The translations under genes were made by a program, and so were the position numbers. Shown here piece by piece: positions 1 to 64,000 of a stretch of DNA of 64,000 nt. Where the stretch lies: positions 8,494,001-8,558,000 of the forward strand of contig CM068761.1 in the NCBI GenBank assembly GCA_035084275.1, read 5' to 3'. Below the pieces are notes generated by a model. That model searched no databases, had not been told where the DNA came from, and saw only the letters and a program-made list of their open reading frames with translations. Each line of letters starts with the position of its first letter. Position 1 is the stretch's first letter. Source of the DNA: Hydrolagus colliei (taxonomy: Eukaryota).

Positions 1-1871
1 TCCATATTTACCTAAATAATATACGCCAGTGAAGCATCACTTGAAACGAAAAGTCATCATTAAATGAAAGGTACTTTCTCAACGGTATTATTATTTATTT
101 CTTTTTTAATACACTACAAGTGTGAGTTTTTTTATTGAAGGCCATTTTGGATTTCTATGTATGAGCAAATCATTTGATCTTGCCCTGTCAAAAATGTGCA
201 TTGAATGATCGCATGCTTCCATACAAGCGAGTTTTCAAATTTGAAGACTTGAGTAGATCACTTTCTGAAATGCACTGGTGTGTATGTCCTACACTGGTGG
301 AGGTGCCATCCTTTGGATTACACTTGAAACCAAATACCATTTTCTTGTTAATTTGGAAGTTAAGGATCCCATGTCACAATGCAAATGGGGAACAAAGCGT
401 TTGGTGTCCTGGCCAACAATTGCCCCAAATAAAACTATCATTCATTTCAAGGCTGTTTGTGAAACATCACCATACACTGATTTGCTGCTTCATTTTTCCA
501 AACAGCATGCACAGGATATTCCGCGAAGCATCGTGACAGGTCCTCTTGCTATGAAACGTGCTTTGTCAAAAGTGTTATCTATTTATTTCATTTAAAAGTA
601 CATGTATTATGGAAGTGTTCAGTTTAAAAATGAATGCAGTGTTGGGTTTTCTATGCATGTGGAAGTTACTTTGACGTGTCCTAAATGTGCATGGGATCAG
701 CGCATGGTCAGAAATGAATACACGTGAGAGGGAACTCTGGGGGAATCTTCACTTGAGGACTGTTCTTTTAGCGGGTTGTGTAACATTAATCTGCTTTTAC
801 GCTTCCCGTTCCAGTCTATAGCACAATTTCTATGTCAATGACATGTCCAGAAGATGGGACGTATGTCTTTGTATATTGATGCCATTATATCTCTGTTCCC
901 TGGAAGGAAAAGTAGATTAACAGCCGTTCATGTTTTATCAGAAAAAGCAATGGCTGCAAATTAATTCACTGTGGCACTGATCTGGCTGTGATTCGCACAG
1001 GATGACTCCAGTCTCTGTTAAAGGGAACGTAACCGAAAAAATGTGTGGACAACCTGTGTGTGGATTTTATTTGGTATTTTGTTTTGAATTGATGTCATAA
1101 CAAATATATTGATAACTAAATACATGTTTTCAAACATCTTAAACCCTTCTCTTTTGGTACCACGACTGTCTCCAGGTAAATCCCTTCGATCGAATATGAA
1201 ATAACTATCAAAAAGTCAAAAGAAACCCAAATATGTCTATATGTGTGTGTGAGGGACGGGTAATAGCAAATGACAGTCGCCCCTCACGATTAATGTGTTG
1301 TTGTTCCCCAGGCTGGTTGATCAAGAGAGCCGGCACTGTATTCATTGTATATAACTTTGCATGAAAGAAACGTTCTTTTATCATCGGGAAATGTGAATCG
1401 CGCTATCATTCTGCTGTTAAATATATTACATCTGCAGTGAGGCATGGTGCAGTAAAGGGAATCCTAGCGTGAGGGCAGGGCTGGTAGCTGCCAGAAGGTG
1501 AATTGGAAAAAAGTATTTCAGGAATAGATAAACCGTATTTGTGAGGATCCCTGTCGCCGGCTGTGAAGTGTGACGTGCACGGCAGGGTCTGTATCAGTTG
1601 AGGTGTGGCTTGTCAGTGTGTAAACTGTAACTGAATGAAAATATGAAACTTTCCCAACTACAAATTATCTTTCATCGGAACAAGCTTCACAAGTGAATAA
1701 ATCTCCTTGTACCTGGGCAAGCGAATCTTGCAGGATTCACACACAGCAAAGCGGTGAACTACATGAATATTTAATAGAATAAGACCACGACACTGTCAAT
1801 AATTGAAGTTTGTGCTATTTAAAAAAAGCTCTGTTTCACACTGCAATTGAAAAATAGCATCATTTTCTGAT

Positions 1872-2150
1872 GTCTTGTAGGTCAGTTTAGAAGACTTGCC
1901 TTACAATCGAGTGACCTGGGTTTGATTCGTCAGGGCGAAACCTTGGGTAAATTACCTTACCCCACACGCCCGATAATAATCCCTAAAACCCCCCATTAAT
2001 AAATTGGTCATTTCACGACTGTTTGTTGGAAACAACTTTGAGTAATTGGCTGCCCCTTTCGCTCACGTATACACAGTATATTCTGTGATGCGCTATCGGA
2101 CGTCTAGAAGACGTGGAAAGCACCATTTTTAAATTAAGGATTATTATTAC
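1872..2150 (+). mobile_element. tRNA-derived SINE just upstream of the promoter (orthologues at about 12938-13225, 32443-32722, 43155-43452, 56831-57110)
   Basis: Degenerate A/B-box head (tagagcacttgcc...gggtttgattc), core cacgactgtttg..aattggctgcc, L2-like tail gcgct...(att)n. Confidence 0.75.
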
Positions 2151-2298
2151 TTTATCAAGGTCTTCAGGTTGACACATTATTCAATGTTACCATGAACCAA
2201 ATTTTGAAATCCGGGCAGTAAATTGGTTCAAATTTGCAAGATGCTACATCTGCTGTTCAGAACAAGGATTCCTATTGGACGATGGAAGCCGGAGGAGA

Positions 2299-2306
2299 AT
2301 TTGCAT
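2299..2306 (+). promoter_or_regulatory. Ig promoter octamer ATTTGCAT (cluster A)
   Basis: Perfect octamer in light-chain orientation, 132 nt upstream of the ATG, followed by a CACCTG E-box. Same position in all four complete clusters. Confidence 0.85.
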
Positions 2307-2430
2307 CAATTGTGAATTCAACTGGACTTGCATCACCTGATGGTTCTTAAGGAGAAGTCTACAATCGAGCAGTAAAGTGGCTTTTGTCTGTGAATCACTG
2401 ATTTCTCTGATGTTCATCAAACTGTTCACA

Positions 2431-5294
2431 ATGGGCGATTGGCTCCGAGTTCTGGCCACTTTGCTCCTGTGTCTGCATGGTAAGCGCTGCGGAATCCGCA
2501 CTGATCTCAATCAGCTTCACTTTGTACAGTTAGTTCTACAGTGTGACCTATCTACAGTGTGACTTATCTACAGTGTGACTTATCTGTGACTTGTTATTTC
2601 TTCAGGAACAACCGCAGCTGTTACCCTGACTCAGCCACCGTCCATCTCAACCTCCCCGGGAAACACCGTCAAGATCACCTGTACCATGTCCGGAGGCAGC
2701 ATCGGCAGCTACTACACGAGCTGGTACCAGCAGAAGCCTGGCAGCGCCCCTGTGTTTGTTTGGTATGAGTACAGTAGTAGCTCCACCAGAGGTCAGGGGA
2801 TTCCTGATCGATTCACTGGTTCTGTGGACTCATCGAGCAGCGCCATGCATTTAACCATCAGCGGTGTGCAGCCGGAGGACGCCGCCGATTACTACTGTGG
2901 TGTCTGGTATAGCAGCAGCTATCCCTTCATCTTTGGTACAGGGACCAAGCTGATTTTGAAAAGTAAGTAATCTTGTTTCGACTTTAGATGATAATTGTGA
3001 TCACGTCAGGAGGACGTCCAAATATAATTGTATGTTTGTCTGTATTCGATATTGTTTCACACGCTTTCTGTGATAGTCACATCTGGTTTCCTAATGATAA
3101 ACCTTTTATGTGGAAATCGGAATTTTTAAAGAATCAAACACACGATACCTGATGTTAACTGAAATTCTGTGAAGAATTTGGACGGATATTACAGCCAACT
3201 AACAATGGTAAAAAGGTGGAGAAGGACTGACATAAGCGAAGATGAGATAATCGTGGTGATATTTATACTTAACATTCTGAAGGCTTGAAGATGTCAGATT
3301 CACTGAAGCACCGCTTAGAGATCCTGATAAAGAATGAGCTACACCAGGGAAATTAGTTCACACTTCACGCCTGAGATTGAAGTTAAATCTCTTTGTGCCA
3401 GATTATTTAATTTCTATGTTTACTTGTTAACCTCTTTCCCCAGTCTGTCAGCACGAAGTGATGTTTAAAAGAATCTCCATCATAAGGAGATCAACAGTAT
3501 ATTTCCATTTGGTGACTGTCGCTGGTGTCTAATGGACCGATTGGTGAGCGGTTCAATCTCAGAGGGAACCAGATACCCTGAAAATAGTGTTCGTCCGTGA
3601 CTAACTGATCATTTTGAAAATTTAAACTTCTTTGAGACTGAGTAACATTATGTGTAACCAATATATGGATGATATAGAATAACTCTTGCCCAGTTTGTTC
3701 TCAGCATTAGTACGCATTCAAATCTAATCAATTCGTTTTAGAATAATTCAAATGTTATAATCTGCTCCGTGTTATTGCCATAAACAGTCTTTGCATTTTA
3801 ACATTTTTCTATTCCAGAGTTCTATTCGGAGTTGTTCAAATATTTTAATTTCTCCCCATTACCCCGATTAAAATACATTTCTATTTTACCATTTATTGAA
3901 CGCATTTATCTTCAGATTTCTAATTTTACAAACGTATTATTTTCTCCCAATTCCGTGGTTGATGTCGCTAAGGGCAGCACCATTGGAGAGACTCAATAAT
4001 ATCATGGTTTTCACCACAAGTTGCTGCAGTTGGTCAGATGGGAATCATTCCTCATTAAAGACAGAGGCTGAGCGCCGGCTCAATCTGGTCAAAATACATT
4101 TTCTTCCTTGAAAATTAACTTTATTGTTGCCCTCAGGCATCATATGAAAGGGATTCCCATTTGCGTATTGTGATTTGTGTATTGTTAATTGTGACTTGTG
4201 TATTGTGCGCTGTTAATTATGAATTAAAATCAGCAAATACGGTGCCAAATAAATTATTGTGAAATCGGAAGCCCCTTTCTGTAACCAATCAAACATTGGA
4301 TTCTGATTGTGCTCTTAAATAGTTTTTCAGTGCAGAGTGTTTGGACAAAAGGACAACGTTCATTTTCGTCCTATTTTCAGGATCTTACTCTTTTTACAAA
4401 CTCTATCGAATTAATAATGATGTTTCACTGCGCCTCCCGCCACATAATCCTTGTGACGCGACGTTTAGTGTCTAGTGTTATTTCTTATGATTGTATTTAC
4501 TAATTAGGTGAATTGAGGAAAAGTTTAACGTTTGCCCACCACTGCAAAAAAAACCTATAATAAATTGGTCATTTCAATCCACGACAGTTTGTGAGACACT
4601 GCCTTGCGCAATTGGCTGCCTACAGTATATTTTGACAAATTTAAGACGCCAAGAGCACTATATCAAATGCGAGGATTATTATGATTATTGTTGAGCTCTC
4701 AGCAGCAAACTATTGATAGTATAATAATGAACGGTGTGTGATGGTGTATGATGACCCCCAACACTCATTGTTCCCTTTATATTGTTACACTTGAACATTA
4801 CCGTCTAAAACTCTACACAAGAAAATATTTTACCATATACAGGAATATGAACTACTGTATAGGATTATTTATTGGTGATCCTGAAGTTTTGTCGTGCTAT
4901 TCAACTGTTCGATTGTAACTTAAAATGTTAAAAAATGAATTAAAAATTTTTTATCCACATTTTTGTTCCAGACCCACGGGCCCCCTCGGTGACGGTCCTT
5001 CCGCCGTCACCAGATCAAATCACAGCTAATTGCAAGGCGACCCTGGTGTGTCTGGTGAAAGATTTTAACCCGGGAGCTGTGGAGGTCAAGTGGACTGTGG
5101 ATGGCAGTGCCAGAAGTGAAAGTGTTGAAACGAGTGCGATCAAGCAGGAGGTGGACAACACGTACAGTGTGAGCAGTTATCTGACTCTGCCAGCCTCCGA
5201 GTGGGAGTCACACGAGCTGTATTCCTGTCTGGTCACACACGAGACTCGGGGGACTCCGCTCGAAAAAACCATCGCCAGATCCAGTTGTATCTAA
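2431..5294 (+). CDS. IGL: Ig light chain cluster A (lambda/type II, germline-joined VJ); exons 2431-2479 (leader), 2606-2962 (VJ), 4972-5294 (C); 242 aa
   Basis: Leader [20 protein letters not shown] with GT-AG phase-1 introns. V has ITC, WYQQKPG and DYYC fused in frame to J (FGTGTKL) with no RSS or spacer. C1-set domain ends ARSSCI. The spliced frame is open. Confidence 0.95.
2536..2592 (+). repeat. 16-bp tandem repeat (ctacagtgtgacYtat) in the leader intron
   Basis: About 3 units in A, B and D (126-nt intron) and about 2 units in C (110-nt intron). Confidence 0.8.
4545..4690 (+). mobile_element. 5'-truncated SINE in the J-C intron (orthologues at about 15625, 35135, 44145, 59535)
   Basis: Same core and tail as the promoter-proximal SINE. 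Confidence 0.7.
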
Positions 5295-5607
5295 ATTAGG
5301 AACATACAGAGCTAGTAGAATTTGTCTTTGGCAATCTACATTAATAATAAGAACTGTGTTAATAAGTGTTTGGAAATTAAAGTAATTAGGTCAGGAATGC
5401 CTAAATTGAAAAATAAATTCGCTTAAATACCTCCGATAAATTTCCAACTAAAGAAAGAAGCTGTTAGATTTTTAAGTAGAGTGTTACAATACGGCAATAA
5501 TAATTTTTACTGTTTCCTGGAATTAAATAGTTGTATTTTATAGTTGTTCACGATGCAAGAATCAAACGCCCTGTGAAACATTACAGAAATAAGAAATACT
5601 ACAGTTT

Positions 5608-5613
5608 AATAAA
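5608..5613 (+). terminator. Probable polyadenylation signal of cluster A (homologues at 16736, 36215, 45212, 60607)
   Basis: AATAAA about 310 nt after the C stop codon, conserved in all five C-bearing units. The AATAAA at 5412 is seen only in A. Confidence 0.55.
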
Positions 5614-6133
5614 ATAACTCTTCCATTTCCATCTGTGCCATGGCTATTTTTCTTCCATTTCTGCTCTTAATTTCATTATTATTTTGTCTAAAACACGACG
5701 TTGATCTGATCAATTAAACATACATGCAGTATTTATATGCCTTTGAAATTTATCGAGCAGAATTTTGGAAACAACTTAATCTTGGTCGCTAATTGGGATC
5801 CTTTTCATGTTGTTGTTAAAAAGAACCATCCTTCAAAGTAAACTCAATATCAATTAAAATTAAAGTGAATTCAAATTATCGCACAATGTTCAGTGTTAAG
5901 TCATGATTGTTGTTACAGGCTGAGTACGTGTGAAATGCTCTCCCCAACAATACTGTACATCCACCTTGGGTTTGGAAGATAATTCATTGAGATACTTTTG
6001 CCCCCTGTCTCTCCAGCCCGCCAATCTCTATAGAACTAAATCAAAGTATTACTCAAGTGCTTCACTCGATCATTATGCTGAGCTTTTGTGTTGTCAGAAG
6101 GAGTCACAACCTATTGAAAGGTTATATGACCAT

Positions 6134-6144
6134 CAGATGCAAAT
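6134..6144 (+). promoter_or_regulatory. Candidate 3' enhancer element: overlapping E-box CAGATG and octamer ATGCAAAT
   Basis: Octamer at 6137-6144; also intact at 17266 and 36744; mutated at 45740 and 61135. Confidence 0.4.
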
Positions 6145-6747
6145 GAAATATCAAAATGTACCCACTCCGAAGAGCTCATTGCAGAGTTCCTCCCCTCCCC
6201 ACCCCGTGGTCAGTGAGCTCCAAACCTGCCTTAAAGATACCAACTTCCGCATTGCAGCATTGCACAGACCTTTTAACACACGCAGGTGTCCCTGGAGTTT
6301 CTTTCAATACTTTAATCTGCTGTCCATTCTTGTCAATATTTTCATTTTGTTGCAAACAATTAAATCAGTACATTTTAACCACTAAATAGATCTGTTCTTT
6401 GTGGGTCGATATCAAAACAAGTGTAAAACATTGAAATGGAACTATGGTAATAGGAAGCTGGACAACTACGTGTCTGAAATTTTCGAATTGCAGCTGGTAC
6501 TTATGTAATCGAGATGTTCACATAACTCATATGGAATGAATCCCAAGCTCTGGCTAATGTAACAATATAATAGCATATAGTTATGGTTGAATTGAGAGAA
6601 TTGATTATTTGGAAGCAAATAGTATAATTGATTGAACCAATAAAAACAATGAAATTGTAAAATGAATGAAATACTCAACCCAACCGACAGTGTGCGGGCC
6701 ATGTTCGGCATTCACATAATATAGTTTGCTGGTCTCCTAGTCTAAGA

Positions 6748-6755
6748 ATTTGCAT
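6748..6755 (+). promoter_or_regulatory. Second downstream octamer ATTTGCAT
   Basis: Also intact at 18060 and 61738; deleted in unit C; mutated in the orphan unit (46533). Confidence 0.35.
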
Positions 6756-7296
6756 TTGTTAATGCTTATGAATGCTTATCACAACCAACCAGGTCCGAGA
6801 TCCACGTTGACGTATTCTGACTCATGCGCTAATTTGTGAGTAAAAATTGTAAGTGTTGATTGTACTTCATGGGGGAGGAGGATTCAAAAATGTTATTTTG
6901 GTCATCGTTCACCACCATTTTATATTCTGTTTTGGTGGGCCTAATGCCGGAAAACACATACTGATACGGCATAAACGTGTGCTTAATGACAACGATACTT
7001 AAGAAATCTTTTTAACGTAGTGGATATATAATCTCTTTAAGTAATTATCAATACTGGATCTGCTCAAGTAACGTTGGGGATTTGTTGTTAAAAATGTGAT
7101 TTTAAGTGAAATACCGTATAGGGAAACCTAAATTACCATAGCCCCTAATGCAATCAACAGGGATTATGTGTCTTGAGCACATTTCTGGTTCACATTTTCT
7201 GACACTAATATTGAATAAAGTTCAAAAAGAACACCACTAGTATTGAAAATAAAAATTAAATAAAAGTTTAAAGTTTAATAAACACTTAAATTGGAT

Positions 7297-8232
7297 AATA
7301 ACAACAAAAGTACATTGATAGAGCGCCTTTCATGTCAGGAGGATATCCCAAGTCGTTGAACAGACAGATCAGGTCTCGATCATTTAAATGGGGGGTGGGG
7401 CGAAGGACAATCGGAAAGGGGGGAGTGTTAGGCAGTGAGGAGAAGGCACGGTCAAAGAGCAAGATGTTGAGACCGACCTAAAAGGAGGAAAGGGAGGAAC
7501 AGAGGTGAACGGGTTGTGGAATGGAGTTCCAGAGTGTGGGGCAGTGTGGCTGAAAGCCGGGTCACTATGATAGGTCAGTTTCGGATGGGGAACATGAAGC
7601 AGGAAAGAGCCCGTTCAACAGTGGGGATGGGCACGCTGATAGGGAGTCAGTAGGTTGGAAAGATAGGCCGAGAGAAGGCAATGAATGGCCTTGAAAGTGA
7701 GGATGAGGATCTGGAATTTAACCATGTGGATGATGGGGAGCCAGTGGAGATGGGCGAGGTTGGGAGTGATGTGGTCGCGGAGCCTAATGCAGGAGAGTCC
7801 ATGAGCTGCAGAGTTCTGAATAGTCTTCTGTATTTGAGCCTAGATGTGATGAAAGCGTGGATGAGTTTTTCAGCAGCATGGGGGATGAGGTAGTGGCGGA
7901 GTCTATCAATGCTGCGGAGTTATTGGAAGGCTGTACTGGTCATGGAGCGGATTTATGGGTGGAAGGATACTTTGGGGTTGAACAAGACACCCAAATTCCT
8001 GACTGGCTTCAAGAGGTGGAGAGTGCACCCTTGAATGCCGATGTTGCCAGCACCTGAGCTGTGGAGTCTCTGACGTGAGTGAATCAGGATGGCCTCTGTC
8101 TTGTTGATGTTTAGTTGGAGAATGTTGTCCATTGTCGAGGATTAAATGATGGACAGACATGCAGTCAGAATTGCATTAGTCCTGGAGTTGAGGGTGGAAG
8201 CGGAAAGGTAGAGTTGGGTGTCTTCCGCATAA
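7297..8232 (-). mobile_element. L2 LINE 3' portion (decayed RT C-terminus and tail)
   Basis: YAEDTQLY, NNFLQLNINKTEAIL, VRNLGV and LTPHSAETLIHAFITSRL-type motifs, plus a (TTG/TTA)n tail. Confidence 0.85.
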
Positions 8233-9029
8233 ATATTGGGAGTATGCACCAAAATTCATCATCCGTGCTGTGATTGGTTTGAAATTGTGATGGGTGGAAG
8301 CACGACCAATGTACGATGAACGAGAAAGGACTTGAGATGAGATTTCAATGAGTGAAGGCAGTACAAAGCAAAGTGTTTCCAAGACAATTTTCCCAAGGAG
8401 TATGGCCAAAACATGATGAAGGCCTTTCGTGATGAATGCAAGAATGATCGTCTCTGCTGCAGAAGTGGATAGGCAGTGGCAGTGTTGTTCAATATAGTGG
8501 AAGTGCAGGAATACAGAACTGTGGGTGACATCCAAATTGGGAAAAGGAAAGATCAGCATCCAAGAGAATAGTGATGCTTTGTAGAAGCTCTGGGCGGTGA
8601 TAAATGAAATTGTGAATAGTGCTGTTGTCAGTTCTTTGGGTGAGGAATTGCAAACCGGAGCCAAATTAGATGGCCTTCACCTTGTCAACTTTAAACTGGA
8701 GAAAATTAGCCATTATTCAGGGCTTGCTGCCTGAAAATGGAAGGAAACCCATTGAGAAATATGGAGGAACAGCTTGAACACATGTTTATTTGTAAACAAC
8801 AAGAACAAAATACCATGTCTATAGCACCTTTCAAATTAGGAGGATGTCCCAACGCACTGACCAGTCAGTTAGGGCCCAGAGCGGAGGGGCAGGGGTCAGT
8901 GTAGGAGGAAGTAGAGTAAGCGAAGTGACTGTATATTTGTGAGCTAAACACGGCAGCCAAAATTTGAGCACAGCAGTGTCCCACGAATAATCGTGGGAGT
9001 GGGGCTAAAGGGGAGAAAGGTGGAAAAGA

Positions 9030-9520
9030 GCATAAGTGGGGAGGGGGAGGGAAAGATGAGGTGAGGTGACGTCGGGGAGGAAAAGGGTAGGAGATAGGGG
9101 GTTAAGGTGTCTAGGGAGGGAAAGGTGGTGGTGGGGCAAAAATCAGGGAGAAATGGAGGGAGTAAGGGCGTTAAGGGGGAACAGGGAGGGAAAGGATGAA
9201 AGGGTGAGAGGGAAAGAATGGGGGGGAAAGGGAGCAGTTGGATGGAAGAGGGAGAAGAGGGGGGGTGGAAAAAAGGGAAGAAAGGTGGGAAGAGAGGGAG
9301 GGGAAAGAAAGAGAGGGTGGAGTTGAAAGAGCGAGAGGAAGGAAAGGGGTAGTATGTGGTGGGGGGAAGAGAGAGGATGAAAGAGAGGTGATGAAAGAGG
9401 GAAGTGAAGAGGAGTTGGGGGTAGAGATAGGCAAAGAAGAGAGGTAAAAGGGGTGGAGAGAAATGAGGAATGGTAGCGAGGGAAGTAATGGGGGGAAAGG
9501 TTAGAGGGCAAAAGAGGGGT
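9030..9520 (+). repeat. Purine-rich (G/A) low-complexity tract
   Basis: About 0.5 kb, predominantly G/A on the + strand. Confidence 0.9.
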
Positions 9521-9559
9521 GATTAATTAACGGCAACAAAAAAAGAACAATAACAATAA

Positions 9560-9715
9560 TGAAGTCCTTGAGCTCGCCATTACTTGTCCTCACCATCTAC
9601 CTGGACGATCTACTTAAGATGGAACTGGACGTAGGTGAAGTGGGAGGAGAGGGCCAACAGTGATGAGTTGAACAGCACCTGCTCGGCCTCCATCCGCTGC
9701 AGTTTCTCATGGATT
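9560..9715 (-). pseudogene. RUNDC1: RUNDC1-like N-terminal coiled-coil fragment, copy 1
   Basis: [31 protein letters not shown].IVQ...ELKDF resembles RUNDC1 [17 protein letters not shown]...RELEDF, recognised from memory. Confidence 0.7.
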
Positions 9716-9754
9716 TGGCCTAGTATGGTGACATGCCCCAAACCAACCAGCACC

Positions 9755-10040
9755 TCAGCCGGTGTACTTTGTGATGGTCAGGATGCTCTCGAACACGGCG
9801 TGTTTGGCCAGCTCAACCAGCAGCAGAAGCATGACCGCCATCTGGATCTCCCGCGAGAAGATGGTCTGCCACTTGCTATACTGGATCAGGTAATATGCCT
9901 CGCAGGCGATCCACTCAAATATGTCTTTGACGAACGAGTTTACACATTCATGGCTGATGATGGGATGCCAGTGTTTTGGTGGACCTGCTTCAGCACCTTG
10001 TACATGTATGAGGTGTAACTCTGTGTCCTGCGCTTGCAGT
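9755..10040 (-). pseudogene. H2B: Histone H2B-like pseudogene, copy 1 (frameshifted)
   Basis: [15 protein letters not shown]...[20 protein letters not shown]...TKYT matches the H2B histone fold. 1-nt frameshift near the AMN motif. Confidence 0.9.
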
Positions 10041-11009
10041 AGTGGCATCTAACCCTGCTGTTTGTCCACTGCCAGCGCCTTTCTCAGGGACCACCGAAGT
10101 GGTCAGCGGCTTGGGATGTCTTTCTGATGTGAAATTTGCTCTGTAAATGAAACTTTTTTTGCTGTTGTTCAGTCCCATATTTCTATATTCTGTTGATAAG
10201 TTTGATCAGTTGTATCAAAATAATGCTAACGATGATAATGATAACTGGATACCTGGGCTAAATAATTTCCTGACTGTAAACAAAATCTGATTATGACCAC
10301 ATGTCATAATGCACATGAAGAAGCAAACGCCTCGTATCCTGTCCAGCAATGACACAAGTAAAATTAGCATTGATTTCAATGACCATCATGGCCGAGAAAC
10401 TGTAAGATATTAAAATGCACAAAGGCTTCCACGTTTACCTAAATAATATACGCAATATATCCAGTGAAACATCACTTGAAACGAAAAGTCATCATCAAAT
10501 GAAAGGTTATTTCTCAAAGGTATTATTATTTATTTCATTTTTAATACGCTACAACTGTGAGTTTTTTTTTATGGATGGTCACTTTGGATTTCTATGCATG
10601 AGCAAATTACTTGAGCTTGACCTGTCTAAAACATGCATTGGATCATCGCATGTGAAGACTTCCAAACAAGTGAGTTTTCAAATTTGAAGAATTGAATGTA
10701 TCACCTTCTGAAATGCACTGGTGTGCATATCCTACACTGTTGGAGGTGCTATCCTTTGGATTACACTTTAAACCAAATACCATTTTCTTGTTAATATGGA
10801 CGCTAAGTTTCCCATGTCGCAATGCAAATGGGGAACAAAGCGTTTGGTGTCCTGGCCAACAATTGCCCCAATCAAATTATCATTCATTTCAAGGCTGTTT
10901 GTGAATCATCACCATGCACAAATTGGCTGCTACATTTTTCTAAACAGCAAGTACTGTATATTCTGAGAAGCATCATGACCGGTCCTCTTGATATGAAAGG
11001 TGCTTTGTG

Positions 11010-11365
11010 AACAACAACTTTGATTTATATTTATATATGGCTCCCGTCACAATGGAGGGCATCTCAAAGCACTTCACAATAACTGATCCCGGGATCGAGC
11101 CAGGGGCAGGGGTAGAAAGGTGACCAAAGGCGTGGTCGAAGAGAAAGTTCTTGAACTGTTACCTGAAACTGGGAAGAGAGGGGGCGAGGTGAAAGGAATG
11201 AAGAAGGGAGTTCCAGAGGCTTGGGGCATAGTGGCTGAAGGCACAGCCACTGAGGGTGGAGCGGAGGATTCGGGGACATGGAGGTGGCCAGACCCGGTGG
11301 AGCGTCATCAGGAGATGACGGTTTGGGGAGATCAGACAGATAGGGGTTTGCAGAGGAGTGGAGGG
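11010..11365 (-). mobile_element. Short L2 3'-end insertion, beta-specific
   Basis: AFSHYAPSLWNSL..FR..FK.FLFDHAF plus tail. Absent from alpha upstream regions (compare 560-570). Confidence 0.8.
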
Positions 11366-13383
11366 CCAAAAGTATTATCTATCTGTTCATTTAATTTAAC
11401 AGACAATGTATTATGGAAGTATTCAGTTTAAAAATGACATCAGCGCTGGATTTTCCACGCATGTGCAAGTTATTTGACTTTGACTTGCCGTAAACGTGCA
11501 TGGGATCAGCTCATGGACAGAATTGAATACACGTGAGTGGGAACTCTGGGGGAAAGCTTCACTTGTGGACTGTTCTTCTTTTAGCGGGTTGTAACATAAC
11601 ACTATTCTTACACTCCCCGTTCCAATCTATATCACAATTTAGATGTCAGAGACGTGTCCAGAAGATGGGACTTGTGTGTTCTTTTTTCCTAAGAAGGAAA
11701 AGTAGATTCACAGCTGTTAATGTTTTATCAGAAAAAGCAGCAGCCGTAACTCACTGTGGCACTGATCTGGCTGTGATTCATACAGCGGCGACTTTCCGAA
11801 TGTTTTAAAGGGAATGTAACCGAAAAAATGTGTGGACAACCTGTGTGCGGATTTTCTTTCGTATTCTGTTTTGAATAGGTGTCATAACAATAAATGTATA
11901 AATATATACATTCAAAAATATTAAACCTATCTTTTGCAGTGACTTGGGACGACCTCCCGACGTGAAAGGCGCTTTGTAAGCTTAAATTTTTTATTGTTTT
12001 TTCCTACCACGACTGACTCCAGGAAAATTCCTTCGATCGAATAAGAAATAACTAGCATGAAGTCAAAACAAACCCAAATATGTCTATCTGTGTGTGTGAG
12101 GGATGGGTAACAGCAAATGACAATCGCTCTTAAAAATATCAGATTTAAGAACATGAAGTAACCATCTTGTATTTGTGCCAGGTTGAATGATAATTTCCCT
12201 GGGACTGGAATGGAATCCTGAGACTCGTCACGCTCCCCCTCTCTCAATCTTCCTCACACCACTTACCTTATTGTGGGAAGTACTAGCTCCAGGTAGGCTA
12301 CAGTCAAGGCATGGCCACTGGATTTGCCATTTGTGGCGTTGCGGTGGCGATGCCTTGACTGTAGAGGCCAAACACTCTATGTGATAACCCCCTGTCTCTG
12401 AAGTGTTGCTGTTCCCCAGGCTGGCTGATCAAGAGAGAGGTCACTGTAGTCAATGTTTGTAACGTTGCCTGAAAGAAACGTTCGTTTATCATCGGGCATG
12501 TGAGGCATTGGGCCGTGTCTGAGAGTATCCTAGCGTGAGGGCAAAGTTGGTACATGCCTGAATGTGAATTGGTGAAGCTATTTCAGAAATCGATAAACAG
12601 TATATACAATTTGAGGAACCTTGTCACCGGCTGCAATTCGTGACTTTCACAGCTGGGTATCTGTATCGATTCAGGTGTGACTTGTCAGTGTGTAAACTGT
12701 AACTAAATGAAACGTTGAAACTCATCTTTCATCGGAACAAGCTTCACAAGTGTATAAATCTCTTTGTACCTGGGCAAGCGAATCTTGCAGAATTCACATA
12801 CTGCAAAGCCGTGCACTACATGAACCACATACATATAACAGAATAAAATTTTCCACGATACAGCAAATAATTGATATTTGTGTTGTTTAAAAGAATACTG
12901 TTTCATACTGTAAATGAAAACTAGCATCATTATCTGATGTCCTGTAGCACAGTGTTTAGAGCACTCGTCGTAGAAACGAGAGACTTGGGTTCGACTCGAA
13001 GCAGGGCGAAACCTGCTCACGCCGAAACCTGCTCACGCCTTAAAAAATCCAATAATAAATTGATCACTTCAATTCACCACTGTTTGTTGGACAATGAGCG
13101 ACTGCGTTTCTTCCACATGTAACCTGAAGGTTTACTTTATAGTATATTCTGTGATGCGCTATGAGATGTCTAGAAGTTGTGAAAAGCGCCATATCAAATG
13201 GAAGATTATCATTATTTATTATTATATAATAAAACAATTTTCAGGTTGAAACGTAATGCAGAATTATCATCTTTACTGCCCATATATTGTGAGATATGGG
13301 CAGTAAAGTGGTTCAAATCTGCATGATGTTCCATCTGCTGTTCAGAACAAGGATTCCTATTGGACGATGGGAGCCGGAGGATA

Positions 13384-13391
13384 ATTTGCAT
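13384..13391 (+). promoter_or_regulatory. Ig promoter octamer (cluster B)
   Basis: ATTTGCAT 132 nt upstream of the ATG. Confidence 0.85.
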
Positions 13392-13515
13392 AATTTATGA
13401 ATTCAACTGGACTTGCATCACCTGATGGTTCTTAAGGAGAAGTTTACAATCGAGCAGTAAAGTTGCTTTTGTCTGTGAATCACTAATTTCTCTGATGTTC
13501 ATCAAACTGTTCACA

Positions 13516-16432
13516 ATGGGCGATTGGCTCCGTGTTCTGGCCGCTTTGCTCCTGTGTCTGCATGGTAAGCGCTGCGGAATCCGCACTGATCTCAATTAGC
13601 TTCACTTTGTACAGTTAGTTCAAAAGTGTGACCTATCTACGGTGTGACCTATCTACAGTGTGACTTATCTGTGACTTATTATTTCTCCAGGAACAACCGC
13701 AGCTGTTACCCTGACTCAGCCACCGTCCATCTCAACCTCCTCGGGAAACACCGTCAAGATCACCTGTACCATGTCCGGAGGCAGCATCGGCAGCTACTAC
13801 ACGAGCTGGTACCAGCAGAAGCCTGGCAGCGCCCCTGTGTTTGTTTGGTATGAGAGCTCCACCAGAGGTCAGGGGATTCCTGATCGATTCACTGGTTCTG
13901 TGGACTCATCGAACATGCATTTAACCATCAGCGGTGTGCAGTCGGAGGACGCCGCCGATTATTACTGTGGTGCCAAACTAGGCGGCAGCAATCCCCTCAT
14001 CTTTGGTAAAGGGACCAAGCTGAGTTTGAAAAGTAAGTGATCTTGTTTCAACATTGGATTATTATTGTGATCTAATTCTCCTACAGTTTCCACAAAAATA
14101 ACAAGAACAACGTTGCTCTTGTACAGAGCCTTTCAGGTCAGGAGGACGTCCAAAAATATTCGTATGTTTGTCTGTATTCGATATTATTTCACATGCTATC
14201 TGTGATATTCGCACCTGGTTGAAACCCTCGCAATGATAATGTGGAGATCGGAAATTTTAAAGAACCAAACACTCCAAACCTGACTTTAATTGAAAATCTG
14301 TGAAGAATGTCGACTAATAGTACAGCAAACTAACAAAGGTAAAAAGGTGGAGGCAGGAATGAAATTATCCAACAGGAGATAATCGTGGTGATATTTATCT
14401 TTAACAGTCTGAAGGACTAAAGATGTCAGATTCACTGTAGCACCGCTTAGAGACCCTGGTAAAGAATGAGCTACACCAGGGAAAAGAGTTCACACTTCAC
14501 ACCTGAGATTGAAGTTAAATCTCTTTGTGCCAGATTATTTAATTTCTATTTTTACCTGTTAACCTCTTTCCCCAGTTTTTCTCCCATCATAAGGAGATCA
14601 ACAGTATGTTTCCATCTGGTGACTGTCGCTGGGGTCTAATGGACCGATTGGTGAGCGGTTCAATCTCAGAAGGAACCTGATTCCCTGAAAATAATGTTCG
14701 TCTGTGACTAATTAATCATTTTGAAAATTTAAACTTGTTTGAGAGTGAGGAACATTATATGTAACTGATAGATGGATGATAGAGTATAACTGTAGGGGAC
14801 TACAGAATATTTTCAGAATAATTCTTATGTTGCCGTCTGCTCCATGTTATTGCCATAACCAGTTTTTGCATATTAATATCTTTTTCATTCCAGAGTTCTT
14901 TTCGAGTTTCTTCAATTTTATTTTCTCCCCATTACCCCCATTAAAATACATTTCGATTTTACCATTTATTGCTCACATTTATCTTCAGATTTCTAATTTT
15001 ACAAACGTATTATTTTCTCCCAATACCGTGGTTGATGTCGCTAAGGGCAGCACCATCGGAGAGACTCAATAATACCATGATTGTCATCACAAGTTGTTGC
15101 AGTTGGTCAGATGGGAATCATCGTTCATTGAAGACAGAGGCTGAGCGCCGGCTCAATCTGGTCAAAATACATTTTCTCCTTGAAAATTAACTTTATTATT
15201 TCCCTCAGGCATCATATTAAAGGGATTCCGATTTGTGTGTTGTGATTTGTTTATTGCGATTTATGTATTATGCGCTATTAATTATGAATTAAAATCAGCA
15301 AATACGGTGCCAAATAAATTATTGTGAAATCGGAAATTAATCGGAAGCCCCGCTCAGCAAAGAATCAAAGATTGGATTCTGATTGTGCTCCTGAAGTGTT
15401 TTAAGTGTAGTTGATGAGAAGGAAATCATTGATTTTATTCGTATTTTCAGGTTGTTACTCTCTATACAAACCCTATATGATTAATAATGATATTTCACTG
15501 TGCTTTCAATCAGCGGCTCCCGCCACGTACTCCTTGTATCGCGATGTTTAGTGTCTGGTGTTATTTCTTATGACAGTTGGTATTCATTACTTCAACACAG
15601 GACAATTTGTACATGTGTTCACCACTGCAAAAAGCCCTGTAATAAATTGGTCAGTTGAATCCACGAATTCTTGTGGGACAATGCTGTGCGCAATTCGCTG
15701 CCGTGTTTCGCCGAAATATGTACAGACAATTCACTTCATGGTATATTTTGCGAACATTGAGACGCCGAGAAGACGTCAAGAGCACTATATCAAATGCGAG
15801 GATTATTATCATTATTACTGGTAATCTCTCATCAGCAAACTATTGATGGTATAATAATGAATGGTGTGTGATGGTGTATGATGACCACAACACCCATTCT
15901 TCCCTCTACATTGCTACACTTTGTCACAATTGAAAAGTACCGTCTAAAACGCTGCACAAGAAAACGTTTTACCATTTACAGGAATGTGAAATACTGCATA
16001 GCGTTATTTATTGGTGATCCTGAAGTTTTGTCGTGCTATTGACCAATCGATTGTATATGAAGATGAAAAAAAAATAATTTAAACTTTTGTATCCACATTT
16101 TTGTTCCAGACCCACGGGCCCCTTCGATGACTATCCTTCCGCCGGCACTAGAACAAATCACAGCGAAGAGCAAGGCGACCCTGGTGTGTCTGGTGAATGA
16201 TTTTAACCCGGGAGCTGTGGAGGTCAAGTGGACTGTGGATGGCAGTGCCAGAAGTGAAGGTGTTGAAACGAGTGCGATCAAGCAGGAGGAGGACAACACG
16301 TACAGTGTGAGCAGTTATCTAACTCTGCCAGCCTCCGAGTGGGATTCACACGAGCTGTATTCCTGTCTGGTCAAACACGAGACTCGGGGGACTCCGCTCG
16401 AAAGAACCATCGCCAGATCTAGTTGTATCTAA
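13516..16432 (+). CDS. IGL: Ig light chain cluster B; exons 13516-13564, 13691-14032, 16110-16432; 237 aa; VJ is 15 nt shorter (in-frame deletions)
   Basis: Same exon structure and splice sites as A, open frame, CDR3 GAKLGGSNPLI. Confidence 0.93.
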
Positions 16433-17633
16433 ATTAGGAACATATAGCGTAACTTTGGCAATAACATTAAGAATAAGAATTGTGTTAATGATTGTTTGGA
16501 AATTAAAGTAATTTTGTCAGGAATGCCCAAATTGAGAAACAAATTCGATTAAATACCTCCGGTAAATTTCCAACGGAAGGAAATAAGCTCTTAAAGTTAT
16601 AAGTAGAGTATTACAATACGGCAACAATAATTTGTCTGTTTGCTGGAATTCAACGGTTGTACTTTACAGTATGTTCACGCTGCAATAATTAAGCCCCCCT
16701 GTGTAACATTACATGAATAAGAAATACTATGTTTTAATAAAATGATTATTTCATTGCCCTCTGTGCCGTGGCTATTGTTCTTCATTTCTTCTTTTCATTT
16801 CATTATTATTTTATCTGTAACACGAATTTTATCTTATCAATTAAACATGCAAGCAGTACTTATATGCGTTTGAAATTTATGTAGTAGAATTTTGGAAACA
16901 TCTTAATCTTGGTCGCTACTTGGGAGCCTTTTCATGTTGTTAAAAAGAACCATCCGTCAAAGTAAACTCAACATCAATTTAAGTTAAAGTGAATTCAAGA
17001 TATCGCACAATATTCAGTGTTAAGTCATGATTAACACTGAGTTACAAGCTGAGCACGTGTGAAATGCTCTCCCCAACAATGCTGTACATCCATCTTGGGT
17101 TTGGAAGATAATTCATTCAGATGCATTTGCCCCCTACCCCTCCAGCCCGCCGTTCTCTATAGAACTAAATCAAAGTATTACTCAAGTGCTTCACTCGATC
17201 ATTATGCTGAGCTTTTGTTTTGTCAAAAGGAGTGACAACCTATTGAAAGGTTATATGACCATCAGATGCAAATGAAACATCAAAATGTACCCACTCCGAA
17301 GAGCTCATTGTATAGTTACTCCCCTCCCCACCCCGTGGCCAGTGAGCTCCAAGCCTGCGGTTGAGTAACGTACCAACTTCCGCATTGCAGCCTTTTAACA
17401 CCCGCAGGTGTCTCTGCAGTTCCCTTCAGTCGTTTAAGCTGCTGTCAATTCTAGTCAATATTTTCACTTTATTGGAAAACATTAAATCGGTGCGATATAA
17501 CTATCAAATAGGATTGTTCTTTGTTGGTCGATATCAAAACAAGTTTAATGATTGAAATGGAACGATAGTAAGAGGAAGCTGGACAACGACTTGTCTGCAA
17601 TATACCAATCGCAGCTGGTACTGATGACATCGA

Positions 17634-17818
17634 AACACAAAATACTACAGAAGCTGGGAACCTGAAACAGAAACAAAAGTTGCTGGGGAAGCTCAGCAGG
17701 TCAAACAGCATCCAAAACGTGGCTGTGGAAACGGGTTTTGGAGAACACACAATCAAACACAATCAAGCAAATTTCTTTTGGATACTGTTTGACCTGCTGA
17801 GTTTCCCCAACATCTTTT
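17634..17818. mobile_element. Palindromic insertion with 43-bp inverted arms and a 14-bp target-site duplication, beta-specific
   Basis: Arms 17675-17717 and 17776-17818 (4 mismatches). TSD actgatg(ac/ta)atcga at 17620-17633 and 17819-17832. Empty site in A and D. Confidence 0.8.
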
Positions 17819-18593
17819 ACTGATGTAATCGATATGTTTACGTAACTCATATGGAATGAATTCCAAGCTCCGGCTAACGTAATAATATAATAGCCTATAG
17901 TTATGTTTGAATTGGGAGAATTCATTAGTTGGAAGAGAATAGTATAATTGATTGAACCAATAAAAACAATAAAATGAATGATACACTGAGCACAACCGGC
18001 AGTGAGTGGACTATGTTCTCCATTCACATAATATAGTTTGCTGCTCTCCTAGTTTAAGAATTTGCATTTGATAGTGTTGATGAATGGTTATCTCAACCGA
18101 CCAGGTCCGAGATAGACGTTTACACATTCTGACTCATGCGCTAATTTGTGAGTAAAAACTGTAAGTGTTGATTGTACTTCATGGGGGAGGAGGATTTAAA
18201 AATGGTATTTTGGTCATCGTTCACCACCAGTTTATATTCTATTTGGGTGGGCCTAATGCCAGTAAACACATATTGATACAGCATAAATTTATGTTTAAAT
18301 ATAAAGATACTTGGGAAATCGCTTTGACATGGTGGAGGTATATCTCTTTAAGTAATTATCAGTACTGGATCTGCCCAAGTAACCTAGGGGATGTGTTCTT
18401 AAAAAAATTGATTTTACATGAAATACCACATAGCGAAACCTAAATTACCATAGGCCCCCATACTATCCACAGGAGTTAGATTCCTTCAGTACATTTCTGG
18501 TTTATATTTTCTTACACTAATATTAAATAAAGACCAAAAGCAACACCACTTGTATTGAAAATAAAATAAAAGTTTAATGAATACATACATAAG

Positions 18594-21320
18594 ATAACAA
18601 CAGCAAAATTATATTGATAGAGCGCCTTTCATGTCGGAGGATGTCGCAAGGCGCTGAACAATTAGATCATGTCCGATCGGGTAAAGGGGTGGGGGGTGTC
18701 GTGGCAAGAGAGCAGGAAAAGTGGGAGAGTTTGGAGGGTTGGAGAAGGTACGGTCGAAGAGGAAGCTGTTGAGACTGGTCTTAAAGGAGGAAAGGGAGGA
18801 AGAGAGGCGTACTGGTTGCAGGAGAGAGTTCCAGAGTGTGGGACAGAGTGGTTGAAAGCCTGGCCACCGATGGTAGGTCAGTTTTGCGCGAGGGACATGG
18901 AGCAGGAAATAGTCCGCTAAACGATGGGCAGGCTGATAGGGAAGCAGCAGTTTGGAAAGATAGGTTGGGGCAAGGTCATGAATGGCCTTGAAAGTGAGGA
19001 TGAGGATCTGGAATTTAACCCTATTGAAGATGAGGAGCCAGTGGAGTTGGGCGAGGGTGTGAGTGATGTGGTCACAGAGCCTAGTGCAGGAGAGTCCACG
19101 AGCTGCAGAGTTCTGAATAATCTGCCGTAGGGGAGCCTAGATGTGATGAAAGCGTGGATGAGTGTTTCAGCAGCATGGGGGGTGAGGTAGTGGCGGAGGA
19201 GGTGGAAGGCTGTACCGGTCATGGCGCGGATTTGGGGGAGGAAGGATAGTTTGCAGTGGAACAAGCTACCCAGATTGCTGACTGGTTTCAAGAGGTGGAG
19301 AGTGCAGCCTTGAATGCCGATGTTGCCAGCACCTGAGGTGCTGAGGCGCTGATGCCAGTGAATCAGGATGGCCTCTGTTTGTTGATGTTTAGTTGGAGGA
19401 AGTTGTCCCTTGTCCGGGACTAGATGTTGGACAAACATGCAGTCAGAATGCCATTACTCCTGGAGTTGAGGGTGGAAGCGGAAAGGTAGTGTTGGGTGTC
19501 ATCCGCACACATGTGAAAATTTACCACATATCAGGGGATAATGTCACCGAGAGGGCAGGAAGCATGTAGATAGTGAGGAGCAGGGTGCCAAGAACAGAGG
19601 ATACCACATGTGACTGTACAAGTGCTGGAGGAAAAGCCGTTAGCGGAGAAAAACTGAAAGCTGTGTGAGACATATTGCTGGAACTAATCAAGAACAGACC
19701 CTTGAAAAGTGAGGAGGGAAAAGAGGTGGGAGTGGAGAATTGCATGGTCAATGGTGTCAAAGGCAGTGGATAAATTGAGGAGGACGAGGAGGCAGAGGGA
19801 GGCCTGGTCACAGATGGTCAGGATGTCATTTGTGCCCTTCACAAGAGCAGTTTCCCATCTTGATTGGAGGGGTTCGAAAAGTGAATGGGTTGAGTGGAAA
19901 GAGTGGAAATGTGAAGCAACACCTCTTTCGCTGACCTTAGACAGGAAAGAGAGAATGGAGATGGGCAGGTAACTCGATAGCTGCAACACATTGAGAGAAG
20001 GTTTCTTTAGGATGGAGGTGATAGTGGCAGATTTGAGGTGAGTAGGAATGGTGCCAGATGAAAAGTGGCAGGTTAATGGTGTCGGCAATTAGTGTGGCTA
20101 GAAGGTGGACCTGGGTGGTAAGAAGAGGGGTTTGGATGGGGTCAAGGGAGCAGGTGATGTGCGTTATGGAGTCGATGGTTTTTGTGATGGAGGATGGGGA
20201 GATGGTATGGAATGCGTGGAAGGAGGGATGGTTAGGAGACAGGATTTGGGGAGAGGTGACAATGGGGTGGAAGTTGGAGGGACGGTGAATCTCAGAGCAG
20301 ACTTCCTCGATTTTGGACTCAAGGAAATCCAGCATCTCCTCGCAGCAGGAGTTCGAGAAAAGGATATGTGTGGCAACGTTAGGCAGTGGGCGGAAGGACA
20401 GGACAATAATGGGGGGATGGAAGACCTGGTTGGTGTTGGAGAAAAGCATTCGGGGTTCGTACTTCGCCTCCAGGATTATTCTGGAGTAGAAGGACTATTT
20501 GGTGGAGGCTACAGTGGAGCGAAAGGATGAAGTGAGGTCCAGCCAGATGTGCCATTGGACAGTTAGGCGGGATTTGAGCCAGGTGCGTCAGTGGCCGACA
20601 TCTGGCCCTTGAGGAAATGGAGGTGAGTGGTGAACCAGATTGAGGTTCGGAAGTAGGAGGCAGTTTGATAGGTGAGGGGGGCAAGTGGTTTGAATGTGGT
20701 GGAGGGGGTTTTGTGGAGGAGAGTAAGTGCAGAGAATGCGTCAGTGCTGAAGGTGTGCCAGAGAGAGAGGAATTTGGAGGACTCTAAGGTAGCAGAGAAA
20801 GTTTGTGGGGGGATCTTCTTCCATGGGCGGTAGAAGATGGCGGTAGGCTTGGGGGTGGAGGGGAGACTGCTCGGAGATGGCCTTTTTGGTGATCGCGAAA
20901 TCAGAGACACTGAAGCTCAGGGTGATCACCAAGTTAAACCGGTGGTCGTGAAAGTGCGTGGCGGAGTGGATATAGAGGGAGGAGTTGAGAGAGGAGAGGA
21001 GGGAGGAGAATTCTGAGGAGGTGGTGCAAGTGAGGGTGAAGTGGAGGTTGATGTCGCCGAGGATGATGAGATGAAACGTGACAACCGATCGGAGGAGCAT
21101 CAGCGGTAAACAAGGAGTGTGGAGAAGTCAGAGGTGAAGGTTTGGGAGGTGACTAAATATAAAAATAAGATAAAAAGGCCATTAAGAAAACACTGACTGG
21201 AGATGGTTGAAGTGGTCATTGCAAACACACTCAGGGGATCCGCACAAGAGGCAGGTAATCCCGCCTCTTCATCTGAATGACTCCGCCCCCTCCCACTCAC
21301 TGATCACATCCACCATCTCC
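18594..21320 (-). mobile_element. Long decayed L2 LINE (endonuclease and RT remnants)
   Basis: ILGDINLH, LPISILSFLSKV, ETALVK.TNDI, LSTAFDTIDH, YADDTQ and HAAETLIHAFITSRL motifs, with many stops and frameshifts. Confidence 0.9.
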
Positions 21321-21589
21321 AGTAAGTATTCCCTTAATAGTATTTAGTATCTTATTTATATATTTACCAAATAACTAATATAAAATTTAGTCAGCTAATA
21401 TCGCTTCAATTAATCCAATTGCTAATTATTTTTTCTAGCTATTTATTAATTCGTCAATGACATATAATCGAAACAACCTATATTGAGACATATAGCGAGG
21501 AGTGCCCGTATATACGTGAGTAAAACAAGGCAGCACATTACACACAGGTGTAGCCCACAAACCGCTGGATTTAAATGACTACTTTATTG

Positions 21590-21710
21590 TTTTTTTAAGG
21601 GATTGTTAGGTATGTGTTGTAAGTAAACTTGCCCAATGTTTCGCCCTTCCTGCAATTGAGTCCAATTCTCTCACTTTTAAGGCAAGTGCTCTATCCACTG
21701 AGTTACTAGA
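21590..21710 (-). mobile_element. SINE head fragment (orthologues at about 27065-27190, 50075-50200)
   Basis: Reverse complement reads tagtaactcagtggatagagcacttgcc...gggcgaaacattgggcaagttt. Confidence 0.7.
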
Positions 21711-21944
21711 CTCCTCAGTTGAAGGGTCCTCAGCCATCCATCAGTATATTTATTATAATGATGATAATAGGAGGCGGCGCCAATTCATGCAGATAGATGG
21801 GTAATCTGGAATAAACCAGACATTAGAATAAAAAATAGATAGTAAATGTAGCAGAACATGTGTGGCTTTAATATGTGCTGACAACATAAGAAATAAGGAA
21901 CTAGGGAAGATGAGGAACCATATCGATCTGGAAATGGAATGTGG

Positions 21945-22245
21945 AAGACATGTTGCAGTATAAATCATACATAAATCCAATAGTTGAATGTTTAGAGCAC
22001 TCGCCATACAAGCAAGTGATCCGGTTTCAATTCCAGATAGGGCGCAATCTTGAGCAAGTTTCCATACACCATATGGCTCATCCCTCAAAAGAGGGAATAA
22101 TAAATTGCTCACTTCAATCTGCAACTGTTTGTGGGACACTGCTGATATGTTTCGCCGATATATATTCACTATTCTTTGAGGGATATCGGTCATTGTGGAA
22201 AGCGCTTTGAGACGTCTAGAAGATGAAAGGATTGGTATCATTACT
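21945..22245 (+). mobile_element. tRNA-derived SINE (orthologues at about 27465-27745, 50445-50730)
   Basis: gtttagagcactcgcc...ggtttcaattcc head, core and tail. Confidence 0.7.
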
Positions 22246-23319
22246 TAGGATTTGTTTTAGTCGTCCATAAATATTTCCAAAGGAATAGCAACAATTTGTT
22301 GCGTTTTGTTTTGGTTTGATGCATCTGCAATCATCTGGAAATCTTTGCATTGACAGCAATATTCTTAGACAATGAAAATAATCCATGTTTGTGATATTCG
22401 TGAATGTTTGAGTGGAAATGATACCTGAGCCTTTTGAAGTAAAGACAGAGGATCTCATAATTCAGTATGAATTTAACAGGGTGACAATTTCGTCAAATTT
22501 TGAAATACCACAATAATCGGGTACATTTTGGCACACGTTGGATTTCTACCCAAGCTTCTGATAGATCAGATGGTGGAAGATTCAGGCGACGAACACTCAA
22601 TCTGTGGAGGGCGCTGTTTCACAATAAATAAAAACATTGCTTCACTCTCACTGAGGCAACAATTTTAAGTGACTGTCAGTTTGAATTTCATAGCTTATAT
22701 GAAATCTACTCAGGTTGTTGCTACTTGTAGTGTCTGTTTTTGTAGCCAAACACAGTGCTTGTTTTGCAGCAGCAATATCACTCAACAAATGAAAAACACA
22801 AATGGTAAATAATTTTATGTACAGTTATTCCGGGCTCCAAGACAAACTTTCTTTCACTTTCCATTAATTAATTCCATGGAAACTCTGATATCCACCTGAG
22901 CAATCAACAACTTCAATTAGCATCATATTGTAAAAACCCAATCTCACAAACTGAAGTGAAGTGATTGCAGTGTTTGCCCTAGATATGCCGATAAAAATCA
23001 TGACAGGTATTCAATTTTAATTATGATTCTATCATTAATTCATTATAGGTTATCGTAATTGGTGCCTCCAGAGTGACTATCAATATTACCACATTACTGT
23101 CTATCACACTGCCTGACTTCCAATGTACATCACCATGATGGCAGTGAAATCCTCAGTCCTTGCCTTGGAGAATTGATGTTTGTGATGTTGAGACGGTTCA
23201 AGGGCAATGTACTTCAGACTATCACATTTAGTTAATTTTATGGCATGTGCTCCACCATAGTACAAGGCAATAATAACGAAAGACAAATGCAAGAACACAT
23301 TGCAATTATGCATCATGTT

Positions 23320-23790
23320 GCATATTGGGAGTATGCACCAAAACTCGTCATGCTTGCTTTGATTGGATTGAAATTGGGATGGTTGGAAGCATGACCAAGG
23401 CACGGTGAAAGAGAAAGGACTTTAGGTGAGAATTCAAAGAGGGACGGCAGGGCAAGTAAAGTGTTTCCTAGTCAGTGTTCCCAAGGAGTATGGCCAAAAC
23501 ATGTTGAAGGCCTTTCATGAGGAAGGCAAGCATGATATTTCTCGGCAGCGTGAGTGAAGAGGCAATGGCAGTGTTGTTCCATGTAATGGAAGTGTGGGAA
23601 TGCAGAACTGTGGGTGGCATCCATATTGGAATAAGGAAAGATCAGCATCGAGGCTTTGTACAAGCTATGGGCGGTGAAAAATGAATGTGTTAATAGTGTC
23701 ATTGTCAGTTCGTTGGGTGAGGAATTGCAGGCGGCCTTCACCTTGTCAACTTTAAACTGGAGAAAATTAGCCATTATTCAGGGCTTGATC
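23320..23790 (-). mobile_element. Ancient, highly diverged L2 RT relic (copies at about 8235-8710, 28340-28850, 38712-39170, 51805-52270, 63214-63418)
   Basis: MANFLQFKVDKVKA resembles WM.NFLQLN.DKTEA. HCLSTHAAETIILAFITKGLHH resembles LTPHAAETLIHAFITSRLDY. Confidence 0.6.
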
Positions 23791-24059
23791 ACTGAAGATG
23801 GCAGGAAATACATTGAGAAATATGGAGGAACAGCTTGAACACATGTTCATTTGTAAACAACAACAACAAAATACAATTTCTATAGCGCCTTTCACATTGG
23901 GAGGACGCCCCAAGGCACTGACCAGTCAGGTAGGGACCAGAGCGGGGAGCAGGGGTCAGGGTAGGAGGAAGGAGAATAAGAGAAGTGACTATATTTGTGA
24001 GCAAAACACAGCAGCAAAAATTGCGCACAGCAGTGTCCCACGAATAATCGTGGGATTGG

Positions 24060-24585
24060 GTTTAGGGGAGAAAGGTGGAAAAGAGCATAATTGGGGAGAG
24101 GGAGGGAAAGGTGGAGTGAGGTAATGTCGAGGAGGATAAGGGTAGGAGAAAGGGGGGTAAGGTGTCGATGGAGGGAAAGGTGGTGTGGGGGTTAAAATCA
24201 GGGAGAAATGGGGGGAGTAAGGGGGTTAAGGGGAAATAGGGAGGGAAGGGATAAAAGGTGGAGAGGGAAAGAATGGGGGGAAAAGGGAGCAGTTGGATGG
24301 AAGAGGGAGAAGAGAGGGAGGAAAGAGAGGGAAGTAAGGTTGGAAGAGAGGGAGGGGAAAGAAAGTGAAGCGGATAGAGAGGGTAGAGTTGAAAGAGCGA
24401 GAGGAAGGAAAGGGGAGGAAAAGGGGGTGAAAAGAAGGATGAAAGTGAGGCAATGGAAGAGGGAAGTAAAGAGGAGTGGGGTGTAGAACATTGAAATGGC
24501 AAAGAAGAGAGGTAAAAGGGGAGGAGAGAAAGGTGGAAAGGTAGCGAGGGAAGAAAAGGGGTGAAAGGTTAGAGGTCAAAAGGGA
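24060..24585 (+). repeat. Purine-rich low-complexity tract
   Basis: Homologous to 9030-9520. Confidence 0.9.
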
Positions 24586-24624
24586 GTGATTAATTAATGG
24601 CAACAAAAATAACAATAACAATAA

Positions 24625-24790
24625 TGAAGTCCTTGAGCTCGCCACTACTTGTCCTCGCCATCTGCCTGGACGATCTACTTAAGGTGGAACTGGACGTAGG
24701 TGAAGTGGGAGGAGACGGCCAACAGTGATGCGTTGAACAGCTCCTGCTCGGCCTCCAGCCGCTGCAGTTTCTCATGGATTTGGCCTAGTG
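24625..24790 (-). pseudogene. RUNDC1: RUNDC1-like fragment, copy 2
   Basis: HEKLQRLEAEQELFNASLLAVSSHFTYVQFHLK*IVQADGEDK..ELKDF. Confidence 0.7.
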
Positions 24791-24819
24791 TGGTGACATG
24801 CCCCAAACCAACCGGCTCC

Positions 24820-25090
24820 TCAGCTGGTGTACTTGGTGATGGCCTTGATGTTCTCGGACACGGCATGGGTGGACAGCTCACCCAGCAGCAGCAGCCTGAC
24901 CCCCATTTAGATCTCCCGCGATGAGATGGTCTGCCACTTGCTATACTAGATCAGGTAATAGGCCTCGCAGGCGATCCACTCAAAGATGTCATTGAAGAAC
25001 GAGTTCACACATTCATGGCCGACGATGGGTGGACCTGCTTCAGCACCTTGTACATGTATGAGGTGTAACTGTGTCCTACGATTGCGGTAG
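24820..25090 (-). pseudogene. H2B: Histone H2B-like pseudogene, copy 2 (internal deletion)
   Basis: [10 protein letters not shown]...NSFFNDIFEWI...TKYTS, with a deletion at about 25030. Confidence 0.88.
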
Positions 25091-25783
25091 TGGCGTCTAA
25101 CCCTGCTGTTTGTCCGCTGCCAGCGCCTTTTTCAGGGACCATCGAAGTGGTCAGCGGCTTGGGATGTCTTTCTGATGTGAAAGTTGCTCTATAAATGTAA
25201 TTTTGTTGTTGTTGTTCAGTCCCATATTTCTATGTTCTGTTGCTAAATTTGATCAGTTTAATCAAAATAATGCTGACTATGATAATGATAACTGGATACC
25301 TGGGCTAAATCATTTGCTGACTTTAAACAAAATCCAATTATGACTACATGTCATAATGCACGTGAAGAAGCAAACGCTTTGGGTCCTGTCCAGCAATGAC
25401 ACAAGTAAAATTAACATTGATTTCAATGACCATCGTGGCCGAGAAACTGTAAGATATTAAAACGCACAAATTGGCTTCCACATTTACCTAAATAATATAC
25501 GCAATATGTCCAGTAAAGCATCACTTGAAATGAAAAGTCATCATTAAATGAAAGGTACTTTCTCAAAGGTATTATTATTTATTTCATTTTTAATACACTA
25601 CAAGTGAGAGTTTTTTTTTATTGATGGTCACTTTGGATTTCTAAGCATGAGAAAATCACTTGACCTTGACCTGTCAAAAACATGCATTGGATGATCGCAT
25701 GCGAAGACTTCCATACAAGTGAGTTTTCAAATTTGAAGAATTGAGTGTATCAACTTCTGAAATGCACTGGTGTGTATGTCCTC

Positions 25784-26800
25784 TCCAGCATCTCCTCACA
25801 GTGGGAGTTAGAGGAAAGGACCTGCGAGGCAAGGCAAGGTGGTGGGTGGGGGGACGGGGACGACAATGGGGGGATGGAGGATCTGGTTGGTGGTGGAGAA
25901 AAGAAGCCGGGGGTTGTACTTCACCTCCAGGATTATCATAGAGAAGAAGGACGATTTGGTGGAGGCTAGAGTGGAGCCTAGAATGGAGCGATAGGGCAAA
26001 GTGAGGTACAGCCATATATGCCAGTGGACCGTTAAGCGGGATTTGAAACAGGTGCTTTCAATGGCCCGCACCTGGCCCTTGAGGGAACGGAGGTGCGTGG
26101 TGAACCAGGGTGAGGTTCGGGAGCAGGAGGCATTCAGTAGGTGAGGGGGAAAAGCACGTCATGTGGTGGAGAGGGTATTGTGGGGGAGAGTGAGTGCAGA
26201 AGATAGGCCAGTGCTGAGGGTGGCCAGAGGGAGAGGTGTTTGGAGGACTCCAAGGCAGCAGAGAAAGATTATGGAGGGATCCTCTGCCATGGCCGATAGA
26301 AGATGGTGATTTGTTGGGGTGGAGGGGAGAGTGATTGGAGATGGCCTTGTTGGTGATATTGAGATCAGAGACACTGAAGCTCAGTGTGATCACCAAGTTA
26401 AACGGGTGGCCGTGAACGTGTGTAGCGGAGTGGATGTGGAGGGAGAGGTTGAGAGAGGAGAGGAGGGAGGAGAATTCTGAGGAGGTGGAGCAAGCGGCGG
26501 TGAAGTGGAGGTTCATGTCGTCGAGAATGATGAGATGAAACGTGACATCCGATCGGATGAGGCGCAGAGGTAAGCTAGGAGTGTGGAGAATTCAGAGATG
26601 AAGGTTTGGGAGAGTCAGTGCTGGAGGTGATAAAATGTAGAAATAGGATAAAAAGGCAATTAAGAGAACACTGACTGGAGATGGTTGATGTGGTCATTGC
26701 AAACACACTCTTGGGATCCGCACAAGAGGCAGGTAATCCCGCCTCTTCGTCTGAATGATTCCGCCCCCTCGCACTCACTGATCACATCCACCATCTCCAG
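25784..26800 (-). mobile_element. 5' portion of the same L2, truncated by the unit deletion
   Basis: Homologous to about 20330-21320. Confidence 0.85.
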
Positions 26801-29139
26801 TAAGTGTTCCCTTGATAGTATTTATTATCTTATTTATATATTTACTAAACAACTAATATAAAATTTAGTCAGCTAATATCACTTCAATTAATCCAATTGC
26901 TAATTATTGTTTCTAACTATTCATTAATTCGTCAATGACAAATAATTGAAACAACGAATATTGAGACATATAGCGAGGAGTGCCCGTATATACGTGAGGA
27001 AAACAAGGCAATACATTACTCACAGGTGTACTCCACAAACCGCTGGATTTAAATGACCAATATATTATTGTTTTGTTGAGGGATTGTTAGGTATGTGGTG
27101 CAAGGAAATTTACCCAATGTTGCACCCTTCCTGGAATTGAGCCCAATTCTTTCGCTTTTAAGGCACTTGCTGTATCCACTGAGCTACTGGACTGCTCACT
27201 TGAAGGGTTTATTATAATGATGATAATAGGAGGCGGCACCATTTCATGCAGATAGATGGATAATACATCTGTTATAAACCACATATTAGAATAAAAAAAC
27301 CAAAAATGCATAGTAAATGTAGCAGAACACGTGTGGTGTTCTGTGTGCTCCAGCACTGACTCTCCCAAACCTTCATATGTGCTGACAACATAAGCAATAA
27401 GGAACGAGGGAAGATGAGAAAATATATCGATCTGGAAATGGAATGGGGACGACATGTTGCAGTACAAATCAAACATAAATCCTATAGTTCAATGTTTAGA
27501 GCACTCGTCACTCAAGCAAGTGACCTGGATTCAATTCTAGACAGGGCAAAATCTTGAGCAGGTTTTCATACACAATATGCCTAATCCATCAAAAGAGGTA
27601 ATAATAAATTGCTAACTTCAATCTGCGACTGTTTGCGGGTCACTGCTGATATGTTTCGCCCACAGGTATTCACTTTTTGTTTGAGGGACCTTGTGTAAAG
27701 CGCTTTGAGACGTCTAGAAGATAAAAGGATTGGTATTATAACTTAGGATTTGTTTTAGTCATCCATAAATATTTTTAAATAATAGAAACACATTCTTGTG
27801 TTTTGTTTTGGCTTGATGCGTCTTGTGTGCAATCATCTGCAATCATCTGGAAGTATTTGCATTGACAGCAATATTCTTAGAGAAACAAAATAATCCATGT
27901 TTGTGATATACGTGAATGTTTGAATAGAAATGATACCTGTGCCTATTGAAATACAGACAGAGCTTCTGATAGTTCAGTATTAATTTAACAAGGTGACAAT
28001 TTCTTCAAACTTTGAAAGACAACATTAATCGGGTACTTTTAGTCACACCTCGGATTTCTACCCAAGCTTCTGATACATCAGATGTGGGCAGAGTCAGGCG
28101 AGGAACATTAATTCTGTGGATCGCGCTATCCCACAATAAATAAAAACGTTTCCTCACTCTCACTGAGGCAACAATTTTGAATGTGTGTCCGTTTGAATTT
28201 CACAGCTTATATGAAATCTACTCAGGTTGTTGCGACTTGTCATGTCTGCTTTTGTAGCCAAATACAGTGGTTGTTTTGCAGCAGCAATATCACTTAACAA
28301 ATGACCAACAAAAATCGTAAATAATCTTATGTATAGACAAATGCAAGAACACATTGCATTTAAGCAGCATGTTGCCAAAACTCGTCATCCGTGCTGTGAT
28401 TGGATTGAAATTGGGATGGGTGGCAGCATGGCTAAGGCACGGTGAAAGAGAAAGGAATTTAGATGCGATTTCAAAGAGGGAAGGCAGTACAAGGCAAAGT
28501 GTTTCCTAGACAATTTTCCCAAGGAATATAGCCAAAACATGATGAAGGCCTTTTGCGATGAATGCAAGAATGATTGTCTCTGCAGCGTGAGTGGAGAGAC
28601 AGTGGCAGTGTTGGTCAGTGTCATGGAAGTGCCGGAATACAGAACTGTGGTTGGCATCCATATTGGGATAAGGAAAGATGAGCATCCAAGAGAATACTGA
28701 CGCTTTGTGGAAGCTCTGGCCGGTGAAAAAGAATCTGTTGATAGGGTCGTTCTCAGTTCTTTGGGTTAGGAACTGCAGACAGGAGCCAAATAAGGCGGCC
28801 TTCACTTTGTCAGCTTTAAACTGGAAAAAATTAGCCATTATTCAGGGCTTGATCCGTGAAAATGGCAGGAAACACATTGAGAAATATGGAGGAACAGCTT
28901 GAATACAGGTTTATTTGTGAACAGCAACAACAAAATTACATTTCTATAGCGCCTTTCACATTGGGAGGACATCCAAAGCCGCTGAACTGTCAGGTGTGTA
29001 CCAGAGCAGGGGAGCAGGGGTCGGTGTAGGGGGAAGGAGAGTAAGAGAATTGACGGTATATTTGAGGGTGAAACACGGCAACCAAACCGCGCGCAGCAGT
29101 GTCCCACAAATAGTCGTGGGAGTGGGTCCGGGGAGAAAG

Positions 29140-29640
29140 GGGGAAAAGAGCATAAGCGGGAAAGGGAGGGAAAGGTGAGGTGAGGTACAGTCGGGAGGAA
29201 ACGTGTAGGAGAAAGGGGGTAATGTGGAGAGGGACGTAAAGGGGTGGTGTTCAAATCTGGGAGAAATGGGAGAAATTAGGTTAAAGGGAAACAGGGAAGG
29301 AAGGGAGAAAAGGGGGAGAGGGAAAGAATGGGGGAAAAGGGAGCAGAAGGAAGAATGAGGGAGAAGAGTGGGGAGGGAAAAGAGGGAAGAAAGGAGGGAA
29401 GATAGGGAGGGGAAAGAAAGGGAAGTGGACAGAGAGGGTAGGGGTGAAAGAGCGAGAGGAAAGAAAGGGGGGCGGAGGGGAAAGGTGGAGTGAAGAGAGC
29501 AGAGGAAACAGAAGCAATGAAAGAGGGAATTAAAGAGCGGATTAGAGATAGGCAAAGAAGGGAGGTAAAAAGGGAGCAGAGAAAGGGGGAAAGGGAGCAA
29601 GGGAAGAAAATTGGGGAAAGGTTAAGGTGCAAAAGGGGGG
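29140..29640 (+). repeat. Purine-rich low-complexity tract
   Basis: Homologous to 9030-9520. Confidence 0.9.
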
Positions 29641-29684
29641 TATTAATCAATGCCAACAAAAATAACAATAATAACAATAATGTT

Positions 29685-29835
29685 ATTGAGCTCACCACTC
29701 TTTGTCCTCACCTGGACGATCTGTTTGAGGTGGAACTGGAACTGGGTGACGTGGGAGGTGAGTGCCAACAGTGATGAGTTGAACACTCCTGCTCGGCCTC
29801 CAGCCGCTGCAGTTCCTCGGCCATGATGGTCACTG
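29685..29835 (-). pseudogene. RUNDC1: RUNDC1-like fragment, copy 3
   Basis: MAEELQRLEAEQE..NSSLLALTSHVTQFQFHLKQIVQ. Confidence 0.7.
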
Positions 29836-29891
29836 CCAGGGATTGGGCCTAGTGTGGTGGCACTAGTGTGGCCCCAAAACTGACCGGCTCA

Positions 29892-30212
29892 TCAGCTGGT
29901 ATACTTGGTGATGGCCTTGATGCTCTCGGACATGGCATGTTTGGCCAGCTCACCCGGCAGCAGCAGCCTGACTGCCATCTGGATCTCCCACGATGAGATG
30001 GTCTGCCACTTGCTATACTGGATCAGGTAATATGCCTCGCAGGTGATCCACTCAACGATGTCGTTGACAAACGAGTTCACCACATTCATGGCCGACGATA
30101 AGATGCCCGTGTTCTTGTGGACCTGCTTCAGCACCTTGTACATGTATGTGGTGTAACTCTGTGTCCTGCGCGTGCGGCATATAACCCAGCTGCTCGTCCG
30201 CCACCGTCGCAT
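29892..30212 (-). pseudogene. H2B: Histone H2B-like copy 3; uninterrupted 106-aa ORF from ATG
   Basis: [35 protein letters not shown]...[18 protein letters not shown]...TKYTS. R>W and T>M changes are CpG-type. No histone 3' stem-loop. Confidence 0.88.
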
Positions 30213-32871
30213 TTTTGAGGGACCACCAAAGTGGTCAGCGGCTTGTGTTGTCTTTCCAATGTGAAATGTGCTCCATAAATGTAATTTTATTGTTGTTGTT
30301 CAGTCCCATATTTCTATGTTCTTTTAATAAGTTTGATCAGTTTAATCAAAATAATCCTAACGATGATAATGATAACTGGATACCTGGGATTAATCATCTG
30401 CTCCAATGACTTGAAACAAAATTCAATTATGACCACATGTCACAATGCACATGAAGAAGAAAACACTTTGTATCCTGTCCAGCAATGACACAATTAAAAT
30501 GTGCATTGACTTGAATAACCATTATGGCTGAGAAACTGTAAAATATTAGCATGCACAAATTGGCTTCCACATTTACCTAAATAATATACGACAGTGAAGC
30601 ATCACTTGAAACAAAAGTCATCATTAAATGAAAGGTACTTTCTCAAAGGTATTATTATTTATTCCATTTTTAATACACTACAAGTGTGAGCTTTTTTTTA
30701 TTGAAGGTCATTTTGGATTTCTATGCATGAGCAAATCATTTGATCTTGACCTGTCAAAAATGTGCATTGAATCATCGCATGCTTCCATACAAGCGAGTTT
30801 TCAAATTTGAAGACTTGAGTAGATCACTTTCTGAAATGCACTGGTGTGTATGTCCTACACTGGTGGAGGTTGCATCCTTTGGATTACACTTGAAACCAAA
30901 TACCATTTTCTTGTTAATTTGGAAATTAAGGATCCCATGTCACAATGCAAATGGGGAACAAAGCGTTTGGTGTCCTGGCCAACAATTGCCCCAAATAATA
31001 CTATCATTCATTTCAAGGCTGTTTGTGAAACATCACCATCCACTAATTTGCTGCTATATATTTCCAAACAGCATGTACTTTATATTCCGGGAAGCATATT
31101 GACAGGTCCTCTTGATATGAAACGTGCTTTGTCAAAAGCATTATCTGTTTATTTCATTTAACAGTAAATGTATTCTGGAAGTGTTCCGTTTAAAAATGAA
31201 TGCAGTGTTGGGTTTCCTACGCATGTGCAAGTTATTTTGACGTGTCCTAAATGTGCATGGAATCAGCGCATGGACAGAATTGAATACACGTGACTGGGAA
31301 CTCTGGGGGTAATCTTCACTTGAGCACTGTTCTTCTTTTAGCGTGTTGTGTAACATTAATCTGCTTTTACGCTTCCCGTTCCAATTAAATATCACAATCT
31401 GGACATGTCAATGACATGTCCAGAAGATGGGACTTATGTGTTTGTATATTGATGCTATTACATCTCTGTTCCCTGGAAGGAAAAGTAGATTAACAGCCGT
31501 TAACGTTTTATCAGAAAAAGCAATGGCTGCAAATTAATTCAGTGGCACTGATCTGGCTGTGATTCCACAGGATGATTCCAGTCTCTTTTAAAGGGAACAT
31601 AACCGCAAATATGCGTGGAAAATCTGTGTGTGGATTTTATGTGGTATTTTGTTTTGAATTGGTGTCATAACAAATATATTTATAAATATATACATGTTCT
31701 CAAAAATCTTAAACCCATCTTTTTTCGTACCACGACTGTCTCCAGGTAAATCCCTTCGATCGAATATGAAATAACTATCAAAAAGTCAAAACAAACCCAA
31801 ATATGTCTATATGAGTGTGTGAGGGACGGGTAATAGCAAATAACAGTTGCCCCTATCGATGAATGTGTTGCTGATCCCCAGGCTGGCTGATCAAGAGAGC
31901 CGGCACTGTATTCATTGTATATAACTTTGCCCGATAGAAACGTTCCTTTAACATCGGGGAATGTGAATTGCGCTATCATTCTGCTGTTAAATATATTACA
32001 TCTGCAGTGAGGCACAGTGCAGTAAAGGGAATCCTAGCGTGAGGGCAGGGCTGATACCTGCCAGAAGGTGAATTGGAAAAATTATTTCAGAAATAGACAA
32101 ACCGTATTTGTGAGGATCCATGTCACCGGCTGTGAAGTGTGACTTGCACGGCAGGGTCTGTATCAGTTGAGGTGTGGCTTGTCAGTGTGTAAACTGTAAC
32201 TGAATGAAAAGATGAAACTTTCCCAACTAGAAATTTTCTTTCATCGGAACAAGCTTCACGAGCGAATAAATCTCTTTGTACCTGGCCAAGCGAATCTTGC
32301 AGGATTCGAACACTGCAAAGCCGCGAACTACATAAATATTTAATAGAATAAGACTTTTCTACGACACTGTCAATAATTGAAGTTTGTGCTATTTAAAAAA
32401 AAACTGTTTCACACTGGAAACGAAACTAGCATCATTTTCTGATGTCCTGTAGGTCAGTTTAGAGCACTTGCCTTACAATCGAGTGACCTGGGTTTGATTC
32501 GTCAGGGCGAAACCTTGGGTAAATTACCTTACCCCACACGTCCGATAATAATCCCTAAAAAAACCCCCAATAATAATTTGGTCATTTCAAGACTGTTTGT
32601 TGGAAGCAACTTTGCGTAATTGGCTGCCCCTTTCTCTCACATATATACAGTATATTCTGTGAAGCGCTTTAGGACGTCTAGAAGACGTGAAAAGCACCAT
32701 TTTAAATGAAGTATGATGATTACTTTATCAAGGTCTTCAGGTTGACACATTATTCAATGTTACCATGAAACAAATTTTGAAATCCGGGCTGTAAATTGGT
32801 TCAAATTTGCAAGATGCTACATCTGCTGTTCAGAACAAGGATTCCTATTGGACAATGGGAGCCGGAGGATA

Positions 32872-32879
32872 ATTTGCAT
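32872..32879 (+). promoter_or_regulatory. Ig promoter octamer (cluster C)
   Basis: ATTTGCAT 132 nt upstream of the ATG. Confidence 0.85.
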
Positions 32880-33003
32880 CAATTGTGAATTCAACTGGAC
32901 TTGCATCACCTGATGGTTCTTAAGGAGAAGTTTACAATCGAGCAGTAAAGTGGCTTTTGTCTGTGAATCACTAATTTCTCTGATGTTCATCAAACTGTTC
33001 ACA

Positions 33004-35899
33004 ATGGGCGATTGGCTCCGAGTTCTGGCCGCTTTGCTCCTGTGTCTGCATGGTAAGCGCTGCGGAATCCGCCCTGATCTCAATTAGCTTCACTTTGTAC
33101 AGTTAGTTCTACAGTGTGACCTATCTACAGTGTGACTTATCTGTGACTTGTTATTTCTCCAGGAACAACCGCAGCTGTTACCCTGACTCAGCCACCGTCC
33201 ATCTCAACCTCCCCGGGAAACACCGTCAAGATCACCTGTACCATGTCCGGAGGCAGCATCGGCAGCTACTACACGAGCTGGTACCAGCAGAAGCCTGGCA
33301 GCGCCCCTGTGCTTGTTTGGTATGAGTACAGTAGTAGCTCCGGCAGAGGTCAGGGGATTCCTGATCGATTCACTGGTTCTGTGGACTCATCGAGCAGCTC
33401 CATGCATTTAACCATCAGCGGTGTGCAGCCGGAGGACGCCGCCGATTACTACTGTGGTGCCATATATAGCAGCAACTATCCCTTCATGTTTGGTAAAGGG
33501 ACCAAGCTGAGTTTGAAAAGTAAGTGATCTTATTTCGACTTTCGATGATTATTGTGATGACGTCAGGAGGACGTCCAAATATAATTGTATGTTTGTCTGT
33601 ATTCGATATTGTTTCACAGGTTTTCTGTGATATTCGCATCTGGTTTCCTAATGACAAACCTTTTATGTGGAAATCGGAACTTTTAAAGAATCAAGCACGA
33701 GAAACCTGATCTTAACTGAAAATATGTGAAGAACTTGCACGGATATTACAGCCAACTAACAATGGTAAACAGATGGAGAAGGAATGACATGAGCGAAGAA
33801 GAGATATTCGTGGTGATATTTATATTTAACAGTCTTCAGACGGAAGATGTCAGATTCACGGAAGCACCGCTTAGAGATCCCGGTAAAGAATGAGCTACAC
33901 CAGGGAAATTAGTTAACACTTCACATCTGAGATTGAAGTTAAATCTCTTTGTGCCAGATTATTTAATTTCTATGTTTACTTGTTAACCTCTTTTCCCAGT
34001 TTGTCAGCACGAAGTGATGTTTAAAAGAATCTCCATCATAAGGAGATCAACAGCATCTTTCCATCTGGTGACTGTCGCTGGGGTCTAATGCACCGATTGT
34101 TGAACGGTTCAACCTCAGAGGGAACCGGATTCCCTGAACATAGTGTTCGTCTGTGACTAACTGATCATTTTGAAAATTTAAACTTCTTTGAGACTGAGTA
34201 ACATTATGTGTAACTGATATATGGATGACATAGAATAGCTTGTAGCTGAGGTTGTTCTCAGCATCATTACGAATTCAAATCTAATGAATTATTTTTAGAA
34301 TAATTCAAATGTTATAATATGCTCCGTGTTATTGCCATAAACAGGCTTTGCATTTTAACTTTTTTCTATTCCAGAGTTCTATTCGGATTTCTTCAAATAT
34401 TTTATTTTCTCCCCATTACCCCCATTAAAATACATTTCAATTTTACCATTAATTGAACGCATTTATCTTCAGATTTCTAATTTTACAAACGTATTATATT
34501 CTCCGAATTCCGTGGTTGATGTCACTAAGGGCAGCATCATTGGGAGACTCAATAATATAATGGTTTTCACCACAAATTGCTGCAGTTGGTCAGATGGGAA
34601 TCATCGCTCATTAAAGACAGAGGCTGAGCGCCGGCTCAATCTGGTCAATATACATTTTCTTCCTTGAAAATTTACTTTATTTTTGCCCTCAGGCATCATA
34701 TTAAAGGGATTCCGATTTGTGTATAGTGTATTGTGATTTGTGTATTGTGTATAATGATTTGTGTATTGTTTATTGTGATTTGTGTATTTTGCGCTGTTAA
34801 TTATGAATTAAAATCAGCAAATACGGTGCCAAATTAATTAGTGTGAAATCGGAAGCCATTCACTGTAACCAATCAAACATTGGATTGTGATTGTGCTCTT
34901 TAATTGTTTTTCAGTGCTGAGTGTTTGGTCAAAAGGAAAACGTTTATTTTCTTCCTATTTTCAGTTTGTTACTCTCTGTGCAAACTCTATCGAAATAGTA
35001 ATGATGTTTCACTGCGCTTTCACTCAGCCGCTCCCGCCACGTACTCCTTGTGACGCGACACTTAGTGTCCAGTATTATTTCTTATGATTGTGTTTACTAA
35101 TTATTTGAATTGAGGAAAATTTGAACGTTTGCCCACCACTGCAAAAAAAAACTATAATAAATTGTCCTTTCAATCCACGACAGTTTGTGAGACACTGCTG
35201 TGCGCAATTGGCTGCCTACAGTATATTTTGAGAAATTTAAGACGCCAAGAGCACTATATGAAATGCGAGGATTATTATGATTATTGTTGAGCTCTCAGCA
35301 GCAAACTATTAATAGTGTAATAATGAACGGTGTGTGATGGTATATGATGACCCCCAACACTCATTGTTCCCTTTACATTGTTACACTTTGTCACAGTTGA
35401 AAAGTACCGTCTAAAACTGTACACAAGAAAATGTTTTACCATTTACAGGAATATGAAATACTGTATAGGATTATTTATTGGTGAACCTGAAATTTTGGCT
35501 TGCTATTCAACAGGTCGATTGTAAATTAAAATGTTAAAAAATGAATTTTAATTTTTTATCCACATTTTTGTTCCAGACCCACGGGCCCCTTCGGTGACTA
35601 TCCTTCCGCCGTCACCAGATCAAATCACAGCAAAGCGCAAGGCGACGCTGGTGTGTCTGGTGAATGATTTTACCCCGGGAGCTGTGGAGGTCAAGTGGAC
35701 TGTGGATGGCAGTGCCAGAAGTGAAGGTGTTGAAACGAGTGCGATCAAGCAGGAGGTGGACAACACGTACAGTGTGAGCAGTTATCTGACTCTGCCAGCC
35801 TCCGAGTGGGAGTCACACGAGCTGTATTCCTGTCTGGTCAGACACGAGACTCGGGGGACTCCGCTGGAAAAAACCATCGCCAGATCCAGTTGTATCTAA
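33004..35899 (+). CDS. IGL: Ig light chain cluster C; exons 33004-33052, 33163-33519, 35577-35899; 242 aa
   Basis: Intact GT/AG sites, open frame, CDR3 [11 protein letters not shown]. Confidence 0.95.
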
Positions 35900-37014
35900 A
35901 TTAGGAACATACAGAGCTAGTCGAATTTGTCTTTGGCAATCTACATTAATAATATGAACTGTGTTACTAAATGTTTGGAAATTAAAGTAATTCTGTCAGG
36001 AATGCCCAAATTGAAAAATGAATTTGCTTAAATACCTCCGATAAATTTCCAACTAAAGGAAAGAAGCTGTTAGATTTTTAAGTAGAGTGTTACAATACGG
36101 CAATAATATTTTTTTCCTGTTTCCTGGAATTAAATTGTTGTATTTTATAGTTGTTCACGATGCAAGAATCAAACGTCCTGTGTAACATTACAGAAATAAG
36201 AAATACTACAGTTTAATAAAATAACTCTTTCATTGCCATCTGTGCCATGGCTATTTTTCTTCCATTTCTTCTCTTAATTTCATTATTATGTTGTCTAAAA
36301 CACGAAGTTGATCTGATTAATTAAACATACACGCAGTATTTTTATGCCTTTGAAATTCATCGAGCAGAATTTTGGAAACATCTACATCTTGGTCGCTAAT
36401 TAGGATCCTTTTCATGTTGTTGTTAAAAAGAACCATCCTTCAAAGTAAATTCAACATCAATTAAAATTAAAGTGAATTCGAATTATCGCACAATATTCAA
36501 TGTTAAGTCATGATTGTTGTTACAGGCTCAGCACGTGTGAAATGCTCTCCTCAACAATACTGTACATCCACCTTGGGTTTGGAAGATAATTCATTGAGAT
36601 ACTTTTGCCCCCTGCCTCTCCAGCCCGCCAATCTCAGTAGAACTAAATCAAAGTATTACTCAAGCGCTTCACTCGATCATTATGCTGAGCTTTTCTGTTG
36701 TCAAAAGGAGTCACAACCTATTGAAAGGTTATATGACCATCAGATGCAAATGAAATATCAAAATGTACCCACTCCGAAGAGCTCATTGTAGAGTTCCTCC
36801 CCTCCCCACCCCGTGGCCAGTGAGCTCCAAACCTGCCTTAAAGATACCAACTTCCGCATTGCAGCATTGCACAGACCTTTTAACACACGCAGGTGTCCCT
36901 GGAGTTTCTTTACATACTTTAATCTGCTGTCCATTCTAGTCAATGTTTTCACTTTGTTGCAAACCATTAAATCAATACATTTTAACCACTAAATAGATCT
37001 GTTCTTTGTGGGTC

Positions 37015-37264
37015 CTTATGGAATGCCATCCCTCCATCCCTCCGTTTCGCCTCTTCCCTTTCCTCTTTCAAGGCCGGTCTGAAGACTTTCCTCTTCGATC
37101 GTGCCTTTTGTTCCACCCCGAACTCTTTTACCTCCCCTTCGTGTTTCACCCCTTCACAAACACTCCCCTACCAGCTCGGGTCACACGCCTCCTGTGCAGC
37201 GCCTTGGGATGTCCTCCCGACGTGAAATACGCTCTATAAATGTAATTTGTTGTTGTTGTTGTTG
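37015..37264 (+). mobile_element. L2 3'-end insertion with (GTT)n tail, unique to unit C
   Basis: LWECHP..FKAGLKTFLFDRAF, then ...gggatgtcctcccgacgtgaaa...(gtt)n. Replaces about 368 bp present in A. Confidence 0.82.
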
Positions 37265-37776
37265 TTATCACAACCAACCAGGTCCGAGATCCACGTTTGC
37301 ACATTCTGAGTCATGCGCTAATTTGTGAGTAAAAACTGTAAGTGTTGATTTTACTTCATGGGGGAGGAGGATTCAAAAATGTTCTTTTGGTCATCGTTTA
37401 CCACTATATTATATTCTATTTTGGTGGGCCTAATGCCGGAAAACACATACTGATACGGCATAAACTTGTATTTAATGACAACGATACTTAGGAAATCGTT
37501 TTATCATAGTGGATATATAATCTCTTTAAGTAATTATCAGTACTAGATCTGCTCAAGTAACGTTGGGGATTTGTTGTTAAAAACGTTTGATTTTAAGTGA
37601 AATACTGTATAGGGAAACCTAACTTAGCATAGGCCCTAATGCTATCAACAGTGATTACGTGTCTTGAGTACATTTCTGGTTTAAATTTTCTTACATTAAT
37701 ATTAAATAAAGATCAAAAACAACACCACTAGTATTGAAAATAAAATGTTTAACGTTCAATAAACACCTAATTGGAT

Positions 37777-38710
37777 AATAGCAACAAAATTACGTTGATA
37801 GGGCGCCTTTCATGTCAGGAGGATGTCCCAAGTCGCTGAACAGGTCAGGTCTCGATCAGTTATATGGGTGGTGGGGGGAAGGAGAATAGGAAAGGGGGGG
37901 AGTGTTAGGCAGTGAGGAGTAGGCACGGTCAAAGAGCAAAATGTTGAGACCGACCTAAAAGGAGGAAAGGGAGGAAGAGAGGTGAATGGGTTGCGGAATG
38001 CAGTTCCAGAGTGTGGGTTAGAGTGGCTGAAAGCCGGGCCACTATGATAGGTCGGTTTCGGATGGGGGACATGGTGCAGGAAAGAGCCCGCTGAACAGTG
38101 GGGATGGGCACGCTGATAGGGAGTCAGTAGGTTTGAAAGATAGGCTAGGGCAAGGCAATGAATGGCCTTGAAAGTGAGGATGAGGATCTGGAATGTAACT
38201 TCGTGGATGATGGGGAGCCAGTCTTGATGGGCGAGTTTGGGAGGGAAGTGGTCACGGAGCCTAATGCAGGAGATTCCATGAGCTGCAGAGTTCTGAATAA
38301 TCTTCTGTAGTTGAGCCTAGATGTGATGAAAGCGTGGATGAGTGTTTCAGCAGCATGGGGGATGAGGTAGTGGCGGAGTCTATCAATGGTTTGGAGTTGT
38401 TGGAAGGCTATATTGGTCATGGAGCGGATTTGTGGGTGGAAGGATACTTTGGGGTTGATTAAGACACCCAAATTCCTGACTGGCTTCAAGAGGTGGAGAG
38501 TGCACCCTTGAATGCCGATGTTGCCAGCACCTGACCTGTGGAGGCTCTGACGTGAGCAAATCAGGATGGCCTCTGTCTTGTTGATGTTTAGTTGGAGAAA
38601 CTTGTTCATTGTCGAGGATTAAATTATGGACAGGCATGCAATCAGAATTGCATTAGTCGTGGAGTTGAGGGTGGAAGCGGAAAGGTAGAGTTGGGTGTCT
38701 TCCGCATACA
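37777..38710 (-). mobile_element. L2 3' portion (orthologue of 7297-8232)
   Basis: ORF 38145-38609 carries NKFLQLNINKTEAIL...HAAETLIHAFITSRL. Confidence 0.87.
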
Positions 38711-39464
38711 TATTGGGAGTATGCGCCAAAACTCATCATCCTTGCTACGATTGGTTTGAAATTGGGATGGGTGGAAGCACGACCAATGCACAAAGAACGC
38801 GAAAGGAGTTGTTGATGAGATTTCAAAGAGTGAAGGCAGTACAAGGCAAAGTGTTTCCAAGTCAATTTTCCCAAGGAGTATGGCCAAAACATGATGAAGA
38901 CCTTTCGTGATGCATGGAAGTATAACTGCCTCTGCAGTATAAGTGGAGAGGCAGTGGCAGTGTGGTTCAATGTAGTGGAAGTGTGGGAATGCAGAACTGT
39001 GTGTGGCATCCATATTGGGATAAGGAAAGATCAGCACCGATGCTTTGTACAAGCTATGGGCGGTGAAAAATTAATCTGTTAATAGTATCATTGTCAGTTC
39101 GTTGGGTGAGGAATTGCAGGCTGCCTTCACCTTGGCAACTTTAAACTGGAGAAAATTAGCCACTATTCTGGGCTCGCTGCCTGAAAATGGCAGGAAACAC
39201 ATTGAGAAATATGGAGGAACAGCTTGAACACATGCTTATTTGTAAACAACAACAACAAAATACAATTTCTATAGCGCGTTTCACATTGGGAAGACATCCC
39301 AAGGCACTGACCAATCAGGTAGGGACCAGAGCGGGGGGCAGGGGTCAGGGTAGGAGGAAGGAGAATAAGAGAAGTGACTGTATATTTGTGAGCAAAACAC
39401 AGCAGCCAAAAATTGCGCACAGCAGTGTCCTACGAATAATAAAGTGGGATTGGGTTTAGGGGAG

Positions 39465-39960
39465 AAAGGTGGAAAAGAACATAAGTGGAGCGAGGGAGGG
39501 AAAGGTGGGGTGAGGTAACGTCGGGGAGTAAAAGGGTAGGAGAAAGGGGGGTAAGGTGTCGAGGGAAGGAAAGGTGGTGGGGGGTTTAAAATCAGGGAGA
39601 AATGGGGGGAGTAATTGGGTTAAGGGGGAATAGGGAGGGAAGGGATAAAAGGGGGAGAGGGAGCAGTTGGATGGAAGAGGGAGAAGAGAGGGAGGGAAGA
39701 GAGGGAAGTAAGGTGGGAAGAGAGGGAGGGGAAAGAAAGGGAAAGGGGTAGAGAGGGTAGAGTTGAAAGAGGGAGAGGAAGGAAAGGGGGGGAAGAGGGG
39801 GTGAAAAGCAGGATGAAAGAGAGGCAATGACAGAGGGATGTAAAGAAGAGTGCGGGTGTAGAACATAGAAATGGCACAGAAGAGAGGTAAAAGGGGAGGA
39901 GAGAAAGGAGGAAAGGTAGCGAGGGAAGAAAAGGGAAAGGTTAGAGGTCAAAAGGGGGTG
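39465..39960 (+). repeat. Purine-rich low-complexity tract
   Basis: Homologous to 9030-9520. Confidence 0.9.
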
Positions 39961-39991
39961 ATTAATTAATGGCAACAAAAATAACAATAAT

Positions 39992-40150
39992 GAACTCCTT
40001 GAGCTCGCCACTACTTGTCCTCACCATCTGCCTGGAAGATCCACTTAAGGTGGAACTGGACGTAGGTGAAATGGGAGGAGACGGCCAACAGTGATGCGTT
40101 GAACAGCTCCTGCTCGGCCTCCAGCCACTGCAGTTTCTATGGGATTTGGC
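39992..40150 (-). pseudogene. RUNDC1: RUNDC1-like fragment, copy 4
   Basis: Homologous to copies 1 and 2 (EAEQELFNASLLAVSSHFTYVQFHLK). Confidence 0.68.
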
Positions 40151-40187
40151 CTAGTGTGGTGACATGCCCCAAACCAACAAGCTCCTC

Positions 40188-40475
40188 AGCTGGTGTACTT
40201 GCTGATGGCCTTGATGCTCTCAGACACGGCATGGTTGGCCAGCCCACCCGGCAGCAGCAGCCTGACCGCCATCTAGATCTCCCGCGATATGGTGGTCTGC
40301 CACTTGCTATACTAGATCAGGTGATATGCCTCGCAGGCGATCCACTCAACGATGTCACTGAAGAACGAGTTCACACATTCATGGCCGACGATGGGATGCC
40401 CGTGTTTTGGTGGACCTGCTTCAGCACCTTGTTCATGTATGAGGTGTAACTCTGTGTCCTGCGCTTGCGGTAGTG
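40188..40475 (-). pseudogene. H2B: Histone H2B-like pseudogene, copy 4 (stop and frameshift)
   Basis: Homologous to copy 1, with an in-frame TAG (at 40310-40312) and a frameshift. Confidence 0.88.
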
Positions 40476-41191
40476 GCGTCTAACCCTTCTGTTTGTCCCC
40501 TGCCAGCACCTTTTGTCAGGTACCACCGAAGTGGTCAGCGGCTTGGTATGTCTTTCTGATGTGAAAGTTGCTCTATAAATGTAGTTTTGTTGTTGTTGTT
40601 CAGTCCCATATTTCTATGTTCTGTTGATAAGTTTGATCAGTTTAATCAAAATAATGCTAACTGTGATAATGATAACTGGATACCTGGGCTAAATCATTTC
40701 CTGACCTTAAACAAAATACAATTATGACCACATGTCATAATGCACATGAAGAAGCAAACGCTTTGTATCCTGTCCAGCAATGAGAAGTAAAATTAACATT
40801 GATTTCAATGACCATCATGGCCGAGAAACTGTACGATATTAAAATGCACAAATTGGCTTCCTCATGGACCTAAATAATATATGCAATATATCCAGTAAAG
40901 CATCACTTGAAATGAAAAGTCATCATTAAATGAAAGGTACTATTACGCTTGAAAACAATTACCATTTTCTTGTTAATATGGACGCTAAGGATCCCATGTC
41001 ACAATGCAAATGGGGAACAAAGCGTTTGGTGTCCTGGCCAACAATTGCCCCAATCAAATTATCTTTCATTTCAAAGCTGTTTGTGAAACAACACCACCCA
41101 CAAATTGGCTGCTACATTTTTCTCAACAGCATGCACAGTATATTCTGTGAAGCATCGTTTCTGGTCCTCTTGAAAGGAAAGGTGCTTTATG

Positions 41192-41543
41192 AACAACAAT
41201 TTTGATTTATATTTATATATGGCGCCCGTCACGATGGAGGGCATCTCAGCGCTTTTCACAATAGCGGATCCCGGGACCGAGCCAAGGGCAGGGGTAGAAA
41301 GGTGACCAAAGGCGTGGTCGAATAGAAAGGTCTTGCACTGTGACCTGAAACTGGGAAGAGAGGGAGCGAGGTGAAGGGAGTGAAGAAGGGAGTTCCGGAG
41401 GCTTGGGGAATAGTGGCTGAAGGCACAGCCACTGAGGGTGGAGCGGAGGATTCGGGGACACGGAGGAGGCCAGACCCGGTAGAGTGTCATCGGGAGCTGG
41501 TTTGGGGAGATCAGACAGGTAGGGTTTTGCAGAGGAGTGGAAG
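41192..41543 (-). mobile_element. Short L2 3'-end insertion (orthologue of 11010-11365)
   Basis: Same sequence at the same site. Confidence 0.8.
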
Positions 41544-44500
41544 GTCAAAAGTATTATCTATCTGTTCATTTAATTTAACAGTGAATGTATTATGGAAGTA
41601 TTCAGTTTAAAAATGAATGCAGCGCTGGGTTTTCCACGCATGTGCAAGTTATTTGACTTTGACTTGTCCTAAACGTGCATGGGATCAGCTCCTGGACAGA
41701 ATTGAATACACGTGAGTGGGCACTCTGGGGGAAATCTTCACTTGAGGACTGTTCTTCTTTTAGCGTGTTGTGTAACATAACTCTATTCTTACACTACCCG
41801 TTCCAATGCATATCACAATTTAGATGTCAGAGACATGTCCAGAAGATGGGACTTGTGTGTTCTTTTTTCATTAGAAGGAAAAGTAGATGCACAGCTGTTA
41901 ATGTTTTATCAGAAAAAGCAGCCGCTGTAATTCACTGTGGCACTGATCTGGCTGCGATTCATACAGGGGCGACTTTCCGACTGTTTTAAAGGGAACGTAA
42001 CCGAAAAAATGTGTGGACAACCTGTGCGCCGATTTTCATTCGTATTTTGTTTTGAATTCGTGTGATAACAATAAATGTACAAATATATATATTCAAAAAT
42101 ATTAAATCTATCTTTTGCAGCGCGTTGGGACGTCCTCCCGACGTGAAAGGCGCTTTATAAGTTTACATTGTTAGTGTTGTTTTTTCCTACCACGACTGTC
42201 TCCAAGTAAATTCCTTCGATTGAATAATAAATAACTAGCATAAAGTCAAAGCAAACCCAAATATGTCTATCTGTCTGTGTGAGGGATGGGTAACAGCGAA
42301 TGACAATCGCTCTTACAAATATCAGATGTAATAACATGAAGTAACCATTTTGTACTTGTGCTAAGTTGAATGTTAATTTCCCTGGGACTGGAATGGAATC
42401 CTGAGGCTCCTCACTCTCCCCCTCTCTCCATCTCCCTCACACCACTTACCTTATTGTGGAAAGTATTAGCTCCAGGTGGGCTACGGGATTTGCCATTCGT
42501 GGCGTTGCGGTGGCGATGCCTTGACGGTAGAGGCCAAACACTGTATGTGATAACCTCCTGTCTGTTGCTGTTCCCCAGGCTGACAGATCAAGAGAGAGGT
42601 CGCTGTGTTCATTATTTATAACTTTGCCTGAAGGAAATGTTCGTTTATCATCGGGGAATGTGAATCGCGCAATTATTCTGCTGTTAAACATATCACATCT
42701 GCAGTGAGGCATGGTGCAGTAAAGGGAATCCTAGCGTGAGGGCAGGGCTGCTACCTGCCGCAAGGTGATTTGGAGAATTTATTTCAGAAATCGAGAAACC
42801 GTATAAACAATTTGATTCACCCTGTCACCGGCTGTAAAATGTGACTGACACAGCAGGGTATGTATCAATTCAGGTGTGGCTTGTCGGTGTGTAAAATGTA
42901 ACTGAATGAACAGATGAAGCTTTCCCAACTACAAATTATCTTTCATCGGATCAAGTTTCAACAGCGTATGATCCTCTTTGAACCTGGGCAAGCGAATCTT
43001 GCAGGAGTCACACTCTGCAAAACCGTGAACTATATGAATATTTACAAGGATAAGACTTGTCCAATATACTGTGAATAATGGAAGTTTGTGCAATTTAAAC
43101 AAAGTACTCTTTTTTATACTGCAAATGGAAACTAACATCATCTTCTGATATACTTTACCTCAGTGTTTAGATCTCCAAGCGGGAAACATTGATTCGATTC
43201 CAGGCAGGGTGACACTTTGGGCAAGTTTCCTTACTCCACACGCCTGATAATAATCGCGAAAAAAAAATTGGTGATTTCACTTCACGACTGTTTGCTGGAC
43301 ACTGCTTTGCGCAATTGGCTGCAGCGTTTTGTCCACATATATACAGTCAATTAACTTGACATTATATACCGTGAGGCGCTGTGAGACGCCGAGAAGAAGT
43401 GACAAACGCCATATCAAATGGATGATTATTATTATTTATTATTATCATTATTTAATCAAACTCTCTAGGATGAAACATTATGCAGTATTACCATGAAATA
43501 CCTTTTGAAATCCGGGCGGTAAAATTGTTTAAACCTGCATGATTTTCTCCCAATTCCGTGGTTGATGTCACTAATGGCAGCACCATTGGAGAGACTCAAT
43601 AATATCATGGTTTTCCCCATACGTTGCTGCAGTTGGTCAGATGGGAATCATCGCTCATTAAAGACAGAGGCTGAGCGCCGGCTCAATCTGGTCAAAATAC
43701 ATTTTCTACCGTGAAACGTAACTTTATTATTTCCTTCAGGCATCATATTAAATGGATTCCGATTTATGTATCATGTATTGTGAGTTGTGTATTGTGCGCT
43801 ATTAATTATGAACTGAAATCAGCAAATACGGTGTCAAATAAATTATTGCGAAATCGGAAGCTCCTCTCTTCAACAATTCAAAGGTTGCATTCTGATTGTG
43901 CTCATGAACTGTTTTTCAGTGCAGAGTGTTTGGTCAAATGGAAAACATTTGTTTTCTTCCTATATTCAGGTTCTGACTCTCTATACAAACTCTATACAAT
44001 TAATAATAATGTTTCACTGAGCTGTCAATCAGCAGCTCCCGCCACATACTCCCTGTGACGCGATATTTAGTGTCTGGTGGTATGACTTATGATAGTTGGT
44101 ATTCACTACTTCAACACAGGACAATTTGAACAAGTCTACCCCACTGCCAAAAACACTATCATAAATTGGTCATTTCAATCCACGACTGTTTGTGAGACAC
44201 CGCTGTGCGCAAATGGATGCCTATAGTCTATTTTGAGAAATTTGAGACATCAAGAGCACTATATCAAAAGCGACGACTTTTATCCTTATTATTGTTGAGT
44301 TCTCAGCAGCAAACTATTGATAGTATAATAATGAACGGTGTGTGATGGTGTATGATGACCCCAACACTCATTGTTCCCTTTACATTGTTACACTTTGTCA
44401 CAGTTGAAAAGTACCGTCTAAAACTCTACACAAGAAAATGTTTTACCATTTACAGCAATGTGAATTACTGTATAGGATTATTTATTGAGGATCCTGAAGT

Positions 44501-44580
44501 TTTGGCCTGCTATTCAACAGTCGATTGCAACTTAACATGAAAAAAAAATTAAAACTTTTTTATCCACATTTATGTACCAG

Positions 44581-44903
44581 ACCCACGGGTCCCTTCGGTG
44601 ACTGTCCTTCCGCCGTCACCAGATCAAATCACAGCAAAGAGCAAGGCGACCCTGGTGTGTCTGGTGAATAATTTTACCCCGGGAGCTGTGGAGGTCCAGT
44701 GGACTGTGGATGGCAGTGCCAGAAGTGAAGGTGTTGAAACGAGTGCAATCAAGCAGGAGGTGGACAACACGTACAGTGTGAGCAGTTATCTGACTCTGCC
44801 AGCCTCCGAGTGGGAGTCACACGAGCTGTATTCCTGTCTGGTCAAACACGAGACTCGGGGGACTCCGCTGGAAAAAACCATCGCCAGATCAAGTTGTATC
44901 TAA
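44581..44903 (+). pseudogene. IGL: Orphan Ig light chain C exon; its promoter, leader and VJ are deleted
   Basis: 323-nt open C exon with intact acceptor (taccag at 44575-44580). Upstream sequence jumps at 43543/43544 from pre-promoter DNA into mid J-C intron. Confidence 0.9.
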
Positions 44904-46107
44904 ATTAGGAACATACAGAGCTAGTAGAATTTATCTTTGGTAATCTACATTAATAATTGTGTTAATGGTTTTTTGGAAATTAAAGTAATTTTGTCAGGAA
45001 TGCCCAAATTGAGAAACAAATTCGATTAAATACCTCCGGTAAATTTCCAACAGAAGGAATGAAGCTGCTTTATTTGCAAGTAGAGTACTACAATATGGTA
45101 ACAATAATTTGACTGTTTGCTGGAATTGAATGGTGGTAGTTTACAGTGTGGTCACGCTGCAATAATGAAGCCCCCTGTGTAACATTACATGAATAAGAAA
45201 TACTATAGTTTAATAAAACGACTCTTTCATTGCCCTCTGTGCCGTGGCTATTTTTCCTCATTTCTTCTTTTCATTTCATTATTATTTTATTTGAAACACG
45301 AACTTGTTCTTATTAGTTAAACATGCAAGCAGTACTTATATGCGTTTGAAATTTAGGTAGTAGAATTTTGGAAACATCTTAATCTTGGTCGCTACTTTGG
45401 AGCCTTTTCATGTTGTTGTTAAAAAGAACCATCCGTCAATGTAAACTCAACATCAATTAAAGTTAAAGTGAATTCAAGATATCGCACAATATTCAGTGTT
45501 AAGTCATGATTGTTTTTACAGGCTGAGCACGTGTGAAATGCTCTCCCCAACAATGCTATAGAACCACCTTCGGTTTGGAAGATAATTCGTTGAGATACTT
45601 TTGCCCTCTGCCTCTCCAGCCCTCCAATCTCTATAGAACTAAATCAAAGTATTACACAAGTGATTCACTCGATCATTATGCTGTGCTTTTGTGTTGTCAA
45701 AAGGAGTGAGAACCTATTGAAAGGTTAGATGACCATCAGGTGCAAATGAAACATCAAAATGTACCCACTCCGAAGAGCTCATTGTAGAGTTCCTCCCTTC
45801 CCCACCACGTGGCCAGTGAGCTCCAAGCCTGCGGTTGAGTAACGTACCAACTTCCGCATTGCAGCCTTTTAACACCCCCATGTGTCTCTGCAGTTTCCTT
45901 CAGTCGTTTAAGCTGCTGTCAATTCTAGTCAATATTTTCACTTCATTGCAAACCATTAAATCGGTACGATATAACCATCAAATAGAATTGTTCTCTGTTG
46001 GTCGATATCAAAACAAGTTTAATCATTGAAATGGAACTACGGTAAGAGGAAGCTGGACAACGACTTGTCTGGAATATACCAATCGCAGCTGGTACTGATG
46101 TCATCGA

Positions 46108-46291
46108 AGCACAAAATACTACAGAAGCTGAGAATCTGAAACAAAAACAAAAGTTGCTGGGGAAGCTCAGCAGGTCAAACAGCATCCAAAATGTGGCTGC
46201 GGAAACGGGTTTAGGTGAACACACAATCAAACACAATCAAGCAAATTTCTTTTGGATGCTGTTAGACCTGCTGAGTTTCCGCAGCATTTTT
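46108..46291. mobile_element. Palindromic insertion (orthologue of 17634-17818)
   Basis: Arms at about 46149-46191 and 46250-46291. TSD at 46094-46107 and 46292-46305. Confidence 0.8.
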
Positions 46292-47066
46292 ACTGATGTA
46301 ATCGAGATATTTATGTAACTCATATGGAATGAATCCCAAGCTCTGGCTAATGTAATAATGTAATAGCCTATAGTTATGTTTGTATTGGGAGAATTCATTA
46401 GTTGGAAAAGAATAGTATAATCGATTGAACCAATAAAAACAATAAAATGAATGATACACTGAGCACAACCGGCAGTGAGCGGACCATGTTCTCCATTCAC
46501 ATAATATAGTTTGCTGCTCTCCTAGTTTAAGAGTTTGCATTTGATAGTGTTTTTGAATAGTTATCTCAACCGAACAGGTCCGAGATAGACGTTTAAACAT
46601 TCTGACTCATGCGCTAATTTGTGAGTAAAAACTGTAAGTGTTGATTGTACTTCATGGGGGAGGAGGATTCAAAAATGTTATTTTGGTCATCGTTCACCAC
46701 CATTTTATATTCTATTTGGGTGGGCCTAATGCCGGTAAACACATGTTGATACGGCATAAACATATGTTTCAATATAACGATACTTGGGAAATCGCTTTGA
46801 CATCGTGTAGGTATATCTCTTTAAGTAATTATCAATACTGGATCTGCCCAAGTAACCTAGGGGATGTGTTCTTAAAAAATGTGATTTTACAAGAAATACC
46901 ATATAGTGAAACCTAAATTACCATAGCCCCCCATATTATCCACAGGAGTTAGGTTCCTTCAGTACATTTCTGGTTGAAATTTACTTACGGTAATACAAAA
47001 TAAAGACCAAAAGCAACACCACTAGTATTGAAAACAAAATAAAAGTTTAATGAATATATACATAAG

Positions 47067-49790
47067 ATAACAACAGCAAAATTATATTAATAGAGCGCAT
47101 TTCATGTCAGGAGGATGTCGCAAGGCGCTGAAAAATTAGATCATGTCCAATCGGGTAAATGGGTTTACCCGATTGTGGGTGTGTCGTGCCAAGAGAGAAG
47201 GAAAGGTGGGAGAGTTTGGAGGGGTGGAGAAGGCACGGTCGAAGAGGAAGCTGTTGAGACTGGTGTTAAAGGAGGAAAGGGAGGAAGAGAGGCGAACGGG
47301 TTGCAGGATGGCGTTCCAGAGTGTGGGACAGAGTGGCTGAAAGCACGGCCACCGATGGTAGGTCAGTTTTGGGCGGGCGACATAGAGCAGGAAAGAGTCC
47401 GCTAAATGGTGGGGATGGGCAGGCTGATAGGGAAGCAGTAGTTTGGAAAGATATGTGGGGGCAAGGCCATGAATGGTCTTGAAAGTGAGGACGAGGATCT
47501 GGAATTTAACCCTATTGAAGATGAGGAGCCAGTGGAGTTGGGCGAGGGTGGGAGTGATGTGGTCACAGAGCCTAGTGCAGGAGAGTCCACGAGCTGCAGA
47601 GTTCTGAATAATCTGCCGTAGGGGAGCCTAGATGTGATGAAAGCGTGGATGAGTGTTTCAGCAGCATGGGGGGTGAGGTAGTGGCGGAGGAGGTGGAAGT
47701 CTGTACCGTTCATGGCACGGATTTGGGGGAGGAAGGATAGTTTGCAGTGGATCAAGCTACCCAGATTGCTGACTGGTTTCAAGAGGTGAGATTGCAGCGT
47801 TGAACGCCGATGTTGCCAGCACCTGAGGTGCTGAGGCGCAGACGCCAGTGAATCAGGATGGCCTCTGTTTGTTGATGTTTAGCAGGAGGAAGTTGTCCCT
47901 TGTCCGGGAATAAATTTTGGACAGACATGCAGTCACAATGCCATTAGTCCTGGAGTTGAGGGTGGAAGCGGAATGGTAGAGTTGGGTGTCATCCGCACAC
48001 AAGTGGAAATTTACCACATATCAGGGTATGATGTCACCGAGGGGGAAGGAAGCATGTAGCTGGTGAGGAGCAGGGGGCCAGGAACAGAGGATGCCACATG
48101 TGACTGTAAATGTGAGGAAAAGCCGTTAGGGGTGAAAAACTGAAAGCTGTGTGAGACATATTGCTGGAACTAATCAAGAACAGACCCTTGAAAATCGAGG
48201 AGGGAAAAGAGGCGGGAGAGGAGAATTGCATGTTCAATGGAGTCAAAGGCAGTGGATAAATTGAGGAGGACGAGGAGGCAGAGGGAGGCCTGGTCACAGA
48301 TGGTCAGGTTGTCATTGGTGCTCTTGACCAGAGCAGTTTCCCACCCCGATTGGAGGGGTTCAAAAAGTGAGAGGGTTGAGTGGAAAGAGTGGAACTGTGA
48401 AGCAACACCTCTTTCGCTGAACTTCGACAGGAAAGGGAGAATGGAGATGGGCAGGCAACTCGAGAGCTGCAACACATTGAGAGAAGGTTTCTTTAGGATG
48501 GGGGTGATAGTGGCAGATTTGAGTTGAGTAGGCATGGTGCCAGATGAAAGGTGGCAGGTTAATGGTGTCGGTAATTAGTGGGGCTAGAAGGTGGAGCTGG
48601 GTGGTAAGAAGAGGGGTTTGGATGGGGTCAAGGGAGCAGGTGATGTGCTTCATGGAGTCGATGGTTTTTGTGATGGAGGATGGGGAGATGGTATGGAATG
48701 CATGGTTAGGACACAGGATTTGGGGCGAGGTGACAATTGGGTGGAAGTTGGAGGGACGGTGAATCGCAGAGCAGATTTCCTCGATTTTGGACACAAGGAA
48801 ATCCATCATCTCCTCGCAGCGGGAGTTCGATGAAAGGATATGTGAGGCAATGTGAGGCAGTGGGTGGGAGGATAGGACAACAATGGGGGGATGGAAGACC
48901 TGGTTGGTGTTGGAGAAAAGTATTCAGGGTTTGTATTTCGCCTCCAGGATTAGTCTGGACTAGAAGGACTATTTGGTGGAGGCTACAGTGGAGCGGTACG
49001 ATAAAGTGAGGTCCAGCCAGATGTGCCATTCGACAGTTAGGAGGGCTTTGAGCCAAGTGCGTCAGTGGCCCGCATCTGGCCCTTGAGGAAATGGAGGTGA
49101 GTGGTGAACCAGATTGAGGTTCGGAAGTAGAAGGCAGTTTGATAGGTGAGGGGTCAAGTGCTTTGAATGTGGTGGAGGGGGTTTTGTGGAGGAGAGTGAG
49201 TGCAGAGAATGCGTCACTGCTGAAGGTGTGCCAGATGGAGAGGAGTTTGGAGGACTCTAAGGTAGCAAAGAAAGTTTGTGGGGGGATCTTCCTCCATGGT
49301 CGGTAGAAAATGGCGGTAGGTTTGGGGGTGGAGGGGAGAGTGCTCGGAGATGGCCTTGTTGGTGATCATGAAATCAGAGACACTGAAGCTCAGGGTGATC
49401 ACCAAGTTAAGCCGGTGGCCGTGAATGTGTGTGGCGGAGTGGATGTGGAGGGAGAGGTTGAGAGAGGAGAGGAGGGAAGAGCACTCTGAGGAGGTGGAGC
49501 AAGTGAGGGTGAAGTGGAGGTTGATGTCGCCGAGAATGATGAGATGAAATGTGACATCCGATCGGAGGAGGATCAGAGGTAAGCTAGGAGTGTGGAGAAG
49601 TCAGAGATGAAGGTTTGGGAGAGTCAGTGCTGGAGGTGACTAAATATAAAAATAAGATAAAAAGGCAATTAAGAGAACACTGACTGGAGATGGTTGATGT
49701 GGACATTGCAAACACACTCTGGGGATCCGTACAAGGGGCAGGTAATCCCGCCTATTCATCTGAATGACTGATCACATCCACCATCTCCAG
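47067..49790 (-). mobile_element. Long decayed L2 (orthologue of 18594-21320)
   Basis: Same motifs and same boundaries. Confidence 0.9.
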
Positions 49791-52340
49791 TAAGTATTCC
49801 CTTAATAGTATTTAGTATCTTATTTATATATTTACCGAATAACTGATATAAAATTAAATCAGCTAATATCGCTTCAATTAATCCAATTGCTAATTATTTT
49901 ATCTAGCTATTTATTAACTCGTAAATGACGTATAATCGAAACAACCTATAATGAGACATATAGCGAGGAGTGCCCGTATATACGTGAGTAAAGCAAGGCA
50001 GCACTACACACAGGTGTAGTCTACACACAGGTGTAGCCTACAAACCGCTGGATTTAAATGACTACTGTATTGTTTTTTTAAGGGATTGTTAGGTATGCGT
50101 TGTAAGAAAACTTGCCCAATGTTTCGCCCTTTCTGGAATTGAGTCCAATTCTCTCTCTTTTAAGGCATGTGCTCTATCCACTGAGTTGCTGGACTCCTCA
50201 GTTGAAGGGTCCTCAGGCATCCATCAGTATATTTATTATAATGATGATAATAGGAGGCGGCGCCAATTGATGCAGATAGATGGGTAATCTGTAATAAACC
50301 AGACATTAGAATAAAAAATAGATAGTAAATGTAGCAGAACATGTGGGGCTTTAATATGTGCTGACAACATAAGCAATCAGGAACTAGGGAAGATGAGGAA
50401 ACTTATCGATCTGCAAATGGAACGTGGAAGACATGTTCAAGTACAAATCAAACATAAATCCGATACCTGAATGTTTAGAGCACTCGCCATACAAGGAAGT
50501 GATCTGGTTTCAATTCCAGGCAGGGCGAAATGTTGAGCAAGTTTCCATACACCATATGCCTCATCCCTCAAAAGAGGGAATAATAAATTGCTCACTTCAA
50601 TCTGCGACTGTTTGTGGGACACTGCTGATATGTTTCGCCGACATATATTCACTATTTTCTGAGGGATTATGGGTCATTTTGTAAAGCGCTTTGAGACGTC
50701 TAGAAGATGAAAGGATTGGTATTATTAATTAGGATTTGTTTTAGTCGTCCATAAATATTTCCAAAGGAATAGCAACACTTTGTTGCGTTTTGTTTTGTTT
50801 TGATGTATCTGCAATCATCTGGAAGTATTTGCATTGACAGCAATATTCTTAGACAAACAAAATAATCCATGTTTGTGATATTCGTGAATGTTTGAGTGGA
50901 AATTATACCTATGCCTTTTGAAGTAAAGACAGAGGATCTCATAACTCAGTATGAATTTAACAGGGTGACAATTTCTTCAAATTTTAAAATACCACAGTGA
51001 TCGGGTACATTTTGTCACACGTTGGATTTCTACCCAAGCTTCTGATAGATCAGATGTGGGAAGATTCAGGCGACGAACATTCAATCTGTGGAGGGCGCTG
51101 TCTCACAATAAATAAAAACATTGCCACACTCTCACTGAGGCAACAATTTTAAATGACTGTCAGTTTGAATTTCATAGCTTATATGAAATCTACTCAGGTT
51201 GTTGCTACTTGTAGTGTCTGTTTTTGTAGCCAAACACAGTGCTTGTTTTGCAGCAGCAATATCACTCAACAAATGAATAACAAAAATGGTAAATAATCTT
51301 ATGTACAGTTATTCCTGGCTCCAAGAGAAACTTTCTTTCACTTTCCATTAATTTATTCCATGGAAACTCTGATATCCACCTGAGCAATCAACAACTTCAA
51401 TTAGCATCATGTTGTAAAAATCTAATCTCGCAAACTGAAGTGAAGTGATTGCAGTGTTTGCCCTAGATATGCCGATAAAAATCATGACGGGTGTTCAATT
51501 TAAATTATGATTCTATCATTAATTCATTATAGGTTATCGTAATTGGTGCCTCCAGAGTGACTATCAATATTACCACATTACTGTCTATCACACTGCCTGG
51601 CTTCCAATGTACATCACCATGAAGGCAGTGAAATCCTCAGTCCTTGCCTTTGAGAATTGATGTTTGTGATGTTGAAACGGTTCAAGGGCAATGTACTTCA
51701 GACTATCACATTTAGTTAATTTTATGGCATGTGCTCCACCATAGTACAAGGCAATAATAACGAAAGACAAATGCAAGAACACGTTGCAATTATGCATCAT
51801 GTTGCATATTGGGAGTTTGCACCAAAACTCGTTATGCTTGCTGTGATTGGATTGAAATTGGGATGGGTGGAAGCATGACCAAGGCACGGTGAAAGAGAAA
51901 GGACTTTAGATGAGAGTTCAAGGAGGGAAGGCAGGGCAACTGAAGTGTTTCCTATTCAGTGTTCCCAAGGAGTATGGCCAAAACATGTTGAAGGCCTTTC
52001 ATGAGGAATGCAAGAATGATATTTCTCGGCAGCGTGAGTGAAGAGGCAATGGCAGTGTTGTTCAATGTAGTGGAAGTGTGGGAATGCAGAACTGTGGGTG
52101 GCATCCATATTGGGATAAGGAAAGATCAGCATCGAGGCTTTGTACAAGCTATGGGCGGTGAAAAATGAATCTGTTAATAGCGTCATTGTCAGTTCGTTGT
52201 GTGAGGAATTGCAGGCGGCCTTCACCTTGTCAACTTTAAACTGGAGAAAATTAGCCATTATTCAGGGCTTGATCACTGAAGATGGCAGCAAATACATTGA
52301 GAAATATGAAGGAACAGATTGAACATATGTTACTTTGTAA

Positions 52341-53490
52341 ACTACAACAACCACAAAATGACATTTATATAGCGCCTTTCACGTCGGGAGGATGTCCCAA
52401 GGCGCTGCACAGGAGTCGTGTGACCCGAGCTGGGAGGGTAGTGTTCGGGAGGGGTTAAAAAAACGTGGGGGAGGTCTAACAATTAGGGGGGAACAGAAGG
52501 CATGGTCGAAAACAATAGTCTTCGATCAGGCCTTGAAAGAGGAAAGGGAGGAAACAAGGCAGAGGGTTTGCGGGATGGAATTCCATTGGGTGGGAGCGGA
52601 AAAACTGAAGGCTCGGCCTCCGATGGTGGGGCGGTTAGGGTGGAGGGCTTGGAAGAAACCAAGTCCCGCTGAACGGAGGGTCCGGGTGGGCTTGTAGGGG
52701 GAGAGTAGATCGGATAGATAGGGTGGGGCGAGGCTATGTAAGGCCTTGTAAACGAGGACAAGGATCTTGAACTCGATCCTCTGGGGGATGGGGAGCAAGT
52801 GGAGACCGGCGAGGGTGGGGTTTATGTTGTCACCGAGGCGGGTGCGAGATAGCGCACGGGCTGCAGAGTTTTGGATGACCTGCAGCCTGTGAATGGAGGA
52901 GCTGGAGAGGCCGACGAGGAGAGTTTCCGTAGTCCAACTGTGAGGTGATATACGTGTGCACGAGTGTTTCGGCAGCGTGGGGGGTGAGATAATTGCTGAG
53001 CCTGGCAATGTTGCGCAGGTGGAAATATGCGGTGCCGGTCAAGGCATGGATGTGGGGGAGGATGGAGAGTTTATGGTCGAACGTGATGCAGATGTTCCTG
53101 ACTGTCTTTGTGAGGTGGAGAGTATAGCCTTGGATGTTGAGGCTGGCAGCACCCTATGTGAGGAGGCGCTGGCTTGAACCAATCATGAGGGCCTCGGTCT
53201 TGCTCACGTTCGATTTTAGGAAGTTGACCCTCGTCCAGGACTCAATGTCGGACAGACATGCTGTCAGAACATCAATGGTCTGGGGGTTGAGGGATGAGGG
53301 TGAGAGGTACAGTTGGGTGTCGTCTGCATACATGTGGAAATGTACCCCATGTTTGCGGATGATATTGCCCAGAGGGAGCGTTTAAATGGTGAAAAGGAAG
53401 GTGCCAAGAATAGAGCCCTGGGGGATGCCATGAGAAACTGTGCGGGGTTTTGAGGAGAAACCGTTAGAAGATACAAAATGTAGGCGGTCC
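52341..53490 (-). mobile_element. Younger 5'-truncated L2 insertion, unique to this unit
   Basis: HMYADDTQLY, LHLLPIPQRIEFKILVLVYKAL and GGRAFSFSAP motifs; longer open stretches than the other L2 copies. Confidence 0.88.
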
Positions 53491-53644
53491 GAAGGTGCTC
53501 TGCAGTCAGGTAGGAACCAGAGCAGAGGGGGCAGGGATCAGCGTAAGGGTAAGGAGAGTAAGAGAATTGACTGTATATTTGTGGGCGAAACATAGCAGCC
53601 AAATTACGCACAGCAGTGTTCCACAATCAGTTGTGTGAGTCGGG

Positions 53645-54058
53645 TTAGGGGAGAAAGGGGGAAAAGAGCATAAGGGGGAGAGGGAGGGAAAGGTGGGGTG
53701 AGGTAAAGTCGGTGAGGAAAAGGGTAGGAGAAAGGGTGTTAAGGGGGAATAGGGAGGCAAGGGAGAAAATGGGAAGAGGGAAAGAATGGGGGAAACAGGA
53801 GCAGATGGATGGAAGAGGGAGAAGAGCGGAAGGGAAGAGAGGAAAGAAAGGGTGGAAGAGACAGAGGGGAAAGGAAGGGGGGTGGATAGAGAGGGTAGGG
53901 GTGAAAGAGCGAGAGGAGGACAGGGGGCAAGAAAGAGGGAAGTAAAGAGGGGGTGGTAGGGAGAGGCAAATAAGCGAGGGAAAAGGGGAGGAGAGAAAGG
54001 ATGAAATGTAGCGAGAGAAGAAAAAGGGGGAAAGGTTAGGGGGCAAAAGGCGGGGGTG
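53645..54058 (+). repeat. Purine-rich low-complexity tract
   Basis: Homologous to 9030-9520. Confidence 0.9.
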
Positions 54059-54097
54059 ATTAACCAACGGCAACAAAAATAGCAACAATAACAATAA

Positions 54098-54250
54098 TGA
54101 AGTCCTTGAGCTCGCCACGACTTGTCCTCACCATGTGCCTGGATGGTCTGCTGAAGGTGGAACTGGACCTGGGTGAAGTGGGAGGAAAGAGCCAACAGTG
54201 ATTAATTACTTGAACAGCTCCTGCTCGGCCTCCAGCCACTGCAGTTTCTC
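54098..54250 (-). pseudogene. RUNDC1: RUNDC1-like fragment, copy 5
   Basis: LALSSHFTQVQFHLQQTIQAHGEDK, then ELKDF after a frameshift. Confidence 0.7.
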
Positions 54251-54296
54251 AGTGATTGGGCCGAGTGTGGTGCCAGGCCACAAACCGACTGACTTC

Positions 54297-54578
54297 TCAG
54301 CTGGTGTACTTGATGATGGCGTTGATGCTCTCGAACATGGCATGTTTAGCCAGCTCACCCAGCAGCAGCAGCCTGACCGCCATCTGGATCTCCCACGATG
54401 AGATGGTCTGCCACTTGCTGCACGATATCAGGTAATAGGCCTCACAGTCAATCCACTCAACGATGTCATTGACGAATGAGTTCACCACATTCATGGCCGA
54501 CGATGAGAAGCCCGTGTTCTTGTGGACCTGCTTCAGCACCTTGTACATGTATGAGGTGTAACTCTGTGTCCTGCGCAT
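54297..54578 (-). pseudogene. H2B: Histone H2B-like copy 5; 93-aa open frame over the histone fold
   Basis: [23 protein letters not shown]...[19 protein letters not shown]. Confidence 0.88.
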
Positions 54579-57258
54579 GCGGCATCTAACCTAGCTGCTC
54601 GTCCGCCACCGTCGCTATTTGCAGGGACCACCAAAGTGATCAGCGGCTTGGGATGTCTTTCCAATGTGAAAGGTGCTCCATAAATGTAATTTTGTTGTTC
54701 TTCAGTCGCTTATTTCTATGTTCTGTTAACAAGTTTGATCAGTTTTATCAAAATAATCCTAACTATGATAATGATAACTGGATACCTGGGCTAAATCATG
54801 CTCCAATGACTTTAAACAAAATCCAATTGTGACCACATGCCGTAATGCACATGAAGAAGAAAACACTTTGTATCCTGTCCAGCAATGACACAATTAAAAT
54901 TAACATTGACTTCAATAACCATCATGGCTGAGAAACTGTAAGATATTAATAGGCACAAATTGGCTTCCACATTTGCCTAAATAATATACGCCATACATCC
55001 AGTAAAGCATCACTTGAAAAGAAAAGTCGTCCTTAAATGAAAGGTACTTTCTCAAAGATATTATTAATTATTTAATTTTTAATACCCTTTTCTTATTGAA
55101 GGTCCTTTTGGATTTCTATGCATTAGCAAATCATTTAATCTTGACCTGTCAAAAATGTACATTGAATGATCACATGCTTCCATACAAGCGAGTTTTCAAA
55201 TTTGAAGACTTGAGTAGATCACCTTCTGAAATGCACTGGTGTGTATGTCCTACACTGGTGGAGGTGCCATCCTTTGGATTACACTTCAACCCAAATACCA
55301 TTTTCTTGTTAATTTGGAAGCTAAGGATCCCATGTCACAATGCAAATGGGGAACAAAGCGTTTGGTGTCCTGGCCAACAATTGCCCCAAATAAAACTATC
55401 ATTCATTTCAAGGCTGTTTGTGAAACATCACCATACACTGATTTGCTGCTACATTTTTCCAAACAGCATGTACAGTATATTCCGTGAAGCATCGTGACAG
55501 GTCCTCTTAATACGAAACGTGCTTTGTCAAAAGTATTATCTATTTATTTAATTTAACAGTAAATGTTTTATGGAAGTGTGCAGTTTAAAAATGAATGCAG
55601 TGTTGGGTTTTCTACGCATGTGCAAGTTACTTTGACGTATCCTAAATGTGCATGGGATCAGCGCATGGACAGAATTGAACACACGTGAGTGGGAACTCTG
55701 GGGGAAATCTTCACTTGAGGACTGTTCTTCTTTTAGCGCGTTGTGTAACATTAATCTGCTTTTACGCTTCCCGTTCCAGTCTATATCACAATTTCCATGT
55801 CAATGACATGTCCAGAAGATGGGACGTATGTGTTTGTATATTGATGCGATTACATCTCTGTTCCCTGGAAGGAAAAATAGATTAACAATATGTTTTTAGC
55901 AGAAAATGCAGTGGCTGCAAATTAATTCACTGTGGCACTGATCTGGCTGTGATTTACACAGGATGATTCCAATCTCTTTTAAAGGGAACGTAATCGAAAA
56001 AATGTGTGGACAACCTGTGTGTGGATTTTATTCGGTATTTTGTTTTGAATTGGTGTCATAACAAATATATTTAAAAATATATGCATGTTTTTAAAAAATC
56101 ATAAACCTATCTTTTTTCGTACCACGACTGTCTCCAGGTAAATCCCTTCGATCGACCAAAAAATAACTGTCCAAAAGTCAAAACAAACCCAAATAGGTGT
56201 CTATGTGCGTGTGAGGGACGGGTAATAGCAAATGACAGTCGCCCCTATCGATGAATGTGTTGCTGTTCCCCAGGCTGGCTGATCAAGAGAGCCGGCACTG
56301 TATTCATTGTATATAACTTTGCCTGAAAGGAACGTTCCTTTATCATCGGGGAACGTGAATCGCGCTATCATTCTGCTGTTAAATATATTACATCTGCAGT
56401 GAGGCACAGTGCAGTAAAGGGAATCCTAGCGTGAGGGCAGGGCTGGTACCTGCCAGAAGGTGAATGGGAAAAGTATTTCAGAAACAGACACATCGTATTT
56501 GTGAGGATCCCTGTCACCGGCTGTGAAGTGTGACTTGCACGGCAGGGTCTGTATCAGTTCAGGTGAGGCTTGTCAGTGTGTAAACTGCAACTGAATCAAA
56601 AGATGAAACTTTCCCAACTACAAATTATCTTTCGTCGGAACAATCTTCACAAGCGAATAAATCTCTTTGTACCTGTGCAAGCGAATCTTGCAGGATTCAC
56701 ACAGTGCAAAGCGGTGAACTACAGAATATTTAATAGAATAAGACCACGACACTGTCAATAATTGAAGTTTGTGCTGTTTAAAAAAAACGCTGTTTCACAC
56801 TGCAAATAAAAACTAGCTTCATTTTCTGATGTCCTGTAGGTCAGTTTAGAGCACTTGCCTTACAATCGAGTGACCTGGGTTTGATTCGTCAGGGCGAAAC
56901 CTTGGGTAAATTTCCTTACCCCACACGCCCGATAATAATCCCTAAAAACGCCCCCCAAAATAAATTGGTCATTTCTCGACTGTTTGTTGGAAACAACTTT
57001 GCGTAATTGGCTGCCCGTTTCGCTCACATATATACAGTATATTCTGTGAAGCGCTATCGGACGTCTAGAAGACGTGAAAAGCACAATTTTAAATGAAGCA
57101 TTATTATTACTTTATCAAGGTCTTCAGGTTGACACATTATTCAATGTTACCATGAAACAAATTTTGAAATCCGAGCGGTAAATTGGTTCAAATTTGCAAG
57201 ATGCTACATCTGCTGTTCAGAACAAGGATTTCTATTGGACGATGGGAGCCGGAGGACA

Positions 57259-57266
57259 ATTTGCAT
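57259..57266 (+). promoter_or_regulatory. Ig promoter octamer (cluster D)
   Basis: ATTTGCAT 132 nt upstream of the ATG. Confidence 0.85.
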
Positions 57267-57390
57267 AAATTGTGAATTCAACTGGACTTGCGTCACCTGA
57301 TGGTTCTTAAGGAGAAGTTTACAATCGAGCAGTAAAGTGGCTTTTGTCTGTGAATCACTAATTTCTCTGATGTTCATCAAACTGTTCACA

Positions 57391-60293
57391 ATGGGCGATT
57401 GGCTCCGAGTTCTGGCCGCTTTGCTCCTGTGTCTGCATGGTAAGCGCTGCGGAATCCGCACTGATCTCAATTAGCGTCACTTTGTACAGTTAGTTCTGCA
57501 GTGTGACCTGTCTACAGTGTGATCTATCTACAGTGTGACTTATCTGTGACTTGTTATTTCTCCAGGAACAACCGCAGCTGTTACCCTGACTCAGCCACCG
57601 TCCATCTCAACCTCCCCGGGAAACACCGTCAAGATCACCTGTACCATGTCCGGAGGCAGCATCGGCAGCTACTACACGAGCTGGTACCAGCAGAAGCCTG
57701 GCAGCGCCCCTGTGTTTGTTTGGTATGAGTACAGTAGTAGCTCCACCAGAGGTCAGGGGATTCCTGATCGATTCACAGGTTCTGTGGACTCATCGAGCAG
57801 CGCCATGCATTTAACCATCAGCGGTGTGCAGCCGGAGGACGCCGCCGATTACTACTGTGGTGTCTGTTATGACAGCAGCTCTCCCTTCATCTTTGGTAAA
57901 GGGACCAAGCTGAGTTTGAAAAGTAAGTGATCTTGTTTCGACTTTAGCTGATTATTGTGATCAAGTCGGGAGGACGTCCAAATATAATTGTATGTTTGTC
58001 TGTATTCGATATTGTTTCACACGCTTTCTGTGATAGTCCCTTCTGGTTTCCTAATGATAAACCTTTTATGTGGAAATCGGAAATTTTAACGAATCAAACA
58101 CGGGAAACCTGATCTTAACTGAAAAGCTGTGAAGAATTTGGACGGATATTACAGCCAACTAACAATGGTAAAACGGAGGAGAAGGAATGACAGGAGCGAA
58201 GAAGAGATAATCGTGATGATATTTATATTTAACAGTCTGAAGGACTGAAGATGTCAGATTCACTGAAGCACCGGTTAGAGATCCTGCTAAAGAATGAGCT
58301 ACACCAGGGAAATGAGTTAACACTTCACATCTGAGATTGAAGTTAAATCTCTTCGTGCCAGATTATTTAATTTCTATGTTTACTTGTTAACCTCTTTCCC
58401 CAGTTTATGAGCACGAAGTGATGTTTAAAAGAATCTCCATAATAAGGAGATCAACAGCATCTTTCCATCTGGTGACTGTCGCTGGGGTCTAATGGACCGA
58501 TTGGTGAGCGGTTCAATCTCAGAGGGAACCGGATACCCTGAAAATAGTGTTCGTCCGTGACTAACTGATCCTTTTTAAAATTTAAATTTCTTTGAGACTG
58601 AGGAACATTATCTGTAACAGATATATGGATGATGTAGAATAACTGTAGCGGAGTTTGTTCTCAGCATTATTACGAATTCAAATCTAATGAATTCTTTTTA
58701 GAATAATTCAAATGTTATAATCTGCTCCGTGTTATTGCCATAAACAGACTTTGCATTTTAACATTTTTCTATTCCAGAGTTCTATTTGGATTTCTTCAAC
58801 TATTTTATTTTCTCTCCATTACCCCAATTAAAATACATTTCTATTTGACCATTAATTGAACGCATTTATCTTTAGATTTCTAATTTTACAAACGTGTTAT
58901 TGTCTCCCAATTCCGTGGTTGATGTCGCGAAGGGCAGCACCATTGGAGTTACTCAATAATATCATGGTTTTCACCACAAGTTGCTGCAGTTGGTCAGATG
59001 GGAATCATCGCTCATTAAAGACAGAGGCTGAGCGCCGGCTCAATCTGGTCAAAATACATTTTCTTCCTTGAAAATTAAATTTATTATTGCCCTCAGGCAT
59101 CATATTAAAGGGATTCCGATTTGTGTATTGTGTATGGTGATTTGTGTATTGTGTATTGTGTATTATGATTTGTGTATTTTGCGCTGTTAACTATGAATTA
59201 AAATCAGCAAATACGGTACCAAATAAATTATTGTGAAATCGGAAGCCCCTCTCTGTAACCAATCAAACATTGGATTCTGATTGTGCTCTTTAATTGTCTT
59301 TCAGTGCAGAGTGTTTGGTCAAACGGAAAACGTTTATTTTCGTCCTATTTTCAGTTTGTTACTCTCTATACAAACTCTATCGAATTAGTAATGATGTTTC
59401 ACTGCGCTTTCACTCAGCCGTTCCCGCCACATACTCCTTGTGACGCGACATTTAGTGTCTATTGTTAGTTCTTATGATTGTGTTTACTAATTATTTGAAT
59501 TGAGGAAAATTTGAATGTTTGCCCACCACTGCAAAAAAAACCTATAACAGATTGGTCCTTTCAATCCACGACAGTTTGTGAGACACTGCTGTGCGCAATT
59601 GGCTGCCTACATGTAGTATATTTTGAGAAATGTAAGACGCCAAGAGCACTGTATCAAATGCGAGGATTATGATGATTATTGTTGAGCTCTCAGCAGCAAA
59701 CTATTGATAGTATAATAATGAACGGTGTGTGATGGTGTATGATGACCCCAACACTCATTGTTCCCTTTACATTGTTACACTTTGTCACAGTTGAAAAGTA
59801 CCGTCTAAAACTCAACACAAGAAAATGTTTTACCATTTACAGGAATATGAAATACTGAAAAGGATTATTTATTGGTGATCCTGAAGTTTTGTGGTGCGAT
59901 TAAACAAGTCGATTGTAACTTAAAATGCTAAAAAAAAATGTATTATTTTTTATCCACATTTTTGTTCCAGACCCACGGGCCCCCACGGTGACTGTCCTTC
60001 CGCCGTCAACAGATCAAATCACAGCAAAGAGCAAGGCGACCCTGGTGTGTCTGGTGAATGATTTTAACCCTGGAGCTGTGGAGGTCAAGTGGACTGTGGA
60101 TGGCAGCGCCAGAAGTGAAGGTGTTGAAACGAGTGCGATCAAGCAGGAGGTGGACAACACGTACAGTGTGAGCAGTTATCTGACTCTGCCAGCCTCCGAG
60201 TGGGAGTCACACGATCTGTATTCCTGTCTTGTCACACACGAGACTCGGGGGACTCCGCTGTTAAAAACCATCGCCAGATCCAGTTGTATCTAA
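57391..60293 (+). CDS. IGL: Ig light chain cluster D; exons 57391-57439, 57566-57922, 59971-60293; 242 aa
   Basis: Intact GT/AG sites, open frame, CDR3 [11 protein letters not shown]. Confidence 0.95.
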
Positions 60294-62276
60294 ATTAGGA
60301 ACATACAGAGCTAGTAGAATTTGTCTTTGGCAATCTACATCAATAATAAGAACTGTGTTAATAAGTGTTTGGAAATTAAAGTAATTCTGTCAGGAATGCC
60401 CAAATTGAAAACTAAATTCGCTTAAACACCTCCGCGAAATTTCGAACTAAAGGAAAGTAGCTGTTAGATTTTTAAGTAGATTAGTACAAAACGGCAAGAA
60501 TAATTTTTCTGTTTCCTGGAATTAAATGGTTGTATTTTATAGTTGTTCACGATGCAAGAATCAAACGCCATGTGTAACAGTTCAGAAATAAGTAATGCTA
60601 CAGTTCAATAAAACAATCTTTCATTGCCATCTGTACCATTGCTATTTTTCTTCCATTTCTTTTCTTAATTTCATTATTATTTTGTCTAAAACACGAAGTT
60701 GATCTGATCAATTAAACATACAAGCAGTATTTGTATGCCTTTGAAATTTATCGAGCAGAATTTTGGAAACATCTTAATCTTGGTCGCTAATTGGGATCCT
60801 TTTCATGTTGTTGTTAAAAAGAAACATCCTTCAAAGTATACTCAACATCAATTAGAATTAAAGTGAATTCAAATTATCGCACAATAGTCAGTGTTAAGTC
60901 ATGATTGTTTTTACAGGCTGAGCACGTGTGAGATGCTCTCCCCAACACTACTGTACATCCACCTTGGGTTTGGAAGATAATTCGTTGAGATACTTTTGCC
61001 CTCTGCCTCTCCAGCCCGCCAATCTCTATAGAACTAAATCAAAGTATTACACAAGTGCCTCACTCGATCATTATGCTGAGCTTTTCTGTTGTCAAAAGGA
61101 GTCACAACCTATTGGAAGATTATATGACCATCAGATGCAATTGAAATATCAAAATGTACCCTCTCCGAAGAGATCATTGTAGAGTTCCTCCCCTCCCCAC
61201 CCTGTGGTCAGTGAGCTCCAAACCTGCCTTAAAGATACCAACTTCCGCATTGCAGCATTGCACAGACCTTTTAACACACGCAGGTGTCCCTGGAGTTTCT
61301 TTAAATACTTTAATCTGTTGTGCATTGTTGTCAATGTTTTCACTTTGTTGCAAACCATTAAATCAGTACATTTTAATCACTAAATACATCTGTTTTTTGT
61401 GGGTCGATATCAAAACAAGTATAAAACATTGAAATGGAACTATGGTAAGAGGAAGCTGGACAACTACGTGTCTGGAATATTCCAATCGCAGCTGGTACTG
61501 ATGTAATCGAGATGTTCACATAACTCTTATGGAATGAGTCCCAAGCTCTGCCTAATGTAACAACATAATAGCATATAGTTATGATTGAATTGGGATAATT
61601 GATTATATGGAGGAGAATTGTACAATTGGTTGAACCAATAAACACAATAAAATGAATGAAACACTCAACACAACCGGCAGTGAGCGGACAATGTTCTGCA
61701 TTCACGTAATATAGTTTGCTGCTCTCCTAGTCTAAGAATTTGCATTTGTTAATGTTTATGAATGGTTATCACAACCAACCAGGTCCACGATCCATGTTTA
61801 CACATTCTGACTCATGCGCTAATTTGTGAGTAAAAACTGTAAGTGTTGATTGTACTTCATGGGGGAGGAGGATTCAAAAATGTTATTTTGGTCATCGTTC
61901 ACCACCATTTTATATTCTATTTTGGTGGGCCTAATGCCGGAAAACACATACTGATACGGCATGCACTTGTATTTAATAACAACGATACTTAGGAAATCGT
62001 TTTAACATAGTGGATATATAATCTCTTTAAGTAATTGTCAGTACTGGATCTGCTCAAGTAACGTTGGGGATTTGTTGTTAAAAAATGTGATTTTAAGTGA
62101 AATACCGTATAGGGTAACCTAAATTACCATAGGCCCTAATGCTATCAACAGGGATTACGTGTCTTGAGTACATGTCTGGTTTTAATTTGCTTACGTTAAT
62201 CTTAAATAAAGATAAAAAACAACACCACTAGTATTGAAAATAAAATGTTTAACATTTACTAAACACATCATTGGAT

Positions 62277-63213
62277 AATAGCAACAAAAGTACATTGATA
62301 GGGCGCCTTTCATGTCAGGAGGATGTCCCAAGTCGCTGAACAGAGAGGTCAGGTCTCAATCAGTTATATGGGTGGTGGAGGGATGGAGAATAGGAAAGGG
62401 AGGATTATTAGGCAGTGAGGAGAAGGCACGGTCAAAGAGCAAGATGTTGAGACCGACCTAAAAGGAGGAAAGGGAGGAAGGGAGGTGAATGGGTTTTGGA
62501 ATGGGGTTCCAGAGTGTGGGGCAGAGTGGCTGAAAGCCGGGCCACTATGATAGGTCAGTTTCGGATGGGGGACATGGTGCAGGAAAGAGCCCGCTGAACA
62601 GTAGGGATGGGTAGGCTGATAGGGAGTCAGTAGGGTGGAAAGATAGGCTGGGGCAAGGCCATGAATGCCCTTAAAGTGAGGATGAGGATCTGGAATTTAA
62701 CTGTGTGGATGATGGGGAGCCAGTGAAGATGGGCGAGGTTGGGAGTGATGTGGTCGAGGAGCCTAATGCAGGAGAGTCCATGAGCTGCAGAGTTCTGAAT
62801 AGTCTTCTGTAGTTGAGCCTATTTGTGATGAAAGAGTGGGTGAGTGTGTCAGCGGCATGGGGGATGGGGTAGTGGCGGAGTCAATCAATGTTGCGGAGTT
62901 GTTGGAAGGCTGTACCGGTCATGGAGCGGATTTGTGGGTGGAAGGATACTTTGGGGTTGAACAAGACACCCAGATTCCTGACTGGCTTCAAGAGGTGGAG
63001 AGTGCACCCTTGACTGCCGATGTTGCCAGCACCTGAGCTGTGGAGGCTCTGACGTGAGCGAATCAGGATGGCCTCTGTCTTGTTGATGTTTATTTGGAGA
63101 AAGTTGTTCATTGTCGAGGATTAAATGATGGACACACATGCAGTCAGAATTGCATTAGTCCTGGAGTTGAGGGTGGAATCGGAAAGGTAGAGTTGGGTGT
63201 CTTCAGCATACAT
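62277..63213 (-). mobile_element. L2 3' portion (orthologue of 7297-8232)
   Basis: NNFLQININKTEAILI, VRNLGV. Confidence 0.87.
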
Positions 63214-63423
63214 ATTGGGAATATGCACTGAAACTCATCATCATTGCTGTGATTGGTTTGAAACTGGGATTGGTGGAAGCACGACCAATGCACAACGAAC
63301 GAGAAAGGAATTTAGATGAAATTTCAAAGAGTGAAGGCAGTGCAAGGCAAAGTGAAGGCAGTGCAAGGCAAACAATTTTCCCAAGGAGTATGGCCAAAAC
63401 ATGCTGAAGGCCTTTCCATCACT

Positions 63424-63466
63424 AGCAATTCGCACCCCCCCAAAAAAAATCCTGCGTACGGCCCTG
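63424..63466 (-). mobile_element. Possible hAT-like DNA transposon terminus
   Basis: Minus strand reads CAGGGCCGTACGCAGGATTTTTTTTGGGGGGG. It lies between the truncated old L2 and the ERV. No partner end was seen. Confidence 0.35.
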
Positions 63467-64000
63467 ACCCAAGACCTCTTTTAATTCAATAAATACCGGT
63501 GGGGAATCGACTAATCCAACATGTGAGGCGTCCTGTGCCCATATGTCGGGTGATACATAATCAAGAACATGGGTACCTGAGTGATGAATCAGAATAGATT
63601 CCTCCACTCCTTAAACCGCAAAATATTGAATGGAGACCCCGTGGCTGGGGAATTCCTGAATGTTTACGCAGTCTGAGTGAGCCAGTTGAATAGCCTCATA
63701 GACCATTGGGCCTAGTTCGCGAGCTTTATAGGGAGGGGTGGTAGTGATAGTAATATGGGGGCTTGTTGGACCTGTCTGTTTCCAAATATCCTGTGGAATT
63801 GAAACTATTAATGCAACTCCTTTAGTACTCCAAACTTTACCAATTATATATACTAGGTATGATTTACCCAAAAGGGGCTTGTAAAAGTCCTCAAGGGATG
63901 CTGAAGATCCCCCAGAATCATATGCCAATGTAACATGCGCCTTATGAGATTGTAGTTCCAAAGTCCACCATTGAGGGATATTTGTAAGGTACATCATAGG
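63467..64000 (-). mobile_element. pol: Endogenous retrovirus pol fragment: 2H phosphoesterase domain followed by the RT N-terminus; one in-frame stop (63611-63613)
   Basis: AHVTLAY ... GVALIV ... PHITI...YKARELGPMV, then in the same frame IWAQDASHVGLVDSPPVFIELK (P..W....VGL....P..I.LK, typical of gamma/epsilon-like RT starts). Runs off the window end. Confidence 0.75.

What the first reader, a model, noticed from the sequence alone, without database searches (positions are those of the whole stretch)
2899..2931. Germline CDR3 diversification by contiguous, amino-acid-changing substitutions resembling shark somatic hypermutation
Seen: all four CDR3s are 11 codons but differ ([44 protein letters not shown]; B 13969-14001, C 33456-33488, D 57859-57891). 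A versus C over the 357-nt VJ shows 12 nt differences in 9 codons, all amino-acid-changing, 6 of them in CDR3. A versus D shows 7 differences, 1 synonymous and 4 in CDR3. Many changes are adjacent runs: ac>gg (CDR2 of C), tgg>ata, ag>ga, and 7 consecutive mismatches between A and B (tggtata/aaactag). Established: type II/lambda clusters are pre-joined and so lack RAG/TdT diversity, and nurse-shark L-chain somatic hypermutation characteristically makes contiguous substitutions. Inference: CDR3 diversity is being written into the germline, by positive selection on paralogs or possibly by an AID-like or templated process acting in germ cells. That would be a heritable repertoire-building mechanism.
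Basis: partly seen in the sequence, partly recalled or inferred. Interest (0 to 1): 0.78.

Follow-up and report, generated by a model that had tools for sequence, protein, structure and literature searches.

The report
Germline-fused lambda clusters, variable CDR3
Four tandem, germline-fused antibody lambda light-chain genes of a chimaera (ratfish relative) are kept almost identical by gene conversion except for an 11-codon CDR3 that selection keeps different; this is a known feature of cartilaginous-fish light chains, and nothing points to a hypermutation-like process in germ cells.

Summary
All four CDR3 strings, the difference counts (A-C 12, A-D 7) and the contiguous runs are exactly as reported. 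CDR3 carries 0.52 substitutions per site, against about 0.22 in introns and flanks and 0.05 in the rest of the promoter-leader-VJ block (P=0.001 against neutral). Every variable CDR3 codon changes the amino acid.

The window comes from a holocephalan: the best hit is a Hydrolagus colliei light chain (85%), not a shark chain. It holds four intact L-VJ-C lambda clusters plus a fifth C exon whose VJ has been deleted.

Silent sites and the leader intron of the VJ block are homogenised even between units whose introns differ by 14%. That means interlocus gene conversion, with CDR3 as an island that escapes it.

- Among the recent paralogs A/C/D, the contiguity is what the local density of differences predicts (P=0.10-0.36).
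- CDR3 changes show no WRC/GYW bias (P=0.66).
- CDR1, the region richest in hotspots, is invariant.
- The adjacent introns are not elevated.

B's 7-nt run probably belongs to an older V subfamily, judged by indels and CDR3 motifs shared with other holocephalans. Shark and ray genomes show the same pattern, and a sevengill-shark pair reproduces it at nucleotide level. Verdict: ordinary and essentially known.

The parts
2899..2931 (+). CDR3 of cluster A ([11 protein letters not shown])
13969..14001 (+). CDR3 of cluster B (GAKLGGSNPLI); holds the 7-nt run against A
33456..33488 (+). CDR3 of cluster C ([11 protein letters not shown])
57859..57891 (+). CDR3 of cluster D ([11 protein letters not shown])
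2258..2962 (+). Homogenised block of cluster A: promoter with octamer ATTTGCAT (2299-2306), leader exon 2431-2479, leader intron 2480-2605, fused VJ exon 2606-2962
13343..14032 (+). Homogenised block of cluster B (L 13516-13564, VJ 13691-14032). It is about 97% identical to A/C/D although its flanks are only 75-86% identical. It keeps a 9-nt shorter CDR2 and a 6-nt shorter FR3.
32831..33519 (+). Homogenised block of cluster C (L 33004-33052, VJ 33163-33519)
57218..57922 (+). Homogenised block of cluster D (L 57391-57439, VJ 57566-57922)
4972..5294 (+). C-lambda exon of cluster A (includes the stop codon)
16110..16432 (+). C-lambda exon of cluster B
35577..35899 (+). C-lambda exon of cluster C
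59971..60293 (+). C-lambda exon of cluster D
44581..44903 (+). Fifth, orphan C-lambda exon (unit E, sister of B). Its ORF and splice acceptor are intact, but its promoter-L-VJ segment has been deleted.

Best explanation
The window is a tandem array of germline-joined immunoglobulin lambda (type II) light-chain clusters of a holocephalan. Each cluster is leader, fused VJ and C.

The clusters arose by duplication of an already joined unit. A/C/D are recent copies, about 7% diverged at neutral sites. B and its VJ-less sister E are older, at 13-25%.

Interlocus gene conversion, helped by purifying selection, keeps a block of about 700 bp (promoter, leader, leader intron, V up to FR3, and J) nearly identical in all four clusters.

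The 33-nt CDR3 escapes this homogenisation and accumulates amino-acid replacements faster than neutral DNA. Copies that differ in CDR3 are favoured because, without V-J rearrangement, CDR3 diversity for this isotype can only be inherited, with somatic hypermutation adding to it later.

The contiguous look of the differences has two sources. One is the packing of many replacements into a few adjacent hypervariable codons. The other, for B, is old subfamily sequence left unconverted.

Shown: the anatomy, fusion of V and J, intact ORFs, homogenisation at silent and intronic sites, the CDR3 excess, and the absence of SHM signatures.
Inferred: that selection, and not a targeted input of variants, maintains the island; that B's patch is ancestral; that the genes are expressed.
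For: - Isotype and organism: lambda-like V-set plus C1-set protein; best hits are a Hydrolagus colliei light chain (85%) and Callorhinchus milii chains (about 80%), several named lambda-1-like.
- Anatomy: four intact spliced ORFs with GT/AG sites and V-J contiguous in DNA. No RSS-like sites and no extra V fragments.
- Callorhinchus genomic clusters are also fused. A review states that lambda genes are germline-joined in all cartilaginous fishes studied (PMC5192425).
- Region-wise divergence: introns and flanks 6-8% (A/C/D) and 13-25% (B); the promoter-L-intron-V block 0-6% for every pair; CDR1 0/42; CDR3 12-36%.
- The 5' boundary is sharp, at about A 2258.
- Silent sites outside CDR3: pS 0-0.03 (0-2 differences in about 70 sites) for all pairs. 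About 10 would be expected for B pairs at the intron rate.
- Substitution load per site: 0.515 in CDR3, about 0.22 neutral, 0.049 in the block. A/C/D alone: 10 against 3.4 expected, P=0.0025. All nine variable codons change the residue.
- Mosaicism: C shares GCC-A.A with B at codons 2-3, against the flank phylogeny. That pattern (AD|BC) is 2 of 15 variable CDR3 sites but only 11 of about 807 variable neutral sites.
- Generality: genome-encoded lambda paralogs of Heptranchias, Heterodontus and Hypanus have 87-100% identical FR1+FR2 and identical or near-identical CDR1. Nearly every such pair has different CDR3s, some also differing in length.
- Nucleotide replicate in Heptranchias: flank 18.1%, VJ before CDR3 1.8%, CDR3 24.2%, FR4 0%, J-C intron 5.9%.
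- Precedent: germline-joined skate clusters show differences concentrated in CDRs, with replacement exceeding neutral substitutions (PMC2192082).
Against: - Only four copies, so about 17 CDR3 substitutions. Synonymous sites in CDR3 are too few (about 6-8) for a formal dN/dS test.
- In the Heptranchias pair, CDR3 divergence (24%) is not significantly above the old flank rate (18%, P=0.24). There, escape from conversion without positive selection would be enough.
- CDR1 and most of CDR2 are invariant. Selection for diversity alone does not predict that. It needs the extra assumptions of strong purifying selection on a canonical CDR1, which is in fact conserved from chimaera to ray, and of conversion.
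- Codon 3 differs by three nucleotides between C and A/D within about 7% neutral divergence. That is easier to explain by a patch transfer or a multinucleotide event than by stepwise selection.
- B's overall V and C similarity to H. colliei P0001 is not higher than that of A/C/D. The 'old subfamily' reading therefore rests on the indels and short motifs only.
- Expression was not tested.
Confidence: 0.72

Rival explanations
1. Short-patch interlocus gene conversion, or another templated copying process, is the main source of the CDR3 differences. Pre-existing CDR3 variants from other lambda clusters, mostly outside this window, are shuffled into otherwise homogenised genes. Little new mutation is needed.
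For: - Gene conversion clearly acts on the block.
- C shares the GCC-A.A patch with B, against the flank phylogeny.
- The triple change at codon 3 and B's 7-nt run look like block replacements.
- CDR3 motifs such as GVWY, GVIYSS, YDSS, GGS and GA[KR]L recur in other holocephalans and even in rays.
- C's patch ATATATAGCAGCAA has a 14-nt exact inverted match 2.4 kb upstream (shuffle P=0.006 for that one copy).
Against: - No donor for the patches of A, B or D exists in the window; the longest outside matches are 10-11 nt, which is chance level.
- The 14-nt match lies in low-complexity sequence, and both loci would have had to change towards each other starting from only 7-8 nt of prior homology.
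- Most differences are single-nucleotide singletons private to one copy: 10 of the 15 variable sites.
- Donors outside the window could not be examined.
Confidence: 0.15
2. CDR3 is simply unconstrained and escapes conversion. Its divergence is old neutral divergence that the rest of the block has lost, with no positive selection.
For: - For B against the others, CDR3 divergence (30-36%) is within about 2-fold of its flank divergence (13-25%).
- In the Heptranchias pair, CDR3 at 24% is not different from the flank at 18% (P=0.24).
Against: - Within A/C/D, CDR3 has 10 substitutions against 3.4 expected at the neutral rate (P=0.0025).
- No variable codon is purely synonymous.
- Reading frame, length (11 codons) and the flanking Cys and FGxG are preserved in all four copies.
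- The model gives no reason why conversion tracts should skip 33 nt that have homogenised sequence on both sides in Heptranchias.
Confidence: 0.08
3. An AID-like, shark-SHM-like mutator acts on the joined VJ in germ cells and writes tandem substitutions into CDR3. This is the reader's exotic option, and it is close to the 'soma-to-germline' idea.
For: - Some CDR3 differences are contiguous: ag>ga, tgg>ata and the 7-nt run.
- The CDRs are rich in AGC/AGY codons, with a non-significant trend of AGY over TCN serine codons in CDRs relative to FRs.
- Shark SHM does produce tandem changes (PMC5931798).
Against: - Within A/C/D, run structure fits random placement given the density (P=0.10-0.36).
- No WRC/GYW enrichment among CDR3 changes (2 of 10 against a 21% baseline, P=0.66).
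- CDR1 has the densest hotspots and no change.
- The leader intron and the 5' part of the J-C intron are not elevated.
- No purely synonymous codon difference in CDR3, so selection is needed in any case.
- The only significant run is 7 nt, longer than the 2-4 nt of shark tandem SHM, and it sits in the old unit B.
- The Heptranchias CDR3 differences are 7 separate runs with a single doublet.
Confidence: 0.03
4. Each CDR3 stems from an independent ancient RAG-mediated V-J joining in germ cells, so the differences are junctional.
For: - RAG-like germline joining is documented for nurse-shark kappa-type genes (PMC2193156).
- Germline CDR3 lengths vary from 5 to 12 residues among lambda clusters of Callorhinchus and several elasmobranchs. 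That could reflect separate old joining events at deeper levels of the family.
Against: - All four window CDR3s are 11 codons long, with an invariant CCC at codon 9.
- Most differences lie in codons 2-8. By comparison with other vertebrate lambda chains (my own knowledge, not tested here) these are V-encoded, not at the J boundary.
- A/C/D are duplicates 6-8 kb long, about 93% identical, and already joined.
- No RSS or split segments anywhere in the window.
- The fused state is shared with Callorhinchus and with all lambda genes studied.
Confidence: 0.02

Closest known systems
Germline-joined type II (lambda) light-chain clusters of cartilaginous fishes (sandbar shark, nurse shark NS3, skate, ratfish)
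   Same: L-VJ-C cluster organisation repeated in tandem; V and J fused in germline DNA with no RSS; lambda-like V and C domains; diversity carried by multiple inherited clusters (review PMC5192425).
   Different: Nothing essential. This is another holocephalan locus. The closest public protein is a Hydrolagus colliei light chain at 85% identity, so the species or these particular clusters are not in the protein database searched.
[quoted passage not shown] 1995, PMC2192082)
   Same: There is no combinatorial or junctional diversity. Differences between germline clusters concentrate in CDRs, and replacement substitutions exceed silent ones. That is the same evolutionary signature as here.
   Different: It is a different isotype (sigma-cart/type I) with at least 89 clusters. 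Here, among close paralogs, the variation is almost entirely in CDR3, while CDR1 and CDR2 are held constant.
Concerted evolution with diversifying selection at antigen-binding codons (interlocus gene conversion in multigene immune families; positive selection on germline V-gene CDRs, Tanaka and Nei 1989, cited from my own knowledge)
   Same: Silent sites and an intron are homogenised relative to the flanks, the tract boundary is sharp, and the binding-site codons stay divergent.
   Different: Because the VJ is pre-joined, the selected island is CDR3 itself. In rearranging loci CDR3 is made somatically.
Shark somatic hypermutation with tandem substitutions (Lee et al. 2002, as cited in PMC5931798)
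   Same: Only a superficial likeness: some adjacent nucleotide differences in a light-chain CDR.
   Different: No hotspot bias; no spread into the introns, CDR1 or CDR2; no excess of runs once density is accounted for. The one long run is 7 nt, against 2-4 nt for SHM tandems.
RAG-mediated V-J joining in germ cells (Lee et al. 2000, PMC2193156)
   Same: It explains how fused VJ genes can originate, and it may underlie the CDR3 length classes seen across the family.
   Different: The four copies here share one join: same length and a conserved junction codon. They differ mainly in the part of CDR3 expected to be V-encoded. No split relatives are present.

Membership tests
Germline-joined Ig lambda (type II) light-chain cluster of Chondrichthyes | Encodes a V-set domain followed by a C1-set domain, with lambda-type similarity | tested here: met
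   Pfam V-set E=5e-20 and C1-set E=3.8e-26. The top hits are holocephalan and elasmobranch light chains, many of them named lambda-1-like.
Germline-joined Ig lambda (type II) light-chain cluster of Chondrichthyes | Cluster organisation: one leader, one V(J) and one C within a few kb, repeated many times | tested here: met
   Four L-VJ-C units, each about 2.9 kb from ATG to stop, spaced 11-24 kb apart on one strand, plus one orphan C exon.
Germline-joined Ig lambda (type II) light-chain cluster of Chondrichthyes | V and J contiguous in genomic DNA, in frame, with no RSS or spacer | tested here: met
   A single 357-nt (B: 342-nt) exon runs from FR1 through FGxGTKL to a GT donor. No heptamer/nonamer pairs anywhere in the window.
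Germline-joined Ig lambda (type II) light-chain cluster of Chondrichthyes | Expressed as functional light chains | not testable with these tools
   ORFs, splice sites and the octamer promoter element are intact. No transcript data for this species were available. The H. colliei cDNA P0001 is only 85% identical.
Footprint of AID-driven (shark-type) hypermutation | Mutations preferentially at WRC/GYW hotspots | tested here: not met
   2 of 10 polarised CDR3 changes fall at hotspots, against a 21% positional baseline (P=0.66). For comparison, non-coding DNA gives 14% against 11%.
Footprint of AID-driven (shark-type) hypermutation | Excess of 2-4 nt tandem substitutions over the background | tested here: not met
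   In non-coding DNA, runs of 2 or more are 7-10% of runs for A/C/D pairs. The CDR3 run structure within A/C/D fits random placement (P=0.10-0.36). Only B's 7-nt run deviates (P=0.002), and it is longer than SHM tandems. Power is low, with about 7 events in A/C/D.
Footprint of AID-driven (shark-type) hypermutation | Acts over the whole transcribed V region and the flanking introns, including CDR1 and CDR2 | tested here: not met
   CDR1 is 0/42 in all pairs, the leader intron is below the neutral rate, and the first 200 nt of the J-C intron are at the neutral rate.
Interlocus gene conversion / concerted evolution | Silent and intronic sites in the tract are much less diverged than the flanking non-coding DNA | tested here: met
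   pS 0-0.03 in VJ outside CDR3, and leader intron 3.6-6.3% for B pairs, against 13-25% in the flanks. Replicated in Heptranchias: 1.8% against 18.1%.
Interlocus gene conversion / concerted evolution | Discrete tract boundary and phylogenetic incongruence between tract and flanks | tested here: met
   B against A/C/D drops from 22-38% to about 3% at about A 2258. Inside the block, B is no further from A/C/D than they are from each other.
Independent germline RAG joinings (Lee et al. 2000 type) | Differences confined to the V-J junction, variable length, P/N-like nucleotides, closely related split genes | tested here: not met
   Equal length of 11 codons, an invariant junction-side codon 9, differences spread over codons 2-11, and no split segments or RSS.

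The most novel reading that the evidence does not exclude
The CDR3 islands are not maintained by selection alone. They are fed by a germline process that introduces clustered, multi-nucleotide changes specifically at CDR3, such as micro-conversion or short template switching from nearby or paralogous sequence. Three observations hint at this: the C-specific 14-nt inverted match 2.4 kb upstream, the B/C shared patch, and the triple change at codon 3. This would be a heritable, locally targeted diversification mechanism for non-rearranging antibody genes.
Probability: 0.07. Interest if true: 0.7.

Novelty: new member of a known kind. Interest (0 to 1): 0.2.

Why it matters
Germline-joined lambda clusters are the one antibody gene system in which CDR3 is inherited and not made by RAG and TdT. 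How their CDR3 repertoire evolves is therefore a real question about the limits of non-rearranging immunity.

This window gives a clean small example. Gene conversion keeps the scaffold uniform, including silent sites and an intron, while a 33-nt binding loop is kept different. The same architecture appears in a sevengill shark.

That is useful confirmation, in a holocephalan and with genomic context, of what was inferred in the 1990s from skate and shark clones. It does not reveal a new mechanism. In particular it gives no support for germline hypermutation or soma-to-germline transfer.

Tried and rejected
1. Search for templated donors of each CDR3 patch elsewhere in the window, both strands. 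A, B and D gave only chance-level matches of 10-11 nt. C gave a 14-nt exact inverted match at 31046-31059 (shuffle P=0.006 for that copy alone). I rejected it as evidence because it is low-complexity sequence and both loci would have had to change towards each other.

2. A first hotspot count that called a site 'hot' if any copy had the motif. This inflates calls at variable sites, so I replaced it with polarised singleton changes and an intronic baseline.

3. Alternative gapped alignments of the A/B 7-nt run as a compensated frameshift, tried by hand. They did not reduce the number of differences.

4. Orthology of B with H. colliei P0001 by overall similarity. Not supported: the C domain is 90/107 identical for B and 94-96/107 for the others, and the V framework is 80/90 against 80-82/90. 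Only the indels and CDR3 motifs link them.

5. The idea that B regained its VJ by repair of an E-like deletion. Rejected because B's J-C intron, which lies inside the interval deleted in E, is as diverged from A/C/D as the rest of B.

6. RSS scan and low-stringency tblastn for hidden V or J segments. Nothing beyond the four VJ and five C exons.

7. The sandbar-shark lambda genomic paper (PMC47676) is not held in the library. For Anderson 1995 only the abstract and references are held.

8. Serine AGY versus TCN codon bias in CDRs versus FRs. The trend is in the expected direction but is not significant in any copy (P=0.08-0.39).
Full report
WHAT IS THERE

The window (64 kb, no N) is a head-to-tail array of long paralogous units, all on the + strand. 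It holds four immunoglobulin light-chain clusters.
- A: leader 2431-2479, fused VJ exon 2606-2962, C exon 4972-5294.
- B: 13516-13564, 13691-14032, 16110-16432.
- C: 33004-33052, 33163-33519, 35577-35899.
- D: 57391-57439, 57566-57922, 59971-60293.

All four give intact spliced ORFs with GT/AG sites. A fifth intact C exon (about 44581-44903, unit E) has no leader or VJ.

The protein has a V-set and a C1-set domain. Its best database hits are light chains of Hydrolagus colliei (85%) and Callorhinchus milii (about 80%), followed by 'lambda-1-like' chains of sharks and rays. The source is therefore a holocephalan (chimaera), not a shark, and the isotype is lambda/type II.

V and J are contiguous in the DNA. 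A scan found no RSS-like heptamer/nonamer pairs, and low-stringency tblastn found no further V or J pieces. Callorhinchus genomic clusters are fused in the same way. A review states that lambda (type II) genes are germline-joined in all cartilaginous fishes studied (PMC5192425).

CHECK OF THE OBSERVATION

This covers the four CDR3 translations, the 357-nt VJ exon, the 12 A-C differences in nine codons (all replacements, six in CDR3), the 7 A-D differences (one silent, four in CDR3), and the named contiguous changes, including the 7-nt A/B run at 2905-2911.

The excess is statistically real. CDR3 needs at least 17 substitutions on 33 sites (0.515 per site). Introns and flanks carry about 0.22 per site, and the rest of the block carries 0.049. 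That gives P=0.001 against neutral DNA and 2e-12 against the block. For the three recent paralogs A/C/D alone it is 10 substitutions against 3.4 expected (P=0.0025).

Neutral divergence is about 7% among A/C/D and 13-25% between B and the others. Yet a block of about 700 bp, from about 170 bp upstream of the ATG through the leader, the leader intron and V to the end of FR3, and again J, differs by only 0-6% in every pair, B included.

The 5' edge is sharp. B against A/C/D falls from 22-38% to about 3% near A-coordinate 2258, just upstream of the Ig octamer at 2299-2306.

The low divergence holds at silent sites. Outside CDR3 there are 0-2 synonymous differences in about 70 synonymous sites (pS 0-0.03) for every pair. 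It also holds in the leader intron, at 3.6-6.3% for B pairs. Protein-level constraint cannot produce that, so the block evolves in concert by interlocus gene conversion. CDR3 is an island of divergence inside or at the edge of this block. CDR1 is invariant (0/42 in all pairs).

Tandem substitutions. In about 3,400-3,700 aligned non-coding positions per pair, with gap-adjacent columns removed, runs of 2 or more make up 7-10% of mismatch runs for A/C/D pairs and 17-19% for B pairs. The longest runs are 3-4 nt.

In CDR3 I conditioned on the number of differences and placed them at random among the 33 positions.
- A-C: runs 1, 3, 1, 1; P=0.10.
- A-D: runs 1, 2, 1; P=0.33.
- C-D: P=0.36.
- Only the comparisons involving B deviate: the 7-nt run has P=0.002, and the 6-nt run against D has P=0.019. 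Both reflect one patch.

Hotspots. Of ten CDR3 changes that can be polarised, two sit at WRC/GYW, against a 21% positional baseline (P=0.66).

Regional spread. CDR1 has the highest hotspot density of the exon (12 of 42 positions) and no change at all. The leader intron is below the neutral rate, and the first 200 nt of the J-C intron are at the neutral rate.

Shark tandem SHM events are 2-4 nt long (PMC5931798), so the 7-nt run does not resemble them either.

WHAT THE 7-NT RUN IN B PROBABLY IS

B belongs to an older unit type. Its sister is the VJ-less unit E (90.8% identical over 9 kb).

B keeps a CDR2 three codons shorter than that of A/C/D. That is the length seen in every other holocephalan chain examined, so the 'YSS' insertion of A/C/D is the derived state. 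B also has an FR3 two codons shorter ('SSN-MHLTI'). It shares this with H. colliei P0001 and with Callorhinchus P0007 and P0013; P0012 has a similarly shortened FR3 ('DSSMHLTI').

In that short-FR3 group, B's CDR3 residues recur: GARL in P0001, GAWL in P0013 and GAWYGGS in P0007, against B's GAKLGGS.

The most economical reading is that B's frameworks were overwritten by conversion from the A/C/D type, while its indels and the 5' half of its CDR3 remain from its original V. This is inference. Overall similarity does not single out P0001 as B's ortholog, although concerted evolution within species would produce that result anyway.

Non-coding identity between the window and Callorhinchus is 67-78%. 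The B split (75-86%) is therefore old but probably younger than the split between the genera.

INDEPENDENT RAG JOININGS

Germline joining by RAG is documented for nurse-shark NS4 genes (PMC2193156). The 5-12-residue range of germline CDR3 lengths in Callorhinchus, Heptranchias, Pristis, Hypanus and Heterodontus may reflect separate joins deep in the family.

Within the window it does not explain the differences.
- All four CDR3s are 11 codons long, with an invariant codon 9.
- Most changes lie in codons 2-8. By comparison with lambda chains of other vertebrates (my own knowledge, not tested here), these are V-encoded.
- A/C/D are duplicates of an already joined unit.

GENERALITY

Among genome-encoded lambda paralogs of other species, pairs with 87-100% identical FR1+FR2 and identical or near-identical CDR1 almost always have different CDR3s, some also of different length. 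One Hypanus pair shares its CDR3. Examples are Heptranchias AVRLSSSVAFI and GATLSSAAAFN on 100% identical frameworks, and Heterodontus AALLGSTAAFI and AAASSGAYI.

The CDR1 'T[ML][11 protein letters not shown]' is conserved from chimaera to shark to ray. Purifying selection therefore also explains why CDR1 does not vary. Ray CDR3s (GVIYSSTSPFT, GVWYDSSPYAFT) closely resemble those in the window.

At nucleotide level, the Heptranchias pair L002/L003 gives 18.1% divergence in the 5' flank and leader intron, 1.8% in VJ before CDR3, 24.2% in CDR3, 0% in FR4 and 5.9% in the first 540 nt of the J-C intron. The 8 CDR3 differences fall in seven separate runs, with one doublet and one silent change. CDR3 is significantly above its local block (P=8e-5) but not above the old flank rate (P=0.24). 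There the island has homogenised sequence on both sides. That argues that conversion events covering CDR3 are either not fixed or not completed.

MECHANISM

The best-supported account has four steps.
1. A joined L-VJ-C unit duplicates.
2. Recurrent interlocus gene conversion, together with purifying selection, keeps the promoter, the leader and the V scaffold (including CDR1) uniform.
3. CDR3 escapes homogenisation.
4. At least in A/C/D, CDR3 is replaced about three times faster than neutral DNA.

The third and fourth steps follow because clusters with different CDR3s are favoured when no somatic junctional diversity exists.

The contiguity of the differences is a by-product. Many replacements are packed into adjacent hypervariable codons (3-5 and 7-8), and in B an old patch is retained.

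Ordinary patch conversion probably contributes. C shares GCC-A.A with B against the flank tree, a pattern seen at 2 of 15 variable CDR3 sites but only 11 of about 807 variable neutral sites. The three-nucleotide difference at codon 3 is also hard to reach stepwise in the time available.

What remains uncertain is the balance between new replacements fixed by selection, shuffling of old variants, and plain neutral escape. Four copies cannot settle it.

COMPARISON WITH WHAT IS KNOWN, AND VERDICT

This is a member of the germline-joined lambda/type II cluster family. All structural criteria were met here; expression could not be tested.

Its evolutionary signature is the one reported for germline-joined skate type I clusters: differences preferentially in CDRs, with replacement exceeding neutral substitutions (PMC2192082).

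The idea that germline V genes bear a hypermutation-like imprint also exists already, as the controversial soma-to-germline hypothesis (for example PMC5704389). Nothing here supports it.

The one modestly fresh detail is how cleanly the homogenised block and the CDR3 island are resolved in genomic context, in a holocephalan and again in a hexanchiform shark.

Novelty: new member of a known kind. Interest: low (0.2).

Noticed in passing
window 41544-46107 (unit E); junction near 43539-43547; C exon about 44581-44903: A fifth cluster unit, sister of B (90.8% identity over 9 kb), has lost about 1.68 kb: promoter, leader, VJ and the first ~1 kb of the J-C intron (equivalent to B 13332-15008). The two flanking blastn alignments overlap by 9 bp at the junction, possibly microhomology. 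Its C exon ORF and splice acceptor are intact. The 5' breakpoint lies within a few bases of the 5' edge of the homogenised block (about A 2258). Whether this orphan C exon is ever spliced to cluster C's VJ, about 11 kb upstream, is unknown.
   Followed up: partly
window 31046-31059 (minus strand) and 33461-33474: C's CDR3 patch ATATATAGCAGCAA covers both C-specific changes. It has a 14-nt exact inverted match 2.4 kb upstream in the same unit. The homologous upstream sites in A and D differ (AAAAATG[A/T]AGCAGCAA). Shuffle P=0.006 for that copy, but the sequence is low-complexity. It is probably chance; if real, it would be a candidate short template switch.
   Followed up: partly
window 2768-2788 (CDR2 of A) and the equivalents in C and D; B 13761 region: A/C/D carry a derived 9-nt insertion (TACAGTAGT, 'YSS') in CDR2. 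It is absent from B and from all other holocephalan lambda chains examined. B has a 6-nt shorter FR3, shared with H. colliei P0001 and several Callorhinchus chains. These indels survive inside the otherwise homogenised exon.
   Followed up: partly
window 4972-5294, 16110-16432, 35577-35899, 44581-44903, 59971-60293: The C exons are partly homogenised as well. For B against the others, pS is 0.064-0.10, below B's intron divergence of about 0.14. pN of 0.03-0.06 is fairly high for a constant domain.
   Followed up: no
window about 8000-10000, 18000-21000, 24000-30000, 38000-40000, 46000-54000, 62000-64000: The spaces between clusters have strongly positive GC skew (up to 0.48) and purine-rich low-complexity sequence. 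These stretches are part of the duplicated units.
   Followed up: no
window 2299-2306, 13384-13391, 32872-32879, 57259-57266: The Ig octamer ATTTGCAT sits about 125 bp upstream of each leader ATG, inside the homogenised block. It fits functional V promoters.
   Followed up: no
window 2537-2575 and the equivalents (leader intron): The leader intron contains a short tandem repeat (CTACAGTGTGAC[CT]TAT, 2-3 copies). Cluster C has one copy fewer, a 16-nt deletion.
   Followed up: no
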